From the NCBI GenBank assembly GCA_963749075.1, contig CAVVLJ010000021.1, forward strand, positions 448,001 to 512,000: a DNA stretch of 64,000 bases. The letters are read 5' to 3'. A model generated the notes under the pieces. That model had not been told where the DNA came from and ran no database searches. It saw only the letters and a list, made by a program, of their open reading frames with translations. Positions 1 to 64,000 of the stretch are shown here, piece after piece. How positions within the stretch are numbered: position 1 is the stretch's first letter; each line of letters opens with the position of its first letter. The stretch is from an uncultured Pseudomonadota bacterium. GTDB lineage: Bacteria; Pseudomonadota; Alphaproteobacteria; JACZXZ01. A program made the translations under genes and the position numbers.

Positions 1-58
1 TATGTCCGCCCTCTCCCTTACCCTCGCACCGCAGCGGCCGCCTGGAATGGAGGATGAC

Positions 59-616
59 ATGAACGCAACGCCCATTCGGCGCATCGTGACGGGCCATGAC
101 GGAGAGGGCAAAGCCGTCGTGATCTCCGACGGGCCGGTCGCGCACGTGCGCACCTCTGAAGCGCGCCCGGGCGTCGCCTTCACGAACGTCTGGACGACCG
201 CCCGCATGCCGGCCGAGGTTCACGGCTCGGTCGATCCCGTGACTCCGGCCATGACGTTGGAGCCGCCGCCGCACGGCACCAATTTCCGCATCGTCGAGTT
301 CGGGCCGGAAAAAGGCTACATCGGATCGGTCGACGCCGCTGCGGCCCGCGCGGCGTTTGCCGGCATGGGCGGTGCCGCGCACGCGCTCGCCCACGGCGGC
401 ACTGCGCGCCACCCCTTCATGCACCGGACGAAGACGGTCGACTACGGCATCGTGCTCGCGGGCGAGATCACCCTCGTCCTCGACGACAGCGAGGTCCTCA
501 TGCGCGCCGGCGACATCTGCATCCAGCGCGGCACCAGCCATGCCTGGAGCAACCGCTCCGACGCCGCTTGCGTCATGGCCTTCGTGCTCATCGACGGCGA
601 CCGCCTCGATCCGTGA
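59..616 (+). CDS. cupin domain-containing protein
   Basis: RRIVTGHD N-terminus and MHRTKTVDYGIVLAGE...GDICIQRGTSHAWSN cupin motifs; GGAGG RBS before ATG 59. Confidence 0.85.
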   Translation: MNATPIRRIVTGHDGEGKAVVISDGPVAHVRTSEARPGVAFTNVWTTARMPAEVHGSVDPVTPAMTLEPPPHGTNFRIVEFGPEKGYIGSVDAAAARAAFAGMGGAAHALAHGGTARHPFMHRTKTVDYGIVLAGEITLVLDDSEVLMRAGDICIQRGTSHAWSNRSDAACVMAFVLIDGDRLDP

Positions 617-660
617 CGGGATTGGCGCGCCGGACGGGAGATGCGCTCGACCGCAATCCC

Positions 661-745
661 CCCTCGCCCCCTGAAAGGGGGAGAGGGTTGCGCAGGCTTT
701 CCCCCGGGCTTGACCCGGGGGTTAGCCGGAGCTGGGTGAGGGGGA
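661..745. repeat. GC-rich palindromic REP-like element
   Basis: ccctcgccccctgaaagggggagaggg hairpin, inner cccccggg-cttga-cccggggg hairpin, gggtgagggg tail. Confidence 0.7.
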
Positions 746-1078
746 ATTGACTTCGTGCGCACCAACTTGGTCGCGACCAAGTGAAGGCGCCACTAAGCTA
801 CTATTTTACTGAAGGAACTCAGTGAGACGGACGAATTTTCAGTGGCTGGGTGGAATTAGATCGTGGCGCGATCATCGACGCGTTGCCCCCGCGTCGATGG
901 GTGAGGGGGACGAGTCTGCGGCGCCTGGGTGCGGCGAAGACGATTTGATCTGCGCTCTCAACTAGGGCGACTTTCGACATCGGCAATTGACCCCTAGCGG
1001 CCTCTCGAGCGTCATCCAGGCGCACACCCCCGGCCCTCTTCACATCGCTAGAAACAGCTCGGCGGCAGAGGTGGCAAC

Positions 1079-1535
1079 GTGCTCATGGATTGCTCTACGA
1101 TCGACGCCCTCGGTATTAGCCGGGGCGGGCGCAGCACGAAGATCCATGCGGTCGTCGACGGCAAAGGCCGCCCGCTGAACTTCATCGTCACGGGCGCACA
1201 GGTCCATGACAGCCAAGTCGTCGAAGCGGTGCTGGACACGCCCAAGCCGCCCCTCGCCGTCGCGGCCGACAAGGCTTATGACAGCCAAAAGGTCCGCCAG
1301 CAGATCAGGGACGAAGGTGCCTTGCCCGTCATCCCCAGCCGCAGCAATGCCACCAAGAAAGCCTATTGTCCCAAGCGCATCTATCGCAGGCGCCACAAGA
1401 TCGAAAATTACTTCTGCCGCATCAAGGATTGGCGGCGCATCGCAACCCGATACAACAAGCTGGCCAGAAACTTCCTTGCCGCCGCAGCCCTCGTCGGCGC
1501 ACTCTACTGGATCAAATTGTGAGTCCAGACCCTAG
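1079..1535 (+). mobile_element. IS5-family element, partial (transposase C-terminal half and right end)
   Basis: GISRGGRSTKIHAVVDGKG, ADKAYDS and RHKIENYFCRIKDWRRIATRY motifs; ends gagtccagaccCTAG; no N-terminal orfA or matching left end found. Confidence 0.85.
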
Positions 1536-2080
1536 TCAGGAACTATGGGGTATTTTGGAGTGCGGAGAATGTGTACTGGGGCAAGGGCGGTCTCGGAAAT
1601 GAAGGCGCCATCTGGGGTGTTCCCGAAAATCGGACAACCAGCCCGCCGACCAATTTCCGCGAACAGATAGCCGTATACGCCCTGTACAGCGACTATCGGG
1701 TTGTTTACGTAGGCCAGACTGGATCTGGCGATCAAAGGCTATTCCGTAGACTACGGGCTCATAGAAAGGACCATCTCAAAGATCGATGGAATTCATTTTC
1801 GTGGTTCGGTCTGGTCCCGGTTAACGAAAAGTGGAGAGACCTCCGCCTAAATTTCCGAATTAAGCCCGACGTAAACGACACACTCGACCACATCGAGGCT
1901 ATTCTGACCGCGGTTTGTGAGCCGCCGTTGAACCTACAAAGAGGTCGCTTCGGCGGTGCCGAACAGTATATCCAGCATCCTGACAATCGCTTGTCGCCCA
2001 AGTCAACGGAGCGCGCAGCGCAAGTGGTGGAGCGGCTCAACAGCATCGACGCTAGACTGGCGAAGTTGGTCAAGGCGTAA
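1532..2080 (+). CDS. GIY-YIG nuclease family protein, 5' end abuts the IS5 insertion
   Basis: AVYALY...VVYVGQTG...RLFRRLRAH motif, conserved E (DHIEAIL) and N (PPLN); frame is open back to the IS CTAG (LVRNYGVFW); first usable start is GTG 1571. Confidence 0.75.
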   Translation, partial: LVRNYGVFWSAENVYWGKGGLGNEGAIWGVPENRTTSPPTNFREQIAVYALYSDYRVVYVGQTGSGDQRLFRRLRAHRKDHLKDRWNSFSWFGLVPVNEKWRDLRLNFRIKPDVNDTLDHIEAILTAVCEPPLNLQRGRFGGAEQYIQHPDNRLSPKSTERAAQVVERLNSIDARLAKLVKA

Positions 2081-2237
2081 TTACTCGTCAGGCGTTGAGC
2101 GATTAAACTTCGGGATTCATCACCATAACGACGAAGTGCCGAAATGGTGACTCGCCGCCACGCGCTGGCGTGGCATGTTCAGGCACATACCAAATCCGCG
2201 TACATAATCCCTTTGGTTTCGCTGTAACGGTGTGGTT

Positions 2238-2897
2238 TCAGGCTAGGTCGTCCAGAGTCATAGCGTCCAACCGTGCCAGCCTATTCAAGCGTTCAAGGGC
2301 CGACCCGATTCCGTAGTTCGTGCCTCCGCCCATGGCGGGATGCGGGACGAGATAGCCTGTTCGAGTCAACGCTGCGGCCGCGGCACTGAAGTCGTCAGCC
2401 GTAGGGAACAAATTTGGGATCAATTCCGGCCCAGCCGATATAAATGTCTTTCCGTATCTCTTTTCTTCGTCAGGTACATCGGGTTTGGTCAGGTTTCGAC
2501 ATACGGTGGCAAGTAGAATGACTTCTTCCCTGCGCAAGGAAGCAAGAGTGTCGGCGTGTCGCAAGAATTCATCCGCTACTAACGCCCCGAATTCCATCTG
2601 TCCAGCAATAACTCGGGCCATGAGGCGCAGATTGCGGCGAGCGGTCCCCTCCCGGGCTGCCCGAATATAGCGATAGGCGATGGATACGGCTTCCTCGATC
2701 TCCGGATCCGTAATATCTCGGCTGCCACGACGGACCTCGGCGATCAGAATGGCATGGGCCGCTTCCAGCCTGTCCTTCAAAAAATGTCGAAGCAAAGCTT
2801 CAGCGGTCATGCCAGCCAAATTCCCACCCGGAAGTTGGCAGGCTGCCAAGATGTCGCCCAATACAGCACCGAACACCGCTGGCAATCGGTTGGTCAT
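2238..2897 (-). CDS. hypothetical protein (219 aa)
   Basis: Long ORF in lower-GC islet with GAGGG RBS-like sequence upstream; no family recognised. Confidence 0.65.
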   Translation of the reverse strand: MTNRLPAVFGAVLGDILAACQLPGGNLAGMTAEALLRHFLKDRLEAAHAILIAEVRRGSRDITDPEIEEAVSIAYRYIRAAREGTARRNLRLMARVIAGQMEFGALVADEFLRHADTLASLRREEVILLATVCRNLTKPDVPDEEKRYGKTFISAGPELIPNLFPTADDFSAAAAALTRTGYLVPHPAMGGGTNYGIGSALERLNRLARLDAMTLDDLA

Positions 2898-3071
2898 CGT
2901 TTTTCCCTCACTTGGAGGTCCGATAGTATATCAGCCCGAAAAGCGATTCGAGTACAGAGGTCGGTGCCCTGTCGGACCGATAAGTCGACGGTGATTGAAT
3001 GGTTTGTCGGCCTTTGGAACGTCTTCTCCTCCCCTATTGCCCCACCCCCACCCCCTGCTACACTTCCCCCC

Positions 3072-3773
3072 GTGGCCCCCTTCCCCCCGCGCCGCGGCAC
3101 CCGACCGGACTCGCCTTACGGCGAGCTCCGCCGCCGTCTCCTGGCCGAGATCGCCGAGGAGGTGCGCGAGACCGAGGCTTATCTCGGCAAGTCAGCACTC
3201 TCGCCGCGCGTGATGGCGGCATTGGCCAAGGTGCCGCGCGAGGCCTTCGTGCCCGACGAGCTCGCGCTCCGCGCCTACGACAATGCGCCGCTCCCCATCG
3301 GCCATGGCCAGACCATCTCGCAGCCCTATATCGTCGCGGTGATGAGCGACATGCTGGAGCCGCTGCCGGGCGACGTGGTGCTCGAGGTCGGCACCGGCTG
3401 CGGCTACCAGGCGGCGGTGCTCGCCGAGCTCGCGGCCCGCGTCTACTCGATCGAGGTGGTGGCCGAGCTCGGCGCCAGTGCTGCGCGGCGCCTCGCACGG
3501 CTCGGCTACGGCAACGTCGAGGTGCGCGTGGGCGACGGGGCGCTCGGCTGGCCCGAGCATGCGCCCTTCGACGGCATCATCGTGACCGCGGCGGCGCCTG
3601 CGGTGCCCGAGGCCCTGGTAGCGCAGCTCAAGCCGGGGCGGCGGCTCGTCCTCCCGCTCGGCGAGGCGGGCGGGCGGCAGGAGCTCGTGGTGGTGGAGAA
3701 GGATGCTGACGGCGGGGTGAGCGAGCGGGTGACCTTGCCGGTCGCCTTCGTGCCGATGACGGGGGGCGGGTAG
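3072..3773 (+). CDS. pcm: protein-L-isoaspartate(D-aspartate) O-methyltransferase
   Basis: VPREAFV, AYDNAPLPIGHGQTISQPYIVA, VLEVGTGCGYQAA and APFDGIIVTAAA motifs; start uncertain (GTG 2991 or 3072). Confidence 0.92.
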   Translation: MAPFPPRRGTRPDSPYGELRRRLLAEIAEEVRETEAYLGKSALSPRVMAALAKVPREAFVPDELALRAYDNAPLPIGHGQTISQPYIVAVMSDMLEPLPGDVVLEVGTGCGYQAAVLAELAARVYSIEVVAELGASAARRLARLGYGNVEVRVGDGALGWPEHAPFDGIIVTAAAPAVPEALVAQLKPGRRLVLPLGEAGGRQELVVVEKDADGGVSERVTLPVAFVPMTGGG

Positions 3774-3818
3774 GGCTCGCAATCCGGAGGCTGCTGGCTA
3801 CATACTGGCGGGGTGGTC

Positions 3819-3877
3819 CCTCACCCTCCCATTGCTTCGCAATGGGCCCCTCCCTCTCCCGCTTGCGGGAGAGGGGT
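3819..3877. repeat. palindromic REP-like element
   Basis: ccctcaccctcccattgcttcgcaatgggcccctccctctcccgcttgcgggagagggg double hairpin. Confidence 0.75.
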
Positions 3878-3898
3878 AGAGCGAGCGGTAGTCTGGCG

Positions 3899-6397
3899 AT
3901 GACGCGCAATCTGCGGCCACCGATCGCGGTCTTGGGCCCGACCAATACGGGGAAGACCCATCTCGCTATCGAGCGCATGCTGGCGCATCGCTCGGGCATG
4001 ATCGGCTTTCCCTTGCGCCTGCTTGCGCGCGAGAACTACGACCGCATCGTGCGGCTGAGGGGTGCGGCTGCTGTGGCGCTCGTCACCGGCGAGGAGAAGA
4101 TCGTGCCGGCGCACCCGAGCTACTGGGTCGCCACGGTCGAGGCCATGCCGCTCGACCGCCCGGTCGAGTTCCTCGCCATCGACGAGATCCAGCTCGCCGC
4201 CGACGCCGAGCGCGGGCACGTCTTCACCCACCGCATGCTCCACGCCCGCGGCCTCGCCGAGACCATGCTCTTGGGCGCCGACACCATCCGCCCGCACTTG
4301 AAGAAGCTCGTGCCCGGCGTCGCTTTCGTCTCGCGCCCGCGCTTCTCGAAACTGGTCTACACGGGGGCGCGCAAGATCACGCGCCTGCCGCCGCGGAGCG
4401 CCGTCGTCGCCTTCTCGGTGCAGGAGGTCTACGCACACGCCGAGGCGCTGCGCCGCCAGCGCGGCGGCACGGCGGTGGTGCTGGGGGCGCTCAGCCCACG
4501 CACGCGCAACGCCCAGGTCGCCATGTACCAGGCGGGCGAGGTCGATTACCTGGTGGCGACCGACGCCATCGGCATGGGCCTGAACATGGACGTGAACCAC
4601 GTCGCCTTCACCAGCCTCGTGAAGTTCGACGGCCGCGCGCCGCGCCGCTTGAGCCCCGCCGAGCTCGCCCAGATCGCCGGCCGCGCCGGGCGATACATGA
4701 CGGACGGCACCTTCGGCACCACGGGCGAGCTTGCAACCCTCGAGCCCGAGCTCGTGGAGGCCATCGAGGAGCACCGCTTCGAGACGCTCAAGCTCATCTA
4801 CTGGCGCAACGCCGAGCTCGACTTCCGCTCGCTCGAGGCACTCCTCAAGAGCCTCGACGAGCCGCCGCGCGCCGCCTTCCTCAAACGCGCGCGCGAGCTC
4901 GACGATGTGGAGGCGCTCGCAGCATTGGCGCGCGACCCCGACGTCGTGCCCCTCGCGCAAGGCCCGGCAGCACTGCGCCTCCTCTGGGAGGTCTGCCAGA
5001 TACCCGACTTCCGCAAGATCATGCACGACGCGCACGTGCGGCTCTTGAAGCGCATCTTCCTCCACTTGATCGGGCCCGAAGCGAGGCTGCCCGAGGATTG
5101 GGTGGCGGGCCAGCTGGCAAGCCTCGACCGCCCGGACGGCGACATCGACACGCTCGTGCAGCGCATCGCCTTCGTGCGCACCTGGACCTACGTCTCCCAC
5201 CGCGGCGAGTGGCTCGCCAACGCGGGCGCTTGGCAGGAGCGCGCGCGGGCGATCGAGGACCGGCTCTCCGAGGCGCTGCACGAGCGGCTCACCCAGCGCT
5301 TCGTCGACCGCCGCGCCGCCACGCTCCAGCGCCGCCTGCGCGACGGCCGAGAGCTTATCGGCGCCGTCACGCGCGAGGGCAGCGTGCTGGTCGAGGGCGA
5401 GCCCGTGGGCCGCCTCGAGGGCTTCCGCTTCCTGGCCGACGAGACCGCGTCGCGGGACGAGGCTCGGGCGCTCGCCAACGCCGCACTCGGCGCGCTCAAG
5501 CGCGAGATCCCGGCGCGCATCGCGCGCTTGATGGCGGACGCCCAGGAGGCCTTCGCGCTCACGCCCGACGGCAAGCTCCTGTGGCGGGAGGCGCCGGTCG
5601 CCTATCTCGAGCCCGGCGAGCATCCCTTGAGCCCGCGCCTCAGGCTGCTGCCGAGCGACCTCATCGAGCCCAAGGAGTGCCAAGTGCTGCGCCGCCATCT
5701 CGAGGGCCGCCTCGAGGCCATTCTCGGAGCCGGATTGGCGCCGCTCTTCGCCCTCGCGAGTGCCGAGCTCGAGGGGGCCGCGCGCGGCATCGCCTTCCAG
5801 CTCCGCGAGGCGCTCGGCATCCTGCCGCGGCGCCAGGTGGCGAGCCTGGTCGCCGCCCTCGACGAGCCCGCGCGCAAGGCCCTAAGACGCCTCGGCGTGC
5901 GCCTCGGCCGCATCGCACTCTATATGCCCACCCTCCTCAAGCCGGCGGCGATCGCGCTCAAGACGCTGCTGTGGGCCGCCCATCACGACATGGTGGATCT
6001 CGTGGCACCGCCGCCTGCGGGACGCGTCTCGCTCACGCTCGATGCAGCACTGCCGGCGGCGTTCTACGAAGCGATCGGCTACCACGCGATCGGCGGTATC
6101 GCGGTGCGCATCGACCGCCTGGAGCGCCTGGCGGAGGAGGCGGCGCTCCTCGCGCGCCAGGGCGCCTTCGCGGCGACGCCCCGGCTTTTCTCTCTCGCCG
6201 CCTGCCCCAAGGGTGGCCTCGCGGCGGTGCTGGCAGCCCTCGGCTACAGTGCCGAGGGCAGCAACGGAGACGTGCGCTTCCTGCGCAAGAGCCGCGGCAA
6301 GACGCCCGGGCGGCGCCGGGCGAGGGAGGCCGCCGCCGAGGCCAAGGCGGCGCAGTCGCCCTTCGCGGTGCTCAAGGAGCTGCGGCTTGTGCGCTGA
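3899..6397 (+). CDS. Suv3/MgpS-like SF2 helicase
   Basis: GPTNTGKT Walker A, DEIQ, ATDAIGMGLN and QIAGRAGR motifs; typical helicase-hslR-fdxA-carD order. Confidence 0.92.
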   Translation: MTRNLRPPIAVLGPTNTGKTHLAIERMLAHRSGMIGFPLRLLARENYDRIVRLRGAAAVALVTGEEKIVPAHPSYWVATVEAMPLDRPVEFLAIDEIQLAADAERGHVFTHRMLHARGLAETMLLGADTIRPHLKKLVPGVAFVSRPRFSKLVYTGARKITRLPPRSAVVAFSVQEVYAHAEALRRQRGGTAVVLGALSPRTRNAQVAMYQAGEVDYLVATDAIGMGLNMDVNHVAFTSLVKFDGRAPRRLSPAELAQIAGRAGRYMTDGTFGTTGELATLEPELVEAIEEHRFETLKLIYWRNAELDFRSLEALLKSLDEPPRAAFLKRARELDDVEALAALARDPDVVPLAQGPAALRLLWEVCQIPDFRKIMHDAHVRLLKRIFLHLIGPEARLPEDWVAGQLASLDRPDGDIDTLVQRIAFVRTWTYVSHRGEWLANAGAWQERARAIEDRLSEALHERLTQRFVDRRAATLQRRLRDGRELIGAVTREGSVLVEGEPVGRLEGFRFLADETASRDEARALANAALGALKREIPARIARLMADAQEAFALTPDGKLLWREAPVAYLEPGEHPLSPRLRLLPSDLIEPKECQVLRRHLEGRLEAILGAGLAPLFALASAELEGAARGIAFQLREALGILPRRQVASLVAALDEPARKALRRLGVRLGRIALYMPTLLKPAAIALKTLLWAAHHDMVDLVAPPPAGRVSLTLDAALPAAFYEAIGYHAIGGIAVRIDRLERLAEEAALLARQGAFAATPRLFSLAACPKGGLAAVLAALGYSAEGSNGDVRFLRKSRGKTPGRRRAREAAAEAKAAQSPFAVLKELRLVR

Positions 6398-6443
6398 CGA
6401 GAGGGCGGCGCCCGACGAGGAGGAGAAGGCGGCGCCGGGCGCC

Positions 6444-6809
6444 ATGCGCCTCGACAAATGGCTGTTGTACGCGCGCTTCTTCAGGAGCCGCTCGCTCGCC
6501 GCCCGGCTCTGCGCCGAGGGCAAGCTGCGGCTCGACCGCGCCCGCGTGAGCAAGGCGCACCAGCAAGTGCGGCCGGGCGACGTCTTGACCTTTCCCCAGG
6601 GCCGGCAGATCCGCGTCGTGCGGGTGGCGGCACTCGCCGAGCGGCGCGGGCCCGCCGCAGAAGCGCGCCTCCTCTACGAGGACCTGGCACCGCCCGCGGC
6701 TGCGGGCGCCGCTCGGCCGGAAGTGGCAGCGGGCGAGCGGGAGCCGGGCAGCGGCCGGCCCACCAAGCGCGAGCGCCGCGCGCTCGATCGCCTCAAGGAG
6801 GCGCCCTGA
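6444..6809 (+). CDS. hslR: RNA-binding S4 domain protein (Hsp15)
   Basis: MRLDKWL..ARFFRSRSLA and GRPTKRERR motifs. Confidence 0.9.
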   Translation: MRLDKWLLYARFFRSRSLAARLCAEGKLRLDRARVSKAHQQVRPGDVLTFPQGRQIRVVRVAALAERRGPAAEARLLYEDLAPPAAAGAARPEVAAGEREPGSGRPTKRERRALDRLKEAP

Positions 6810-6943
6810 CGATCGCGGCTGACGATTGCGGCTGCGGAGCGCAATGGCGCTTGCCCCGGCCGGCGCCTTGAGCTTATTTAGCACTCTCGGCGGCGGCGGC
6901 CGGCCCTCGACAATCGCCCTCGGCAAGCGAGTGGGAGACGACG

Positions 6944-7279
6944 ATGACCTACGTGGTGACGGAAGCCTGCATCAAATGCAAATACATGGATTGCGTCGAG
7001 GTCTGCCCGGTCGACTGCTTCTACGAGGGCGAGAACATGCTCGTCATCCACCCAGACGAGTGCATCGACTGCGGCGTCTGCGAGCCGGAATGCCCGGTCG
7101 AGGCCATCAAGCCCGATACGGACGGCGGTCTCGAGAAGTGGGTCGAGGTCAACCGCGAATACGCCCAGTCGTGGCCCAACATCACGCGCCGCGGCGAGGC
7201 GCCGCCGGACGCCGACCAGTTCAAGAGCGTCGAGGGCAAGTTCGAGAAGTTCTTCACGGCGAACCCCGGCAAGCGCTGA
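6944..7279 (+). CDS. fdxA: 7Fe ferredoxin
   Basis: [26 protein letters not shown]...[12 protein letters not shown]. Confidence 0.96.
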
Positions 7280-7545
7280 GGGGCTTCCGCGGCCTAACCG
7301 GCAAAACGATAGTTACCGGGAAGATAGCACCCGCGGCGGCTTGCCGCAGCGCGGGTGGGGCTACACATTCAGCATAAATTATGCTATATATACGGCTTCC
7401 GGCCTTACGGCCTCCGGGCCGGGCCGTCCGTCCGGTGGGTCGGTTCATACCCACAACGGCCTGACAAAACAAGCAATTCGTGCCGCGGGGCGCCCGCGAG
7501 AGTGCGCCCGCGCCAACGGTTCGATGTCGATCACAAGAGGCGCCG

Positions 7546-8064
7546 ATGAGCACCCTGAAACAAAGAATGGCCAGCGAGCACGGCTTTACCAAAGGCGACT
7601 TCGTCGTCTACCCCACCCATGGGGTGGGGCGCATCTCCGGCGTCGAGACGCAGGAGATCGCGGGCTCGGCCTTGCAGCTCTTCGTCATCCAGTTCGACAA
7701 GGAGAAGATGACGCTGCGCATCCCGACCCAGAAGGTGCGCCAGGCCGGCCTGCGCCGCCTCTCGACGCGCAAGGTGATGGAGTCGGCGCTCAAGACGCTC
7801 AAGGGCCGGCGCCGTGCCAAGCGCACCATGTGGAGCCGGCGCGCCCAGGAATACGAGGCCAAGATCAACTCCGGCGACCCGGTGTCGATCGCCGAGGTGG
7901 TGCGCGACCTCCACCGCGGCTCGGACCAGCCGGACCAGTCCTACAGCGAGCGGCAGATCTACCAGGCCGCCCTCGACCGCCTCGCGCGCGAGCTCGCCGC
8001 GGTCGAGAAGCTCGACGAGAAGCAGGCCATCAAGCGGCTCGAGCATATCCTCAAGGCGGCCTGA
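7546..8064 (+). CDS. carD: CarD family transcriptional regulator
   Basis: GDFVVYPTHGVGRI and WSRRAQEYEAKINSGD motifs. Confidence 0.95.
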   Translation: MSTLKQRMASEHGFTKGDFVVYPTHGVGRISGVETQEIAGSALQLFVIQFDKEKMTLRIPTQKVRQAGLRRLSTRKVMESALKTLKGRRRAKRTMWSRRAQEYEAKINSGDPVSIAEVVRDLHRGSDQPDQSYSERQIYQAALDRLARELAAVEKLDEKQAIKRLEHILKAA

Positions 8065-8089
8065 GCTCCCGAAGCCGTCGTCCGCTTTA

Positions 8090-8191
8090 CCCCCACCCCA
8101 ACCCTCCCCCTCAAGGGGGGAGTGGGCGTGTCATCTGAGCCCACTCATAAATTTTCCCTCCCCCCTTGAGGGGGAGGGTAGGGTGGGGGGC
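8090..8191. repeat. inverted pair of REP-like palindromes
   Basis: acccccaccccaaccctccccctcaaggggg ... ccctcccccttgagggggagggtagggtggggg; near-identical to 11326-11426. Confidence 0.8.
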
Positions 8192-8213
8192 CATCCTGCG
8201 CGAGGACGCCCCA

Positions 8214-9872
8214 ATGAGCGAGCGCATCTACGGCACCCACGAGGTGCTCAACCAGCCGCCGCCCTTCGAGAACGTGAACCTCTACCGCAGCGACATCGCA
8301 CTCCGCGAGGCGGTGGCGCGCGAGGGCGGCGGCTTTGCCGAGGCCGAGCTCGCAGCGCTCGGCGCCGTGGTCGGCAGCGCCAAGGTCATCGAGCTCGCGG
8401 ACCTTGCCAACCGCTTCCCGCCCGAGCTTAAGACCCACGACCGCTTCGGCAACCGCCTCGACGAGGTCGACTTCCATCCCGCCTACCACGAGCTCATGGC
8501 GCTCGCCATTGGCCATCGCGTGCCGAGCCTCGCCTGGGTCGACCGGCGTGCGGGCGCCCATGTGGCGCGCGCGGCGCTCGCCTTCCTCTGGACCCAGGGC
8601 GAGGCGGGGGTGAGCTGTCCCATGGCCATGACCTTCGCCGCCGTGCCCGTCCTGCGCCGCGACACGGCACTCGCCGCCGAGTGGGAGCCGCGTCTTACGA
8701 GCGCCGTCTACGACCGCCGCTTCATGCCCGCGGCAGGGAAGACGGGTGCCACCTGCGGCATGGCGATGACGGAGAAGCAGGGCGGCTCCGACGTGCGCGC
8801 CAACACCACGCGGGCGCGGCCGGCGGGGAAGCGCGGGCCGGGCGAGGCCTATCTCCTGACCGGCCACAAGTGGTTCTGCTCGGCGCCCATGTCCGACGCC
8901 TTCTTAGCACTCGCCTATGCCGAGGGCGGGCTCTCCTGCTTCCTCGTGCCGCGCTTTCTCCCCGGCGGCGCCAAGAACCGCATCTTCATCCAGCGCCTCA
9001 AGCAGAAGCTCGGCGACCGCGCCAACGCCTCATCCGAGATCGAGTACGACGAGACCTGGGCGCGCCTCATCGGCGAGGAGGGGCGCGGCGTCGCCACCAT
9101 CATCGGCATGGTGCAGGGCACCCGCCTCGAGTGCGCGCTCGGCTCGGCCGGGCTCATGCGCCAAGCACTCGTGCAGGCGCTGCACCACGCGAGCCACAGG
9201 ACCGCCTTCCAGCGCCTGCTCATCGACCAGGCGCTCATGCAGAACGTGCTCGCCGATCTCGCCCTCGAGAGCGAGGCGGCGACGGCGCTCGCCCTGCGCG
9301 TGGCGCGCGCCTTCGACGAGGCGGTGCGCGAGCCGGCCCGGCGCAGCTTCGCGCGCATCGCGACGGCCATCGCCAAATACTGGATCTGCAAGCGAGCACC
9401 GGCACTCGTCGGCGAGGCGCTCGAGTGCCTCGGCGGCAGCGGCTACGTCGAGGAGTGCATGATGCCGCGCCTCTACCGCGAGGCGCCGCTCAACGGCATC
9501 TGGGAAGGCTCGGGCAACGTCATCTGCCTCGACGTGCTGCGTGCCCTCGAACGCGAGCCCGACTCGCGCGAGGCGCTCATGGCCGAGCTCGCGGCCGCGC
9601 GTGGCGCCGACCGCCGCTACGATGCCCTCCTCGGCCGCATCGACGCCGAGCTCGCCGCGCGCGGCGGCTGGGAGACGCGGGCGCGGCGCCTCGTCGAGGA
9701 TCTGGCCCTGGCGCTCCAGGCCGCCCTCCTCCTCAAAAGCGCCCCTCCGGCCGTGGCCGATGCATTCTGCGCCTCGCGCCTCGAGGGTGCCCACGGCCTT
9801 GCCTTCGGCACGCTCCCGGCCGGCGTCGATTTCACCACCATCATCGAGCGCGCGCTTCCCGTGGAGAGATAA
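8214..9872 (+). CDS. acyl-CoA dehydrogenase, AidB-like
   Basis: THEVLNQPPP, GMAMTEKQGGSDVRAN, GHKWFCSAPMSD and REAPLNGIWEGSGN motifs. Confidence 0.9.
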   Translation: MSERIYGTHEVLNQPPPFENVNLYRSDIALREAVAREGGGFAEAELAALGAVVGSAKVIELADLANRFPPELKTHDRFGNRLDEVDFHPAYHELMALAIGHRVPSLAWVDRRAGAHVARAALAFLWTQGEAGVSCPMAMTFAAVPVLRRDTALAAEWEPRLTSAVYDRRFMPAAGKTGATCGMAMTEKQGGSDVRANTTRARPAGKRGPGEAYLLTGHKWFCSAPMSDAFLALAYAEGGLSCFLVPRFLPGGAKNRIFIQRLKQKLGDRANASSEIEYDETWARLIGEEGRGVATIIGMVQGTRLECALGSAGLMRQALVQALHHASHRTAFQRLLIDQALMQNVLADLALESEAATALALRVARAFDEAVREPARRSFARIATAIAKYWICKRAPALVGEALECLGGSGYVEECMMPRLYREAPLNGIWEGSGNVICLDVLRALEREPDSREALMAELAAARGADRRYDALLGRIDAELAARGGWETRARRLVEDLALALQAALLLKSAPPAVADAFCASRLEGAHGLAFGTLPAGVDFTTIIERALPVER

Positions 9873-9893
9873 CGTAGGCAGTATCAGGGATAG

Positions 9894-9968
9894 CGCAGGG
9901 GCTGCGCGGAGGGCGCGGGGTATGGTTTCTCCTCTGCGGCCCCCGCGAATCCTCAGCGTCCCCCGCGC
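9894..9968. repeat. imperfect inverted repeat (cgcggagggcgcgggg / ctctgcggcccccgcg / ctcagcgtcccccgcg)
   Basis: Intergenic stem-loop built from degenerate 16-mer units. Confidence 0.5.
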
Positions 9969-10058
9969 TTGATCTTGCTGCTGCTCCGCCATTGCCGAGC
10001 CCTTGACCCTAAGCACCCGTCCCCATACCGTCCGAGCGTGAGCGTCGGGGAGAGAGCC

Positions 10059-11300
10059 ATGGAGAAGAACCTCAAGGTCAACGGCGAGCGGCTGTGGCAG
10101 AGCCTCATGGAGATGGCCGAGATCGGCGCCACGCCCAAGGGCGGGGTGTGCCGGCTGGCCTTGACCGAGCTCGACCGCCAGTCGCGCGACCTCTTCATCC
10201 GCTGGTGCGAGGCGGCGGGCTGCAGCATCGCGGTCGATGCCATGGGGAACATCTTCGCGCGCCGTGCCGGCAGCGACGACACGCTTCCCCCGATCATGAC
10301 CGGCAGCCACCTCGACAGCCAGCCGACCGGCGGCAAGTTCGACGGCGCCTACGGCGTCATGGCCGGGCTCGAGGTGATGCGCACGCTGAACGACCTCGGC
10401 ATCGCCACCAGGGCGCCCGTCGAGGCGGTGGTGTGGACCAACGAGGAAGGCTCGCGCTTCGCACCCGCCATGACCGCCTCGGGCGTTTTCGCAGGCAAGT
10501 TCAACCTGGATTTCGCGCACGCCATCAAGGACGCGGACGGCGTCACCATGGGCGAGGCGTTGGACGCGATCGGCTACAAGGGCAAGGCAGCGGTGGGCGG
10601 ACGCCCGGTCGGCGCCTTCTTCGAGGTGCATATCGAGCAGGGGCCGATTCTTGAGGCTGAGGCGAAGACGATCGGCGTGGTGACGGGCGCCCAGGGCCAG
10701 CGCTGGTTCGACGTGACCGTGACGGGGCAGGACTCCCACGCCGGTACTACGCCCATGCCCAACCGGCGCGACGCCATGGTGGGTGCGGCGCGCATGGTCG
10801 CCTGCCTCGAGAGGATCGCCAAGGCCAACGCGCCCCACGCGGTCACCACCGTGGGCATGCTCAAGGTGCATCCCAATTCGCGCAACGTGATCCCCGGCCG
10901 GGTCTCGTTCTCCGTCGACATGCGCCATCCCGAGGAGTCGGCGCTCGCCGCGATGGACGCGGAGATGCGCCTGCGCTTCGCCGCGGTCGCGGTCGAGCAG
11001 CGCCTCGAGATCGGGATCGAGCGCATCGTCAACACCGACGTCGTCAAATTCGATGCCGATTGCGTGGCCGCGGTGCGCGCTGCCGCCGAGCGCCTCGGCT
11101 ATGCCCACCGCGACATCGTCTCGGGCGCCGGCCACGACGCCTGCTACCTCTCGCGCGTGGCCCCCACGGGCATGATCTTCGTGCCCTGCGAGAATGGGCT
11201 CAGCCACAACGAGATCGAGAACGCCACCGCGGCGGACCTTGCCGCCGGCTGCGAAGTCCTCCTCCACGCCATCCTCGAGCGCGCCGGCATCGCGGGCTAG
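10059..11300 (+). CDS. Zn-dependent amidohydrolase (N-carbamoyl-L-amino acid / beta-ureidopropionase family, M20)
   Basis: GSHLDSQPTGGKFDGAYG, WTNEEGSRF, EVHIEQGP and SGAGHDA motifs. Confidence 0.92.
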   Translation: MEKNLKVNGERLWQSLMEMAEIGATPKGGVCRLALTELDRQSRDLFIRWCEAAGCSIAVDAMGNIFARRAGSDDTLPPIMTGSHLDSQPTGGKFDGAYGVMAGLEVMRTLNDLGIATRAPVEAVVWTNEEGSRFAPAMTASGVFAGKFNLDFAHAIKDADGVTMGEALDAIGYKGKAAVGGRPVGAFFEVHIEQGPILEAEAKTIGVVTGAQGQRWFDVTVTGQDSHAGTTPMPNRRDAMVGAARMVACLERIAKANAPHAVTTVGMLKVHPNSRNVIPGRVSFSVDMRHPEESALAAMDAEMRLRFAAVAVEQRLEIGIERIVNTDVVKFDADCVAAVRAAAERLGYAHRDIVSGAGHDACYLSRVAPTGMIFVPCENGLSHNEIENATAADLAAGCEVLLHAILERAGIAG

Positions 11301-11325
11301 GGGCGCGATCTATCGTCGTGCGGTG

Positions 11326-11426
11326 ACCCCCCACCCCAGCCCTCCCCCTCAAGGGGGGAGGGGGCAGGCCGAGACGGCGGCACTAGCTTTCCCTCCCCCC
11401 TTGAGGGGGAGGGTAGGGAGGGGGGT
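11326..11426. repeat. inverted pair of REP-like palindromes
   Basis: Same ctccccctcaagggggag core as 8090-8191; lies between convergent genes. Confidence 0.8.
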
Positions 11427-11454
11427 GCGCGCGGGGCGTCAACGATTCTGAGCG

Positions 11455-12924
11455 TTACTCCCCGATCACCTTGACGAGCGTGCCGGGCGCGAGCGGAGCA
11501 CCGGGGGCGAGGGCGTTCAAGGTCTCGAAGCGCTCGAGGCGGTGGTCGAGGTAGGGGAGGGTAGCGGCGATGCTGGCCGCCGTCTCGCCGCGCGCCACCC
11601 GATGCACGTGGAGCCTGAGCGCCCGGATACCCGCAGCCTCGCGCGGTGCCAACAGGCGCAAGCTCGCGGTCATGCGGCGGAACTCGGGTCTCAGCGCCGC
11701 GGTCTCCTCCGGCGGCGTCAGCATGATGAAGCGGTAGATCTCGCTTCCGCTCTTGCGGAAGGCGGCGAGCGCCAGATCGCGCGGCCCCTCCTTGAGCGTG
11801 GTGTGCCCCGTGGCCGCGGCACCGGCGAGCCCGTGGGCGCTCGCCGCCTCGATGTCGTCGAGCGCGAGATCGGGCGCCCAGGAGTTGCGGATGTAGTCGC
11901 GCATGTCGCCCGCGAAGGGCAGCTTCCCCATGTCGAAGAAGATGACCGCACCCCCCGGCTGGCGCAGGATCAGGCGCCCCTGGCCGCGGAAGAGGGCGAA
12001 GCCAGGCGGCACCTCGAAGCCGTAGAGCAGGCGCTTCTGCATGAAGCTGCGGCCGCTGAGGATGCCGTCCTCGGGATCGTCGCCGTAGACGAGGCGCTCG
12101 AGCATCTCGAGGTATTCGGCGGCACCCACGACCGGCGTCGCCACGAGGGCGGCTTCGCTGCCGGCGAGTGCCAGGGCGTGCTCGACCCGCTCGGGCGTCG
12201 AGGGGTGGGTTGCGAGGAAGCCCGTCGGCGGCAACGGTGCGCCGGCGAGCGTCGCTTGCAGCTTCTCGTAGCCGTCGAGCGCCTCGAGCATGCGCGCCAT
12301 CGCCATGGTATCGTAGCCGGCGCGGCGCAGGTAGCGGATGCCGAGCTCGTCGGCCTGGCGCTCCTCGTCCCGGCTGTGGGCGGCGAGGAAGGGCTCGATG
12401 CCTTCCCCCGCGGCCTCCGAAACGTCCTGGCTCGAGGTGAGGAGGCCGATCGCCGCGGCGCCGACGTTGCCCATCTTGGCCTCGCTGTAGCGCTGCGCCG
12501 CGTGCCGCGCATTGATATGGCCGAGCTCGTGGCCGAGCACGGCGGCGAGCTCGGCCTCGCTGTTGGCGAGTGCCAGGAGGCCGCGCGTCACGAAGACGTA
12601 GCCGCCGGGCAGCGAGAAGGCGTTGACCGTCGGGCTGTTGAGCACGGTGAAGCTGTAGCGCACGTCCGTGCGCTCGGTGTGTGCTGCGAGCCGCTCGCCG
12701 ATGCGCCGCACGTAGCCCGCGAGGCGCTGATCGGGATAGGCGCCGCCGAAGGCGGCCAGCACCTTGGGCTCCTCCTCGGCGCCGACGCGCACCTCGTCGG
12801 CGGGCGACATGAAGGCGGTGAAGCTCGGCTGGCCGGTCGCCGGGTTCCTGGTGCAGCCGGCAAGCATGCTCACGAGTGCGAGGGCGCCCAGGACGAGCGA
12901 GGCTGTGCGGCGGCAGTGCCTCAT
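11455..12924 (-). CDS. M48 family metalloprotease lipoprotein with C-terminal LysM-like domain
   Basis: Lipobox LAGC, NAFSLPGG, HELGH zinc motif, ERQAD and THP motifs. Confidence 0.88.
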   Translation of the reverse strand: MRHCRRTASLVLGALALVSMLAGCTRNPATGQPSFTAFMSPADEVRVGAEEEPKVLAAFGGAYPDQRLAGYVRRIGERLAAHTERTDVRYSFTVLNSPTVNAFSLPGGYVFVTRGLLALANSEAELAAVLGHELGHINARHAAQRYSEAKMGNVGAAAIGLLTSSQDVSEAAGEGIEPFLAAHSRDEERQADELGIRYLRRAGYDTMAMARMLEALDGYEKLQATLAGAPLPPTGFLATHPSTPERVEHALALAGSEAALVATPVVGAAEYLEMLERLVYGDDPEDGILSGRSFMQKRLLYGFEVPPGFALFRGQGRLILRQPGGAVIFFDMGKLPFAGDMRDYIRNSWAPDLALDDIEAASAHGLAGAAATGHTTLKEGPRDLALAAFRKSGSEIYRFIMLTPPEETAALRPEFRRMTASLRLLAPREAAGIRALRLHVHRVARGETAASIAATLPYLDHRLERFETLNALAPGAPLAPGTLVKVIGE

Positions 12925-13739
12925 GGCTGAAGCAGCTCGATCTGCTCGGGATGGTCGACCTCGATGATCGGCCCGTTCCACCAGCGCAGGAAGCCGCGTA
13001 CGCGCAGGCGCTTGCCGGCAAAGGCGTCGGGTGCCAGGCCCGCCGCCGCGAAGAGGTGCCGGCTCTCAGGCAGGAGCACCGCCGTGAAGCCGTCCCTTCC
13101 GTCGGCTCCCATGTGGAGGAACGTCCGGCTGCCCGCGTGCGAGACGCGCCCAACGCTGCCCTCGACGAGCTCGAAGCTCTCGAGGTGGCGGCGCGCCTCC
13201 TGAGGCGCCAGCACGGCGAAGCTGCGCACGGCCCAGAGGCCGCGGCGCGCCGCGCGCGCCTCCTCTTCGCGCGCCAGCATCTCGGGCACGAGGGTGCGAT
13301 CGTCCTTGTGGGAGAGCACGCGGGCCATCCCGCGCGCGAGCAACTCGCCCTCGAGCCAGAGCCCGTCGTCGCGGTGGAGCTGGGCCACGAGGCGGCCGTA
13401 GCGGTCGCTCTTGTGCACGCCATAGGCGAGGCGCACCGTGCGGCCGAGCGCCAGCTCCGCAAGGGCCGCCGTGGCGCGCTCGGCGAGCGGCCAATGGCGG
13501 CCGGGCGCCGCATCGAGCGGCGGCTTGGGTGCGAGGATGCCGGCCAAGCGCACCTCGCGCCCGTCCGCGAGCTTGAGCGTGTCGCCGTCGATGACGGCCT
13601 TGACCCGCCCGTCCTCCTCGGCCGCCTCGCCGGCCGCAGCAGGGGGGCCGCCGCGTGCGAGAATGAATGCCGCGAGGAGGGCGGCGCTCAGCAGCGGACG
13701 ATGGCGAAATCGCCCGCGTTCCCGGCTTTGCAGCACCAT
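12921..13739 (-). CDS. thermonuclease (SNase) family protein
   Basis: VIDGDTL, VRLAGI.AP, DRYGRL and EARAARRGLW motifs. Confidence 0.88.
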   Translation of the reverse strand: MVLQSRERGRFRHRPLLSAALLAAFILARGGPPAAAGEAAEEDGRVKAVIDGDTLKLADGREVRLAGILAPKPPLDAAPGRHWPLAERATAALAELALGRTVRLAYGVHKSDRYGRLVAQLHRDDGLWLEGELLARGMARVLSHKDDRTLVPEMLAREEEARAARRGLWAVRSFAVLAPQEARRHLESFELVEGSVGRVSHAGSRTFLHMGADGRDGFTAVLLPESRHLFAAAGLAPDAFAGKRLRVRGFLRWWNGPIIEVDHPEQIELLQP

Positions 13740-13814
13740 GGCCGCATCGTACACTCGCGCACGCCGTGTGCCCAGAAGACGGTGACGGCGGCGGGGATGA
13801 AGGCGGAGAGGCTG

Positions 13815-14768
13815 ATGGCGAACTTGCGCGAACTCTACCCCGAGGTGCAGCCGCACGAGAGCGGCATGCTCGGGCTCGACGACATCCACACCATGTATTG
13901 GGAGGTCTCGGGCAATCCGCGGGGCGCATCCGTGATCTTCCTCCACGGCGGCCCGGGGGCCGGCACCACGGCGACCCACCGCCGCTTCTTCGACCCCGCG
14001 CATTACCGCATCGTGCTGTTCGACCAGCGCGGCGCCGGGCGCTCGCTGCCGCTCGGCGACATCCGCGAGAACACGACGCCTCACCTCATCCGCGACATCG
14101 AGCGCCTGCGCGCCCATCTCGGCATCGAGCGCTGGCTCGTCTTCGGCGGCTCGTGGGGCTCGACCCTGGCGCTCGCCTATGCCGAGGCCCATGCCGAGCG
14201 CTGCACCGGCCTCGTGCTGCGCGGCATCTTCCTCTGCCGCCGCAGCGAGATCGACTGGTTCCTCTACGACATCCGCAACGTCTTTCCCGAGGCCTGGCGC
14301 GCCTTCGCCGAGTACCTGCCGCGCGACGAGCGCGACGACATCCTCGTCAACTATCACAAGCGGCTCATGCACCCGGATCCGGCCGTGCACATGCCGGCGG
14401 CGCGGCGCTGGAGCGTCTTCGAGGGCTCCTGCTCCACCCTCTTGCCGAGCCCGGAGACGGTCGCCGCCTTCGGCGACGACCGCATGGCGCTCGGCCTCGC
14501 GCGCATGGAGGCCCATTACTTCATCAACAACATCTTCCTGCCCGATAATGCGCTGCTCGACAACCTCGACCGCATCCGCCACCTGCCGGCGGCCATCGTG
14601 CAGGGGCGCTACGACGTGGTCTGCCCGATCGTCACCGCGGACGAGCTGCACCGCGCCTGGCCGGAGGCGAGCTTTGCCGTGGTCCCCGACGCCGGCCATT
14701 CCGCCATGGAGCCCGGCATCCGCTCGGCCCTCGTGGAGGCGACCGACCGTTTCCGCGCGCTGGGCTAG
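13815..14768 (+). CDS. pip: proline iminopeptidase
   Basis: LHGGPG, FDQRGAGRS, GGSWGSTL, QGRYD and AGHS motifs. Confidence 0.93.
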   Translation: MANLRELYPEVQPHESGMLGLDDIHTMYWEVSGNPRGASVIFLHGGPGAGTTATHRRFFDPAHYRIVLFDQRGAGRSLPLGDIRENTTPHLIRDIERLRAHLGIERWLVFGGSWGSTLALAYAEAHAERCTGLVLRGIFLCRRSEIDWFLYDIRNVFPEAWRAFAEYLPRDERDDILVNYHKRLMHPDPAVHMPAARRWSVFEGSCSTLLPSPETVAAFGDDRMALGLARMEAHYFINNIFLPDNALLDNLDRIRHLPAAIVQGRYDVVCPIVTADELHRAWPEASFAVVPDAGHSAMEPGIRSALVEATDRFRALG

Positions 14769-14850
14769 CCCCGCTCCAGCCCTGCCTTGCCAAGTGCTGT
14801 GAAACCCGTATCATGGCGCGTCGCTGGCGAGGCCTTGCAAGGAGGATTTC

Positions 14851-15357
14851 GTGCGCCGATTCGCTCTGCCGCTCAGCCTGCTGGCGCTTTGTCTCTTGGC
14901 CCGCCCCGCGCTCGCCGACGATCCGGCTTTCCTCGACCTGCAGCTCGGCACCTTCGACGTCCGCCACGCCCACACCCCTATCGCGGACCTCGAATACCGC
15001 TCCGACTACAAGCTGTGGGTCTTGAAGCCGATGGGCGGTTTCTTCGTGACCAGCCGCGGCGCCACCTACGTCTACGGCGGCTTCGCCGTCGACCTCTTCT
15101 TCGGCAACCGCATCGTGGTGACGCCGAGCGAGGCGGTCGGCGCCTACAACCACGGCAACGACGCGAACCTGGGGGCGATCCCCGAGTTCCGCTCCTCCAT
15201 CGCCGTCGCCTACCGCTTCGACGACCGCTCGCGCCTCGGCGTCATGTTCCACCACATCTCGAATGCCGGCCTCGGCAAGTCGAACCCCGGCTCGGAGACC
15301 GCCCTCGTCAGCTACTCCTACCCGCTCGACAAGCTGGGCTCGCTGTTCGGGAATTAG
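14851..15357 (+). CDS. acyloxyacyl hydrolase / PagL-like lipid A deacylase
   Basis: Signal peptide, beta-barrel pattern and HISNAGL...NPG motif. Confidence 0.8.
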   Translation: MRRFALPLSLLALCLLARPALADDPAFLDLQLGTFDVRHAHTPIADLEYRSDYKLWVLKPMGGFFVTSRGATYVYGGFAVDLFFGNRIVVTPSEAVGAYNHGNDANLGAIPEFRSSIAVAYRFDDRSRLGVMFHHISNAGLGKSNPGSETALVSYSYPLDKLGSLFGN

Positions 15358-15370
15358 GCCGGCTGCCGCC

Positions 15371-16699
15371 TCAGTCGGCGAGGAGCGAGCGGTAGCTCTC
15401 GAGGAAGTCGGCGAAGGCCTCTGAGAAGCCGTCGAACTCCTTCTCCCCGTGCATGATCGAGAGGCTCATGAAGCCGCGGCGCGCGAGGTAATAGCCGCGC
15501 GCCAGCATCTCGAGATGGAAGAGCGCGCGCATCGCGGCCGGCGTCGCCTCGGCGTCCTCGGGCCGCGCGATGGGGGTGCGCTGGAAATGCACGGCGAGGA
15601 TCGAGCCGACCCCCGTCACCAGGACCGGAAGGCCCGCGGCACGGCCGATCCCGTTGAGCCGCTCGCGCAAGGCATCGCCCGCGGCATTGAGGCGCTCCGC
15701 CTCGGCCGGCGTATAGACGCTGGAGAGGCCGGCGACGCCGGCCGCCATGGTCAGCACGTTGTTGTTGAAGGTGCCGGCATGGCCAACGTAGCCGGGCTTG
15801 TGGGGATCGTAGATCGCCATGAGCTCAGCCTTGCCGCCGAAGGCGCCGAAGCTGAGCCCGCCGCCCACGTATTTTCCGAAGGAGGTGAGGTCAGGCGTGA
15901 TGGCGAGCTTCTGCTGCAGGCCGCCCGAGGAGAGGCGCGAGGTCATCACCTCGTCGAAGATGAGCACGATGCCGTGGCGCGTCGCCGCCTCGCGCAGGTC
16001 GGCGAGAAAGCGGCGGCTGGCGGCGATGGCACCGCCCGAGCCCATCATGGGCTCGACGATGATGGCGGCGAGCTCGTGCGCATGGCGCTCGATGAGCGCC
16101 AGCGTGGTGGCACTGTCGTTGTAGCGCCCGTAGATCACCGGGAAGGGGACGTTGACCGGCGAGCCGCCGTGGCTGAAGGTGAGCACGCCGCCGTGATAGG
16201 CGCCCTCGAAGACGAGGATGTGGCTGCGCTTTGTCACGGCGCGGGCGGTCGCCAGCGCCATCAGGTTGCCCTCGGTGCCCGAGTTGGTGAAGCGCACGCG
16301 CTCGCAGGAGGGGAAGCGCGCGCAGACGAGCCGCGCGAGCTCGGCCTCGTAGCGGTTGGGGCCGCCGAGCCCGATGCCGTCCGCGAGCGCCGCCCGCACG
16401 GCGGCGAGGATCGCCGGATGGGAATGGCCGTAGAGCCCGGCCGTGAATTCGCCCAGGTAGTCGACGTAAACGTGGCCGTCGAGGTCCTCGACGCGGCAGC
16501 CCTCGCCCTTGACGAGGGTCACGGGGAAGGGCGTGTAGAAGAGCACCGTGCGCGTGTTGCCGCCGGGCATGACGGCCTCCGCCTCGCTCTGGCGGCCGGC
16601 ACTCTCGGGGTTGGCCGCGACGAAACTCTCCTCCGCCTCGGCGAGTGCGGCCTCGAGGCTGAGATTGGCGCGGGCTTTGGCGGGTGCCAGGTCGCTCAC
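15371..16699 (-). CDS. class III aminotransferase (glutamate-1-semialdehyde aminomutase-like)
   Basis: MPGGNTR, SGTEG, LIFDEVMT and FGKYVGGG (PLP lysine) motifs. Confidence 0.88.
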   Translation of the reverse strand: MSDLAPAKARANLSLEAALAEAEESFVAANPESAGRQSEAEAVMPGGNTRTVLFYTPFPVTLVKGEGCRVEDLDGHVYVDYLGEFTAGLYGHSHPAILAAVRAALADGIGLGGPNRYEAELARLVCARFPSCERVRFTNSGTEGNLMALATARAVTKRSHILVFEGAYHGGVLTFSHGGSPVNVPFPVIYGRYNDSATTLALIERHAHELAAIIVEPMMGSGGAIAASRRFLADLREAATRHGIVLIFDEVMTSRLSSGGLQQKLAITPDLTSFGKYVGGGLSFGAFGGKAELMAIYDPHKPGYVGHAGTFNNNVLTMAAGVAGLSSVYTPAEAERLNAAGDALRERLNGIGRAAGLPVLVTGVGSILAVHFQRTPIARPEDAEATPAAMRALFHLEMLARGYYLARRGFMSLSIMHGEKEFDGFSEAFADFLESYRSLLAD

Positions 16700-16818
16700 G
16701 GCGCTCCTCCCTGCATGGCGGCCTTATCTACCATGCTTCCGGCCGCTTCGCGACAGGGCCGTGTTTCGTGAATTCCCGCAAACAGAGAAGAGGTTTCTTG
16801 CTCTCCTCCATCGGCATT

Positions 16819-16990
16819 CCCCCTCTCCTCCTTCAGGAGGAGAGGGTCGGGGTGAGGAGGTGCCAGCACCGCGCACAGTTTCGGCGCAAAGCGCGCGCAT
16901 CATGGGTACGATGGTGATGACAGGTCACGCCGCGCTTCGACCGCAGACCTCCTCACCCTAACCCTCTCCTCCTGAAGGAGGAGAGGGGAA
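16819..16990. repeat. inverted pair of REP-like palindromes enclosing an ~85 bp spacer
   Basis: cccctctcctccttcaggaggagagggtcggggtgaggaggt ... acctcctcaccctaaccctctcctcctgaaggaggagagggg; same family at 50300-50440. Confidence 0.8.
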
Positions 16991-17008
16991 AGGCGGAGAG
17001 GGAGGGGC

Positions 17009-17708
<700 letters not shown>

Positions 17709-17716
<8 letters not shown>

Positions 17717-19730
17717 GGACCACCTTGCGGCCGAGATAGGCCTCGAGCACCTCCGGCCGCGCGTGGACCTGTGCCGCGGTGCCCTCGGCGATCTTCTCGC
17801 CGTGGTCGAGCACGACGATCTTGTCCGCGAGGTCGTTCACCACGTTGAGCTTGTGCTCGATGAGGAAGACGGTGAGCCCCATCTTGCGCAGGTTCTTGAT
17901 CTGCTGGGCGAGCTCGATCGTCTCAACCGGGTTCATGCCGGCGGTCGGCTCGTCGAGCAGCAGGATCCTGGGCCGCGAGGCAAGCGCGCGGGCGATCTCG
18001 AGCCGGCGCCGGTTGGCGTAGGAGAGCTCCTTCGCCACCTGATTGAGGCGCGGGAGCAGGCGGTTGCCGAAGATGCTCAGTATCTCGATCGCGTACTCGC
18101 GCGTCTCGCGCTCCTCGGCGAGCATGCCGCGGGTGCGCAGCACGGCGCCGACCGCACCCGTCATCGAGCGCGAATGCTGGCCGACGAGGATGTTCTCCAT
18201 CACCGTCATGTTGTTGAAGAGACGGAGGTTCTGGAAGGTGCGCGCGATGCCGCGCTCGACGATGGCATGGGACGGCAGCCCGGTGATGTCCTCGCCCAGG
18301 AGGAGGACCTTGCCGGCATCGGGCGGGTTCATGCCGGTGATGACGTTGAAGAGCGTGGTCTTGCCGGAGCCGTTCGGGCCGATGAGGGCGACGATGCTGT
18401 TGGGCTCGACGCGCAGGTCCACCTCCTTGACCGCGGTGATGCCGCCGAAGGTCTTGAGCAGCTTCTGCGCCTCGAGCATGGCGACGCCTGGCTTGGGCTC
18501 GGAGGCGGCGACCGTGCGCAGCTGCACGTCGATGGTGCCGCGGGTGGGCAGCGCCGTCTGCTGCTCGAGCGTCAAGGCCTCGGTCGACCGCGTCGCCGGG
18601 ATCAGCCCCTGGCGCCGGAACAGCATCATGAGGACGAGGACGACCCCGAAGATGAGCTCGATCGACTGCACGAAGTCGACATGCTGCAGCCACTCGACAT
18701 CGACCGCGCGGCCGAGCACGTGGGTCCATACCGTGAGGTCCTGGAGGAACCACGACTGCAGGAGCTGGAGGAGCACCGCCGCGAGCACCACGCCGTAGAC
18801 GCTCCCCATGCCGCCCAGCACGACCATCACCAGCACCATGACCGAGACGGGGAACATGAACATGTCGGGCGTCGCGGTCTGCAGCTTGGCCACGTAGAAG
18901 GCGCCGGTGGCGCCCGCGAAGCCGGCGCCGGTGGCGAAGGCGAGGAGCTTGAGCTTGACCCGGTTGACCCCCATGGCGCCCGCCGCGATCTCGTCCTCGC
19001 GGATGGCCATCCAGGCGCGCCCGACGCGCGAGTCCTTGAGCCTCAGGCTCACGAAGATGAGAAAGGCGATGAGGGCGACCCCGAGATAGTAGTAGGGCAC
19101 CGATTGCACGCCGAAGGAATAGCCGAAGAGCATCGGCGGCTGCACGCCGTTCAGCCCCATGGCGCCGTTGGTGAGCGTCGGCCAGTTGCGCACCACGATC
19201 GGCACGATCTCGCCGAAGCCGAGCGTCACGATGGCGAGATAGTCGCCGCGCAGGCGCAGCGTGGGCGTCCCGAAGAGCACGCCGAAGAAGGCAGCGACGA
19301 AGGCGGCGAGCGGCATGGCGATCCAGAACGAGAGGGCGAAATGGACGACGTTCTCGCCGTTCGCTTGGTAATGCACGACCATGCCGAGCCACTGGAAGGG
19401 CTCCCAGAAGCTCGACCACTCGGGTTGCAGCTGCCACGACGAGGTGATGCCGTAGAAATAGGCGCCGATCGCGAAGAAGGCGGCGTAGCCGAGGTCGAGC
19501 AGGCCGGCCAGGCCGACGACGATGTTGAGGCCGAGCGCCAGCACGGCAAAGGCGGTGGCGTTGGCCGCCGCGTCGATGTCGCCATCATTGCGGTCGATGA
19601 GGGGAAAGACGAGCACCAGCAGCGTCACCGCGGCGAGAATGGCACGGCGCCGCTGATCGGCGGAGAGGCGCCGCAGCGGCGCCGCGAGGGCTTCGCCAAG
19701 ACCCCAGGTCCGCGGTGAGGGTATTGCCAT
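17709..19730 (-). CDS. fused LivM-type permease and LivG-type ATP-binding protein
   Basis: GLAGLLDLGYAAF and LRGDYLAIVTLGFGE, then GPNGSGKT and LLLDEPTAG in one frame. Confidence 0.9.
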
Positions 19731-19738
19731 CCGGAGCC

Positions 19739-20668
<930 letters not shown>

Positions 20669-20712
20669 CCGACGCTACCAGCCGTCTGGTCCGCTCTCGC
20701 CGCCGCCACCCG

Positions 20713-21975
20713 TCAGCTCGCGGGGGCCTGCGGTGCTACGCCGATGTACTTGTACTGGTGGATGATGTCGTCGTCCTTATACTTCGGATCGTGCCTGATC
20801 TGGAAGACGCTGACCACCCGGCTGTTGATGTCGCCGTTCTGGTCGAACGAGATCTCGCCTTGGAGGGTCTTGACCTTGGAGGCCTGGATCGCGTCGCGGA
20901 CGTTGGCGTGGGTCATCGGCTTGCCGCTTTCCGCCACGTGCTTGATGGCGTCGAGCACCACGGTCGCGGCGTCATAGGCCGTGATCGCGTAGTCGTCGGG
21001 CTGCGTGCCGTACTTCTTGGCGAAGCGCTCCACCCAGCTCTGGACCGCGGGATCCTCGGTCACGTGCGGCGAGGCTTGCGTCGCGTAGAGACCCTCCGCC
21101 GCCGGGAAGCCGACGGCCTTGAGATACTCGGGACCGAAGACCCCGTCACCGCCGGCCCGGATCATCTTCGGCATCACGTCGTAGGACTGCTTGACGAACT
21201 TGACCCCGGCACCCGCGACGCCGCCGTAGTAGATGGCGTCCGGGTTCAGCGCCTTGATCTTGGTCAGCACCGTCGTGTAGTCCGCCTCCTTCGGGTTGAG
21301 CTGGTCGTGGCCCAGCACCTTGATGCCGATCTTCTTCGCCTGCCCCTCGAAGGCGTTGGCGATGCCGACCCCGTAGGCGCCCGAATCGTCCAGGATGTAG
21401 ATCGTCTTCACATGCAGCGCGTCGCGCATGTAGTTGGCCATGTTGGGGCCCTGGAAGGCGTCCGTCGTCACCGTGCGGAAATAGACCGCCTTGCCGGCCG
21501 GCCGGAACTGACCGGCGAACTTCGGGTCGGTGATGTCCGGGTTGGTCGAGGACGGCGTCACCGTCGCCAGGTCGGCGGCGGAGAGGATCGGCGACATCGC
21601 CTTGCCCGAGCCGCTCATCTCCGGCCCCACGATCGCCACGACCTTCGGATCGGAGGCGAACTTCTTGGCATTCGTCGCGGCCTGGGCCGGATCGTACTGC
21701 CCCGCCGTCGCCGTGCCGTTGTCGAGCGTCATCATGTCGATCTTGTAGCCCGCCACGCCGCCCTTGGCATTGGCCTCGTCGATCGCCATCTCGGCGCCGT
21801 ACTTGATGCGCGTCGCACCCTCCGCGTCGGCACCCGTGAGCGGCAGTGCGATGCCGATGGTGAGGCTCTTCTCCGCCGCTTGCGAGGGAACCGACCCCCC
21901 AAGCGCCGCCATGGCCGCAAACAGGCCGGCACTGACTGCACTCGTCACGAGTGCGCGACGTCGAATGTTTATCAT
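20713..21975 (-). CDS. branched-chain amino acid ABC substrate-binding protein (LivK-type)
   Basis: Signal peptide (RRR..., Tat-like), IGIALPLTG and AIDEANAKGGV; first gene of the operon. Confidence 0.9.
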   Translation of the reverse strand: MINIRRRALVTSAVSAGLFAAMAALGGSVPSQAAEKSLTIGIALPLTGADAEGATRIKYGAEMAIDEANAKGGVAGYKIDMMTLDNGTATAGQYDPAQAATNAKKFASDPKVVAIVGPEMSGSGKAMSPILSAADLATVTPSSTNPDITDPKFAGQFRPAGKAVYFRTVTTDAFQGPNMANYMRDALHVKTIYILDDSGAYGVGIANAFEGQAKKIGIKVLGHDQLNPKEADYTTVLTKIKALNPDAIYYGGVAGAGVKFVKQSYDVMPKMIRAGGDGVFGPEYLKAVGFPAAEGLYATQASPHVTEDPAVQSWVERFAKKYGTQPDDYAITAYDAATVVLDAIKHVAESGKPMTHANVRDAIQASKVKTLQGEISFDQNGDINSRVVSVFQIRHDPKYKDDDIIHQYKYIGVAPQAPAS

Positions 21976-22439
21976 GATGCTACCTCCCAGGACTGAGAAA
22001 CGCCCCCTCCCGTTATGCACGCATTTTCTACGCCACACATTGGGGCAATGCGGTGGGCACGATATTGACCGGGAGTCCGAAGAGAGTCCAGACGGCATTT
22101 CCCGCCCCCGCAGCGGAAGAACGCCGCCCCCGGCCGCCGCCGCCGCGGCGCCGGCCTTGCGCGCCATGCCATCCCGCTTGCCTCCTCGTGCCGCTCGCCT
22201 GTTGTGCCCGCCAGCCTCAGGGCAAATCCCATGCCATTCCCGTTCTGCCCTCTAAGCTCTTATCATGGCTGGCGAATCGAGCGTAGGCGGCAGGCGGGCC
22301 GCGGGGTCCTGTGCCGCCATTATTTGGGCATCTTCGCTGTGGCTCTGCCCATAAAGCGTCCCGCCGGCGCCGCCGGAGGCTTCCTGCCGCCGCCGCCGCC
22401 ATGCTAGAAATCCCGGTATTGACGCGAGGGCCGCGGCAC

Positions 22440-22478
22440 GTCCCCGTAGCTCAGCAGGATAGAGCGACAAATTCCTAA
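22440..22478 (+). repeat. attL: 5'-half fragment of tRNA-Arg(CCT)
   Basis: 38/39 nt identical to 40600-40638 (single A/G difference at 22470); identity ends at the anticodon loop ttcctaa. Confidence 0.93.
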
Positions 22479-22597
22479 ACTTTTTTAAGCCATTTTCATG
22501 GCTGAACATAGTGTCGCAAAAATCTGTTTTCTCCTTGTTTTTTATGACGTTAATGTGATCATATGAGCGCATAGCAAATCACCTCTACGCGCCCTGC

Positions 22598-22620
22598 GTG
22601 AGAGCCTATAGAGAGCCTAA
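22598..22620 (+). repeat. putative integrase arm-type binding sites (GAGAGCCTA direct repeats)
   Basis: gtgagagcctatagagagcctaa; 22/23 copy at 40536-40558 inside the other island end. Confidence 0.75.
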
Positions 22621-22623
22621 AGA

Positions 22624-23742
22624 GTGCCTCAGACGCATCTCACCGACCTGACGCTCAAGACACTCGGAGCGCCGGAGCACGGCCAAATTACCTATTGGGA
22701 TGATACGCTCTCCGGCTTCGGATTGCGGGTGTCGCAGGGAGGAGCAAGAACCTTCGTCCTGATCCACGGGAGACGCCGCCAACGGACAACGATCGGCCGC
22801 TATCCGATCATCACCCTTTCCCAAGCGCGCACGAAGGCCAAGGAGCTCTTGGCCGAGCGGACCCTCCGCAAGCACACGCTCCCCGCTATCACCTTTGGAG
22901 AAGCGATCGACTTGTTCCTGTCCACCCATTGCGAGCAAAAGAACAAGGCATCGACGGCTCGGGAAACGAAGAGGCTCTTGCAGAAGCACTTTTCCAGCCT
23001 CCGGCCTGAGAAGCTCGAGGACCTCGCCCCGGACGTGGTTTCGCGGATCATCGACCGGATGCTTCCTACACCCTCGGAGGCCAACCACGCCTTCACGGCT
23101 GTTCGCACCTTCTTCCGTTGGACCGTTCGTCGCCGCTACCTTCTCCATTCCCCCCTTGAAGGGATGAGCCTTCCCACACGTCCGAAATCCAAAGACAGGG
23201 TGCTTACGGACAAGGAGCTGGGCCAGCTGTGGCGGGCCTGCGAGGGACAGTTTGGGACACTCGTTAAGCTCCTCATGCTTACCGGCCAACGAGTCGGAGA
23301 AATTTCCGCACTCCGCTCCGAGTACCTCAATCAGAATACCAAGACGATTACCCTCCCGGCAGGACTTACGAAGAACGGCCGTGAGCACGCCTTCCCTTAC
23401 GGTCCCGCGGCCTCACGTCTCCTGCCGAAGGACAGGCACGGGTACCTCTTCCCGGCCCGCGGGAAGGACAAGCCGATGAATGGCTTCTCGAAGTGCCGGC
23501 TGGCCCTGGACGCGAGGGCCAAGATTGCTCACTGGACGCTTCATGACCTCCGCCGGACGTTCGCGACGAACCTCGCCGCCCTCGGCGTTCCCGTGCACGT
23601 TACCGAAAAACTCCTCAACCATGTCTCCGGTACCATCTCCGGCGTGGCCGCGATCTACAACCGGCACACCTACATGGACGAGATGCGCGCGGCGATGAAG
23701 GCCTGGGAAAAGCATTTGCAATCTCTGGTGGAGCAGGCATAG
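22624..23742 (+). CDS. tyrosine integrase with N-terminal arm-binding domain
   Basis: WDDTLSGFGLRVS, TGQRVGE, TKNGREH, HDLRRT, LLNH and IYNR catalytic motifs. Confidence 0.95.
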   Translation: MPQTHLTDLTLKTLGAPEHGQITYWDDTLSGFGLRVSQGGARTFVLIHGRRRQRTTIGRYPIITLSQARTKAKELLAERTLRKHTLPAITFGEAIDLFLSTHCEQKNKASTARETKRLLQKHFSSLRPEKLEDLAPDVVSRIIDRMLPTPSEANHAFTAVRTFFRWTVRRRYLLHSPLEGMSLPTRPKSKDRVLTDKELGQLWRACEGQFGTLVKLLMLTGQRVGEISALRSEYLNQNTKTITLPAGLTKNGREHAFPYGPAASRLLPKDRHGYLFPARGKDKPMNGFSKCRLALDARAKIAHWTLHDLRRTFATNLAALGVPVHVTEKLLNHVSGTISGVAAIYNRHTYMDEMRAAMKAWEKHLQSLVEQA

Positions 23743-23806
23743 CATTTCCTGCCCGCTAGCTGGTTCCTGGCGGCATCGCGATGCCCCTCTCACAAAGGGG
23801 TGTCCG

Positions 23807-24013
23807 ATGACACAGAAACTGGTCAGCAAGAAAGAGCTGAAATCGCTCTATGGAGTTCCGTATAGCTTCGCGCACATCGCGCGCCTTGAAGCGGCAGGCC
23901 AATTCCCGAAACGGATAAAGCTTGGTGCTTGCAGGGTGGCGTGGTTGGCCGAGGAAGTGCAGAGCTGGATAGACGAGCGCGTTGCTAACCGCGACACGAC
24001 ATCTCCTTCTTGA
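23807..24013 (+). CDS. AlpA family regulator / excisionase
   Basis: GQFPKRIKLGACRVAWLAEEVQSWI motif. Confidence 0.9.
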   Translation: MTQKLVSKKELKSLYGVPYSFAHIARLEAAGQFPKRIKLGACRVAWLAEEVQSWIDERVANRDTTSPS

Positions 24014-24019
24014 AGGGCG

Positions 24020-24049
24020 GGGGTCTGGCTTCCAAACCAGACCCCTTTT
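24020..24049 (+). terminator. rho-independent terminator after alpA
   Basis: ggggtctgg-cttccaaa-ccagacccc-tttt. Confidence 0.7.
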
Positions 24050-24094
24050 CACATTTCCTATTGGGGCCAGCTACAAGGTCGTTCTCGGCGGAAC

Positions 24095-25744
24095 CTAACG
24101 GACCCTTGTCAACTTGATAAAATTTACCTGGACGTTGAAATCCATCGCCTCAATCTTCCGAGCCTCGTCACGAAGCGTTAGCTTGCTAAAGAAGGGTATA
24201 TTATGTGTCCCGTCGCGTCTCGGAAAATCTGCGATCTGGAAATCGACAGTCCAGCGGTCCTTCAGCGCCGATTTGAATTCTTGCGCTTTTTTCGTCCCAT
24301 AATGCTCCCTCACCTTTTCAATCATTCCAACCTTGAACGGATCATATTGCCGTATCAGCTGCGCAGAGTGCCCTCCTTGCTTAAAAAAGTGGCTGAGCAG
24401 GCTCGATTGACGGGAGCTCTTCTTAATATGGATAAAGCGACGCCTCTCGACATCGAGTAAGTCGCACACTTCCATACCTTGGCCTGGTACTTCGTCGATT
24501 TTAACCAACCTCCTATCCATTAGCAGGTAGCCAGCCTCCGTTTCCATTTCCTTATTGTAGGACTCCTCCGATTGGTAGGTAACTCTCGCCCTTTTTGCCT
24601 TTGGACCGGATCGATCAATTTTCCTCAGCGGTCGCAATTTTTTATCCGGCTTACCACGCAGCTTCACGAACTTTTCGTCTGCCGCATCCTTGAATAACTG
24701 ATCTATGCGATACCAATTTCCCTCGTTTAGCGCGTATCGAGCACCATTCAAAATCAACGAGCCGACAAGCGAATCATGCACTGACCAATGGTCACACGGT
24801 CGCTTATCATCCTCGATATAGGCTGCCACGCTATGCTTGTTCAAATCCTCCAAGCTCAATTTTGCTAGATTGCTTCCCAGTGCCTCCCGATACAGGTCGA
24901 GCGACAGATCAGGATAAAACTTCCCAATTCGTGCGTGCTCAAATCGAAAAGACCCGACGCTCTCCGATACAATTTTTGGAATTGCAATTTCAAACTCGTC
25001 ACTCCCTCCGCGAATGGCCGCAACGAGGGCCTCGTCAAGAAGCGATTGAACAGTGTTGTCTAAGACGGGCGAAAGAAAGTCGATGATTTGAAAACTAGTA
25101 TTCTTATATGCCTCAGATTTAAAGAAATTAACAGCTTCTACGGCAGCATCCGGTACATCGGCTATCTCGATCCTCTTCGAGAACCTCAGCGCACGAGAGC
25201 CCGTCACTAAATCTGCAAACTCGTGATCCGCCGTGTAACCGCTTACCTTTCGAATCAGGTCCAACGCGTCATCAAAACCAAATGATCGGAGATCGCGCTG
25301 TCCGGCGGCCTGTGCAAAATCTCGAATCGCTGCGCCAATATTAGAGCGCTCTACACTTCGCAGCTTATCGTCGCTAACGGCGTTGATTGCTACCTTCAGA
25401 CCGAAATCAGCCTCCGTTTTTGAGTGATCCAAATAGACGTGCCCATATGAAAACGTCAGGGCGAAAATAGATTTCTCCTTTTTGAACACCAGAACGGCGC
25501 ACGGTGACTTCGAAAAGAGGTTCTCGGGAAGCGAAAATGAAGCCTTCAGCAATTCGACCCAATTTGGAATACCTTCATGACCAGGAAAAGTGTATAGGCC
25601 GCTACCGTCGCCAAATTCGGCGGAGGGGGTCTTCGTCGCCAGTTTCCGCTTTACCAAATCTCGAGCATTTTCAGTCAACAGGTCGTCAAAGCCGGTTACT
25701 TCAGCCTTTGCAAGATACAGCGAGAACGTGTTCAGTCTTGGCAC
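24095..25744 (-). CDS. DUF6119 / TIGR04141-like sporadically distributed protein
   Basis: FALTFSYG...DFGLKVAIN, ESYN, EVCDLL...FIHIKK...LSHFFKQG and IPFFSKLTL motifs; start uncertain (GTG 25744, frame open to 25819). Confidence 0.8.
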   Translation of the reverse strand: MPRLNTFSLYLAKAEVTGFDDLLTENARDLVKRKLATKTPSAEFGDGSGLYTFPGHEGIPNWVELLKASFSLPENLFSKSPCAVLVFKKEKSIFALTFSYGHVYLDHSKTEADFGLKVAINAVSDDKLRSVERSNIGAAIRDFAQAAGQRDLRSFGFDDALDLIRKVSGYTADHEFADLVTGSRALRFSKRIEIADVPDAAVEAVNFFKSEAYKNTSFQIIDFLSPVLDNTVQSLLDEALVAAIRGGSDEFEIAIPKIVSESVGSFRFEHARIGKFYPDLSLDLYREALGSNLAKLSLEDLNKHSVAAYIEDDKRPCDHWSVHDSLVGSLILNGARYALNEGNWYRIDQLFKDAADEKFVKLRGKPDKKLRPLRKIDRSGPKAKRARVTYQSEESYNKEMETEAGYLLMDRRLVKIDEVPGQGMEVCDLLDVERRRFIHIKKSSRQSSLLSHFFKQGGHSAQLIRQYDPFKVGMIEKVREHYGTKKAQEFKSALKDRWTVDFQIADFPRRDGTHNIPFFSKLTLRDEARKIEAMDFNVQVNFIKLTRVR

Positions 25745-25776
25745 GCCTGCACCGACCGTTAAGCCATCGACCGTAA

Positions 25777-26496
<720 letters not shown>

Positions 26497-26536
26497 CCGG
26501 CAGGGCCATCCTTCGATCGGGATATAATGGATCGAT

Positions 26537-26893
26537 ATGGAAGTCCGGCAGGAGCGCCACATCGCCGACATTCTCAAAGAGCGCAACATCATCCTCAGGG
26601 GCGCCGACGCCGCGACCGCCCAGGGCTTTACCCAAGTCCCGAATTTTCTCCTGAAATCAAAGAAGCTTAGCGCGGGCGACAAGATGGCGTTCGCCATGCT
26701 CCTCAGCTACGCATGGCAGAATGACTACTGCTTTCCGGGCCAACGGCGCCTCGCAGTCGATATGGGGCTAGACGAGCGCAGCGTCCGGAGGCACCTCAAA
26801 TCGCTCGAAGCCAACGGCCTCTTGGCTATCCAGCAGCGAGGGCTGGGGAAGACCAATATCTACGAATTGAACCTCAAGCCGCAGCGGTCGTAA
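26537..26893 (+). CDS. helix-turn-helix replication initiator-like protein
   Basis: FTQVPN...LSAGDK...LLSYA...CFPGQRRLA...ERSVRRHLKSLE..GL...TNIY pattern of phage/plasmid rep N-termini; followed by iterons. Confidence 0.8.
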   Translation: MEVRQERHIADILKERNIILRGADAATAQGFTQVPNFLLKSKKLSAGDKMAFAMLLSYAWQNDYCFPGQRRLAVDMGLDERSVRRHLKSLEANGLLAIQQRGLGKTNIYELNLKPQRS

Positions 26894-26896
26894 GCC

Positions 26897-26973
26897 GATC
26901 CAGACCGGACAAAAATGTCCGGTCCAGACCGGACAAAAACGCTCGGTCCAGACCGGACAAAAACGCTCGGTCC
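26897..26973 (+). repeat. 3.2 x 24-bp iteron array (putative origin)
   Basis: gatccagaccggacaaaaatgtcc, then ggtccagaccggacaaaaacgctc x2, then ggtcc, followed by an AT-rich stretch. Confidence 0.85.
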
Positions 26974-27118
26974 TCTATTAATGATACGCATCTAATGAGA
27001 CCCATTTAAAAATACCCAGTATGCAAAATGCCTTTCATAGAAAGGAAACCCGGAACCCAAAAGGCGCCGCCTGGAGGCGGCCAAGGCGGGGTTATCACCC
27101 CCCCTTACGCCCCGCCTT

Positions 27119-29082
27119 TAGGCCGAGCTTTTCATTGTCCGAAGCGATAAGGCGTTGAGATAGAATCGGAATTCGCCGTTTCGGGCGCTCGAATGTAGCC
27201 ATGCAGTCGTGCCATTTATAGCTTGACGGCGCGAGGTGGGGCTGATTCGATGTGTCATGCACATCGAGTCCGTGCCCAACCGCAAATCGCACCCGACCAT
27301 CCTGCTGCGCGAGAGCTACCGCGCGGAGGGCAAGGTGCGCAAGCGCACCATCGCCAATCTGACGCATTGGCCGGAGCAGCTGGTGGAGGGCTTGCGTACG
27401 CTGCTGCGTGGCGGCGTGGCGGTGGGCGGGGCGGAGGAGGCGCTGAGCATCAGCCGCTCGTTGCCCCATGGGCATGTCGCGGCGGTGCTGGGCACGGCGG
27501 AGCGGCTCGGCTTGGCGAAGCTCTTGAACGAGCGCCGCGGCGGGCCTGACGGGCGGCGCTATCGCGACTTGGTGCTGGCCCTCATCGTCAACCGCGTGAT
27601 CGCGCCGTCGTCCAAGCTGGCGGCGGTGCGGGCGCTGAATGCGGAGACGGCGGCGTCGAGCCTGGGCGAGCGGCTGGGTTTGGGCGCGGTGGGGGAACGC
27701 GAGATATACGCGGCCCTGGACTGGCTCCTCGCGCAGCAGGAGCGGATCGAGAAGGGGCTGGCCAGGCGCCATCTGGCCGGCGGCACGCTCGTCCTCTACG
27801 ACGTGAGCTCCTCGTATCTCGAGGGCCGCTGCTGCGAACTGGCGCAGCACGGCTATAGCCGCGATCATCGTCCCGACCGGCCGCAGCTCGTCTATGGCCT
27901 GCTGTGCAACCGGGAGGGCTGTCCGGTGGCGATCGAGGTGTTCGCAGGCAACACTGCCGATCCAATGACGCTCGCAGCCCAGCTGAGCAAGCTCAAGGGA
28001 CGCTTCGGCCTGGAGCGGGTGGTTCTGGTCGGCGACCGCGGCATGATCACCAGCGCCCGCATCCGCGAGGCGCTCGAGCCGGCGGGGCTGGATTGGATCA
28101 CCGCCTTGCGCGCGCCGAAGATCCAGGAGCTCGCCCAGGGCGGCCCGCTGCAACTGTCGCTGTTCGACGAGCGCGACCTGGCCGAGATCAGCGCCCCGGA
28201 TTATCCGGGCGAGCGCCTGATCGTCTGTCGCAATCCGCTGCTGGCGGCCGAGCGCCGACGCAAGCGCGAAGCCTTGTTGGCCGCGACCGAGCGGGACTTG
28301 AGCCGCGTCAAGCTGGCGGTAGAGCGCAAGCGCGTCCCCCTGCGCGGCAAGGCCGAGATCGGCCTGGACGTCGGCGCCGTGCTCGACAAGCACAAGATGG
28401 GCAAGCACTATGAGCTCTCGATCGGCGATGCCAGCTTCACGTACCGCCGCAAGGAAAGCGCCATCGCCGACGAAGCCCGCCTCGACGGCATCTATGTGAT
28501 CCGCACCAGCGTCCCGGCCGCCGCCCTCACGGCGGAGCAGGCTGTCGGCGCCTATAAATCCCTCGCCCAGGTCGAGCGCGCCTTCCGCTGCCTCAAGACC
28601 GCCGATCTCGAAATCCGCCCGGTCTTCCATTGGACCGCGCCGCGGGTGCGCGCCCATGTGCTGTTGTGCATGCTGGCCTACTACGTCGAATTCCACATGC
28701 GAGGCCATCTGGCGCCGCTGCTCTTCCACGACCACGATCGCGCCGCTGCCGCCGCCGAGCGCAAATCCATCGTCGCCCCGGCACAACGCTCCCCCGCGGC
28801 CAAGCGCAAGGCCACCGCGCGCCGCACCGATGACGGCTTGCCCGTCCATAGCTTCCGCAGCCTCCTCGATGACCTCGCCACCCTCTGCCTCAACAAGGTC
28901 AGCCTGCCCAGCAATCAGACGTACCGCTTCGATCTGCCGACCAAGCCGACGCCCCTCCAAGCCCGCGCCCTCGAACTGCTCGGCGTCGGCCTCGGGCTGT
29001 AGTCAGTACGCGACCATCACAAGCCCGATTTATCGAGTCGGCTCAGTGACTTGCTCATGTTCAAAGTAAAAAGTTCAGGCTA
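27119..29082 (+). mobile_element. IS1634-family insertion sequence
   Basis: Imperfect terminal IRs taggccgagcttttca / taaaaagttcaggcta around a single transposase; GC rises inside the element. Confidence 0.8.
27257..29002 (+). CDS. IS1634 family transposase
   Basis: LLRESYR.EGKVRKRTIANL, LYDVSS, GYSRDHR, VGDRGM, LDGIYVIRT and VERAFR motifs. Confidence 0.92.
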   Translation: MHIESVPNRKSHPTILLRESYRAEGKVRKRTIANLTHWPEQLVEGLRTLLRGGVAVGGAEEALSISRSLPHGHVAAVLGTAERLGLAKLLNERRGGPDGRRYRDLVLALIVNRVIAPSSKLAAVRALNAETAASSLGERLGLGAVGEREIYAALDWLLAQQERIEKGLARRHLAGGTLVLYDVSSSYLEGRCCELAQHGYSRDHRPDRPQLVYGLLCNREGCPVAIEVFAGNTADPMTLAAQLSKLKGRFGLERVVLVGDRGMITSARIREALEPAGLDWITALRAPKIQELAQGGPLQLSLFDERDLAEISAPDYPGERLIVCRNPLLAAERRRKREALLAATERDLSRVKLAVERKRVPLRGKAEIGLDVGAVLDKHKMGKHYELSIGDASFTYRRKESAIADEARLDGIYVIRTSVPAAALTAEQAVGAYKSLAQVERAFRCLKTADLEIRPVFHWTAPRVRAHVLLCMLAYYVEFHMRGHLAPLLFHDHDRAAAAAERKSIVAPAQRSPAAKRKATARRTDDGLPVHSFRSLLDDLATLCLNKVSLPSNQTYRFDLPTKPTPLQARALELLGVGLGL

Positions 29083-29198
29083 GAATAACGGTGGTACCGA
29101 ACGGACCGCAAAGACCCGACTAGGCCGGGCGAGCGAACTACGCAGAGTGATCAGGATTGCTCTTTTAAAACAGCGCCGAGACATAATTGGGGGACGAG

Positions 29199-30179
29199 AT
29201 GAACTCATCGCAGCAGATGGGAGTATCCGGATGCCGGTTGAGTGACGGGAGATTGCACTTAGGCCATTATCTTGGTTGTCTCCATCCGGAGAAGACCAAA
29301 CAAATCGGGGAGCTCTTCTTTGTCATTCAAGACGGTAAAACCAACTACTTAGCAGGTAAACCGCCGTCCGTGGAGCCGTTAGCCCTACTTCTCGCGCAAC
29401 TATACGCCTTTTGCACTGAAGATTGCACTATTGTTCCGTGCCTCCAAAGCAAAATCTTTCCTGCCTATGCGCCACTTTTTGATTTTGCCAGAGCCGTGAT
29501 TACGTTACGGGGCCTGGAGAGGGTCCATCCGAAGAAGGATGACTTGAAGGCTGCATTCGGTATTCCTCTTAGGGATTATCTTTTTCCAGTCGATCAAGCC
29601 GTTCAGTTCCTAGCGTTCGGGGCTGATTTTATTCTCATGAATGACGACAACATTCGCTTTGCGAGATTGGCAAATAACCTTCACAAGAAGCTTACCACAG
29701 CGGAGCACCGATCTATGCCGGCACCACGAATGGCACTTGATCCGGTCCCGAGATTGCTTGGAAGCAATGGGCAAAAAATGTCGAAGGCCAACGGCAACTG
29801 CATATTCCTTACGGACGACGACCGGACTGTAACCGAGCAGATTAGGAATTACGCTCGACGAATAGGCTGGAGGTGGACAAGAGATTGCCGATGGGAGTAC
29901 GAAGGAGAAGTCGCCCTGTCAGAAGAAATAGGCTCTGGCTCTGCCCTAGCTTCGATCTGTTTTACCTTTCAACTCGATTTTCCAGATTTGCGTTTGGCCG
30001 TCGAGTCAGTGCCCGACCTTATTGAACATCTTATAAAGCGTATCGTTCCATTAATTTCTGACGTTAGAGCGCGTACGCATGAAGCCATGAAATCAAAAGG
30101 GCTATTGTTTGACCGCTTAGCGGCTGACTCCACGCGTGCAACTCACCGAATTGCGAATACGATCGGGGCACTGATATGA
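29199..30179 (+). CDS. divergent tryptophanyl-tRNA synthetase-like (class Ic) protein
   Basis: GRLHLGHYLG (HIGH) and GQKMSKA (KMSKS) motifs at TrpRS length; FPVDQAVQ and MNDDN stand where TrpRS has YPxxQAAD and VGEDQ. Confidence 0.8.
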   Translation: MNSSQQMGVSGCRLSDGRLHLGHYLGCLHPEKTKQIGELFFVIQDGKTNYLAGKPPSVEPLALLLAQLYAFCTEDCTIVPCLQSKIFPAYAPLFDFARAVITLRGLERVHPKKDDLKAAFGIPLRDYLFPVDQAVQFLAFGADFILMNDDNIRFARLANNLHKKLTTAEHRSMPAPRMALDPVPRLLGSNGQKMSKANGNCIFLTDDDRTVTEQIRNYARRIGWRWTRDCRWEYEGEVALSEEIGSGSALASICFTFQLDFPDLRLAVESVPDLIEHLIKRIVPLISDVRARTHEAMKSKGLLFDRLAADSTRATHRIANTIGALI

Positions 30180-30895
30180 CGGATCGTCGATTCGTGTTAC
30201 TCATCCGGCACGCGGACTCAGAAAAAAATGCACTCGGTCAGTTTGCTGGCGATGCGTCTTCCGACCGACTTACTATGGCTGGGAAGCTTCAGCTAGAGCG
30301 CGTAAGGAGTGAAATTAACTCAATCATTAGCGCACTTGGGATCAAGTCGATCAGAATTGCACATGCTGATTCAGAACGCGCTAAGACGACCGCAGTCGCT
30401 CTTGCGGGTCCACTCGGCGCCGCGCTAAAGGCAGTTCCAGAATTTCGCTCAATTCGGTCTGGCATTGCAGCTGGCATGACAGAAAGTGAGATCGCAATTC
30501 AGTATCCCGAGTTCTACAATTCATTGACATTATATCGTGCGGGCGTTCTGTCCTCTTACGATATACCGTATCCGCTCGGCGCCGAGCGCGTTCAGGACTT
30601 TGAACGCATAGTCGAGGGCGCGCTGAGGAATCTGCTCTCCGATGCAGTCAACCAGTTCTTCATCGTTATTGGACATAGATCATCAATCACTGCAATTCTA
30701 CTGTATTACGCACGCCTCGTTCACGAATATCCATCAAATTTCTTCGGATATATACCGTTGGACCCGTGCGTCACGTCCTGTATTGACATACGGCTAGGCG
30801 CCGAGCAGATACTTTGGGTAAACCGAACGATTGACCGATCGTTTCTCGTTGGGGTCGTTAATAGGGTCGGGAGCACAGCGTCACGAAATGGCTAA
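30176..30895 (+). CDS. histidine phosphatase superfamily protein
   Basis: LLIRHADSEKN (RH[G/A] motif), RAKTTA, GAE and GHRSSI; ATGA overlap with the upstream gene. Confidence 0.85.
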   Translation: MTDRRFVLLIRHADSEKNALGQFAGDASSDRLTMAGKLQLERVRSEINSIISALGIKSIRIAHADSERAKTTAVALAGPLGAALKAVPEFRSIRSGIAAGMTESEIAIQYPEFYNSLTLYRAGVLSSYDIPYPLGAERVQDFERIVEGALRNLLSDAVNQFFIVIGHRSSITAILLYYARLVHEYPSNFFGYIPLDPCVTSCIDIRLGAEQILWVNRTIDRSFLVGVVNRVGSTASRNG

Positions 30896-31528
30896 GGGTC
30901 GCCTACCTTCCAGCACCCTCTCGGCCATTATCAAAGCCGTTAGGTAATAATTTTGAATCCGCGGTAGAAACCGGTTCTTCGTAATTTCTTCTACGCAAGA
31001 AATCCAAACGTGAGCTTTCGCATCATATCGGATTCCATTCACACGTATGATCTCTAACTTTTCTTCAAACAGCTTCATGCCTGCGCTGACTGGAAGCGCC
31101 AAGAGGCCGTGCACCTCGTTTGGATCGGGGCGGTAGCTCTCAAGTGGTCTGTCATCTCTGAGCATAAAGACTCCCTGATATTCTCTATTTAGCTGACCGT
31201 TCTCCTGATCTGCCACTTCCACACGGTACCCGAGCCATTTTAAATCGCTCGAGCGCACGGTAATACCAAGCTCCTCTGATACTTCACGGATACCATCACT
31301 AAGTTCCTCACCTGTACGGAGATGCCCGGCTGCGGTTATATCCAGAAGATTCGGGTAATTCTTTGCCACAGGCGAGCGAAGCTGAAAAAGCAGGCTTCCT
31401 TTGTACTCTCCAGTTACTACCCAAAGATGAAAAGTCCGGTGCCATGCTCCCTGCATGTGTGCCGACAGTCGATCAGCAACACCGGTCTTTTTGAGATTCG
31501 CGTCGAATATGTCGATCTGTTCGGACAT
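30881..31528 (-). CDS. NUDIX hydrolase (IDI-like subfamily)
   Basis: HRTFHLWV, LDITAAGH and Nudix box GHLRTGEELSDGIREVSEELGI. Confidence 0.88.
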   Translation of the reverse strand: MSEQIDIFDANLKKTGVADRLSAHMQGAWHRTFHLWVVTGEYKGSLLFQLRSPVAKNYPNLLDITAAGHLRTGEELSDGIREVSEELGITVRSSDLKWLGYRVEVADQENGQLNREYQGVFMLRDDRPLESYRPDPNEVHGLLALPVSAGMKLFEEKLEIIRVNGIRYDAKAHVWISCVEEITKNRFLPRIQNYYLTALIMAERVLEGRRPLAIS

Positions 31529-31538
31529 GGAGAGACTT

Positions 31539-32830
31539 CTACTGGTTGCGAACTGATAGGGTTCTGGCCACCTTCTGCCTCTTGGCATGAATCTCGAGTG
31601 CGGCGGTTCGACGTCCTAGAGCCGTTAGGAGGCGCTCTTCGAGAACAAGGCCTTTGTTTAATCGCTCGTAGTCGGCGATTGATTCAAACGAAGTGGTAGC
31701 AGCGCTAACGAGCGCTAGGGCGTCCATCGCCTTTTTTGTCGATTCCCTATCTTTCGGTAAGTCGCTCCCGTGGTTGAGAACACCTAAGCTCCGGGCGAGA
31801 ATCGTTGCTCGGGCGTGGTCGATCTGCGCCTTGTCGCGAACCAAGGCATCTTTAAAGTGTTCGACATTCTCGTTAAGGCCTCTCAGGGACGTAATCACCT
31901 CCTCCGCTCGGTCCAAGAACCTATGGCCATCCTCCTCCCGCTGAGTCATCATTGCCATATGCCTATAACCCTTGGCTGCTGTGAGTCGCATTTCAACTAT
32001 ATCAGAAGCATTTTGTGTACTCTGAGCAGTAGCAATCTCAATTCCGCGTTGGATGTTCTCTAAGGCGACTGCATCCTGTCCTAGGAGGTGCGACGCCCAT
32101 CCAAGGTCGTCGACGAGAACCCGTGCTCTGTCCAACGCGGCCTCTGTGTCGACCGCGGCAACAAGCGCCATTTCACCTAATTTGACTTCTCGTTTGATTC
32201 TCCACCGATTAGGTGCAACAGATGAGACATACTTTCGCGAATATGTAGCACAGTGGTCATCTTACCTTGTTGTACAAGCATAGCAACATATTCCGTGAGG
32301 GCCTTAACAAATGCAGCTTGACAGTCATTCACGGAAGCATTTTCACGTGGCAACGCTGCGCGTCGAAGAATGGCATTTTGATGCCCTCGGATAAGCGACT
32401 CATAGTAGGTCTCGAGCTGTCGGATCCTATCAGATGCGATCTTCTGCCATTGCGCTTCGTCTGGGGCCTTCGGTTTCGTGGCATACGCTTCCCACGCCGA
32501 CCCTCGCACCTTCTTCTCAACGCCCTTGGTTCTATAATGGGGGTGAGTCCCACTGTAGCTAAGAGTTGCCAGAAGTTCCGCAGTAACATTAATCTGTCTT
32601 GACGACGCGTTCTTGCCCTTCCAAATCGCGCGCTTCCAGTTCGAAAGATCGCTTTGGGACAAACCTAAACTCTTACGAAAATCGCCAGAGTGGTCCCGAC
32701 CTTCCGAAAAGGCTGCCGCCACCCAGCTGAAGAAACTCTCAATCGAAGCGATTAAGGTCGGTTCCGGAGGTGGAACCTCCGAGACCTCGTACGTTTCAGG
32801 GTCCCCCATGACGCCCTCCGAGGTACACAT
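31539..32830 (-). pseudogene. HTH-like plus helical-repeat (TPR-like) protein, split by a probable 1-nt frameshift near 32190
   Basis: ORFs 32177-32830 and 31539-32171 join as LLHLIGGESNE-x-VKLGEMALVAA if one base is restored; N-terminal RKSLGLSQSDLSNWKR; C-terminal DDLGWASHLLG...ALENIQRGIEIA. Confidence 0.6.
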
Positions 32831-33311
32831 ATCATAAATCGGAGAGGCGTCGCAAGTTGGGCGCTAATTTGCCCAAGATGACGCCCAAGCCCGCGGCCAA
32901 ATTTTCCAGAAAATAGGTCCAACTGGGCTACATAAATTGCGCGACGGTACCAAGCTACATTGGTCCTGACGCGTTCGCATGCCAGACCATAATCCCTCAC
33001 TGATGCTCGCGCCACTTCATTAGGAGGGTCCAATGGATCACTTCGTCTTAGCGGCCCATGCGATCGTCTTGGCGATCGCCGCCACCCGCGAGTGGGCCTC
33101 AAGATGCGATGGAACTCATGCGATCGACGAACAATTCGCGATGCACGTCGCTGCGGCAGTCGCCATCTTCGAGTGGCTCAGGGTTATTAGCCTTTTTTGG
33201 GCGTGACAGGGTCGCCGCCGGGACGCCGGCGGCGGTTACTCGCCCGCCTTTGACCTGCCGGTGCTGAGCCCTGCGTTGCCACCTGCGGAACGAGAAACAA
33301 CGGAGAAAAAC

Positions 33312-33783
33312 ATGAGCTACGTTAAACATGAGCTTTTGGCTAACGAAAAGATCATCTTCCAGGGGAGGCTTCACTGGATCATCTTTTGGAAAGCCTTGAC
33401 GTTTGCCATTTGTGGTACTGGAATGCTGCCTCTCGGATACGCGCTTGGTGAAAGCCATGTGGTTATTCTTACGATTTCCGCATTCGCGTATTTTATTGCA
33501 GCTTGTCTGTTCGTGCCCGCTTGGTTTATTCGGTGGACTACGGAGTTCGCGGTCACAAATTTGAGGGTGATACACAAGACCGGATTTGTCTCCCGCCATA
33601 CCGAGGAAATGAATATTGGTAGGATTGAGTTTGTGGACGTTGATCAAACGATCCTCGGAAGAATTTTCGATTACGGTACGATTTCATGTGCTGGGAACCG
33701 GGCACGGTATTGAACACCTTCACTGTATCGCTGAGCCAATTAGGATTAGGAACGCAATTGTTGAAAGAGAGCATAGCTCATAG
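33312..33783 (+). pseudogene. bacterial PH domain (bPH_2) membrane protein, frameshifted near 33682
   Basis: Two TM segments, TTEFAVTNLRVIHKTG and VDQTILGRIFDYGTI; shifted frame continues HVLGTGHGIEHLHCIAEPIRIRNAI. Confidence 0.75.
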
Positions 33784-33794
33784 TGTCTTGCTCT

Positions 33795-33905
33795 TCTGCT
33801 GTTGGGAACCCTTCTTCGCAACACGTAGAAGATCGCGTTGACGATCTCGCGCCATGTCCAATCACGCGGCCTACTGAGCCGCTCCGGCGGCGGCGGAAGT
33901 CTAGT
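33795..33905 (-). mobile_element. IS5-family transposase N-terminal remnant
   Basis: Minus strand reads LPPPPERLSRPRDWTWREIVNAIFYVLRRR. Confidence 0.7.
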
Positions 33906-34032
33906 GTCTTATTGATGAACCCACGCGGCTACTCGCGCGCTGGAACGGATAACATGGTGCGGTATTGACAGAGCCTAAGTCGAATCCCGATTACAAACGG
34001 GAAGAACGGACGCTCACCGTTACAAAGGACTT

Positions 34033-34695
34033 TCAATCTTCCCAAAAGGACTTGAATCGCTCCGGCGAGAGCTCGGTGTAGCGTACCGTGTGCTGGATAT
34101 TCTTGTGTCCGAGATAGTGCTGTACAGCACGCGTGTCCTGTCCGTCGTTCGCGAGTTTGTACCCGCAGGCGTGCCGGAGCATGTGCGGGTGAATCGGAAA
34201 CGGAAATTTCGCGGTCCCCCCTATCCGTGCAAGCATCTTACGAAATCCCGCGGGCGTCATCGGCGCCCGGCGCTCGGTGTTGAACACGTAGCGCGATTGC
34301 GGCTCCTCGCGCTTGAGCCTGCGAAGTGATCGGATTTCGTTCCCGCCCATCGGATGCACGCTCGGCGTTCCGTTCTTGAGGCGCCGGACGTGGAGCAGAT
34401 CATTTCCCAGATCGACCTGATCCCATCTTAGCACGCAGAGCTCTCCAGGCCGAAGCCCGTGGCGGTACGCCGTGAGGATCATCGTCGCATTGCGATGCCC
34501 GTAGCGCCCCCGCTCCCGAGCGGTGCCCATGAGCAGTCCGACTTCCTTGAGCGTGAGATATTCCCGCGGCCGGCGCGTGCTGTTGCCTACTCGGCGCGGG
34601 GGTACTGTCCCATTTATAGTGCTTGGCGGTCTCCGCCGCCGGATGTTTTTGGCCTTTGTTTTCCCTGTCGCCATATCGTCTACTGTCCCGTTCAT
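34033..34695 (-). CDS. FimB/FimE-like tyrosine recombinase
   Basis: ~200 aa, REYLT..EV, RHGLR, RLKNG, HPHMLRHACG and YLGHKNIQHTVRYT motifs. Confidence 0.9.
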   Translation of the reverse strand: MNGTVDDMATGKTKAKNIRRRRPPSTINGTVPPRRVGNSTRRPREYLTLKEVGLLMGTARERGRYGHRNATMILTAYRHGLRPGELCVLRWDQVDLGNDLLHVRRLKNGTPSVHPMGGNEIRSLRRLKREEPQSRYVFNTERRAPMTPAGFRKMLARIGGTAKFPFPIHPHMLRHACGYKLANDGQDTRAVQHYLGHKNIQHTVRYTELSPERFKSFWED

Positions 34696-35000
34696 GCCTC
34701 TTTTCGGGACAGTTCAACTTTACCACACCCTGGCAGCTCCAAGCATGAACGCTTCTGAACTCGACTCTCCCATTCTCTTCCCTTAACTCGCCACCTCGAA
34801 ATCGATTTCCCTCGAACCGCTATGTCGGCAGGCCACGCTTGCCTGACCTAGGGATACCTTGATGAACGACCTCCTTTTGCGAGCGCCTGCTCAATGCTAT
34901 TCTAAGCGCGCGAGCACCACGATGGTCGACGTCTGGAAAAACGTCGGAGACGATCGGTCTGCGACGCCCCATTCGATAACCCTATTAATCGGAGCGACAC

Positions 35001-36011
35001 TTGCCAGATAGTTCGATAAGGCCGAAAACTAAGCGCCGCAATGGAGCGGTCACACGTGCATATCGCACGAAGCTCGGTAAGATGATCAATGGAACCATCG
35101 AAGATGCCCTTAGTCACCACGAACTAGCTCGAGCTCGAGGCAAGGTCAATCTCATTCTAACTTCGCCACCCTTTCCATTAGTCAGAAAGAAGCGTTACGG
35201 AAACAAGTCAGGAAAAACATATGTCGCTTGGCTTAAGGGCCTCGCGCCCCGGCTCGCCGAGTTGCTCGCGCCGAACGGATCAATTGTGATCGAGGTGGGC
35301 AACGCATGGGTAGAGGGATCGCCTGCCATGTCGACGTTGCCCATTGAAGCGCTTCTTGCATTCAAGAGAGCGGCAAAGCTCCACCTCTGCCAGCATATAA
35401 TTTGCCACAACCCGGCGCGGCTTCCGAGTCCGGCCGAGTGGGTAAATGTCCGACGCATCCGCTTGAAAGACTCGTTCACCCATGTATGGTGGATGTCTCG
35501 ATCCGAGTTACCGAAAGCCGATAATCGAAATGTCCTCACGCCATACGGCAAACAAATGAGGAAGCTTTTGAAAACAAAAAAATATAACTCCGGTAGGCGC
35601 CCGTCTGGCCACGTGATTTCGAAAACGGGATTTCTAAAGGACCGCCAGGGCGCAATCTCGGCCAACGTTATTGACTTTGCTCCCGAAGACCCCAAGTTAC
35701 CCCGCTCCCTTCTAAAATTCTCGGGCACTTCGTGGGACATAAATTACCGCAAATACTGTGAAAAGAAGAAAACAGCCGTTCACCCAGCGCGCATGCAAAT
35801 GGATTTGGCCGCGTTTTTAATACAATTTCTAACTGATCTAGGAGATTTAGTCTTAGACCCTTTTGCGGGATCAAATACAACCGGAGCCGCCGCAGAAGAG
35901 CTTGGCCGCCGCTGGATAAGTGTTGAGGCAATATCCGGATACGTCAAAGGGTCGAAAGGGCGCTTCAATCAGTTCGCGAAGCGTCGGAAGGCGAGCACCA
36001 AAAACCGATAA
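35001..36011 (+). CDS. site-specific DNA methyltransferase (beta class, likely N4-cytosine)
   Basis: LILTSPPF catalytic motif first, then HPAR and VLDPFAGSNTTG SAM-binding motif. Confidence 0.9.
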   Translation: MPDSSIRPKTKRRNGAVTRAYRTKLGKMINGTIEDALSHHELARARGKVNLILTSPPFPLVRKKRYGNKSGKTYVAWLKGLAPRLAELLAPNGSIVIEVGNAWVEGSPAMSTLPIEALLAFKRAAKLHLCQHIICHNPARLPSPAEWVNVRRIRLKDSFTHVWWMSRSELPKADNRNVLTPYGKQMRKLLKTKKYNSGRRPSGHVISKTGFLKDRQGAISANVIDFAPEDPKLPRSLLKFSGTSWDINYRKYCEKKKTAVHPARMQMDLAAFLIQFLTDLGDLVLDPFAGSNTTGAAAEELGRRWISVEAISGYVKGSKGRFNQFAKRRKASTKNR

Positions 36012-36019
36012 GTATCGGA

Positions 36020-37609
36020 ATGGAGGAGGCAATGACCTCTGACAAGATTGAAACCGAGCTCACTATAGGTCCGGAGGCTATCGACGCATATAGCCGGCTC
36101 AATTATACAATGTGGCACGCCCTCGCTGAGTTTATCGATAACTCGACGCAGTCAAGGGTGAACTATGAGCCGATCATTGATGACGTGCTAAAAAGTGAGG
36201 GGCAGCCTCTCACTGTCGAGATTAACCACAACCGCCTACGCAAGGAGATAACCGTTAAAGACAATTCGATTGGAATGACGAGAGACGACCTGATCCAAGC
36301 CCTCCGCATCGCTCATCGAACCAAGGACAGCAAGGGACGTTCGAAGTACGGCATGGGAATGAAGACAGCTGCATGTTGGATAGGTCGCACTTGGAAGGTT
36401 GTGACATGCGAGTGGAGCAGCGGCGAGGAATGGACGGCAGAGATCGATGTCAAAGCGATCGCACATGATAATAAGAAGATTTCGCTGAGTATGCGCCCTG
36501 TAAGTAGGGATGAGCATTACACACAAATAGTCATATCTGACCTCCATCGAAACATCCAGGCGCGCACCGAGGAAACTATCAAAGGGTACCTTGGATCGAT
36601 GTATCGGGTCGATCTCCTCGCGGGCAACCTCAAGATTTTGTACAACGGCGACGAAGTGAAGGCACCGGAAGAATACGACATCGATACAGACCCCTCGGGT
36701 AATCAGTATAAGCGGGAGTTGCCCGAGACTAAGATCAACGGCAAGATTGTAAAAGGCTGGATTGCCGTGCTTCGAAAAGGTGGCCGCAAGTTTGGCGGGT
36801 TTTCGTTGTTCCAAAACAATAGACAAATTCAGGGATTTCCCCACGCATGGAAACCGAGAAGTATTTACGGCGGTGTGGACGATGAAGGGGCCAATAATCT
36901 GATCTCCCAACGCCTCGTGGGGGTTTTCGATTTGGACGGTTTCGAAGTGTCGCATACGAAGGACGCCATTCTCTTCGAGGATGACGAAGAAGAACAGATT
37001 GAACGCCTGCTTTTTGGGTTTACAAAAGACTATCGAGACTACGCGCAAAGGCGTCGTGGCCCGCGCGGAACGCCGTGGTCCCGGGACAAGGTTCGTGACT
37101 TAATCGAGAGCATGAAGAAAGAGTTTGTTACTCCCGAAATGAAGGACGCAATAAACAATTCGCTGCTTCCTCCGATCGACACGATTATCGGAAACAACGA
37201 GCAGCGACGCGACGCGCTAACCGACGCAGAAAAGCTGGCAACGATCGAAGTCCTACCAGAGCTTCGCGTCGTCGTCTCGCTTCAGGAAAAGAGCGAGCAT
37301 GAGCCGCATCTGACGATCGTAGCTGGCGCTACAGCAGGTACTATTCACGTAATTATAAACGGACTGCATCCCTACTACTGCGCCTTAGATTCCAGCGACG
37401 CAGTGGACGAGTGCATTCGTCAATATCTCTATGATGCCATCTCGGAATATCGGGTATCCAAACTCACTGGGGGAATTAATCCCAACAGCATTCGTCGACT
37501 TAAAAACGATCTCCTTCGGGTCGATGCGGTACGGATAGAGGATGCAGCCAAGGCCGTCCAAGATGGAGAGTTTGAGGCAATTATCCGCGGCGAGGCCTCA
37601 AAAGCATAA
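36020..37609 (+). CDS. MORC/GHKL-type ATPase
   Basis: ALAEFIDNS, DNSIGM, GRSKYGMGMKTAA and HYTQIVI Bergerat-fold motifs; S5-like middle domain (NRQI, SHTKD). Confidence 0.85.
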   Translation: MEEAMTSDKIETELTIGPEAIDAYSRLNYTMWHALAEFIDNSTQSRVNYEPIIDDVLKSEGQPLTVEINHNRLRKEITVKDNSIGMTRDDLIQALRIAHRTKDSKGRSKYGMGMKTAACWIGRTWKVVTCEWSSGEEWTAEIDVKAIAHDNKKISLSMRPVSRDEHYTQIVISDLHRNIQARTEETIKGYLGSMYRVDLLAGNLKILYNGDEVKAPEEYDIDTDPSGNQYKRELPETKINGKIVKGWIAVLRKGGRKFGGFSLFQNNRQIQGFPHAWKPRSIYGGVDDEGANNLISQRLVGVFDLDGFEVSHTKDAILFEDDEEEQIERLLFGFTKDYRDYAQRRRGPRGTPWSRDKVRDLIESMKKEFVTPEMKDAINNSLLPPIDTIIGNNEQRRDALTDAEKLATIEVLPELRVVVSLQEKSEHEPHLTIVAGATAGTIHVIINGLHPYYCALDSSDAVDECIRQYLYDAISEYRVSKLTGGINPNSIRRLKNDLLRVDAVRIEDAAKAVQDGEFEAIIRGEASKA

Positions 37610-37613
37610 CCAC

Positions 37614-38771
37614 GTGGTGCCAAAATTGGAACTCCGAAACTGGCAAAACGAGGCGTTGGCTCGATGGGAGGAGAATAGCCACCGCGGCATAATCGAAGTC
37701 GTTACCGGAGGAGGTAAGACCATATTTGCACTGTCGTGCATCGATAAGCTAAATCCCGATACGTCGCTGGTAGTAGTTCCGACCATTGCGCTATTGGATC
37801 AATGGTGGGAGGAAGCAGCAAGTTTTTTTGGCATCGAGATCGATGAGGTTCATGTCATCACCGGACGGCAGAAGGTCAGAGTTGGCACGATTAATCTTGC
37901 GGTGCTCAACACTGCATCGAAGCTCCATGAACAAGCCCGAAGTCAGCGTTGCTTCCTAATTGTCGATGAATGCCATAAGGCAGCGAGCGAACAATTTCGG
38001 GCCGTCTTGAATATTCCTACGGTTGCGACCCTCGGTTTATCGGCGACACCAGAACGTCCTTACGATGATGGGCTTCGCGCAATTCTTGTTCCTGCCCTTG
38101 GCCCCGTAATTTATACATACAGCTATAGAGACGCCCTTCGTGATGGCGTGATAGTCCCATTCGCCCTTCGCAACATACTATTTGAGCTCGAGGAGGACCG
38201 GCAAAAAGAATATAGCAAGCTTACCAAAGCAATCGCCCGTACCATTGACCTGTATGGTGTTGACGCACAAGAGACGGTCAAGCTGTTTTTACGCCGCGCC
38301 CGAGTGCTAAATCTTAGTCTCAATCGCGTTCGTTTGGCCCTGAAAATTGTTGCCGCCCATAAAGGTCAGCGAGTGTTGATTTTTCACGAGGACATCGAAG
38401 CATGCAATTTGATTCACCAGATTCTTGCGGAAAACAAAGTGCGGGTTGGAATATATCACTCGAAGATGTTGCTTCGTGACCGTGTTGACATGCTGTCGGC
38501 ATATCGCAGGGGCGTCGTGGATGTGCTCGTCACCTGTCGGGCGCTTGATGAAGGGTTCAATGTGCCTGAGACTGAGATCGGTATTATAGCCGCGAGCACG
38601 GCAACGAGGCGTCAGCGCATCCAGCGTCTGGGGCGAGTCCTCCGCCCCTCTATGGGCAAGGGCAGAGCCATTGTATATACCCTCGTTGCAACCGAGCCGG
38701 AAATTGGGCGGTTGCAAGCGGAAGAAACGGACCTTGAGGGTGTCGCTGATGTGACGTGGGGGCACGCGTGA
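37614..38771 (+). CDS. DEAD/DEAH-box SF2 helicase (XPB/ResIII-like)
   Basis: LRNWQ, TGGGKT, DECH, LSAT, LDEGFNVP and QRLGRVLR motifs. Confidence 0.9.
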   Translation: MVPKLELRNWQNEALARWEENSHRGIIEVVTGGGKTIFALSCIDKLNPDTSLVVVPTIALLDQWWEEAASFFGIEIDEVHVITGRQKVRVGTINLAVLNTASKLHEQARSQRCFLIVDECHKAASEQFRAVLNIPTVATLGLSATPERPYDDGLRAILVPALGPVIYTYSYRDALRDGVIVPFALRNILFELEEDRQKEYSKLTKAIARTIDLYGVDAQETVKLFLRRARVLNLSLNRVRLALKIVAAHKGQRVLIFHEDIEACNLIHQILAENKVRVGIYHSKMLLRDRVDMLSAYRRGVVDVLVTCRALDEGFNVPETEIGIIAASTATRRQRIQRLGRVLRPSMGKGRAIVYTLVATEPEIGRLQAEETDLEGVADVTWGHA

Positions 38772-38945
38772 GAACGATTTTTGTTGGTGAATGCGCCCCG
38801 GACAAGATTCTTCACGTGTCCGACCCTGACGCTCCGAACGAAACCCAATTCGAGTTTATGGTGGTTAGAGCGTTATCATGCGTCTACCCTGACTATTTAT
38901 GCTTCATTTTTGGTGGATCGTTTCGTTACGATGACAAACTTTGCC
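38768..38945 (+). pseudogene. 5' fragment of a gene interrupted by IS3 (possible nuclease)
   Basis: GTGA overlap with the helicase stop; reads VRTIFVG...NETQFEFMVVRALSCVYPDY...; cut at the IS left end. Confidence 0.6.
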
Positions 38946-39013
38946 TGAGCTGGTCCTGGAAAATCGGACAGGGTGATAAGGTGTATTCCGCCGGATAACG
39001 GAGGGATACGACG

Positions 39014-39295
39014 ATGACGACGAGACGGCGGTTTACGGGCGATTTCAAGGCCCGGGTAGCCCTGGAAGCGTTGCGGGGCGACAAGACGGTTCAGGAGATC
39101 GCGGCCAAGCACAAGGTGCATCCGAACCAGGTGAGCACGTGGAAGCGCCAAGCGATCGACGGCTTGGGCGAGGTGTTCTCGAGCGGGGTGGACCGCGAGC
39201 GCCAGGATCACGAGAGCGAGGTTCGCGATCTCCACGCCAAGATCGGGCAGTTGACGGTGGAACGGGATTTTTTGGCCAGAGGGCTCAAGCGATGA
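39014..39295 (+). CDS. IS3 family transposase OrfA
   Basis: RRRFTGDFKARVALEAL...HPNQVSTWK...KIGQLTVERDFL. Confidence 0.92.
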   Translation: MTTRRRFTGDFKARVALEALRGDKTVQEIAAKHKVHPNQVSTWKRQAIDGLGEVFSSGVDRERQDHESEVRDLHAKIGQLTVERDFLARGLKR

Positions 39296-40248
39296 GCCGG
39301 GGGGAACGCAAGGCGATGATCACGCCCGGCCACCCCGACTTGAGCTTGAGCCGCCAATGCCGGCTTCTCTCGATCAGCCGCTCCTCGTTCTATTACGCCC
39401 CCAGGGGCGAGAGCCCGGAGAACCTGGCGCTGATGCGCCGCATCGACGAGCTGTTTCTGCGCTGCCCCTTCTACGGCAGCCGGCAAATGGTGCGCCAGTT
39501 GCGACGGGAGGATATCTCGGTCGGCCGCCACCGGGTTCGGCGGCTGATGCGCCTCATGGGCCTGGAGGCGATCTACCAGGCGCCGAGAACCAGCACGCCG
39601 CACCCGGCGCACCGGGTCTATCCCTATCTGCTGCGGGATGTGGCGGTGGACCGCCCCGATCATGTCTGGTGCGCCGACATCACCTACATCCCGGTGCGGC
39701 GCGGCTTCCTCTATCTGGTCGCGATCATGGACTGGGCGACGCGCCATGTCCTGGCGTGGCGGCTGTCGAACACCATGGATGCCAGGTTCTGCATCGAGGC
39801 GCTGAACGAGGCGCTGGCCGAATACGGCCGGCCCGAGATCTTCAACACCGACCAGGGCAGCCAGTTCACCAGCCTCGACTTCACCGGCGTGCTCAAGGAC
39901 GCGGCGATCGCGATCTCGATGGACGGGCGGGGGCGGTGCCTGGACAACATCTTCATCGAGCGCCTCTGGCGGTCGCTGAAATACGAGGCCGTCTACCTGC
40001 ACGAGATGACGGATGGCTTCGCGGCCGAGCGTGTCATCGGCGAGTGGATCGCGTTCTACAACACCGAGCGGCCGCACTCGGCGCTTGACGGCAGGACGCC
40101 CGCGGAAGCCTACTCGACCGGGCGGCCTGTGGATATGATGGACAAGGCTGGCGCCTTGCCCACATCTCCACAGGCCCAACAGCAACAAAAAGCGTTCAAC
40201 ATGATTCGAAGTCTTGGCAGCGTGATCAGCATCCGGAATACACCTTAA
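39292..40248 (+). CDS. IS3 family transposase OrfB (DDE integrase core)
   Basis: WCADITY, FNTDQGSQF, DNIFIERLWRSLKYE and YNTERPHS motifs. Confidence 0.92.
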   Translation: MSRGERKAMITPGHPDLSLSRQCRLLSISRSSFYYAPRGESPENLALMRRIDELFLRCPFYGSRQMVRQLRREDISVGRHRVRRLMRLMGLEAIYQAPRTSTPHPAHRVYPYLLRDVAVDRPDHVWCADITYIPVRRGFLYLVAIMDWATRHVLAWRLSNTMDARFCIEALNEALAEYGRPEIFNTDQGSQFTSLDFTGVLKDAAIAISMDGRGRCLDNIFIERLWRSLKYEAVYLHEMTDGFAAERVIGEWIAFYNTERPHSALDGRTPAEAYSTGRPVDMMDKAGALPTSPQAQQQQKAFNMIRSLGSVISIRNTP

Positions 40249-40535
40249 ATCCGCTGCCACCTGTCCAAACAACCAGGACCAGCTCAAACATCCGGGATGG
40301 CTCTTACGTGCAGCTCATCCGAACGATCGATCGCAGGCTTTCACTTCGTCATTCGTTCCCATTGCCGTAAGTGCGCCGTTCGACCCGATCGGCCAGTATC
40401 CTTAGCACCAGTCCCTCAGCTCTCACCACCGCCTCGGCGCGGGCGCCCTGCCATGCCCGGCCTATGAGCCTTCTAACAGCAGCGCTGCCGTGCTAAAACC
40501 TCGCAGCTTACCGTGAAATTTTTAAACGACATTCA

Positions 40536-40558
40536 GTGAGAGCCTATAGCGAGCCTAA
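40536..40558 (+). repeat. putative integrase arm-type sites at the right end
   Basis: gtgagagcctatagcgagcctaa matches 22598-22620. Confidence 0.75.
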
Positions 40559-40562
40559 GCAT

Positions 40563-40591
40563 TTGACCTTGAGACGTAACTTATTGACAAT
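40563..40591 (+). promoter_or_regulatory. island-borne sigma70-like promoter upstream of the intact tRNA
   Basis: TTGACC-17 bp-GACAAT ending 8 nt before the tRNA 5' end. Confidence 0.55.
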
Positions 40592-40599
40592 ATTAAGAA

Positions 40600-40676
40600 G
40601 TCCCCGTAGCTCAGCAGGATAGAGCGACAGATTCCTAATCTGTAGGCCGTGGGTTCGAATCCCGCCGGGGACGCCA
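40600..40676 (+). tRNA. tRNA-Arg(CCT)
   Basis: Acceptor gtccccg/cggggac, anticodon arm acaga-ttCCTaa-tctgt, T-loop ttcgaat, 3' CCA. Confidence 0.97.
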
Positions 40677-40780
40677 AACTGCCCGAGCGACGCTCGGAGC
40701 ACGTGGACCGCAGAGACGGAGTCTGGCCCGTCGGCGATCCCGCCGAGCGGCCGCGTGCCGCGGCGGAACGGAGTGGGCAA

Positions 40781-41785
40781 ATGCAACATCGCCAGCTTGG
40801 CGCGGCGGGTCCGCGCGTCTCGGCTCTCGGCCTCGGCTGCATGGGCATGTCGGGCATGTACGGGCCGGCCGACCGGGCTGAGAGCATCGCCACCATCCAC
40901 GCCGCCCTCGAGGCCGGGGTGACGCTCCTCGACACGGGCGACTTCTACGGCATGGGCCACAACGAGATGCTGATCGGCGAGGCGCTCAAGGGTGCCAAGC
41001 GCATGGAAGCGCTCGTCAGCGTCAAGTTCGGTGCGCTGCGCGATCCCGCCGGAGGATGGCTCGGCTACGACGCCAGGCCGGCGGCGGTGAAGAACTTCCT
41101 TGCCCACTCGCTGCAGCGCCTCGGGCTCGCTCACATCGACATCTACCGCCCGGCGCGCCTCGATCCTGAGGTGCCGATCGAGGAGACGGTCGGTGCCGTC
41201 GCCGAGATGGTGCGGGCGGGCTACGTGCGCTACATCGGCCTCTCCGAAGTCGGCCCCAAGACCATTCGCAGGGCCGCCGCCGTGCATCCGATCGCCGATC
41301 TCCAGATCGAATATTCGCTGATCTCGCGCGGCATCGAGGACGGCATCCTCGCTGCCTGCCGCGAGCTCGGCATTGGTATTACGGCCTATGGCGTGCTCTC
41401 GCGCGGCCTGATCGGCGGGCATTGGCGGAAAGCGGGCGCCGGTCGCGGCGATTTCCGCACGCAGAGCCCGCGCTTCCAGGATGGCAACGTGGAGCGCAAC
41501 TTGGCCCTCGTCGAGGCGCTGCGCGGAATCGCGGGCGCCAAGGGCTTGAGCGTCGCCCAGATGGCCATCGCCTGGGTGGCGGCGCAAGGCGAGGACATCG
41601 TGCCCCTCGTGGGCGCCCGTCGCCGCGACCGGCTCGAGGAGGCGCTTGGCGCGCTCAATACCGCACTGACGCCCGCGGATCTGGCCAAGATCGAGAGGGC
41701 GGTGCCCAAGGGTGCCGCCGCCGGCGAGCGCTATGCGCCGCTCCAGATGGCGCATCTCGACAGCGAGGCGGCGCGTCATGGGTGA
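40781..41785 (+). CDS. aldo/keto reductase
   Basis: LGLGCMGMS, DTGDFYG, IGLSE and QIEYSL motifs. Confidence 0.92.
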   Translation: MQHRQLGAAGPRVSALGLGCMGMSGMYGPADRAESIATIHAALEAGVTLLDTGDFYGMGHNEMLIGEALKGAKRMEALVSVKFGALRDPAGGWLGYDARPAAVKNFLAHSLQRLGLAHIDIYRPARLDPEVPIEETVGAVAEMVRAGYVRYIGLSEVGPKTIRRAAAVHPIADLQIEYSLISRGIEDGILAACRELGIGITAYGVLSRGLIGGHWRKAGAGRGDFRTQSPRFQDGNVERNLALVEALRGIAGAKGLSVAQMAIAWVAAQGEDIVPLVGARRRDRLEEALGALNTALTPADLAKIERAVPKGAAAGERYAPLQMAHLDSEAARHG

Positions 41786-41862
41786 CAGGATCGTCATCGT
41801 GACCGGCGGGGCTTGCGCGTTAGAATGGCGACAACCGCGCCGCTTGAGCCCGAGGTCGAGCG

Positions 41863-42282
41863 ATGGCAACCGATCCGGACATATTTGCCGCCGCCGAGCA
41901 AGATGACCCGGCCGCTCTCCTCGAGAGGATTCCGGACAGTAAATCTCCCTTCGAGCTGTGCGACCGCGACGGCATCTCGCTCGTCCTGTTCTGCCTCTAC
42001 CGGGGCTTGAGAAAAAACCTCGCCGCCTGCGCGGGACGGGTCGAGAAGGCGGACGCGCTACGGCTGTTGATCGCCGCCACCTCCGACATCGACGCGCGCC
42101 AGGGCGGCGGCTGGACGCCGCTCATGCCGGCGAGCGTCAACGGCATGGCGGAGGCGGCCGCGGCACTGCTCGAGGCCGGCGCCGACGCCGCACTCGCCAG
42201 CGACAAAGGGAAGGCCGCGGCCGATCTGGCGCGCGAGCAGGGTCATCTCCTGATCGTCGAGCGGCGCGCCAAAGCCGGCTGA
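41863..42282 (+). CDS. ankyrin repeat protein, possibly internally deleted
   Basis: GWTPLM.AS.NG...LLEAGAD and GKAAADLA...GH; the repeat array looks abbreviated. Confidence 0.65.
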   Translation: MATDPDIFAAAEQDDPAALLERIPDSKSPFELCDRDGISLVLFCLYRGLRKNLAACAGRVEKADALRLLIAATSDIDARQGGGWTPLMPASVNGMAEAAAALLEAGADAALASDKGKAAADLAREQGHLLIVERRAKAG

Positions 42283-42400
42283 GCCGACGCGGCGGCTCCG
42301 AGCGCGCTTGACATCGGCCCATGGGCGCTCATATAGGCGCATATACGCGTATTTCGCGCGAAGAGCCCGCCTGCCGGCCCGGGAAGGAGAGGCGCCTGCC

Positions 42401-43507
42401 GTGACCAGCGTCGCCGTCGAGCGCAAAACGAGCTCGCCCCCGGCAAGGAGCAGGCCGAGACCGGCGCAGAGGAGACTCGCGCTCTTCGGCCTGGCTCTCG
42501 CGCTCGGGCTTGGTGCGGCCTGGTACGGCTACGACTGGTGGACGGCCGGGCGCTTCATGGAGAGCACCGACGATGCCTATGTCGGCGGCGACGTGACCGC
42601 CATCTCGCCGCACGTGGCGGGCTTCGTCTCGCAGATCCTGGTCACGGACAACCAGCATGTGCAGGCGGGACAGCTCCTCATCCGCCTCGACGATCGGGAT
42701 TTTCAGGCGGCCCTCGACCGCGCGGACGCGGTCGTGCGGCAGCGGGCCGCCGCACTTGCCGGCATGCAGGAAAAATACGTGCTCCAGCAATCCGTCATCC
42801 GCCAGGCAGCAGCAGGACTTGCGGCGAATGCGGCGAAGGCCGGTTTCGCGGGCGAGGACGCCGTGCGCTACAGCAGCATGGCGCGCACGGGCGCCGGGTC
42901 GCAGCAGAATGCCGAAAGGGCCGTCGCGGTCGATCGGGAAACGCGCTCCACCGTCCTCTCGTCGCAGGCGGCGCTCGACTCCGCGAGGCAACAGCTCGCC
43001 GTCTTGGACGCGGAGATCGGCGAAGCCCGCGCCGCCCTGGCGGAGGCCGAGGCCGCCCTCCGCACCGCCCGCCTCAATCTCGGCTACGCAGAGGTCCGCT
43101 CGCCGATCGAGGGCTACGTCGGCAATCGCTCCGCCCAGGCCGGCGCCTACGTCTCCGAAGGCGCCTATCTGCTGACGGTCATTCCGGCGCACGGCCTGTG
43201 GGTCGATGCGAACTTCAAGGAGGACCAGCTGCGGCGGTTGGCCCCGGGGCAGTCCGCGACGGTCGTCGCGGACGTCATGCCGGGGCACGCCTTTCGCGGC
43301 CGCGTCGAGAGCCTTGCCCCGGGCACGGGCGCCATCTTCAGCGTCATCCCGCCGGAGAACGCGACCGGCAATTTCACCAAGATCGTCCAGCGCGTCCCCG
43401 TCCGCATCGAGCTCGATGCCCGCGATGCGGTGCTCGGCAGGCTCCGGCCTGGGCTGTCGACGACCGTGAGCGTGGACACGCGGTCCGAGCCTAGGGGCGG
43501 ACGGTGA
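42401..43507 (+). CDS. HlyD/EmrA family efflux membrane fusion protein
   Basis: STDDAYV, ANFKE and PPENATGNFTKIVQRVPVRI motifs. Confidence 0.92.
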   Translation: MTSVAVERKTSSPPARSRPRPAQRRLALFGLALALGLGAAWYGYDWWTAGRFMESTDDAYVGGDVTAISPHVAGFVSQILVTDNQHVQAGQLLIRLDDRDFQAALDRADAVVRQRAAALAGMQEKYVLQQSVIRQAAAGLAANAAKAGFAGEDAVRYSSMARTGAGSQQNAERAVAVDRETRSTVLSSQAALDSARQQLAVLDAEIGEARAALAEAEAALRTARLNLGYAEVRSPIEGYVGNRSAQAGAYVSEGAYLLTVIPAHGLWVDANFKEDQLRRLAPGQSATVVADVMPGHAFRGRVESLAPGTGAIFSVIPPENATGNFTKIVQRVPVRIELDARDAVLGRLRPGLSTTVSVDTRSEPRGGR

Positions 43508-45069
43508 CGGGCGAGCCGCAGTCCGCGGGCTGGGCGAGGAGCATCCTCCCCTTCGTGGTCATGTGCGTCGGCATGTTCATCGCACTGCTGGACATCCAGA
43601 TCGTCGCCTCGTCGCTCCAGGACATCGGCGGCGGGCTCTCCGCGGCCCAGGACCAGATCAGCTGGGTACAGACCGCGTATCTCATCGCCGAGATCATCGT
43701 GATCCCGCTCTCGGGCTGGCTGACGCGCGTCTTCTCCACGCGCTGGCTGTTCACCGCCTCCGCCGCCGGCTTCACCGTGGCGAGCATGCTCTGCGGGCTG
43801 GCCTGGAACATCGAGAGCATGATCCTCTTCCGCGCCCTTCAGGGGCTCCTCGGCGCCTCCATGATCCCGACCGTCTTCACCTCCTCGTTCCACTATTTCC
43901 AGGGTCAGTACCGCGTCTATTCCGCGGCCGTGATCGGCACCATCGCGTCGGTCGCCCCGACCTTGGGGCCCGTGATCGGCGGCTGGATCACCGATACGCT
44001 CGACTGGCATTGGCTCTTCTACATCAATCTCGCTCCGGGTCTCGCCATCACGGTCCTCGTCCCGCTTCTCGTCAAGATCGACGAGGCGGATCTCTCGCTC
44101 CTCAAGGAGGCGGACTATCCCGGCATCGTCCTCATGGCCATCGCCCTCGGCAATCTCGAATATGTGCTGGAGGAGGGCGCGCGGTGGAACTGGCTCGACG
44201 ACGAGGTCATCAGGACGTCAGCACTCGTAGCCGCCATCGCCGGCATCCTCTTCGTGCTCCGCAGCCTGACCTTCGCGCGACCCGTCGTCGACCTCCGCGC
44301 GCTCGGGAACCGCAACTTCGCGCTGGGCTGCGTGCTCTCCTTCATCACCGGGATCGGCATCTTCTCGACCATCTACCTGACGCCGCTCTTTCTCGGCTAT
44401 GTGCGCGGCTTCAGCGCCTGGCAGACCGGCATCGCGATCTTCTCGACGGGTGCCGCCTCGCTGGCGGGCGTCCCCGTCTACATCGTGCTCGCCCGCAAGT
44501 TCGACATGCGCTGGCTCATGATGTTCGGGCTCGCCTCCTTCGGGCTCTCGATGTGGAGCTTCAGCTTCATAACCCACGACTGGGGCGCTTGGGAGCTCCT
44601 TCTGCCGCAGGTCTTCCGGGGTTTCCCTCAGGTCTTCGCCGTGGCGCCGAGCGTCAATCTCGGCCTCGGCAGCCTGCCGCCCGAGCGGCTCAAATACGCG
44701 AGCGGCCTCTTCAACATGATGCGCAATCTCGGCGGTGCCGTCGGCATCGCGGTCTCCGGCGCCATCCTCAACGACCGGACCAATTTCCACTTCCTCGCCA
44801 TCGCCTCCCGCCTGACGCCGGCCAACGGTGCCATGGAGAGGCTGCTGGACGGCATGGCGCAGCGTCACGGCGCCATCCTCGGCGGCGCTTCGGCAGGGCA
44901 TGCCGCGGCTCTCAAGCAGCTCTGGCAGCTCGCCTACCGCGAGGCGTCGACGATGGCTTATGCCGATGCCTTCCGCGCCATCCTCATCGCCTTTATCGTC
45001 GCCACCATCCTGGTGCCGCTCTTGCGCAACGTCGCGGCGTCCAAAACGCCGGCGGCGAACGCCCACTGA
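43504..45069 (+). CDS. DHA2/EmrB family MFS efflux permease
   Basis: LDIQIV, WVQTAYL, APTLGPVIGG and FNMMRNLGGAVG motifs. Confidence 0.92.
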   Translation: MTGEPQSAGWARSILPFVVMCVGMFIALLDIQIVASSLQDIGGGLSAAQDQISWVQTAYLIAEIIVIPLSGWLTRVFSTRWLFTASAAGFTVASMLCGLAWNIESMILFRALQGLLGASMIPTVFTSSFHYFQGQYRVYSAAVIGTIASVAPTLGPVIGGWITDTLDWHWLFYINLAPGLAITVLVPLLVKIDEADLSLLKEADYPGIVLMAIALGNLEYVLEEGARWNWLDDEVIRTSALVAAIAGILFVLRSLTFARPVVDLRALGNRNFALGCVLSFITGIGIFSTIYLTPLFLGYVRGFSAWQTGIAIFSTGAASLAGVPVYIVLARKFDMRWLMMFGLASFGLSMWSFSFITHDWGAWELLLPQVFRGFPQVFAVAPSVNLGLGSLPPERLKYASGLFNMMRNLGGAVGIAVSGAILNDRTNFHFLAIASRLTPANGAMERLLDGMAQRHGAILGGASAGHAAALKQLWQLAYREASTMAYADAFRAILIAFIVATILVPLLRNVAASKTPAANAH

Positions 45070-45110
45070 CGGGGCGGGCTCGTTCGCCAGGCAGCCTCGA
45101 GGAGATCGCC

Positions 45111-45813
45111 ATGACCGCCATTCCCTACCGCACCGCCCTCATCATCGGAACCGGGCCGGGCATCAGCGCATCCGTGGCGCGCGCGCTCGCCTCAGCCGGT
45201 CTCAAGCTCGGATTGGCGGCGCGCAACGCGGCCAAGCTGGCGCCGCTTGCCGCCGAGACCGGCGCCGAGACGTTCGCCGTGGACGCCGCCGATCCCGCCG
45301 CGGTCAAGCGCCTCTTCGAGGAGGCGGACGAGGCGGCTCGGGGAGCCCGATGTCGTGCTCTACAACGCGAGCGCCCGCGCGCCCGGTCCCTTGGCCGAGC
45401 TCGACCCGGAAGCCGTGCGGGCCGCCATCGCGGTCTCGGCCTACGGCGGCTTCCTCGCCGTCCAGCAGGCGGCGCGGAGAATGACGCCGCATGGCCGGGG
45501 CGCCATCCTCTTGACCGGTGCCAGCGCCAGCGTGAAGGGCTTTGCCCTCTCGGCCGCCTTTGCCATGGGGAAGTTCGCCTTGCGCGGCCTCGCCCAGAGC
45601 GCTGCGCGCGAGCTTGGCCCGCAGGGCATCCATGTCGCGCATTTCGTCATCGACGGCGGGGTGCGCAGCGCGCGGCGCCCCGATCCGGCGGAGCGGCCGG
45701 ACAGCACGCTCGATCCCGACGCCATCGCGGAGAGCTATCTCGCCGTCCTGCGGCAGCCGCGCAGCGCCTGGTCGCTGGAGGTCGAGCTCAGGCCCTGGGT
45801 CGAGCGGTTCTGA
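45111..45813 (+). pseudogene. SDR family oxidoreductase, frameshifted near 45330
   Basis: IIGTGPGIS N-terminus in one frame; GEPDVVLYNA...FAMGKFALR...HFVIDG in the next. Confidence 0.8.
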
Positions 45814-45837
45814 TGGCCGGCGCGTAGGCAGCGCCCG

Positions 45838-46467
45838 TCACGGAAAAGGCTCTTTGCGCAGGTTGAAGGCGATGGAGATGCGCGGCTGGTCGCCGCGGTG
45901 GGCAAAGACCATGTGGGGCACGTAGCTCGGGAAGAGGACCATCATGCCGGGAACGGGATGGACGTAGACGCTGGTGCGGATGAGCCCTGGGAAAAAGGTG
46001 CTGTCGCGCGAGAGGAACGGATCGATGATCTGGAGCGGCGTCGCGGGGCCGCTCTCGCCCGTCGGATTGCCGGCGTCGACATAGTAGGTGCCCGACCAGG
46101 TGGCGCCGGGATGGGTGTGGGTCTTGTTGAAATCGCCGGCGCGGTTGACGTTGGCCCAGGCCTGGAACGTCCAGGCGAACTCCGCGGGCTGGCGGCCATA
46201 GGCTACGAGAAGCTGCGTCGTGGCATGGTTGGCCATCTTGACGAAGCGCTCGACGAGGCTCTGGCCGGGCGGCCCCAGCCACTCGAGCGTCCCGGTCTCG
46301 GAATGCCAGCCGCCGATGTTGCTCTTGGAGCGGCCGTGGCTGTCCTGCTCTTGCGCGAGGATGCGGCGGCAGAGCTCGCTGTTGAGCTCGCCCACGTCCG
46401 GCCACACGAAGCACATGACGGGTGTCGGGAAGCAGTAATCGAGACAGGCGCCTTCCAGTTCGGCCAT
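45838..46467 (-). CDS. putative 2OG-Fe(II) oxygenase (TIGR02466-like)
   Basis: FPTP, SNIGGWHS, WANVN, HTH, SGTYY, LFPSYVPHMV and RISIAFN motifs. Confidence 0.85.
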   Translation of the reverse strand: MAELEGACLDYCFPTPVMCFVWPDVGELNSELCRRILAQEQDSHGRSKSNIGGWHSETGTLEWLGPPGQSLVERFVKMANHATTQLLVAYGRQPAEFAWTFQAWANVNRAGDFNKTHTHPGATWSGTYYVDAGNPTGESGPATPLQIIDPFLSRDSTFFPGLIRTSVYVHPVPGMMVLFPSYVPHMVFAHRGDQPRISIAFNLRKEPFP

Positions 46468-46475
46468 CGCGGCGG

Positions 46476-46511
46476 CTCCAAAATCCTCTCCAAAATCCTC
46501 TCCAAAATCCT
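46476..46511. repeat. 3 x 12-bp tandem repeat (ctccaaaatcct)
   Basis: Read directly; lies immediately upstream of the oxygenase start on the minus strand. Confidence 0.85.
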
Positions 46512-46838
46512 CCGGCGCCGCATCATGCGGCCTCGGGTGCTCCGGCGGAAGAGGGATGACGATCGAGGGCGAGGCGGGATCGCCCGAGGCCGGCGGGCAT
46601 GGACGGCGCCGCCGTCCGCGCTCCTTGCCTCGCCGCGAGGACGCGCCTAAGATGTCGAAGCCGCCAGGACTGCAACTTCGCAGAGTCTGGTCCTGGCGGC
46701 TTCGAGCACTCTGAGGTAGGATGTTGACACGATTGAGCGCAGAGGCGCGGTCCACCTTCTCGCGTGAGGTTGGGAAAATCATAGCAGACTGCGGCTTTCC
46801 GCGCGACCCCCAATCGGCCTCCCAGGCGGCTTGGCGCT

Positions 46839-47495
46839 CTAGTCGCCGCGGATCTCGCGCGCGGCGCGCCTCAGGATCTCGGCGATGCGGCGCTGCTCCT
46901 CGGCCGGCCCGTCGAGCCTCTCGGCGAGCGTCGCCCGGAGCTCGCGGCGCGCTTGGCGCAGCTCCGCGGCGGTCGCGTGGCGGCCGTCCTCGGCCTCCTC
47001 GGCACTACCGTCCGGTGCCGTCTCGTCGCCGGCAAAGGCACGGCGCACGCGCTCCATGCGGCGGCCGATCCAGGCGAGCTGGCCCAGCATCGACTGGGCG
47101 ATCTCACGGTTCTCCTCGAGATGGGCGCGCCCGCTCTCGGTGATGCGGTAGAGCTTCTTGGCGCCCTCGGCCTCGACGGTGGCGTGGCCGATCTCCTCGA
47201 GATAGGTGAGGGCGGGATAGACCATGCCCGGGCTCGGGCTGTAGAAGCCGCCCGAGCGCTCCTCGAGCGCCTTGATGAGCTCGTAGCCGTGCCGCGGCTC
47301 CTCGGCCAGGAGTGCCAGGATGACGAGCTGCAGGTCGCCCGAGGCGAGCTTGCGCCCGGCGCCGAAGCCGCGCGCGCCCCGCCCCACCCCGCCGGCGAAG
47401 CCGCCGATGAAGCGGCCGAAGCCGCGCTCGCCGCGATGGCGCCCCATGCAGCCGCGCTCGCCGTGATCGCGCCCGTGTTCGTGGTGACGATGCAT
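46839..47495 (-). CDS. PadR family transcriptional regulator (YqjI-like)
   Basis: His/Gly-rich N-terminus, PRHGYELIK...YSPSPGMVYPAL and KKLYRIT motifs. Confidence 0.92.
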   Translation of the reverse strand: MHRHHEHGRDHGERGCMGRHRGERGFGRFIGGFAGGVGRGARGFGAGRKLASGDLQLVILALLAEEPRHGYELIKALEERSGGFYSPSPGMVYPALTYLEEIGHATVEAEGAKKLYRITESGRAHLEENREIAQSMLGQLAWIGRRMERVRRAFAGDETAPDGSAEEAEDGRHATAAELRQARRELRATLAERLDGPAEEQRRIAEILRRAAREIRGD

Positions 47496-47523
47496 GATAT
47501 CCTCTCTGATGTGATCGTTAAAC

Positions 47524-47537
47524 ATATCGTACGATAT
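47524..47537. promoter_or_regulatory. perfect palindrome ATATCGTACGATAT, candidate PadR operator
   Basis: 14-bp palindrome just upstream of padR, with a further AGATATC half-site nearby. Confidence 0.6.
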
Positions 47538-47660
47538 AGTGTAAGATATCTAGTTGTCAAGAAAAAAGATCGAGGGGATTGCAGCTCGCGCGGGACTTGT
47601 CGCCGTGAGTGGGATCGGTGATCTTGAGCAGCCAGCGCAGCACCTCTCGCGGGAGGTTTC

Positions 47661-48146
47661 ATGAAGGCGGCTGATTTCATCGCTCGGCACTGGAAGATTT
47701 GGGGCGGGCTCGGGCTTTACGCCAAGTTCGAGCATGTCGTGGCTGCCGTCCTTGTCGTCATGATCTCGGCGCTCATCGTCGCCGCGATGCTGAGTCTGGC
47801 CCTCGATGTCGCCCGCCTTCTTGCCGGCGGGCTCGATGCGCTCAAGGACGCCGGCATCGAGGAGATCTTCGGCCGCATCATGACGGTGCTCATCGCCCTC
47901 GAGTTCAACCTCTCGATCGCGCAAGTGCTGGAGCATCACGGCCACCTGGTGCAGGTGCGCACCGTCGTGCTCGTCGCCATCCTCGCCGTCGCGCGCAAGT
48001 TCATCATCATCGATCTGGAGGCGATGAGCTGGGAAGCGCTCATCGCACTCGCGGTCGTTATTGCCGCACTGGGCGCCACCTATTGGGTGCTCGCCGCAAC
48101 GGTGCGCAAGCAGCAAGCCGGCCCCGGCCGCCATGGTGAGAATTAG
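47661..48146 (+). CDS. phosphate-starvation-inducible PsiE family membrane protein
   Basis: IFGRIMTVLIALEF and AILAVARKFII motifs. Confidence 0.85.
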   Translation: MKAADFIARHWKIWGGLGLYAKFEHVVAAVLVVMISALIVAAMLSLALDVARLLAGGLDALKDAGIEEIFGRIMTVLIALEFNLSIAQVLEHHGHLVQVRTVVLVAILAVARKFIIIDLEAMSWEALIALAVVIAALGATYWVLAATVRKQQAGPGRHGEN

Positions 48147-48182
48147 CGCCGGCCGCGGGAGGCGGATTGAAGAGCCGCCGCC

Positions 48183-49106
48183 ATGAGCGTCGCCAAGAGC
48201 GTACTCGTCAGCATCGTCATGCCCGCCTTCCAGGCGCGCGCGACCATTGCCGCCGCCGCAGCCAGCGTCGTGGCGCAGAGCCATCGCGAGTGGGAGCTCC
48301 TCATCGTCGCCGACGACGGCAGCGATTATGCGCACGTGCTGCGGCAGGCCGGCATCGCCGACGCGCGCCTGCGCTTTTTCGCGAGCCCGGCTCCCGGCAG
48401 CGGCCCGGCGGCGGCGCGCAATTTAGCACAGCGCCACGCGGCGGGCGCCCTCGTGACGCGTCTCGATGCCGACGACCTCTATGAGCCGGAGCGCCTAAAA
48501 GTCCTGGTGCCGCTTGCGCTGCGCCACGGCGTTGCCGCCGACAATGGCGTGGCATTCGAGGACGGCGGGCGGGAGCTCGGCACGCTGCTGCCGCGCGGCG
48601 AGGGCAGCGCGGCCGTGGGCCCCCTCGAGCTCATGGTCTCGCCCTTTTCCTGGTGTCTCGTCTTCCGCCGCGAGCTCTTGCCGGCGTGGGACGAGGACGT
48701 GCCCTTCGCCGAGGACGTCCTCTTCAACGCGCGCGCCTTCGAGGAGTGCCAGGCACTCCCCGTCGATCGCCGCGTGCTGTGGCGCTATCGCGTGGCGGCG
48801 CGCTCGCTCTCCCACGGTGCAGGTGCTGCCGAGCGCGCCGAGGCGGGCTATGCCCGCCTGCTGGCCGAGTGCGCCGCCGGGGCGCCGCGCTTCGAGAAGC
48901 CGGCGCTGCAGGAGACCTGGTGCCGGGCGCTGGCGGAGAAGCGCGCGCTCAACCGCAAATTCGCCGCCGTCTTCGCGGCCGGACAAGCGGCGAGCTTCCA
49001 GGAATGGGCATTCGCGCGCACCGCTGCCGCCGCCGCCGGTCCTCGAGGCGGGGCAGAGGGGCGCGCGCTCAATCGAACTCGAAGGCCACGTCGCGCGGGC
49101 GCTTGA
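48183..49106 (+). CDS. glycosyltransferase family 2
   Basis: VSIVMPAF, DDGSD, GPAAARN, LDADD and ED motifs. Confidence 0.85.
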   Translation: MSVAKSVLVSIVMPAFQARATIAAAAASVVAQSHREWELLIVADDGSDYAHVLRQAGIADARLRFFASPAPGSGPAAARNLAQRHAAGALVTRLDADDLYEPERLKVLVPLALRHGVAADNGVAFEDGGRELGTLLPRGEGSAAVGPLELMVSPFSWCLVFRRELLPAWDEDVPFAEDVLFNARAFEECQALPVDRRVLWRYRVAARSLSHGAGAAERAEAGYARLLAECAAGAPRFEKPALQETWCRALAEKRALNRKFAAVFAAGQAASFQEWAFARTAAAAAGPRGGAEGRALNRTRRPRRAGA

Positions 49107-49830
49107 TCAGGCTCTCTCCGCCGTCGAGATAGAGGATGTTGCCGGTCATCGACGGCGTCGCCAGGATGAAGCGCAGCGCCAGCACGATGTCCTCGGTCGT
49201 GCTGCTGCGGCCGAGCGGCGTTGCGCGCCAGGCGCGCGCGAACTGCTCCTCGCTCTGCTCGCCGCTCGGAAGCGTAATGCCCGGCGCTATGCCGCATACC
49301 CGGATCGCCGGCGCCAGCGCCACCGCCAGCGTCTCGGTGAGGCCGAGGAGGCCGAGCTTGCTGATCGTGTAGGAGAAGTAGTCCGGATTGAGGTTGCGGA
49401 TCTTCTGGTCGAGCATGTTGACGATGACGTTGTCGCCGCCGCCCTCGGCATGCGCGGCGAAGGACTTGGCGAGGAAGGCGGGCGCCGCCAGGTTCGGCCC
49501 CAGGTGCCGCGCCCAGCTCTCGGCCGAGACGCTGGCGACGGTGTCGCGCTCGAAGGTCGAGGCGTTGTTGACGAGGCAGCGGAGCGGGCGCCCGTGGGCG
49601 AGGCAGCGGGGCACCAGCTTCTCCGCCTCCTCGATGCTGCCGAGATCGGCCTTGAGCGGGATGCAGTCGCCGCCCGCCAGCACCACCTCCTCCGCGAGCT
49701 CGGCCGCGGCGCGCTCGGAGCGGCGATAATGGACGAAGACCAGCCGGCCGTCGGCGGCGAGTGCCTTCACGATGGCGGCACCCACGCGCCGCGCCCCGCC
49801 GGTCACCAGTGCCGCGTCGCCCGTGCCCAC
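49069..49830 (-). CDS. SDR oxidoreductase, pteridine reductase-like
   Basis: TGGARRVG, NNAS and YTISK motifs; adjacent to folB. Confidence 0.88.
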   Translation of the reverse strand: MGTGDAALVTGGARRVGAAIVKALAADGRLVFVHYRRSERAAAELAEEVVLAGGDCIPLKADLGSIEEAEKLVPRCLAHGRPLRCLVNNASTFERDTVASVSAESWARHLGPNLAAPAFLAKSFAAHAEGGGDNVIVNMLDQKIRNLNPDYFSYTISKLGLLGLTETLAVALAPAIRVCGIAPGITLPSGEQSEEQFARAWRATPLGRSSTTEDIVLALRFILATPSMTGNILYLDGGESLIKRPRDVAFEFD

Positions 49831-49834
49831 GCGC

Positions 49835-50287
49835 CTATCGCCCGGCGGCCTTGCGCGCGCGGCGCAGGCGGTAGAGCTCGACGCCGGCGCCGGCCGCCTC
49901 GTTGAAGATGTCCGGCTTCATGAGCGAGACCCGGCAGGCCTCCACCTGCGGGTTGCGGAAGGCGAGGCGGATGAGCTCCTCGGCCAAGGCCTCGAGCAGC
50001 GGCACGTGGCGCCGGCGCCGCCATTTCTTGAGCTCGGCGCGGATCTCGTCGTAGTCGATCGCGGGCTTGGCGGAGCGCCTGCCGCGGCTCCCGGCCGGCA
50101 GATGGGCGAAGAGCTCGACGTTGACGATGAGCCTCGCCGGCCGCTCCGGATGGCGCTCCCAGGGATGCAGGCCCACCTGCACCTCCACCTCGACGTCGCG
50201 GAGGATTACGCGCGTGTAGTCCTTGGCGCCGTCCCAGAGGGCGCCCTCGTCGGACCGCCGCGCGCTCGCCGCATCGCTCTTCGCCAT
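49835..50287 (-). CDS. folB: dihydroneopterin aldolase
   Basis: VGLHPWER, IDY, LLEALAE and KPDIFNEAAGAGVEL motifs. Confidence 0.85.
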   Translation of the reverse strand: MAKSDAASARRSDEGALWDGAKDYTRVILRDVEVEVQVGLHPWERHPERPARLIVNVELFAHLPAGSRGRRSAKPAIDYDEIRAELKKWRRRRHVPLLEALAEELIRLAFRNPQVEACRVSLMKPDIFNEAAGAGVELYRLRRARKAAGR

Positions 50288-50299
50288 GACTCCTGCAAT

Positions 50300-50440
50300 C
50301 CCCCTCTCCTCCTTTAGGAGGAGAGGGTGGGGGTGAGGAGGTGATCTGGCAAGGCATTTCGCCACCCGCGTAAGCACGCAAGCGCCGAGCCAGCTCAGGC
50401 TCCCGCCCTCTCGTCCTCTCCTCCTGAAGGAGGAGAGGAA
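50300..50440. repeat. inverted pair of REP-like palindromes enclosing an ~55 bp spacer
   Basis: cccctctcctcctttaggaggagagggtgggggtgaggaggt ... cctctcctcctgaaggaggagagg; same family as 16819-16990. Confidence 0.75.
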
Positions 50441-50449
50441 TGAGGGAGC

Positions 50450-51595
50450 CTATTCCTGGTTGAGGAGCGGCTCGACGATGAGGGCGCCCGTCTTAAATCG
50501 GCGCGGACTGAGCTGGCTGAGGATGGGGTCGTTGGTGTCGCCGTCGAGCACGAGGGCCGCCATCATGCGCCCGACCGCCGGCGAGGTCATGAAGCCGCGA
50601 TAGGAGGAGACCGCGACGAAGACGCCCTCGACCTCCGTCTCGCCGAGGATGGGCTGCATGTCGGGCGTCACGCTGGAGACGCCGCCCCAGGTGCGCAAGA
50701 CCGGCACGGCGGCGAGGCCGGGCAGGAGGTCCACGATCTTTGGCGCCGCATAGGCGAGGAAATCCGGCGTGGAGGCGATGTCGTGCCCCTCGCGCGCGCG
50801 CGCCACGATGAAGATGATGGAGCCTCGCCCGACCTGGTTGACCGAGATGTGGTGCTCGAGCGAGACGATGATCGGCCGCACCATCGGCTTGCAGGGGGTC
50901 GTCACGATGCCTTCCTTGGGCAGGCTCGCGACCGGGAGCTCGGCGCCGAGGGGCGCCAGGAGCTCGGGCACCGCCCAATCGGTGCAGAGCAGCACCTTCT
51001 TGGCCTCGATGCGCTCGGCGCCGAGCTGCGCCGAGAAGCCTCGGCCGGAGCGCTCGAGGCGCTCGACGCGCGTGCCGTAGCGCACCTCTACCCCCTCGCG
51101 CCGGCACGCCTTGAGGAGGGCGTCGAGCCAGAGAAAGGGCGAGGCGGTGCCGTCCTTGTTGCAGAAGGAGCCGCCCACGAGGTGCTGCCGTCCGAGGGAC
51201 GGCACCATCTTGATACAGTCGTCGGCATCGAGGAGCGTGCTCGGCACGCCGAGCTCGTGCTGCTTGGGCAAGACCGAGCCGAGCGTCGCGAAGGCCTTCT
51301 CGCTGTGCGCCAGCACGAGATAGCCGTCCTGCTTGAGCTCGAAGCCGCGCGGATAGTCGAGCTCCTCCTCGGCCCTCTCGAAGAAGGCAATGCCCTCCTG
51401 GCAGAGGCGGATGTTGAGCTCGAGGCCCCACTGCATGCGGAAGCCGGCGCCGTTGCGCCCGGAGGCGCCGCTCGCGAACTCGCCCTCGTCGACCACCAGG
51501 ATGCGGGCACCGCTCCGCCGCCGCGCCATCCACCAGGCGCAGGAGAGGCCATAGGCGCCGGCGCCGACAACGAGCACGTCAACGCCGCCGTTCAT
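50450..51595 (-). CDS. FAD-dependent oxidoreductase (DAO family; opine oxidase B / HcnC-like)
   Basis: VVGAGAYG, ASGRNGAG, TPDMQPILG and GFMTSPAVG motifs. Confidence 0.85.
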   Translation of the reverse strand: MNGGVDVLVVGAGAYGLSCAWWMARRRSGARILVVDEGEFASGASGRNGAGFRMQWGLELNIRLCQEGIAFFERAEEELDYPRGFELKQDGYLVLAHSEKAFATLGSVLPKQHELGVPSTLLDADDCIKMVPSLGRQHLVGGSFCNKDGTASPFLWLDALLKACRREGVEVRYGTRVERLERSGRGFSAQLGAERIEAKKVLLCTDWAVPELLAPLGAELPVASLPKEGIVTTPCKPMVRPIIVSLEHHISVNQVGRGSIIFIVARAREGHDIASTPDFLAYAAPKIVDLLPGLAAVPVLRTWGGVSSVTPDMQPILGETEVEGVFVAVSSYRGFMTSPAVGRMMAALVLDGDTNDPILSQLSPRRFKTGALIVEPLLNQE

Positions 51596-52995
51596 CACGC
51601 AGCACCTGCCTTCTTCTGGTTGGCGAGCGCCGCGAAGGAGACCGGGCGGACGAGCGGACGCGGCGTCATCATCTCCTCGGCGAGCGCAGCACCGTGGAGC
51701 TCGGCGAGGCTCGCGACCGCATGGAGGCAGGTCCTGCCGCCGCACCAGCCCATGCCGGAGCGCACGTTGCGCTTGACCGCGTTGAGCGTGCGGTGCCCGC
51801 CTGCGAAGGTGCTACGCAACTCGCCGAGCGTCACGTTCTCGCAGCGGCACACCGTGGTGTCGTCGGCGGCGAGCGACCAGATGCCGCGCGGCAGTACCAG
51901 CGTCTCGCGGAGTGCGAGCTGGAAGGAGAGCTGCCTCCGCCGCTGCAAGAGCGTCTCGCCGAGCGTGGAGCTGAGTTCCGCGCCATCGTGCCCGGCGCCC
52001 GCCGCCGCCGCGGCGCCCACGATGCGGCCGTCGAGCTCGGCCACCAACGCGCCGCGCAAGGCCGCCCCGTCGCCCGCCACGAAGAGGCCGGGCACCGAGG
52101 TCCGCCCGAACTCGTCGCACCTCGGCAGCCAGCCGCCCGCGAGCGGATCGTGCCGCATCTCGGCGCCGGCCATGGCGGCGAGCTCGCTATTGGCGAGGAA
52201 GCCGTAATTGACGGCAAGGAGATCGCAGGCGATCTCCCGCTCGCTGCCGGCGGCGATGCGGCCGTCGCTGGCGAGGCGTCCTAGGACCACGGCCTCGACG
52301 CGCTCGCGCCCGATGACGCGCAGCGGTACGTAGCCGGTGAGCCGCGGCGCTCCGCTGCGCACGACGGTCCAGGCATAGCGCAGGCCCTCGCCGACGATCT
52401 CGCGGCCGTGCCACAGGCCGCCCGCGTGGCGCAGCATGCGGCTCAAGGGATGCAGCGGGGCGAGCGCCTTGAGCGCCCCGCCCGCGCGCAGGATCTGCGC
52501 CGCCACCACGATCGGCAAGGCGCCGCAGCCGGCGACGACGGCCTGGCGCCCGGGCAGCACGTGCTGCGCCTTGAGCACGGCCTGGGCGCCGCCCGCGAAC
52601 ATGACGCCCGGCGTGGTCCAGCCGGGGAAGGGGACCGCGAGCTCGCGCACGCCGGTCGCCAGCACCACGGCGTCGGCGCGCAGCACCTCGCTCGCATCGC
52701 CCTCGGCCACATGCAGCTCGCCCGAGGGGAAGAGGGCGAAGACGGTGGCGCCCGGACGATAGTCGATGCGCCCGCCGATCTCGGCAAAGCCGTCGAGCAG
52801 CCGGCGCTTGCGCGCGAGCTCGCCTGTCTCGGCGAGCTCGCTCGTGCCGAGCGCCGGATGGCCCTGCCGGTAGATCTGCCCGCCCGGACGCGGGGACTCG
52901 TCGATCAGCGTCACCCGGCAGCCCCGGCCCACGGCCTCGATCGCGGCCGCCATGCCGGCAGGTCCTGCGCCGACGATGACGAGCGTGCGCGCCAT
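51595..52995 (-). CDS. NAD(P)/FAD oxidoreductase with BFD-like [2Fe-2S] (opine oxidase A / HcnB-like)
   Basis: GAGPAG, PGGQIYR, VCRCENV, GMGWCGGRTC and PRPLVRP motifs. Confidence 0.88.
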   Translation of the reverse strand: MARTLVIVGAGPAGMAAAIEAVGRGCRVTLIDESPRPGGQIYRQGHPALGTSELAETGELARKRRLLDGFAEIGGRIDYRPGATVFALFPSGELHVAEGDASEVLRADAVVLATGVRELAVPFPGWTTPGVMFAGGAQAVLKAQHVLPGRQAVVAGCGALPIVVAAQILRAGGALKALAPLHPLSRMLRHAGGLWHGREIVGEGLRYAWTVVRSGAPRLTGYVPLRVIGRERVEAVVLGRLASDGRIAAGSEREIACDLLAVNYGFLANSELAAMAGAEMRHDPLAGGWLPRCDEFGRTSVPGLFVAGDGAALRGALVAELDGRIVGAAAAAGAGHDGAELSSTLGETLLQRRRQLSFQLALRETLVLPRGIWSLAADDTTVCRCENVTLGELRSTFAGGHRTLNAVKRNVRSGMGWCGGRTCLHAVASLAELHGAALAEEMMTPRPLVRPVSFAALANQKKAGAA

Positions 52996-53252
52996 CAGAC
53001 GAGGCCCTCCTGGCGCCGCACCAACATGCCCGGCCTCGCCTCGGTCATGCAGGCGCGGGTGTCGGCGCTGCCGTCGACGCTCAAGCGGCACTCCCAGCAG
53101 AAGCCGATGCCGCAGACCGCACCCTTGGGGTTGCCCGCCTCGTCCGTGCGCAGCCAGCGCTCTCCGGCAGCGATCAGCGCCGCCGCGACGCTCTGGCCCT
53201 GGCGCGCGGTCACCGCCCGGCCCTCGAAGGAGAATTGGAACGTGCTGGACAT
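52995..53252 (-). CDS. (2Fe-2S)-binding protein (HcnA-like)
   Basis: GQSVAAAL, CGIGFCWEC and RAC motifs. Confidence 0.88.
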   Translation of the reverse strand: MSSTFQFSFEGRAVTARQGQSVAAALIAAGERWLRTDEAGNPKGAVCGIGFCWECRLSVDGSADTRACMTEARPGMLVRRQEGLV

Positions 53253-53347
53253 GAGTCCCTTGCCGCTGCCCGCCGCCCGCACTCGCGCCAGCGCGTGAGC
53301 GGGGCGCTGCGGGCAGCCATGACGTTCTCGATGCCGGTGCTGGTTCT

Positions 53348-53381
53348 ATTCCTGAGAGGATAACCTGTTCTTGACAGGAAT
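53348..53381. promoter_or_regulatory. candidate operator, copy 1
   Basis: attcctgagaggataacctgttcttgacaggaat; 26/34 match to 55982-56015; ATTCCTG...CAGGAAT inverted ends; contains TTGACA. Confidence 0.65.
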
Positions 53382-53482
53382 TTCACCTCTATGCGACTGT
53401 CTTGTCAATCGCTGATTGCCGCGCGGCCGTGTTGCCTGCCGCGGCAAGACAAGCAGGAACGGGACTGCAACAGGAGGGCATC

Positions 53483-54310
53483 ATGCGTCTTGGCTTTGTC
53501 GCGGCGGTCTTGGCCGCCGTTGTCGGTCTCCATTGCGCGGGCGCCTCGGCCGCTGAGGCGCCCTCCATCTGGAGCGACGTCATGGCGGCGAAGAAGCTCG
53601 TCGCCTGCGTCGTGCCGGCCTATCAGCCCTACTCCTGGAAGGACAAGGATGGAGCTTGGCAGGGTTTCGCCGTCGAGATGGCGAGGGACGTGGCGAAGGA
53701 CCTGCACGTCGAGCCGGTCTTCATCGAGACCAGCTTCAAGACCGTCGTGCTCGACCTGCAGAGCGCCAAGTGCCATGTCTTCTTCGGCTTCAATGCCACG
53801 CCGGAGCGGGCACTTGCCATCGACTTCGCGGGTCCCCTCTACACGCTCGGCTTCCTCGCCCTCGACCGCAAGGGCTGGAAGGCGCCGGGCAACGGCTGGG
53901 CCGACCTCAACAAGCCGGATGACCGCGTCTGCTACTCCATGGGCAACAGCTCGGAGCAGCAGATCAAACGCTTCGCGCCCAAGTCGACGCAAGTGGCGCT
54001 CGGCCAATCGGACGACTGCGTGCTCGCCATCCTCTCCGGCCGGGTCGACACCTACATCGACGGCGTCATGGGCATCCTCGGCGCCAAGCAGAAGAACCCC
54101 GACTTGGGCCAGGTCCGCATGCTGACGCCGCAATATGCGCTGCCGTCCTATGCCGGCATGCGGCTCGACTCCGACGGACGCTTCCAGAAGTTCCTGCAGC
54201 GCTGGTCGGAGTACAACCGGGCCAACGGCAACATCACCCAGTGGCTGCTGCATTCCATGGCGAGCGTCGGCATCGATGTGAGCACGCTTCCTCCGGAGAT
54301 CCAGTTCTGA
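53483..54310 (+). CDS. polar amino acid ABC substrate-binding protein
   Basis: Signal peptide, YQPYSWKD, LDLQSAK and TPERALAIDF; paralog of 62727-63554. Confidence 0.85.
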   Translation: MRLGFVAAVLAAVVGLHCAGASAAEAPSIWSDVMAAKKLVACVVPAYQPYSWKDKDGAWQGFAVEMARDVAKDLHVEPVFIETSFKTVVLDLQSAKCHVFFGFNATPERALAIDFAGPLYTLGFLALDRKGWKAPGNGWADLNKPDDRVCYSMGNSSEQQIKRFAPKSTQVALGQSDDCVLAILSGRVDTYIDGVMGILGAKQKNPDLGQVRMLTPQYALPSYAGMRLDSDGRFQKFLQRWSEYNRANGNITQWLLHSMASVGIDVSTLPPEIQF

Positions 54311-54418
54311 GGGGGGTGCCTTTGCCGCCCGGCACGGGTCTTTGAGGGGATTGCTTTTGCTTCGGCCGATACGGCCGACGGCCTGGGATTTGATGCGGCC
54401 AGTTGATAGAATGATCTT

Positions 54419-54682
54419 ATGGAGCCGGCCCGGTTACGCCTCGCACTCCTGCTGATCGTCATGGCCCCTGCGGCGGCGTCCGGTGGACGGTTCCGCGGCG
54501 GAAGGAAGAAGAGACGAGACCGATGGTTTGGGCTCGAGGATCGTCCTGATTTTCGTGATTTCAGGATTTGGTGGCACCGGTATGGAAAAGACAAGAACGG
54601 CGGCAGAGATATTGAAAGCCGAGAGGAAGGCGAACGGCTCATTGACGAATGGCTCAAGGCGGGAGCGCCGAGACGGAAGTGA
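54419..54682 (+). CDS. small hypothetical protein resembling a polymorphic-toxin C-terminal tip
   Basis: WFG...DFRIWWHRYGK..GGRDI...EW..GAP; lower-GC insert; start uncertain. Confidence 0.4.
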   Translation: MEPARLRLALLLIVMAPAAASGGRFRGGRKKRRDRWFGLEDRPDFRDFRIWWHRYGKDKNGGRDIESREEGERLIDEWLKAGAPRRK

Positions 54683-54701
54683 GAAGCAAGGCAAAGTGGC
54701 T

Positions 54702-55205
54702 ATGCGACGCACGCAAATGGACGAGGCGATCGATTCCGGAGACGAGGGGCGCGTGATCGAGGCTCTTCGGAGCGTAAAGCGCGCTCAAATGAGCGATGAA
54801 GCGATCAGCCGGATCAAGAGCCTGCTGACCAAGACTCGCTCGCCAAGGGTGCGCAACGCCGCGGCGCTCGCGCTTGCCGATTCCCGCATTGCGGGGACAG
54901 ATAAGCTGCTGATCGAATTGCTAAAGCGTCCAAGCACGAAAGGCGCGCGCGGGACATTGCTCTATGCGCTCGAAGAACTGAAGGCGAAAGTTCCGTTGGC
55001 GGTTCTGACAAAAATTATCGCAGACGACACATATGAGGCCCGCGAGGAGGCCCTGGATTTGCTATCCACGCAGGGGAAATTTCCCCATCGCCAGATCGAG
55101 AAGGCCTTGGCCGTCCTGCAGCCGATGACGAGGTCGCAAAAAACGGAAAGGGCCAATGCGGCAAAAGCCGCCATCGAGCTGTTGACGGAAAATACTGGAG
55201 CCTGA
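54702..55205 (+). CDS. HEAT-repeat protein
   Basis: PRVRNAAALALAD, RGTLLYALEEL and YEAREEALDLL helical repeats. Confidence 0.7.
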   Translation: MRRTQMDEAIDSGDEGRVIEALRSVKRAQMSDEAISRIKSLLTKTRSPRVRNAAALALADSRIAGTDKLLIELLKRPSTKGARGTLLYALEELKAKVPLAVLTKIIADDTYEAREEALDLLSTQGKFPHRQIEKALAVLQPMTRSQKTERANAAKAAIELLTENTGA

Positions 55206-55297
55206 GCGTCTCGCTCCTTGCGCCGTCGGAAAGGTCCGCGCGATCCTTTATTTCGTAGCCTCTGAACCATGCCGCAGATACGGCGCATTTTGCCGCT

Positions 55298-55951
55298 CTA
55301 CCCCCCCATGCCGCCGAGGAAGCAGAGCACCGAGATATAGCGCACGGGCGTCTTGAGGAGCTCTTCGGGGCCGTGCGGGACGTCGGCCTGGAAGAGCAGC
55401 GAATCGCCGGGCGACATGCGATAGGTCCGCGTGCCGTGGCGGTAGCTGAGCTCGCCCTCGAGCACGTAGATGAACTGCGTCCCGGCGCGGTGGAGGAAGG
55501 GCAGCACCTGCGAGCTGTCGGTGTAGGTCATGAGGTAGGGCTCGACCGCGATGCCCTTGGCGGTCGTCTGGCCGAGCACCCAGTACTCGTGCTCGATGCT
55601 CATGCCGCTGCGGTGCACGCGGGTACCTTCGCCGGCGCGCACGAAGGCCGCATCGCTCACGTCGTCGAATTCCCGGAAGAGCGTGGTGACGGGCACCTGC
55701 AAGGCGCGCGAGACGGCGCGGATGCTGGCGAGCGAGGGCGAGATGGCGCCGTTCTCGATCTTCGACACCATGCCCGGCGAGAGGCCGGCGCGGCGCGCCA
55801 GCTCCGAGATGCCGACGCCGGTGCGCTTGCGGAACTCGCGCACCACCTGGCCGAGCGAGGCCTCGAGCTGATTGTCGCGCGGCGCGCGGCGCTGGGCGCG
55901 TCCGCTCCGCCCTCGGACGGTCCCGGCTTGGCTCTTTCGCGGCTTGGGCAT
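55298..55951 (-). CDS. XRE-family HTH plus cupin transcriptional regulator
   Basis: ELARRAGLSPGMVSKIENGAISPSL, FIYVLEG...PGDSL and PHGP motifs. Confidence 0.92.
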   Translation of the reverse strand: MPKPRKSQAGTVRGRSGRAQRRAPRDNQLEASLGQVVREFRKRTGVGISELARRAGLSPGMVSKIENGAISPSLASIRAVSRALQVPVTTLFREFDDVSDAAFVRAGEGTRVHRSGMSIEHEYWVLGQTTAKGIAVEPYLMTYTDSSQVLPFLHRAGTQFIYVLEGELSYRHGTRTYRMSPGDSLLFQADVPHGPEELLKTPVRYISVLCFLGGMGG

Positions 55952-55981
55952 GTTTCCTCGATGGCGGCCTTGGAGCGGCTA

Positions 55982-56015
55982 TTTCCTGACAAGATAGTTT
56001 GTTCTTGACAGAAAA
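55982..56015. promoter_or_regulatory. candidate operator, copy 2
   Basis: tttcctgacaagatagtttgttcttgacagaaaa between the divergent regulator and the ABC/sox operon. Confidence 0.65.
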
Positions 56016-56143
56016 GCCATGCGCCGCGCTATCTTGCCGACGGCGGATGGAGCGAAGCGCGATTTTCGATCACCGGAGCGGCCGCTAGCAAGTGCCATTC
56101 CCTCGGCGCAGCGCGCCGCCGGCAGCAGAGGGCCAGGCATGAA

Positions 56144-56806
56144 ATGACCGGTTACCATTGGGACTTCACCGCGGTCGTCCTGCACCCGGCGATGTGGCTC
56201 ACGGGGCTCGTGGTCACCATCGTCTATTCGATCGGGACCATCTTCGGCGGCCTCGTCATCGGCGTCGTCTGCGGCATGCTGCTGCTCAACCGCCATCGCC
56301 TCTTGGTGGCGCCCGTCGACGGCTACGTGCAGCTCTTCCGCTGCACGCCGCTCCTCATCCAGATCGTATGGTTCTACTACGCGCTTCCCGTCGTCATCAA
56401 CGTGGCGATCCCGGCCTGGCTGGCGGCCGGCCTCGGGCTCACCTTCTACATGGGAGCCTTCTCGGCGGAGATCTTCCGCGGCGGCATCATGTCGATCGAC
56501 CGCGGGCAATGGCAGGCGGCACGCGCCATCGGCATGCTGCCGTGGCAGGTGATGTGGCGGGTGATCCTGCCCCAGGCGACGCGGCGGATGCTGCCGCCCT
56601 TCGTCAACCAGTCGGTGCTGCAGCTCAAGAACACCTCGCTCCTCTCGGTCGTGGCCGTGCCCGACCTCATGTACAACGCCTCCCTCATCGTCTCGGAGAC
56701 CTTCCGGCCGCTGGAGGTCTATACCAGCCTGGCCGCCGCCTATTTCGTCATCCTCTATCCGCTGCAAAAGCTCGCCAAGCGATTGGAGCGCCGCGATGAC
56801 CTTTGA
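56144..56806 (+). CDS. amino acid ABC transporter permease
   Basis: FRCTPLLIQ, AEIFRGGI..GQWQAA..IG and LKNTSL motifs. Confidence 0.92.
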   Translation: MTGYHWDFTAVVLHPAMWLTGLVVTIVYSIGTIFGGLVIGVVCGMLLLNRHRLLVAPVDGYVQLFRCTPLLIQIVWFYYALPVVINVAIPAWLAAGLGLTFYMGAFSAEIFRGGIMSIDRGQWQAARAIGMLPWQVMWRVILPQATRRMLPPFVNQSVLQLKNTSLLSVVAVPDLMYNASLIVSETFRPLEVYTSLAAAYFVILYPLQKLAKRLERRDDL

Positions 56807-57590
56807 GGCGGCATCGCCCTCGGCCGGTACCGGCGAGCCGCCGATGATCGAGATCGAGGGGCTGCACAAATGCTACGGCAAGCTCGAGGCGGTGAAGGGT
56901 GCCTCGCTCCGCGTCGGGCGCGGCGAGGCGCGCTTCGTCATAGGTCCTAGCGGCTGCGGCAAATCGACCTTGCTCCGCTGCATCAACCTCCTCGAGGAGC
57001 CGACGCACGGACGCATGCGGGTCGGCAAGACGAGCATCGAGTTCGGCGAGCGGCAGACGCGCATGTCGCTGCGCCAGCAGGCCCGCTTCCGCGCCAACGT
57101 CGGCATGGTGTTCCAGCAGTTCCATCTCTTCCCGCACATGACGGCGCTCGAGAACGTCATGGAGGGGCCGCGCACCGTGAAGCGCCTGCCGCGCGCCGAG
57201 GCCCGCGAGATCGGCGAGGCGCTCCTCGCCAAGGTCGGGCTCGCGGAGAAGCGGGACGCCTATCCGCCCCAGCTCTCGGGCGGCCAGGCGCAGCGCGTGG
57301 CGATTGCGCGGGCGCTCGCCATGTCGCCCGAGGTCGTGCTCTTCGACGAGGTCACCTCGGCGCTCGATCCCGAGCTCGTGGGCGAGGTGCTCGAGGTCAT
57401 CCGCCAGCTCACCGAGGAAGGCATGACGATGGTCGTCGTCACCCACGAGATGGGTTTCGCACGCGAGGTCGCCTGCAACGTGACCTTCATGGACGCCGGT
57501 GCGGTGGTCGAGGAAGGCAGTGCCGAGGAGGTGCTCGACCACGCGACGAACCCGCGGCTCCAGCTCTTCCTCCGCCGCTTCAGGCGCTGA
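56796..57590 (+). CDS. amino acid ABC transporter ATP-binding protein
   Basis: GPSGCGKST, LSGGQAQR, FDEVTSALDPE and THEMGFA motifs. Confidence 0.93.
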   Translation: MTFEAASPSAGTGEPPMIEIEGLHKCYGKLEAVKGASLRVGRGEARFVIGPSGCGKSTLLRCINLLEEPTHGRMRVGKTSIEFGERQTRMSLRQQARFRANVGMVFQQFHLFPHMTALENVMEGPRTVKRLPRAEAREIGEALLAKVGLAEKRDAYPPQLSGGQAQRVAIARALAMSPEVVLFDEVTSALDPELVGEVLEVIRQLTEEGMTMVVVTHEMGFAREVACNVTFMDAGAVVEEGSAEEVLDHATNPRLQLFLRRFRR

Positions 57591-57609
57591 AGCGGCGACG
57601 GCGGCGGCG

Positions 57610-58866
57610 ATGCGGCGCTACTCGATCTTCAGCCTCTTGCGCAACGCGGTGAGCTATCACCGGGACTGGCCCGCGGCCTGGCGCAGCCCCGATCCCAAGC
57701 CCTCCTACGACGTGATCATCATCGGCGGCGGCGGGCACGGCCTCGCGAGCGCCTATTACCTCGCCAAGGAGCACGGCATCACAGAGGTGGCCGTGCTGGA
57801 GAAGGGCTGGATCGGCGGCGGCAACACCGGGCGCAACACCACCAACGTGCGCTCCAACTACATCCTGGCAGAGAACTCCCACTTCTACGAGTTCTCCTTG
57901 AAGCTGTGGGAGCAGCTCAGCGCCGATCTCAACTTCAACGTCATGTTCAGCCAGCGCGGCGTGCTCATCACCGCGCACTTCGACGCCCAGACCCAGGCGC
58001 TCCTCAGGCGCGGCAACGGCATGCGGGTGCACGGCATCGACGCCGTCTTCCTCTCCCGCGAGGAGATGCGGCGGAAGGTGCCGATCCTCGACTTCTCGGC
58101 AAGCGCGCGCTTCCCGGTGACGGGCGGCCTCTTGCAGCCGCGCGCGGGCACGGCGCGCCACGACGCGGTCGCCTGGGGCTTCGCGCGCGCGGCCGACGCG
58201 CGCGGCGTCGACATCATCCAGAATTGCGAGGTGACCGGCATCCGCACGGCGGCCGGACGCGTGGCAGGCGTCGAGACCACGCGCGGCTTCATCGCCGCGC
58301 GCAAGGTCGGCATCGCGGTCGCCGGCCATTCGAGCCAGGTGGCAGCGCTCGCGGGCCTGCGCCTTCCCATCGAGTCCCATCTCCTCCAGGCCATGGTCAC
58401 CGAGCCGGTCAAGCCGCTCCTCAACGTCTCGCTCTCCTTCGGCGCGGGGCACTTCTACACGAGCCAGACCGACAAGGGCGAGCTCGTGATGGGCGGCGAT
58501 CTCGACGGCTACAACTCCTACGCCCAGCGCGGCAACCTGCCGATGGTCGAGCACGTCGCCGCCGCCGCGGTCACCGCCTGCCCGTGCTTGAGCCGGCTGC
58601 GCATCATGCGCCACTGGGCCGGCATCATGGACATGACGATGGACGGCAGCCCGATCATCGCCAAGACGGCGGTCGAGGGCCTCTATCTCAACGGCGGCTG
58701 GTGCTACGGCGGCTTCAAGGCGACGCCCGGCTCGGGCTGGGTCTTCGCCCATACGATCGCGCAAGACCGGCCGCACGCGCTGAATGCGCCCTACAACCTC
58801 GAGCGCTTCGCGCGCGGCTATACGATCGACGAGCGCGGCGCCGGGCCTTACCCGGCGCTCCATTGA
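57610..58866 (+). CDS. soxB: sarcosine oxidase beta subunit family
   Basis: IGGGGHGL, GGNTGRNT, ARHDAVAWG and GGFKATPGSG motifs. Confidence 0.9.
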   Translation: MRRYSIFSLLRNAVSYHRDWPAAWRSPDPKPSYDVIIIGGGGHGLASAYYLAKEHGITEVAVLEKGWIGGGNTGRNTTNVRSNYILAENSHFYEFSLKLWEQLSADLNFNVMFSQRGVLITAHFDAQTQALLRRGNGMRVHGIDAVFLSREEMRRKVPILDFSASARFPVTGGLLQPRAGTARHDAVAWGFARAADARGVDIIQNCEVTGIRTAAGRVAGVETTRGFIAARKVGIAVAGHSSQVAALAGLRLPIESHLLQAMVTEPVKPLLNVSLSFGAGHFYTSQTDKGELVMGGDLDGYNSYAQRGNLPMVEHVAAAAVTACPCLSRLRIMRHWAGIMDMTMDGSPIIAKTAVEGLYLNGGWCYGGFKATPGSGWVFAHTIAQDRPHALNAPYNLERFARGYTIDERGAGPYPALH

Positions 58867-58883
58867 GTAGGGTCTCTCAAGCG

Positions 58884-59159
58884 ATGCTGATCCCCTGCCC
58901 CCACTGCGGCCTGAGACCCCACGCGGAGTTCGTCTACGGCGGCGACGGCGGGCTCGTGCGACCCGCCGACCCGGCCGCCGCGACGGACGCGGCCTGGCAC
59001 GACTATCTCTACGTCCGCGCCAATCCCTGCGGCGTCCACCGCGAGCACTGGCATCACAGCTTCGGCTGCGAGCAGTGGATCGCGGTCGAGCGCGACACGC
59101 TCTCGCACCGCATCGCCGCCACGGCACCGCTTCCGGCACGGGAGCGCCCGCAGCGATGA
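58884..59159 (+). CDS. soxD: sarcosine oxidase delta subunit
   Basis: IPCPHCG.R...EF.YGG and EHWHH..GC..W....RDT motifs. Confidence 0.9.
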   Translation: MLIPCPHCGLRPHAEFVYGGDGGLVRPADPAAATDAAWHDYLYVRANPCGVHREHWHHSFGCEQWIAVERDTLSHRIAATAPLPARERPQR

Positions 59160-62137
59160 CGCGCCAGCCCTTCCGCAACGCCACGGGCGGCGTGGTCGAC
59201 CGCGCACGGCCGCTCCGCTTCGCCTTCAACGGCCGCGTTTGCGAGGGCTATGCCGGCGACACGCTCGCCTCAGCCCTCCTCGCCAACGGCGTCCGCCTCG
59301 TCGGGCGCAGCTTCAAATATCACCGCCCGCGCGGCGTCTTCGGCCTGGGGGCGGAGGAGCCGAACGCCCTCGTCCAGCTCGGCCAAGGTGCGGCGAGCGA
59401 GCCCAACAGCAAGGCGACCGAGATCGAGCTCAAGGACGGCCTCGTGGCCGCGAGCCAGAACTGCTGGCCCTCGGTCGCTTTCGACGTGGGTGCCTCGCTT
59501 GGCCTCTTTGCCCCGCTCCTGCCGGCCGGCTTCTACTACAAGACCTTCATGTGGCCGCGGCGCTGGTGGCTCGCCTACGAGCGGCCGATCCGGCGCATGG
59601 CGGGCATGGGCCGGGCACCCACGCTCCCCGATCCCGACCGCTACGAGCATCGCCACGCCCATTGCGACGCGCTCGTCGTCGGCGCCGGGCCGGCTGGCCT
59701 TGCTGCGGCATTGGCGGCGGGGCGCGCCGGCGCACGCCTTATCCTCGTCGACGAGGCGAGCGCCGCGGGCGGCTCGCTCCGCGGCGGCACGGCGACGATC
59801 GGCGGCAGGCCTGCGGGCGAGTGGGTCGCGCGCACTTACGCCGAGCTCGCCCAGCTGCCCGACGCCTTGCTGCTGAGCCGCGCCGTGGCGTTCGGCTATT
59901 ACGACCACAACCAGATCGCCGTCCTCGAGCGCGTGGCCGACCACCGCGGCGTGCGGCCGGGGGAGCCGCGCCAGCGCGTCTGGCACATCGCCGCACGGCA
60001 GGTGGTGCTGGCGGCGGGGGCGCACGAGCGCCCGCTCGTCTTCGGCAACAACGACCTGCCGGGCGTCATGCTGGCCTCGGCCGCGCGCGGCTACGTCAAC
60101 CGCTACGCCGTGCGGCCGGGCAGCACTGCCGTGGTCTTCACCAACAACGATTCCGCTTATGCCGCAGCACTCGATCTCGCCGCGGGCGGCGTCGCCGTCA
60201 AGGCGGTCGTGGATTGCCGCGCGCGTGCGCCCGAGGCGCTCATCGCGGCCCTCGCCGCCGCCGGCATCGAGCATGCGCCCGGCTCGGTCGTGCTCCATGC
60301 CACGGGCGGCCGCGCGCTGCGGCGCGTGATGCTCGCCAAGCTCGACGGCGCCGGCACGTCGCGGCAGCGCGAGATCGCCTGCGATCTTCTCGCCGTCTCC
60401 GGCGGCTGGAACCCGGCCGTGCATCTTCACGCCCAGTCGCGCGGCCGGCCGCGCTACGACGCCGGGATCGCCGCCTTCGTGCCGGGCCCGCCGGTGCAGG
60501 CCGAGCGCTCGGCCGGTGCCGCGCGCGGCACCTTCTCGCTCGCCGGCTGCCTGGCCGAAGGCGTTGCGGCGGGCGCTGCCGCCGCCGAGGCGGCCGGTTT
60601 TGCCGCAGCGGTGCACCTCGATCTTGCCCCCATGCAGGGCGCCTTCGAGAGCACCATCGAGCCGCTCTGGCAGGTGCCGCCCGGTCGGGGAGGGCGGCAC
60701 AAGCGCTTCGTCGATCTGCAGGACGACGTGACCGCCGCCGACATCGCCCTTGCCGTGCGCGAGGGCTACCGCTCGGTCGAGCACGTCAAGCGCTACACCA
60801 CCCTCGGCATGGGCACCGACCAGGGCAAGACCAGCAATGCCATCGGCTTCGCCCATGTGGCGGCAGCGCTCGGCAGCGGGATATCCGCCGTCGGCACCAC
60901 CACCTACCGGCCGCCCTACGTGCCCGTCGCCCTGGGCGCCCTGGCCGGCGCCGAGGGCGGGCGGCACTTCATGCCCAACCGCTTGACGCCGATGCACGCC
61001 TGGCACCTCGCGGCGGGCGCCGTCATGATGCAATCGGGGCCCTGGCGGCGCCCGCAGTGCTATCCGCGCCCGGGCGAGAGCCTCGAGGCGGCGGCCCGGC
61101 GCGAGGCGCTCGCCGTGCGCGAGCGCGTCGGGCTCGTCGACGTCTCGACCCTCGGCAAGCTCGAGCTCTTCGGTCCCGACGCGGTGGAGTTCCTCGAGCG
61201 CGTCTACATCAACCGCTGGCGCACGCTCGCGGTCGGCCGCTGCCGCTACGGGGTCATGCTGCGCGAGGACGGCATCGTCTTCGACGACGGCACCACCACG
61301 CGGCTCGGCCCCGAGCGCTTCTTCATGACGACCACCACGGGCCAGGCAGCCCTCGTGGCGCGGCGGCTCGACTATTACCGCAAGGTGCTGTGGCCGGAGC
61401 TCGATTTGCGCATCGTGAACGTGAGCGAGCAATGGGCGGGCGTGGCACTCGCAGGTCCTGCGAGCCGGCGGGTGCTCGCGCGCGTCATCGAGGGCCTGGA
61501 TATTGGCCCCGCGGCGCTCCCCTACATGGCGGCCGGCACGGGCACTGTCGGCGGCGTCGAGGCTCGCGTGCTGCGCATCAGCTTCTCGGGCGACCTCGCC
61601 TTCGAGATCTACGTGCCGGCCGGCCACGGCACGATGCTGTGGCGGCGCCTGATCGCCGCGGGTGCCGAGGACGGTATTTCGCCCTACGGCATCGACGCCC
61701 TCAATGCCTTACGCATCGAGAAGGGCCACGTTGCGGGCGCCGAGCTCGACGGCCGCACGACCGCCGGCGATCTCGGCCTCGGCCGCATGATCAGGCCGCT
61801 GGGCGATTTCATCGGGCGCCGCTCGCTCTCGCGGCCGGGCCTCGCCGATCCCGCGCGCTGGCAGCTCGTCGGCCTCGAGCCGGCGGACGGGGCGCGCGCA
61901 CTCCCTCCCGGCGCCAAGATCCTGGGCGCGGAAGCGAACCGCTACATCGGCGAGCTCACCTCGACGAGCTGGAGCCCGCTCCTCGGCATGCCGATCGGGC
62001 TCGGGCTCGTGGCCGGCGGGCGGGCGCGCCACGGCGAGCGGCTCAGCGCCGTCTCTCCTCTCGCCGGCGAGAGCGTGCCGGTGGTGGTGCGGAGCCCCAT
62101 GTTCGTCGATCCGCAGGGAGAGCGCCTCCATGCCTAG
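59156..62137 (+). CDS. soxA: sarcosine oxidase alpha subunit family
   Basis: GDTLASALLANG, RSFKYHRPRG, KRYTTLGMGTDQGK and GcvT-like C-terminus (DVSTLGK, LRIEKG). Confidence 0.9.
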   Translation: MTRQPFRNATGGVVDRARPLRFAFNGRVCEGYAGDTLASALLANGVRLVGRSFKYHRPRGVFGLGAEEPNALVQLGQGAASEPNSKATEIELKDGLVAASQNCWPSVAFDVGASLGLFAPLLPAGFYYKTFMWPRRWWLAYERPIRRMAGMGRAPTLPDPDRYEHRHAHCDALVVGAGPAGLAAALAAGRAGARLILVDEASAAGGSLRGGTATIGGRPAGEWVARTYAELAQLPDALLLSRAVAFGYYDHNQIAVLERVADHRGVRPGEPRQRVWHIAARQVVLAAGAHERPLVFGNNDLPGVMLASAARGYVNRYAVRPGSTAVVFTNNDSAYAAALDLAAGGVAVKAVVDCRARAPEALIAALAAAGIEHAPGSVVLHATGGRALRRVMLAKLDGAGTSRQREIACDLLAVSGGWNPAVHLHAQSRGRPRYDAGIAAFVPGPPVQAERSAGAARGTFSLAGCLAEGVAAGAAAAEAAGFAAAVHLDLAPMQGAFESTIEPLWQVPPGRGGRHKRFVDLQDDVTAADIALAVREGYRSVEHVKRYTTLGMGTDQGKTSNAIGFAHVAAALGSGISAVGTTTYRPPYVPVALGALAGAEGGRHFMPNRLTPMHAWHLAAGAVMMQSGPWRRPQCYPRPGESLEAAARREALAVRERVGLVDVSTLGKLELFGPDAVEFLERVYINRWRTLAVGRCRYGVMLREDGIVFDDGTTTRLGPERFFMTTTTGQAALVARRLDYYRKVLWPELDLRIVNVSEQWAGVALAGPASRRVLARVIEGLDIGPAALPYMAAGTGTVGGVEARVLRISFSGDLAFEIYVPAGHGTMLWRRLIAAGAEDGISPYGIDALNALRIEKGHVAGAELDGRTTAGDLGLGRMIRPLGDFIGRRSLSRPGLADPARWQLVGLEPADGARALPPGAKILGAEANRYIGELTSTSWSPLLGMPIGLGLVAGGRARHGERLSAVSPLAGESVPVVVRSPMFVDPQGERLHA

Positions 62138-62696
62138 CGGCGCCTCCGGGATCGAGCTCGAGGCATGCGAGGCGGGGACGATCGCGCATCTCGAGGGTCC
62201 GCTCGAGGGCGAGGCGCTGGCCGCGATCCTGGCGCAGCTCGGCCTCGGCAGCCTGCCGCCGGCTGGAAAGAGCGGCGGCTCCGCGGGACGCCGCCTTCTT
62301 TCTATCGGCCCGGCCATCTGGCTCCTCGTCGAGAGCGCTGCGGCGCCGCCGGCGCCCGATTTGCGCGGCCTGCTCGCGCGCGCCTTCGAGGTGGCGCTCG
62401 ACGCGAGCCACGGCTGGCTGCGCCTCAGGGTCGGCGGGCGGCGCTGCCGCGAGCTTCTCGCCAAGGGCTGTGCGCTCGATCTCCATCCGCGCGAGTTCCC
62501 GCCGGGAGCCTGCGCCGCGACCGCCTTCGCGCGCATGCGCACGATCGTCTGGCGCTCGCCCGAGGCGTCCGGCTTCGAGCTCTTCGTCGGGCGCAGCTAT
62601 GGCGCGTCGCTTATGCACTGGCTCGTCGAGGCGGCCGAGGAATACGGCCTCGAGCCGCAACGGGAATTGCGCAACGCGGCAACGCCGGGCGCGTGA
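62130..62696 (+). CDS. soxG: sarcosine oxidase gamma subunit family
   Basis: GPAIWL, LLAKGCALDLHP and RSYG..L..WL; position after soxA. Confidence 0.85.
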   Translation: MPSGASGIELEACEAGTIAHLEGPLEGEALAAILAQLGLGSLPPAGKSGGSAGRRLLSIGPAIWLLVESAAAPPAPDLRGLLARAFEVALDASHGWLRLRVGGRRCRELLAKGCALDLHPREFPPGACAATAFARMRTIVWRSPEASGFELFVGRSYGASLMHWLVEAAEEYGLEPQRELRNAATPGA

Positions 62697-62726
62697 GGCT
62701 CGGCCAAAACAGAGGAGGTACAGCAC

Positions 62727-63554
62727 ATGCTCAAGAGATTCGTTCCGGCACTCCTTGCCGCCGCCTTGGCCGTCTCGGCCGGAGCGGCGCACGCGGCGGA
62801 GGCACCCTCCGTGTGGGCGGACATCATGGCCAAGAAGAAGCTGCTGCTCTGCGTCATCCCCTCCTACCAGCCCTATGCCTGGAAGGACGAGAACGGCACC
62901 TGGCAGGGCTTCGCGCCCGAGATGGGCCGCGACGTGGCGAAGGACCTCCACGTCGACATCGAGTTCGTCGAGACCACGCAGGGGACCATCGTCCTCGACC
63001 TGCAGAGCGGCAAGTGCCACACCTACTTCGCCTTCAACGCCACGCCCGAGCGCGCGCTTGCCATCGACTTTGCCGGGCCGATCTACACGCTCGGCTTCAT
63101 CTTCATCGACCGCAAGGGCTGGAAGCCGCCGGGCAGCCGCTGGGCCGACTTCAACGATCCCGCCATCCGCATCTGCTACGTGATCGGCGCCAGCCAGGAG
63201 CAGCAGATCAAGCGCTATACGCCCAAGGCGACGCCGGTCGGCCTCGCCAAGGTCGACGACTGCCTGCTCTCCGTGCAGAGCGGGCGCGCCGACACTTATC
63301 TCGCCGCCACGCTCGACGGCCTGGTGACCAAGCAGAAGAACCCGGAGGTGGGCGACCTCGTCTTCCCGGTGCCGCCCAACGCGCTCCCCTCCTATGCCGG
63401 GATGCGCATCGATTCCGACGGCCGCTTCCAGAAGTTCATGCAGCGCTGGGCCGAGTATAATCGGGCCAACGGCAACGTGGCGGAGTGGCTAATCGGCGCC
63501 TTGGGGAAGTACGGCGTCAGCCGCAGCACGATTCCGTCGGACATCCAGTTCTGA
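62727..63554 (+). CDS. polar amino acid ABC substrate-binding protein
   Basis: Close paralog of 53483-54310 (shared AEAPS.W, YQPY.WKD, TPERALAIDFAGP, LPSYAGMR.DSDGRFQKF). Confidence 0.85.
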   Translation: MLKRFVPALLAAALAVSAGAAHAAEAPSVWADIMAKKKLLLCVIPSYQPYAWKDENGTWQGFAPEMGRDVAKDLHVDIEFVETTQGTIVLDLQSGKCHTYFAFNATPERALAIDFAGPIYTLGFIFIDRKGWKPPGSRWADFNDPAIRICYVIGASQEQQIKRYTPKATPVGLAKVDDCLLSVQSGRADTYLAATLDGLVTKQKNPEVGDLVFPVPPNALPSYAGMRIDSDGRFQKFMQRWAEYNRANGNVAEWLIGALGKYGVSRSTIPSDIQF

Positions 63555-63619
63555 CTGCCTGTGGCTCGCTCGGGCAGGGCAACCCCCGGCCCGAGCGAGC
63601 CAGCTTCGCGAGGTACGCC

Positions 63620-64000
63620 ATGCTTCCGCCGAAAGAGCGCTTGACGATCTGCTTCGCCCATATCGCCTATCAGTTCCAGGCGCGCTTCGCCGCGCGCGCG
63701 ACCGGCATCGCGAGCTTCGAGGTGCGCGAGAAGGGCGAGCTCGAGCGCCGCATTCCCGAGGCCGACGTGCTGCTGGTCTCCGGCATGTGGCAGAACGACC
63801 TCGCCGCGCGGGCGGCGAAGCTCGGCTTCATCCAGTCGATCAGCGCCGGGGTCGACCAATATTCGCGCGACACGCTCGCCCAGCACGGCATCCGCCTCGC
63901 GAGCGCGCAAGGGGTCAACGCGCGCGCCGTCTCCGAGCATGCCATCGCCCTCATCCTCGCCCTTGCCCGGCGTCTGCCCGAGGCCGGCCGGAACCAGATG
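63620..64000 (+). CDS. D-2-hydroxyacid dehydrogenase family protein (partial, runs off the window)
   Basis: ADVLLVSGMW, FIQSISAGVDQ and ASAQGVNARAVSEHA motifs. Confidence 0.85.
   Translation, partial: MLPPKERLTICFAHIAYQFQARFAARATGIASFEVREKGELERRIPEADVLLVSGMWQNDLAARAAKLGFIQSISAGVDQYSRDTLAQHGIRLASAQGVNARAVSEHAIALILALARRLPEAGRNQM

What the first reader, a model, noticed from the sequence alone, without database searches (positions are those of the whole stretch)
29199..32830. Candidate undescribed system: TrpRS-like adenylyltransferase + His-phosphatase converging on NUDIX + HTH/TPR-like protein
Seen: four low-GC island genes form two convergent pairs. The TrpRS-like gene is coupled to the phosphatase by an ATGA overlap, the HTH/helical-repeat gene precedes the NUDIX gene by 10 bp, and the pairs overlap by 15 bp at their stops. 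Known: class I aaRS folds form adenylates and can make dinucleoside polyphosphates, NUDIX enzymes cleave nucleoside-diphosphate-X, and His-phosphatases remove phosphates. Inference: a self-contained module with a sensor, a synthase and two erasers. It could make and clear a nucleotide signal or toxic adenylate (anti-phage or conflict role), or modify or detoxify an aminoacyl-nucleotide. I know no named defence system with this composition.
Basis: partly seen in the sequence, partly recalled or inferred. Interest (0 to 1): 0.88.

Follow-up and report, generated by a model that had tools for sequence, protein, structure and literature searches.

The report
Mobile four-gene TrpRS-paralogue enzyme module
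A tryptophanyl-tRNA-synthetase look-alike that has lost its tryptophan-reading residue travels between distant bacteria as a fixed set with a Nudix enzyme, a histidine phosphatase and a helical-repeat protein. This gene set was not found described anywhere searched and probably makes or processes a nucleotide-linked compound.

Summary
The HTH label is not supported.

The association is far beyond chance. Of 13 other loci that hold the TrpRS-like gene, 12 also hold the His-phosphatase, 11 the Nudix gene and 7 the TPR gene. Every miss lies at a contig end. The loci come from Chloroflexota, Chlorobi/Bacteroidota and Alphaproteobacteria, including a Thalassospira marina megaplasmid.

The TrpRS-like protein belongs to a separate paralogue clade. 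It keeps the HxGH and KMSK ATP motifs. It lacks the Asp that reads the indole of tryptophan, and NDDN replaces GxDQ. The host genome has a normal TrpRS elsewhere.

The Nudix protein resembles IDI and YfcD, has an intact REx2EE core, and has Ala at the IDI catalytic Cys. The fourth protein is a TPR superhelix whose N-terminus is either two membrane helices or a soluble domain. Its frameshift in the window is probably an assembly error.

The module sits in an 18-kb tRNA-Arg island beside restriction-like genes. PADLOC gave no hit and nine literature searches found nothing. The function is unproven. My best guess is a conflict or defence module built on adenylate and nucleotide chemistry.

The parts
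29199..30179 (+). TrpRS paralogue (326 aa). HLGH and KMSKA motifs are kept. NDDN replaces GxDQ, and Gln stands at the position of the indole-binding Asp.
   Evidence: Pfam PF00579 9.7e-9. TIGR00233 scores 52.3 bits against a cut-off of 176.75. The family profile aligns to solved TrpRS over the full length, 7.5e-34. Column comparison; tree.
30176..30895 (+). Histidine phosphatase, branch 1 (239 aa), joined to the TrpRS paralogue by an ATGA overlap.
   Evidence: PF00300 2.5e-16. R11, H12, R68 and E137 are invariant in 9 of 9 module copies. Overlap shown.
30881..31528 (-). Nudix protein (215 aa) of the IDI/YfcD-like type, with an intact REx2EE core.
   Evidence: PF00293 22.7 bits against a cut-off of 21.1. 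NF002995 (IDI) 56.8 bits against 127. PDB IDI 4.5e-5 and YfcD 4e-4. Invariant H24, H30, H34, H69, E74, R81, E82, E85, E86, N114, E116 and A67 in 7 of 7 copies.
31539..32171 (-). C-terminal part (210-aa ORF) of the TPR-like helical-repeat protein.
   Evidence: 44% identical to the one-piece 332/333-aa protein of L012. AF2 model of that protein has pLDDT 86.9. Best Foldseek hits are the LGN/Pins, KLC and Rap TPR domains.
32177..32830 (-). N-terminal part (217-aa ORF; the likely start is the second ATG, at 32809) of the same gene. It is a soluble domain of unknown fold plus the first TPR helices.
   Evidence: 57% identical to P0029, which runs on in one frame into the TPR domain. One-piece homologues are in L012, L017 and L021.
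32186..32204 (-). Frame break between the two ORFs.
   Evidence: Logan contigs of run X1 lack one base at 32187. By the loose end after 32202, they also lack one C of the CC at 32202-32203. Read by hand, the two omissions together join the two frames.

Best explanation
The four genes are one horizontally mobile functional unit: TPR scaffold, Nudix, TrpRS paralogue and His-phosphatase. This much is shown.

The chemistry is inferred:
- The TrpRS paralogue still binds ATP and forms an adenylate, but of a substrate other than tryptophan. It passes that substrate to an acceptor that may not be tRNA-Trp.
- The Nudix enzyme splits a diphosphate linkage in a nucleotide or other X-diphosphate compound.
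- The His-phosphatase removes the remaining phosphate.
- The TPR protein holds the enzymes together or couples them to a trigger. Its N-terminus is either two membrane helices or a soluble domain.

The role is my guess. I read it as a conflict (defence-type) module that makes, trims or clears a nucleotide-derived signal or toxic compound.
For: Linkage:
- Of 13 other loci with the paralogue, 12 hold the His-phosphatase, 11 the Nudix gene and 7 the TPR gene. All misses lie at contig ends.
- A 4-bp start/stop overlap between the paralogue and the phosphatase recurs in L003, L004, L011, L017 and L021.
- The sub-clades {L003, L004, L009} and {L017, L021} recur in all three enzymes.

Mobility:
- GC is 0.50 against about 0.70 in the flanks.
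- The surrounding 18-kb island is bounded by a 42-nt repeat of tRNA-Arg, with an integrase at its left end.
- 0 of 10 same-family genomes have the paralogue.
- 1 of 400 other genomes sampled from the class has it.

Neighbours:
- Window: type II methylase, HATPase_c_3, PbeA-like helicase, integrase and an IS.
- L012: integrase, DUF6998 and a type III REase fragment.
- L009: AbiEi/AbiEii.
- L021: integrase, transposases and a Tox-ART-HYD1 protein.
- L017: type IV secretion genes.
- L010: Uma2.

Enzymes:
- HxGH is kept in 76 of 77 family members, and NDDN in 70-73 of 77.
- KMSK is partly kept: the first position is K or R in all 77, M in 69 of 77, and the second K in 57 of 77.
- The Asp column is D in 18 of 18 TrpRS, but T19/Y14/Q9 in the family.
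- The host has a true TrpRS at 306 bits elsewhere.
- Nudix and phosphatase catalytic residues are invariant.
- The TPR N-terminus varies: hydrophobic helices in 9 of 14 homologues and a soluble domain or none in 5. I recall this pattern from defence effectors and sensors.
Against: - No phenotype, product or substrate is known.
- No PADLOC model matches, so defence rests on neighbourhood alone.
- L002 (NadA/NadC neighbours), L003 and L007 show no defence or mobile neighbours.
- A small-molecule-type SAM methyltransferase sits inside the operon in L007 and L017. That suggests a tailoring step in a biosynthetic pathway.
- The paralogue keeps the full TrpRS length, including the C-terminal domain. 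A tRNA acceptor is therefore not excluded.
- The second catalytic His of the phosphatase is missing in 2 of 9 copies.
- The second Lys of KMSK is missing in 20 of 77 family members.
- No relative was found in viral contigs.
Confidence: 0.4

Rival explanations
1. A small biosynthetic or salvage pathway with no role in conflict. Nudix plus phosphatase strip a diphosphate precursor to its alcohol or nucleoside. The TrpRS paralogue ligates an amino acid or other carboxylate to it. An optional methyltransferase tailors the product, and the membrane TPR protein places the pathway at the envelope.
For: - The SAM methyltransferase (Methyltransf_11/25) lies between the Nudix and TrpRS-like genes in L007 and L017.
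- Relatives of this Nudix on plasmids are annotated next to HAD phosphatases: H5 in the listing, H9 inspected with overlapping genes.
- The Nudix keeps IDI-type metal-binding His and Glu residues and Arg51.
- L002 and L003 have housekeeping neighbours.
- Two-step Nudix plus phosphatase dephosphorylation is a known pathway logic (recalled: NudB in folate synthesis, Pur7/Pur3 in puromycin synthesis).
Against: - No transporter, regulator or further biosynthetic gene is conserved with the module.
- Distribution is extremely patchy and island-borne.
- The TrpRS paralogue diverges very fast, at 19-50% identity where the Nudix keeps 31-63%.
- The N-terminal domain of the TPR protein is swappable.
Confidence: 0.3
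2. A tRNA-directed module. The paralogue still binds a tRNA, either to charge it with another residue or to hold its 3' end. Nudix and phosphatase then remove blocking pyrophosphate or phosphate groups. This would be tRNA end repair or tRNA tampering.
For: - The family profile aligns with solved TrpRS over the whole length, including the C-terminal helical domain.
- Lengths of 320-346 aa match bacterial TrpRS.
- Toxins that block tRNA 3' ends exist (recalled).
- An AbiEii nucleotidyltransferase toxin gene lies next to L009.
Against: - The C-terminal third is the least conserved part of the family, with almost no invariant columns after residue 200. A specific anticodon reader would be expected to keep more.
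- No tRNA gene or RNA motif is linked to the module.
Confidence: 0.12
3. An auxiliary, antibiotic-resistant TrpRS of the indolmycin-resistance type, with neighbours that happen to lie beside it.
For: The nearest solved structures include the auxiliary D. radiodurans TrpRS II, 1.7e-31.
Against: - The score is far under the TrpRS equivalog cut-off, 52.3 bits against 176.75.
- The indole-binding Asp and the GxDQ motif are lost.
- The linkage to three other genes is fixed.
Confidence: 0.03
4. Chance juxtaposition of unrelated island cargo genes.
For: None beyond the general mosaic nature of genomic islands.
Against: The same gene set and order occurs in 13 other loci from at least 3 phyla.
Confidence: 0.02

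Closest known systems
Bacterial tryptophanyl-tRNA synthetase, including the auxiliary TrpRS II of Deinococcus radiodurans (PDB 2a4m, 1yi8) and PDB 6ncr
   Same: Class Ic fold over the full length, with HxGH and KMSK ATP motifs and a similar size.
   Different: - Under the TIGR00233 cut-off.
- The Asp that reads the indole N is replaced: 18 of 18 D in TrpRS against T/Y/Q in the family.
- GxDQ has become NDDN.
- It forms a separate clade with support 0.998.
- It is always linked to the Nudix and His-phosphatase genes.

The Met129/Asp132 role was seen only in the abstract of 10.64898/2026.03.23.713518, in the listing.
aaRS paralogues that acylate non-tRNA acceptors (MshC, GluQRS/YadB, EpmA/PoxA). 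Recalled, not tested here.
   Same: An aaRS catalytic core reused as an ATP-dependent ligase for a new acceptor.
   Different: These descend from a different parent enzyme. None is known to be linked to Nudix, His-phosphatase and TPR genes.
Type 1 isopentenyl-diphosphate isomerase (IDI) and the E. coli Nudix protein YfcD
   Same: Best sequence matches. The metal-binding His residues, E116 and R51 are kept (the roles of these residues are recalled).
   Different: The IDI catalytic Cys67 is Ala in 7 of 7 copies and E114 is Asn. A hydrolase-type REx2EE box is present. The score is under the IDI and YfcD cut-offs.
Nucleotide-signal defence systems whose effectors carry membrane helices (CBASS, Pycsar, Thoeris). 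Recalled.
   Same: Island-borne. A nucleotide-handling enzyme sits with a partner protein whose N-terminus is two membrane helices or another swappable domain.
   Different: There is no cyclase, TIR or SAVED domain and no PADLOC match. The candidate synthase is an aaRS paralogue. TPR domains usually bind peptides, not nucleotides.
RRNPP-type HTH-TPR regulators (Rap, NprR, PlcR)
   Same: TPR superhelix. RapH and RapI appear among the fold matches at E about 0.02.
   Different: No HTH was detected. Most members are membrane-anchored, and no linked peptide gene was seen.

Membership tests
Tryptophanyl-tRNA synthetase (TIGR00233 equivalog) | Score over the curated cut-off | tested here: not met
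   52.3 bits against a cut-off of 176.75. The host's own TrpRS scores 306.4 bits.
Tryptophanyl-tRNA synthetase | HIGH and KMSKS ATP-site motifs | tested here: met
   The window has HLGH and KMSKA. In the family, H20 and H23 are kept in 76 of 77. The first KMSK position is K51/R26, M is 69 of 77 and the second K is 57 of 77.
Tryptophanyl-tRNA synthetase | Asp that binds the indole nitrogen (Asp132 in B. stearothermophilus numbering), and the GxDQ motif | tested here: not met
   Column 136 is D in 18 of 18 TrpRS but T19/Y14/Q9 in the family, and Q in the window. GxDQ columns read N73, D63, D73 and N70 of 77.
Tryptophanyl-tRNA synthetase | Charges tRNA-Trp with tryptophan | not testable with these tools
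   Needs an enzyme assay.
Nudix hydrolase (PF00293) | Pfam gathering score, and a Nudix box with the REx2EE glutamates | tested here: met
   22.7 bits against 21.1. G68, E74, R81, E82, E85, E86 and G88 are invariant in 7 of 7. The spacer is 6 residues instead of 7, by my count.
Type 1 IPP isomerase (NF002995 / TIGR02150) | Score over the cut-off, and catalytic Cys67 plus Glu116 | tested here: not met
   56.8 bits against 127, and 30.8 against 105.8. Ala stands at the Cys67 position in 7 of 7 copies; E116 is kept.
Histidine phosphatase superfamily, branch 1 (PF00300) | Gathering score, the RH catalytic dyad, the second Arg and the second His | tested here: met
   60.4 bits against 21.7. R11, H12 and R68 are invariant in 9 of 9. 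The second His is present in the window and in 7 of 9 copies.
TPR proteins | Pfam TPR repeats or a TPR superhelix fold | tested here: inconclusive
   The window ORFs have no Pfam hit. L003 scores 29.2 on TPR_12 against a cut-off of 30.1, and the L004 fragment scores 33.2. The AF2 model of the L012 homologue is all-helical with pLDDT 86.9. Foldseek matches TPR domains at E 5e-4 with TM 0.34-0.49.
Known anti-phage defence systems (PADLOC-DB v2.0.0) | Any component matches a defence model | tested here: not met
   0 families for the window's 5 ORFs and for the L003 and L012 homologues. Only the optional methyltransferase of L007 touches a generic MTase model, mad2, at 1.9e-13.
HTH-TPR (RRNPP) regulators | N-terminal DNA-binding HTH | tested here: inconclusive
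   There is no Pfam, NCBIfam or PDB sequence hit. The AF2 model has pLDDT 39. The motif is not conserved in L017 or L021.

The most novel reading that the evidence does not exclude
A new class of bacterial conflict system. A neofunctionalised TrpRS paralogue uses ATP to make an aminoacyl- or acyl-nucleotide or nucleoside compound, either a signal or a translation poison of the aminoacyl-nucleoside kind. The Nudix enzyme and the His-phosphatase shape it or clear it. The TPR protein, with its membrane or soluble N-terminal domain, acts as trigger or effector.
Probability: 0.2. Interest if true: 0.9.

Novelty: categorically new. Interest (0 to 1): 0.72.

Why it matters
aaRS paralogues that took on new chemistry (MshC, GluQRS, EpmA, cyclodipeptide synthases; recalled) have each opened a new area of biochemistry. 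This is a whole clade of about 80-95 sequence clusters at 50% identity. It has no assigned function and is locked to three partner genes and carried on mobile islands.

If it is a defence or toxin-making system, it would add an aaRS-derived synthase to the known enzymology of bacterial immunity. If it is a metabolic pathway, it points to an unknown nucleotide- or diphosphate-derived metabolite.

A cultured carrier, Thalassospira marina CSC3H3 with plasmid pCSC3H3 (genes RS24175-RS24195), makes the question directly testable.

Tried and rejected
Tools that gave nothing usable:
- Complex prediction on the TPR domain (residues 70-332 of the L012 protein) with the Nudix protein returned 'no answer', score 0.01. 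This is evidence neither way.
- AF2 on the window's N-terminal ORF with its only relative gave pLDDT 39. It was unusable and no fold search was made on it.
- The ESM Atlas placed the TrpRS paralogue nearest to short viral W/Y-domain clusters, at 0.92. The N-terminal domain got only 0.82 or less, including a HigA-named cluster at 0.80. These are leads only.
- The motif scan of viral contigs found no relative.
- PHROGs gave only weak matches.
- Rfam found nothing in 9 loci at gathering score, and only sub-threshold chance-level hits in window 22000-40000.
- The region search for the N-terminal domain returned only the window's own protein. P0029 clearly shares the domain, so this blank is no evidence of uniqueness.
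- No RNA holder was listed for the stretch. Some bins of X1 and most bins of X2 have no contig cover.
- A 12-letter loose end before 32579 in X1 differs from the window at about 5 positions. I could not interpret it.

Literature: nine full-text searches were run.
- Searches found 0 papers.
- One search listed 4 papers, none on this family.
- I read only the listing and abstract starts, and no paper in full.

Readings considered and rejected:
- True or resistance-type TrpRS, because the motifs are lost.
- IDI, because the catalytic Cys is lost.
- Cyclodipeptide synthase. I recall that these lack the ATP motifs, which are kept here.
- An HTH regulator.

Rows dropped and groups chosen:
- One search dropped 7 of 84 family sequences shorter than 290 aa.
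- I picked the 18 TrpRS comparison sequences from ranks 96 and above by their GxDQ and KMSKS motifs. The clade test is therefore partly circular.


Full report
OBSERVATION

Gene layout:
- a TrpRS-like ORF at 29199-30179(+)
- a His-phosphatase ORF at 30176-30895(+)
- a Nudix ORF at 31528-30881(-)
- two ORFs upstream of the Nudix gene on the minus strand, at 32830-32177 (217 aa) and 32171-31539 (210 aa)

GC is 0.50-0.52 here against 0.66-0.73 in the flanks.

Pfam gives tRNA-synt_1b at 9.7e-9, His_Phos_1 at 2.5e-16 and NUDIX at 1e-4. It gives nothing for the two upstream ORFs. PADLOC gives nothing for any of the five ORFs.

THE FOURTH GENE IS ONE GENE, AND IT IS A TPR PROTEIN, NOT AN HTH REGULATOR

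Homologues are single ORFs that cover both window ORFs:
- L012, 333 aa
- P0029, which is 57% identical to the window's N-terminal ORF and runs on in frame
- the 441-aa protein of Thalassospira marina
- the 413-aa protein of G267

The window therefore has a frame break at about 32186-32204. Logan contigs of the soil-metagenome run X1, which may be the source sample, lack one base at 32187. By the loose end after 32202, they also lack one C of the CC at 32202-32203.

Read by hand, the two omissions together join the two frames. Four of the five codons between them then match P0029. Contig depth is under 5, but such a match is unlikely to arise by error. I therefore take the break to be an assembly error or a strain variant. 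A third single-base difference, at 31537, lies in the spacer.

The AF2 model of the L012 protein (pLDDT 86.9) is an all-helical superhelix. It is most like the LGN/Pins, kinesin-light-chain and Rap TPR domains.

Nine of 14 homologues have one or two hydrophobic N-terminal helices. The window, P0029, L017 and L021 instead have a soluble N-terminal domain of about 170 aa. L007 has neither.

No HTH could be shown. The HTH-looking stretch is not conserved in L017 or L021.

THE MODULE IS CONSERVED

The TrpRS-like protein has only 18 relatives at E <= 0.001 among 5.8 billion clustered proteins in the word-based search. Motif scans and tblastn gave 3 genome loci, 8 metagenome loci, one plasmid and one further genome. 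Counts over these 13 loci:

| Partner gene | Loci with it | The rest |
|---|---|---|
| His-phosphatase | 12 of 13 | L006 ends inside the TrpRS-like gene |
| Nudix | 11 of 13 | L005 and L006 are 1.2-1.8-kb contigs that end before the expected place |
| TPR | 7 of 13 | the other six contigs end at or before the Nudix gene |

The order is TPR, Nudix, (methyltransferase), paralogue, phosphatase. L012 has the window's convergent two-pair layout. In L010 only the phosphatase is inverted.

Named hosts are Anaerolineaceae, Chlorobiaceae, Bacteroidetes, Thalassospira marina and Ruegeria sp..

The paralogue was not found in 10 genomes of the host's own family. Four weaker hits in other families score like ordinary TrpRS. 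It was found in 1 of 400 other genomes sampled from the class.

THE ENZYMES

A profile search of 1.84 billion representatives gave 2448 hits at E <= 0.001 and 88 at E <= 1e-30. About the first 95 ranks carry HLGHYxGC-type and NDDN motifs. True TrpRS, with VPVGEDQ and KMSKS, starts at about rank 96.

I compared 77 full-length family members with 18 TrpRS:

| Feature | Family (77) | TrpRS (18) |
|---|---|---|
| HxGH | kept in 76 of 77 | kept as HxG(H/N) |
| GxDQ | N73, D63, D73, N70 | G, E/K/D, D, Q |
| KMSK, first position | K51 / R26 | K in 18 |
| KMSK, second K | 57 of 77 | K in 18 |
| Asp that reads the indole N | T19 / Y14 / Q9 | D in 18 |

The two groups separate in a tree with support 0.998. 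I chose the TrpRS group by motif, so this test is partly circular.

The family profile aligns with solved TrpRS over the full length (6ncr at 7.5e-34, TrpRS II at 1.7e-31). The host has a true TrpRS elsewhere, at 306 bits.

The Nudix protein is nearest to IDI and YfcD. It keeps the metal-binding His residues, E116 and R51, and has a full REx2EE core. It has Ala at the IDI catalytic Cys in 7 of 7 copies.

The phosphatase keeps R11, H12, R68 and E137 in 9 of 9 copies. The second His is kept in 7 of 9.

Across 9 complete modules, Nudix identity is 31-63% (94% for one close pair). The paralogue is only 19-50% identical (85% for that same pair). The sub-clades are the same for all three enzymes.

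CONTEXT

The module lies in an 18.2-kb island at 22440-40641. The island is bounded by a 42-nt repeat of the 5' half of tRNA-Arg(CCT), and an integrase sits at 22624-23742. The island also holds:
- a DUF6119 protein
- a high-GC IS
- a second integrase
- a type II methylase
- a HATPase_c_3 protein
- a PbeA-like helicase

Neighbours at the other loci:

| Locus | Neighbours |
|---|---|
| L012 | integrase, DUF6998, type III REase fragment |
| L009 | AbiEi/AbiEii |
| L021 | integrase, two transposases, Tox-ART-HYD1 |
| L017 | type IV secretion genes on a 908-kb plasmid |
| L010 | Uma2 |
| L002, L003, L007 | no such neighbours |

INTERPRETATION

Shown: a conserved, mobile four-gene unit with catalytically intact-looking enzymes.

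Inferred: the paralogue forms an adenylate of a non-Trp substrate, and Nudix and phosphatase dephosphorylate in sequence.

Guessed: a conflict or defence role (0.4). The rivals are a small biosynthetic pathway (0.3), a tRNA-directed function (0.12), a resistant TrpRS (0.03) and chance (0.02).

No description of the module was found in PADLOC v2 or in nine full-text searches.

Noticed in passing
window 22440-22481 and 40600-40641 (also 22598-22620 and 40536-40558): A 42-nt direct repeat (95% identical) of the 5' half of tRNA-Arg(CCT) bounds an 18.2-kb low-GC island. A tyrosine-recombinase ORF at 22624-23742 lies next to the left copy.
   Followed up: partly
window 35001-38771: A type II DNA methylase (PDLC03323, 4.5e-72), a HATPase_c_3 protein and a PbeA-like ResIII helicase (4.3e-77) lie in a row. 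This looks like a restriction- or PT-type defence cassette beside the module.
   Followed up: partly
window 24095-25819 (-): A 574-aa DUF6119 protein (5.5e-129) at the left of the island. It has no PADLOC match.
   Followed up: no
window 27236-29002 (+): An IS transposase (DDE_Tnp_1) with host-like GC (0.66-0.69) is inserted in the low-GC island, directly upstream of the TrpRS-like gene.
   Followed up: no
window 25929-26296 and 26896-26973: Six copies of a GTCGCGAC-rich 38-nt repeat, four of them overlapping at 10-nt steps, lie inside ORF 25798-26385. Three 24-nt tandem units follow the HTH_36 gene.
   Followed up: no
window 31537, 32187, 32202-32203: Logan contigs of run X1 each lack one base of a two-base run relative to the window. 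This suggests small indel errors in the window's assembly, or strain variants.
   Followed up: partly
proteins P0133, P0135, P0148, P0116, P0120: Other TrpRS-type proteins carry N-terminal fusions: GNAT acetyltransferase in three, a YbaK-type tRNA_edit domain in one, and chorismate mutase in one.
   Followed up: no
L007 1789-2556; L017 12654-13406: A class I SAM methyltransferase (Methyltransf_11/25) is inserted between the Nudix and TrpRS-like genes in two module variants.
   Followed up: partly
L018 4292-5612 (Phaeobacter plasmid); hit H5 (Cytobacillus plasmid): More distant relatives of the module's Nudix are annotated beside HAD-family hydrolase genes; in L018, which I inspected, the two genes overlap. 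This is another Nudix plus phosphatase pairing.
   Followed up: no
L021 4028-4510 (-): A Tox-ART-HYD1 (ADP-ribosyltransferase-type) domain protein lies in the same mobile island as the G267 module.
   Followed up: no
window 33261-33713 (+): A bPH_2 (bacterial PH domain) membrane protein lies between the module and the second integrase.
   Followed up: no

What the first reader, a model, noticed from the sequence alone, without database searches (positions are those of the whole stretch)
29199..30179. TrpRS paralog keeps ATP motifs but has a rewired amino-acid pocket
Seen: HLGH and KMSKA are intact, but the segment that aligns by eye to TrpRS YPxxQAAD...VPVGEDQ reads FPVDQAVQ...ILMNDDN. Known: in bacterial TrpRS the Tyr and the GEDQ Gln contact the amino group, and the AAD Asp hydrogen-bonds the indole nitrogen. 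Inference: the enzyme adenylates something other than Trp and may be tRNA-independent, unlike indolmycin-resistance TrpRS copies, which remain Trp-charging enzymes.
Basis: partly seen in the sequence, partly recalled or inferred. Interest (0 to 1): 0.75.

Follow-up and report, generated by a model that had tools for sequence, protein, structure and literature searches.

The report
Rewired TrpRS paralog in enzyme cassette
A second, tryptophanyl-tRNA-synthetase-shaped gene keeps its ATP-binding motifs but has lost the residues that recognise tryptophan, and it belongs to a rare conserved family that travels with a Nudix hydrolase, a phosphatase and a TPR protein on mobile islands, so it probably does a new, still unknown chemistry.

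Summary
The ORF (29199-30179; 326 aa from ATG, 330 aa from TTG 29187) has HLGH and KMSKA. It reads FPVDQAVQ...ILMNDDN where TrpRS has YPxxxAAD...VPVGxDQ. It is not decay. It has a full-length, confident TrpRS fold (pLDDT 93.7; Z 27 to M. tuberculosis TrpRS) and sits in a well-separated clade in which the GxDQ position reads N-D-D-N. All 5 genomes examined that carry the paralog also have a housekeeping trpS. New here: the gene is part of a conserved cassette. A histidine-phosphatase gene lies next to it in 13 of 14 other loci and an IDI/YfcD-like Nudix gene in 11 of 14. A TPR protein and sometimes a small-molecule-type SAM methyltransferase also occur. The cassette lies on an ~18-kb low-GC island at tRNA-Arg and was not found in 10 same-family genomes. 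I read it as a TrpRS-derived, ATP-dependent enzyme for a polar non-Trp substrate that works with Nudix and phosphatase on a nucleotide-linked metabolite. tRNA independence could not be tested. I found no description of the family in the literature searched.

The parts
29199..30179 (+). TrpRS-like paralog ('NDDN' family). 326 aa from ATG 29199; the ORF is open from TTG 29187 (330 aa, the numbering used here).
   Evidence: ORF. PF00579 35.3 bits. TIGR00233 52.2 bits against cut-off 176.75. AF2 model pLDDT 93.7. Z 27.1 to TrpRS 7elt. P0001 is the 326-aa form.
29256..29267 (+). HIGH motif HLGH (H24-H27).
   Evidence: H24, G26 and H27 are invariant in 56 of 56 family sequences.
29523..29537 (+). 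VHPKK loop, aligned to the NPTVK / MTQFK loop of canonical TrpRS. The last Lys is at the position of the ATP-contacting loop Lys (that role is recalled).
29583..29606 (+). FPVDQAVQ in place of YPxxxAAD (Tyr to F133; indole-binding Asp to Q140).
   Evidence: F133 is at least 90% conserved in the family; the Q140 column is variable.
29631..29651 (+). ILMNDDN in place of VPVGxDQ (G to N152, D154 kept, Q to N155).
   Evidence: N152 and D154 are in 56 of 56 sequences, D153 and N155 in at least 90% (members were chosen as non-canonical hits, so this is partly by construction; see the clade counts).
29775..29789 (+). KMSKS-type loop KMSKA.
   Evidence: The second Lys is not conserved across the wider family.
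30176..30895 (+). Histidine-phosphatase-superfamily (branch 1) enzyme. Its start overlaps the TrpRS-like stop (ATGA).
   Evidence: PF00300 60.4 bits. R11, H12, R68 and E103 are invariant in 9 of 9 cassette copies. Adjacent to the paralog in 13 of 14 other loci.
30881..31588 (-). IDI/YfcD-like Nudix hydrolase with a conserved C-terminal extension. Convergent with the two genes above.
   Evidence: PF00293. NF002995 57 bits, below cut-off. Nudix-box residues R101, E102, E105, E106 are invariant in 8 of 8 copies. 52-55% identical to copies in L085, L088, L089 and L127.
31539..32171 (-). C-terminal, TPR-like half of the cassette's fourth protein.
   Evidence: tblastn to L085, L088, L089 and L127. 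Alignment. The model of the L127 homologue has helical repeats and weak TPR matches.
32177..32830 (-). N-terminal half of the same protein. It is a separate ORF here, in another frame (stop, 5 nt, ATG).
   Evidence: Its C-terminus aligns colinearly with the middle of the 413- and 441-aa homologues, directly before the point where orf210 starts to align.
27236..29002 (+). IS4-type DDE transposase upstream of the paralog. 69% GC against ~50% for the cassette.
22440..40676 (.). ~18-kb low-GC integrative island. It runs from a ~42-nt copy of the 5' half of tRNA-Arg(CCT) at 22440-22481 to the intact tRNA-Arg at 40600-40676.
   Evidence: Tyr recombinase, Type II MTase, GHKL ATPase, PbeA-like helicase and DUF6119 lie on it.

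Best explanation
The gene encodes a functional enzyme descended from TrpRS that is no longer a tryptophan-tRNA ligase.

SHOWN:
- It keeps the complete bacterial TrpRS architecture: Rossmann catalytic domain plus C-terminal helical domain.
- It keeps the ATP/adenylate half of the active site: HLGH, the loop Lys of VHPKK, Asp154 of the former GxDQ, and KMSKA.
- The tryptophan-recognition half is replaced by polar residues: F133, Q137, Q140, N152, D153, N155.
- It belongs to a rare clade in which N-D-D-N replaces GxDQ.
- It always accompanies a housekeeping TrpRS in the genomes examined.
- It is encoded in a cassette with a histidine-phosphatase-superfamily enzyme, an IDI/YfcD-like Nudix hydrolase and a TPR protein, in some loci also a small-molecule-type SAM methyltransferase, on horizontally moving islands.

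INFERRED mechanism:
- It still binds ATP and activates a polar, non-aromatic substrate, most simply a carboxylate as an acyl-adenylate.
- It passes that substrate to a hydroxyl or amine of a nucleotide-type acceptor, which takes the place of the tRNA A76 ribose.
- The Nudix enzyme removes pyrophosphate and the phosphatase removes the remaining phosphate from the nucleotide precursor or product.
- The result would be a small acylated or aminoacylated nucleoside-type effector or signal.
- The TPR protein would regulate or scaffold the system.
- This is the logic of aminoacyl-nucleoside pathways. Puromycin uses a Nudix, a phosphatase and a ligase (recalled). Ascamycin uses the AlaRS-like AcmF (passages of PMC12945691).
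For: - Fold: AF2 model pLDDT 93.7, pTM 0.91. The top 50 VIA rows are 49 TrpRS entries plus one designed esterase (3u1v); the best is 7elt with Z 27.1, rmsd 3.1 A, 299 residues, model 9-330. Foldseek TM is 0.55-0.75 to the bacterial TrpRS chains listed.
- Motifs.
- Not an equivalog: 52.2 bits against 176.75.
- Own clade: IQ-TREE on 123 rows puts a 72-row side holding the window against a 51-row side holding all 30 sampled canonical TrpRS and the genome's own trpS. SH-aLRT is 100 at the branch under each side at the midpoint root, which in the unrooted tree are one branch. Reading the motif column for those 72 rows gives 62 with N[DN]DN, 3 with NDDS, 3 with NxDN and 4 with TGND.
- Purifying selection: pN/pS is 0.33/0.84 against L083 and 0.24/0.92 against L084. 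All family-invariant residues are present.
- Housekeeping trpS above the cut-off is present in 5 of 5 genomes that carry the paralog.
- Synteny: the HisPhos gene is adjacent in 12 of 13 loci and in L127. The Nudix gene is present in 10 of 13 loci and in L127. TPR or orf210-like genes are in L002, L003, L085, L088, L089 and L127. The MTase is in L085 and L089, and its best PDB relatives are small-molecule or natural-product methyltransferases.
- Partner enzymes keep their catalytic residues.
- Mobile and rare: island at tRNA-Arg. Found in 0 of 10 same-family genomes, 2 of 401 genomes in one phylum sample and 1 of 401 in another, that one being the centre genome itself. G149's copy lies beside an integrase, transposases and a Tox-ART-HYD1 gene. 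L087's copy lies beside AbiEi/AbiEii.
- Precedent for tRNA-independent class-I aaRS-like ligases: MshC, and MetRS-like hydrazine synthetases (passages of PMC9437257; abstract listing).
Against: - No biochemical data exist. Substrate, acceptor and even adenylation are inferred.
- The C-terminal domain that binds the anticodon in TrpRS is retained, and the family is basic (median pI 8.7). Both fit an RNA substrate.
- The second Lys of KMSKS varies in the wider family, so adenylate formation may not be the common chemistry.
- The indole-Asp column (Q140) is variable, so there may be no single family substrate.
- The cassette has none of the further genes of a typical nucleoside-antibiotic cluster.
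- The two closest relatives (L083, L084) have no Nudix gene upstream.
- In the window the TPR gene is split into two frames and an IS sits 185 bp upstream of the paralog, so this particular copy could be inactive.
- Genomic context is known for only 15 loci, not for the ~60 other clade representatives.
Confidence: 0.55

Rival explanations
1. It is still an RNA-directed synthetase with a new specificity. It would charge a tRNA, or a tRNA-like 3' end, with a non-Trp amino acid or other acyl group, for example to feed an aa-tRNA-dependent step or to mischarge a tRNA as a toxic or defensive act. The Nudix enzyme and the phosphatase would act on RNA ends or on by-products.
For: The full TrpRS architecture including the C-terminal helical domain is retained. 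HIGH and KMSKA are intact. The family is more basic than canonical TrpRS. It sits in a conflict-type neighbourhood.
Against: No tRNA gene lies in or beside 13 of 14 cassettes. The only ones found are a tRNA-Cys about 3.8 kb away at the end of L089 and the island's attachment tRNA-Arg. The C-terminal part is relatively less conserved than in canonical TrpRS: the C/N information ratio is 0.55 against 0.70 (weak evidence). All partner enzymes are of small-molecule or nucleotide type.
Confidence: 0.2
2. It is a binding or detoxifying module for an aminoacyl-adenylate-like toxin. The TrpRS-like pocket would hold a nucleotide-based inhibitor, which the Nudix enzyme and the phosphatase then degrade. 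This would be resistance rather than synthesis.
For: A sister group of TrpRS-like proteins is fused to GNAT acetyltransferase domains (P0130, P0142, P0146) and to a P-loop kinase plus GNAT (P0124). That resembles antibiotic-modifying enzyme sets; GNATs that acetylate aminoacyl-nucleotides are recalled (MccE/RimL). Nudix plus phosphatase is a degradative pair. The cassette has island cargo, like resistance genes.
Against: The GNAT-fused group lies on the canonical side of the tree, not in this clade. No such toxin is known for this pocket. The invariant HIGH histidines suggest ATP use rather than passive binding.
Confidence: 0.1
3. It is an auxiliary or antibiotic-resistant true TrpRS that still makes Trp-tRNA-Trp.
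For: The best sequence match in the PDB is D. radiodurans TrpRS II. It has the TrpRS fold. A second TrpRS copy is a known phenomenon (Table 1 of PMC9437257).
Against: The Tyr, indole-Asp and Gln positions and the Gly of GxDQ are all replaced. It scores far below the equivalog cut-off. It forms a separate clade. No NOS or indole-antibiotic genes are on the island.
Confidence: 0.05
4. This copy is a decaying remnant on a degrading island and does nothing.
For: The partner TPR gene is split. An IS element is directly upstream. The island's recombinase ORF is short (220 aa). No RNA data could be found.
Against: The ORF is intact with every family-invariant residue. The neighbouring HisPhos and Nudix genes are intact with their catalytic residues. 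Long-term pN is much lower than pS. The family as a whole is clearly under selection.
Confidence: 0.05

Closest known systems
Bacterial tryptophanyl-tRNA synthetase (TIGR00233; structures 7elt, 1i6k, 1yi8/2a4m TrpRS II)
   Same: Same full-length fold (Z 24-27, model residues 9-330 aligned). Has HIGH and a KMSKS-type loop, the ribose-binding Asp of GxDQ, and a homologous C-terminal helical domain.
   Different: The Tyr, Asp, Gln and Gly of the Trp site are replaced. It scores 52 bits against a 176.75 cut-off. It forms a separate clade. It is never the only TrpRS-type gene in the 5 genomes checked. Its gene neighbourhood is fixed.
aaRS-like paralogs with non-translational chemistry: MshC (CysRS-like), GluQ-RS, AcmF (AlaRS-like, aminoacylates a nucleoside sulfamate), SbzA (IleRS-like), MetRS-like hydrazine synthetase domains
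   Same: A synthetase scaffold that keeps ATP-dependent activation but acts on or for a small molecule. It is often carried in dedicated gene clusters (passages of PMC9437257 and PMC12945691; abstract listing).
   Different: None of them derives from TrpRS; Table 1 of the 2022 review gives '-' for a TrpRS paralog function. None is reported with a Nudix / histidine-phosphatase / TPR cassette in the texts I read.
Cyclodipeptide synthases (TyrRS/TrpRS-like Rossmann domain)
   Same: They descend from the same class Ic catalytic fold (passages).
   Different: According to the review passage, the CDPS AlbC lacks the C-terminal tRNA-binding domain. CDPSs use aa-tRNAs without ATP and lack HIGH/KMSKS (recalled). 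This protein has HIGH, KMSKA and the C-terminal domain.
GNAT-fused and kinase-GNAT-fused TrpRS-like proteins (P0130, P0142, P0146, P0124)
   Same: They are also TrpRS-like, with GxDQ changed to an N-x-D-N type motif (SN[IVS]DNK) and with KMSKAK.
   Different: They branch on the canonical side of the tree, carry N-terminal fusions and have no known context. As far as my searches went they are also undescribed.
Nudix plus phosphatase tailoring pairs of nucleoside-antibiotic pathways (puromycin Pur7/Pur3, tubercidin)
   Same: The pair removes pyrophosphate and then phosphate from a nucleotide intermediate, next to a ligase and methyltransferases. Puromycin is recalled. For tubercidin I saw only the search listing, which shows Nudix mentioned 12 times.
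   Different: No dehydrogenase, aminotransferase or other core genes are present. The cassette has only 4-5 genes. Homology of these Nudix and phosphatase genes to Pur7/Pur3 was not tested.

Membership tests
Bacterial TrpRS (TIGR00233, EC 6.1.1.2) | Score at or above the curated equivalog cut-off (176.75 bits) | tested here: not met
   52.2 bits; 50.6 bits in the genome search, where the real trpS scores 306.4.
Bacterial TrpRS (TIGR00233, EC 6.1.1.2) | Class I Rossmann fold with HIGH and KMSKS signature motifs | tested here: met
   HLGH and KMSKA. Fold Z 27.1 to 7elt.
Bacterial TrpRS (TIGR00233, EC 6.1.1.2) | Trp-binding residues: Tyr of YPxxxAAD, indole-binding Asp, and the Gly and Gln of GxDQ | tested here: not met
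   F133, Q140, N152 and N155 stand at those columns. The canonical residues are invariant in 20 of 20 canonical sequences.
Bacterial TrpRS (TIGR00233, EC 6.1.1.2) | C-terminal helical (anticodon-binding) domain | tested here: met
   The model aligns to TrpRS through residue 330. hhalign covers 313 columns to the C-terminus. Whether it binds an anticodon was not tested.
Bacterial TrpRS (TIGR00233, EC 6.1.1.2) | Charges tRNA-Trp with tryptophan | not testable with these tools
   Needs enzyme assays or complementation.
Pfam PF00579 tRNA-synt_1b (class I W and Y synthetase superfamily) | Gathering score of 21.1 bits | tested here: met
   35.3 bits over residues 21-238.
Auxiliary or drug-resistant TrpRS (TrpRS II, indolmycin-resistant TrpRS) | Retains the Trp pocket and groups with canonical TrpRS | tested here: not met
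   The pocket is replaced (an alignment to TrpRS II itself). It lies on the other side of a branch with SH-aLRT 100.
Auxiliary or drug-resistant TrpRS (TrpRS II, indolmycin-resistant TrpRS) | Linked to a nitric-oxide synthase or to an indole-antibiotic gene cluster | tested here: inconclusive
   None was found among the island ORFs scanned. The rest of the genome was not searched for them.
Cyclodipeptide synthases | Rossmann domain only, no HIGH/KMSKS, no C-terminal tRNA-binding domain | tested here: not met
   HIGH, KMSKA and the C-terminal domain are all present. The Pfam scan gave no CDPS family.
Known anti-phage defence systems (PADLOC-DB 2.0) | A match of any cassette protein to a defence-system model | tested here: not met
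   0 families for the paralog, HisPhos, Nudix, orf210, orf217 and the L127 TPR protein. The library dates from 2023.
'NDDN' TrpRS-like family (defined here) | GLHLGH-type HIGH motif, F for the pocket Tyr, N-D-D-N for GxDQ, and placement in the 72-row clade | tested here: met
'NDDN' TrpRS-like family (defined here) | Encoded beside a histidine-phosphatase gene and a Nudix gene | tested here: met
   Window. Other loci: 13 of 14 and 11 of 14.

The most novel reading that the evidence does not exclude
This would be the first TrpRS-derived enzyme family with a non-translational job. It would be a tRNA-independent ligase that esterifies a polar acyl or aminoacyl group onto the ribose of a free nucleotide. 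The Nudix enzyme and the histidine phosphatase would then strip that nucleotide to an aminoacyl-nucleoside. The product would mimic the 3' end of charged tRNA, as a natural puromycin-like molecule. It would be made on demand, under control of the TPR protein, by a mobile 4-5-gene cassette as a chemical weapon or an anti-phage translation blocker.
Probability: 0.15. Interest if true: 0.88.

Novelty: new variant of a known kind. Interest (0 to 1): 0.72.

Why it matters
Synthetase paralogs have repeatedly turned out to carry new chemistry; MshC, GluQ-RS, AcmF and the hydrazine synthetases are examples. For TrpRS, a 2022 review table lists no such paralog function.

This study defines a family with:
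- a signature (HLGH kept, GxDQ changed to NDDN, Tyr changed to Phe);
- a confident structural model;
- a fixed set of partner enzymes;
- a mobile-island lifestyle.

A short list of experiments could therefore reveal a new ATP-dependent ligation reaction and possibly a new nucleotide-derived effector or signal. The result also matters for annotation. These genes are called 'tryptophan--tRNA ligase' by family-level models, and that name is very probably wrong.

Tried and rejected
- Fused forms: a search for longer proteins (579-2000 aa) found none at E <= 1e-5. The tool itself calls this weak evidence.
- Phage carriage: a viral-contig scan matched 54 pattern stretches, and 0 encoded a relative. 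PHROGs gave only a weak hit to a family of unknown function (24.9 bits).
- Defence-system libraries gave no hit for any cassette protein.
- Dedicated RNA: no tRNA was found in 12 of 13 related loci (a tRNA-Cys lies at the far end of L089), and no Rfam family was found in 23000-41500 except the tRNA-Arg and one sub-threshold sRNA hit.
- Complex prediction of the paralog with the HisPhos protein returned 'no answer' (score 0.00, mark 0.32). This is evidence neither for nor against binding.
- Expression: no RNA holder was listed. The only runs that hold the stretch are DNA runs of one soil-metagenome study, possibly the source.
- IS boundaries: no terminal inverted repeats were found around the transposase gene. 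The promoter and terminator scan was at chance level.
- TPR partner: Foldseek gave no match at E <= 0.001, only weak TPR-protein rows. The N-terminal 150 residues of that model have low confidence. My by-eye idea that orf217 has an HTH is therefore unsupported, and Pfam found nothing.
- The IS-mediated inversion idea is weakened. The two closest relatives (L083, L084) also lack an upstream Nudix gene, so the convergent layout may be normal for this subclade.
- dN/dS proper could not be computed because synonymous sites are saturated (pS 0.84-0.92). Only pN much lower than pS is claimed.
- The 7 weaker hits in relatives (75-116 bits; L094-L100) were not checked for the motif. That score range was given by canonical TrpRS.
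- Literature: eight searches found nothing on a TrpRS-like protein with a Nudix or histidine-phosphatase partner. A search within PMC9503650 gave 0 hits. PMC13464706 (NARP3) proved irrelevant.
- Supplements are closed. The paralog tables of PMC5388404 may list such genes, and I could not see them.
Full report
**1. What is at the coordinates**

The + strand carries one long ORF, 29187..30179 (330 aa from TTG). The finding's start, 29199, is an ATG four codons in. It has a purine-rich GGGGACGAG just upstream and matches the 326-aa database form P0001. I number residues from the TTG form; subtract 4 for the ATG form.

- HLGH at 29256-29267
- FPVDQAVQ at 29583-29606
- ILMNDDN at 29631-29651
- KMSKA at 29775-29789

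**2. Is the alignment to the TrpRS pocket right**

Yes, by three routes.
- phmmer against PDB sequences finds only TrpRS. The best hit is D. radiodurans TrpRS II (2a4m/1yi8, E 4e-14). It aligns YPVSQAAD...VPVGDDQ to FPVDQAVQ...ILMNDDN.
- A profile of 56 family members against a profile of 20 canonical TrpRS, including this genome's own trpS, gives hhalign probability 100 over 313 columns. It puts YPNLMAAD...VPVGEDQ on the same two segments.
- An AlphaFold2 model built with the family alignment is confident (pLDDT 93.7, pTM 0.91). It superposes on TrpRS over its whole length. M. tuberculosis TrpRS with Trp-AMP (7elt) gives Z 27.1, rmsd 3.1 A over 299 residues, model 9-330. B. stearothermophilus 1i6k gives Z 26.5, model 9..330 to chain 1..319. 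Foldseek TM scores are 0.55-0.75 for the chains listed.

The +8 offset gives these substitutions:

| B. stearothermophilus TrpRS | Window protein |
|---|---|
| Y125 | F133 |
| M129 | Q137 |
| D132 | Q140 |
| G144 | N152 |
| E145 | D153 |
| D146 | D154 |
| Q147 | N155 |

In my 20 canonical sequences Y, D(132), G, D and Q are invariant. G, D and Q were part of how I picked them; Y and D132 were not. The functional roles of these residues are recalled from the TrpRS literature and come from no call.

**3. A family, not a decayed copy**

A word-indexed search of 5.8 billion proteins found only 7 close relatives, 29-55% identical. The exhaustive HMMER search of 1.84 billion cluster representatives found 290 proteins at E <= 0.001 and 77 at E <= 1e-10.

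Aligning the hits shows a large set that share these features:
- GLHLGH[YFV]xGC
- an xHPxK loop
- [LF]FPxxQA
- x-N-D-D-N where TrpRS has VPVGxDQ

I built a tree of 123 rows:
- All held proteins of 290-470 aa that lack the canonical motif were included.
- 30 canonical TrpRS were drawn at random from 83; the other 53 were left out.
- The window protein and the own trpS were added.
- Shorter and longer proteins were dropped.

The tree splits into a 72-row side holding the window and a 51-row side holding all canonical rows. SH-aLRT is 100 at the branch under each side of the midpoint root; in the unrooted tree these are one branch.

Among the 72 rows, the motif reads as follows (columns):

| Motif at the GxDQ position | Rows |
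|---|---|
| N[DN]DN | 62 |
| NDDS | 3 |
| NxDN | 3 |
| TGND | 4 |

In a 56-sequence family alignment, R17, H24, G26, H27, G30, N152, D154 and N204 are invariant. F133, D153, N155 and M198 are at least 90% conserved. The members were picked as non-canonical hits, so the NDDN invariance is partly by construction.

Against the two closest relatives with DNA in hand, pN is 0.33 and 0.24 while pS is saturated at 0.84 and 0.92. The window copy carries all invariant residues.

**4. It is an extra gene**

The genome has a canonical trpS elsewhere on the same contig (306.4 bits against the 176.75 cut-off). The paralog scores 50.6 bits or 52.2 bits.

The four other genomes in which I found a family member (G149, G456, G457, G458) each also have at least one trpS above the cut-off. 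Their paralogs score 45-78 bits or are not detected.

**5. The cassette**

This is the main addition to the finding.

In the window, the paralog's stop overlaps the start (ATGA) of a histidine-phosphatase-superfamily gene (30176-30895; PF00300). Convergent with these lie three ORFs:
- an IDI/YfcD-like Nudix gene (30881-31588)
- a 210-aa ORF with no Pfam family (31539-32171)
- a 217-aa ORF with no Pfam family (32177-32830)

I examined 14 other loci from Chloroflexota, Chlorobiota and Bacteroidota genomes, soil and other metagenome contigs, and one genome of the window's own class. The results are:
- The phosphatase gene is adjacent in 13 of 14. The 14th, L084, ends inside the paralog.
- The Nudix gene is present in 11 of 14. 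It is missing in L083 and L084, whose upstream 650-750 bp is unrelated, and in L092, which has no upstream sequence.
- The usual order is TPR protein, Nudix, (methyltransferase), paralog, phosphatase, all on one strand.
- The orf210-type protein recurs in L085, L088, L089 and L127. L002 and L003 have a Pfam TPR_12 protein at that place.
- A model of the 413-aa L127 homologue has a confident C-terminal array of helical hairpins, and its only structural neighbours are TPR proteins, weakly.
- The window's orf217 and orf210 align as the two halves of that one protein and are split into different frames.
- L085 and L089 insert a Methyltransf_11 gene, whose best PDB relatives are small-molecule or natural-product methyltransferases.

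The partner enzymes look active:
- The phosphatase has R11, H12, R68 and E103 invariant in 9 of 9 copies. The second catalytic His is present in 8 of 9.
- The Nudix box R101-E102...E105-E106 and several IDI-like His residues are invariant in 8 of 8 copies. The IDI catalytic Cys position is Ala; that equivalence is recalled.
- The Nudix protein is more conserved (52-55% identity) than the paralog (29-42%) between the same loci.

**6. Setting**

The cassette is ~50% GC in a ~70% GC genome. It lies on an ~18-kb island bounded by a ~42-nt copy of the 5' half of tRNA-Arg(CCT) at 22440 and the intact tRNA at 40600.

The island also carries:
- a DUF6119 gene
- an IS4 transposase of host-like GC (69%)
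- a tyrosine recombinase
- a Type II DNA methyltransferase
- a GHKL ATPase
- a PbeA-like helicase
- an rve-type IS

The paralog was not found in 5 same-genus or 10 same-family genomes. In a sample of 401 genomes of the phylum it occurs in 2: the window's genome and G149. The other 25 hits have canonical VPVGxDQ. In a 401-genome sample around the Bacteroidota member it occurs only in that centre genome.

G149's cassette lies between an integrase, two DDE transposases and a Tox-ART-HYD1 gene. L087's cassette lies beside AbiEi/AbiEii. No viral contig carries it.

**7. Mechanism: shown and inferred**

Shown:
- TrpRS fold
- ATP-side motifs kept
- Trp-side residues replaced by conserved polar ones
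- distinct clade
- co-occurrence with a real trpS
- fixed partners
- mobility

Inferred:
- The enzyme still uses ATP, because the HIGH histidines and D154 are invariant.
- The substrate is small and polar rather than an indole.
- The Nudix and phosphatase partners point to a nucleotide-linked substrate or product.

My preferred model is an acyl or aminoacyl transfer to a free nucleotide. Pyrophosphate and then phosphate are removed, before or after that transfer. This matches known aminoacyl-nucleoside pathways. I hold that specific model at well under 50%. I hold the broader statement (a functional, non-Trp, ATP-dependent TrpRS derivative working with these partners) at about 0.55-0.8.

Points against the model:
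- The C-terminal domain is retained and the family is basic (median pI 8.7 against 6.2). Both keep an RNA substrate alive.
- The second KMSKS lysine varies in the family.
- The D132-equivalent column is variable.
- The window copy may be impaired by the split TPR gene and the IS.

**8. Comparison with what is known**

It works like a class-I adenylate-forming enzyme and is a member of Pfam PF00579. It fails the membership tests for TrpRS proper: equivalog score, pocket residues and clade.

A 2022 review of synthetase duplications lists only TrpRS II and indolmycin-resistant TrpRS under TrpRS, and gives '-' for paralog function (Table 1 passage of PMC9437257). A 2026 review of aa-tRNA-dependent biosynthetic enzymes names AlaRS-like AcmF and IleRS-like SbzA but no TrpRS-like enzyme ('TrpRS' occurs 0 times).

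Eight full-text searches found nothing on this family or cassette. I could not see supplementary tables.

A second undescribed group, with GNAT or kinase-GNAT fused to a TrpRS-like domain bearing SNxDN, turned up in passing.

**9. Verdict**

It is a new TrpRS-derived family in a conserved, mobile Nudix / phosphatase / TPR cassette, and it is ready for direct biochemical testing.

Noticed in passing
window 22440-22481 and 40600-40676: A ~42-nt direct repeat of the 5' half of tRNA-Arg(CCT) bounds an ~18-kb low-GC island. High-GC native sequence lies upstream of the left copy and AT-rich island sequence lies upstream of the intact tRNA.
   Followed up: partly
window 35001-38771: A Type II DNA methyltransferase (PDLC03323, 241 bits), a GHKL/HATPase_c_3 protein and a helicase matching PbeA models (258 bits, profile positions 239-635) lie in a row. 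The ATPase and helicase ORFs overlap by ~67 nt. This is possibly a phosphorothioate-sensing or restriction-like defence module, or a split gene.
   Followed up: partly
window 24095-25819 (-): A full-length DUF6119 protein (431.6 bits) lies at the left end of the island. It also matches a PHROG of unknown function (84 bits).
   Followed up: no
window 31539-32830 (-): The cassette's TPR-type protein is split into two ORFs in different frames (stop, 5 nt, ATG). It is a single 307-441-aa protein in L085, L088, L089 and L127.
   Followed up: yes
window 27236-29002 (+): An IS4-type transposase has host-like composition (GC 0.69, GC3 0.885) inside the ~50% GC island, 185 bp upstream of the paralog. 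No terminal inverted repeats were found.
   Followed up: partly
proteins P0124, P0130, P0142, P0146 (also P0113, P0125, P0136, P0159): A second non-canonical TrpRS-like group has SN[IVS]DNK in place of VPVGxDQ and has KMSKAK. Some members are fused to an N-terminal GNAT acetyltransferase, and one to a P-loop kinase plus GNAT. It branches nearer to canonical TrpRS.
   Followed up: partly
protein P0119: A canonical-motif TrpRS catalytic domain is fused to an IspD-type cytidylyltransferase domain (PF01128, 113 bits).
   Followed up: no
L127 5028-5510 (-) and L087 2683-4289 (+): The neighbours of the cassette elsewhere are conflict genes: a Tox-ART-HYD1 ADP-ribosyltransferase-domain ORF plus an integrase and transposases in G149, and an AbiEi/AbiEii pair in L087.
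   Followed up: no
L088 9843-12302 (+) and 22-3510 (+): A large WD40-repeat protein (819 aa) and a 1162-aa protein with no Pfam family flank the cassette in this metagenome contig.
   Followed up: no
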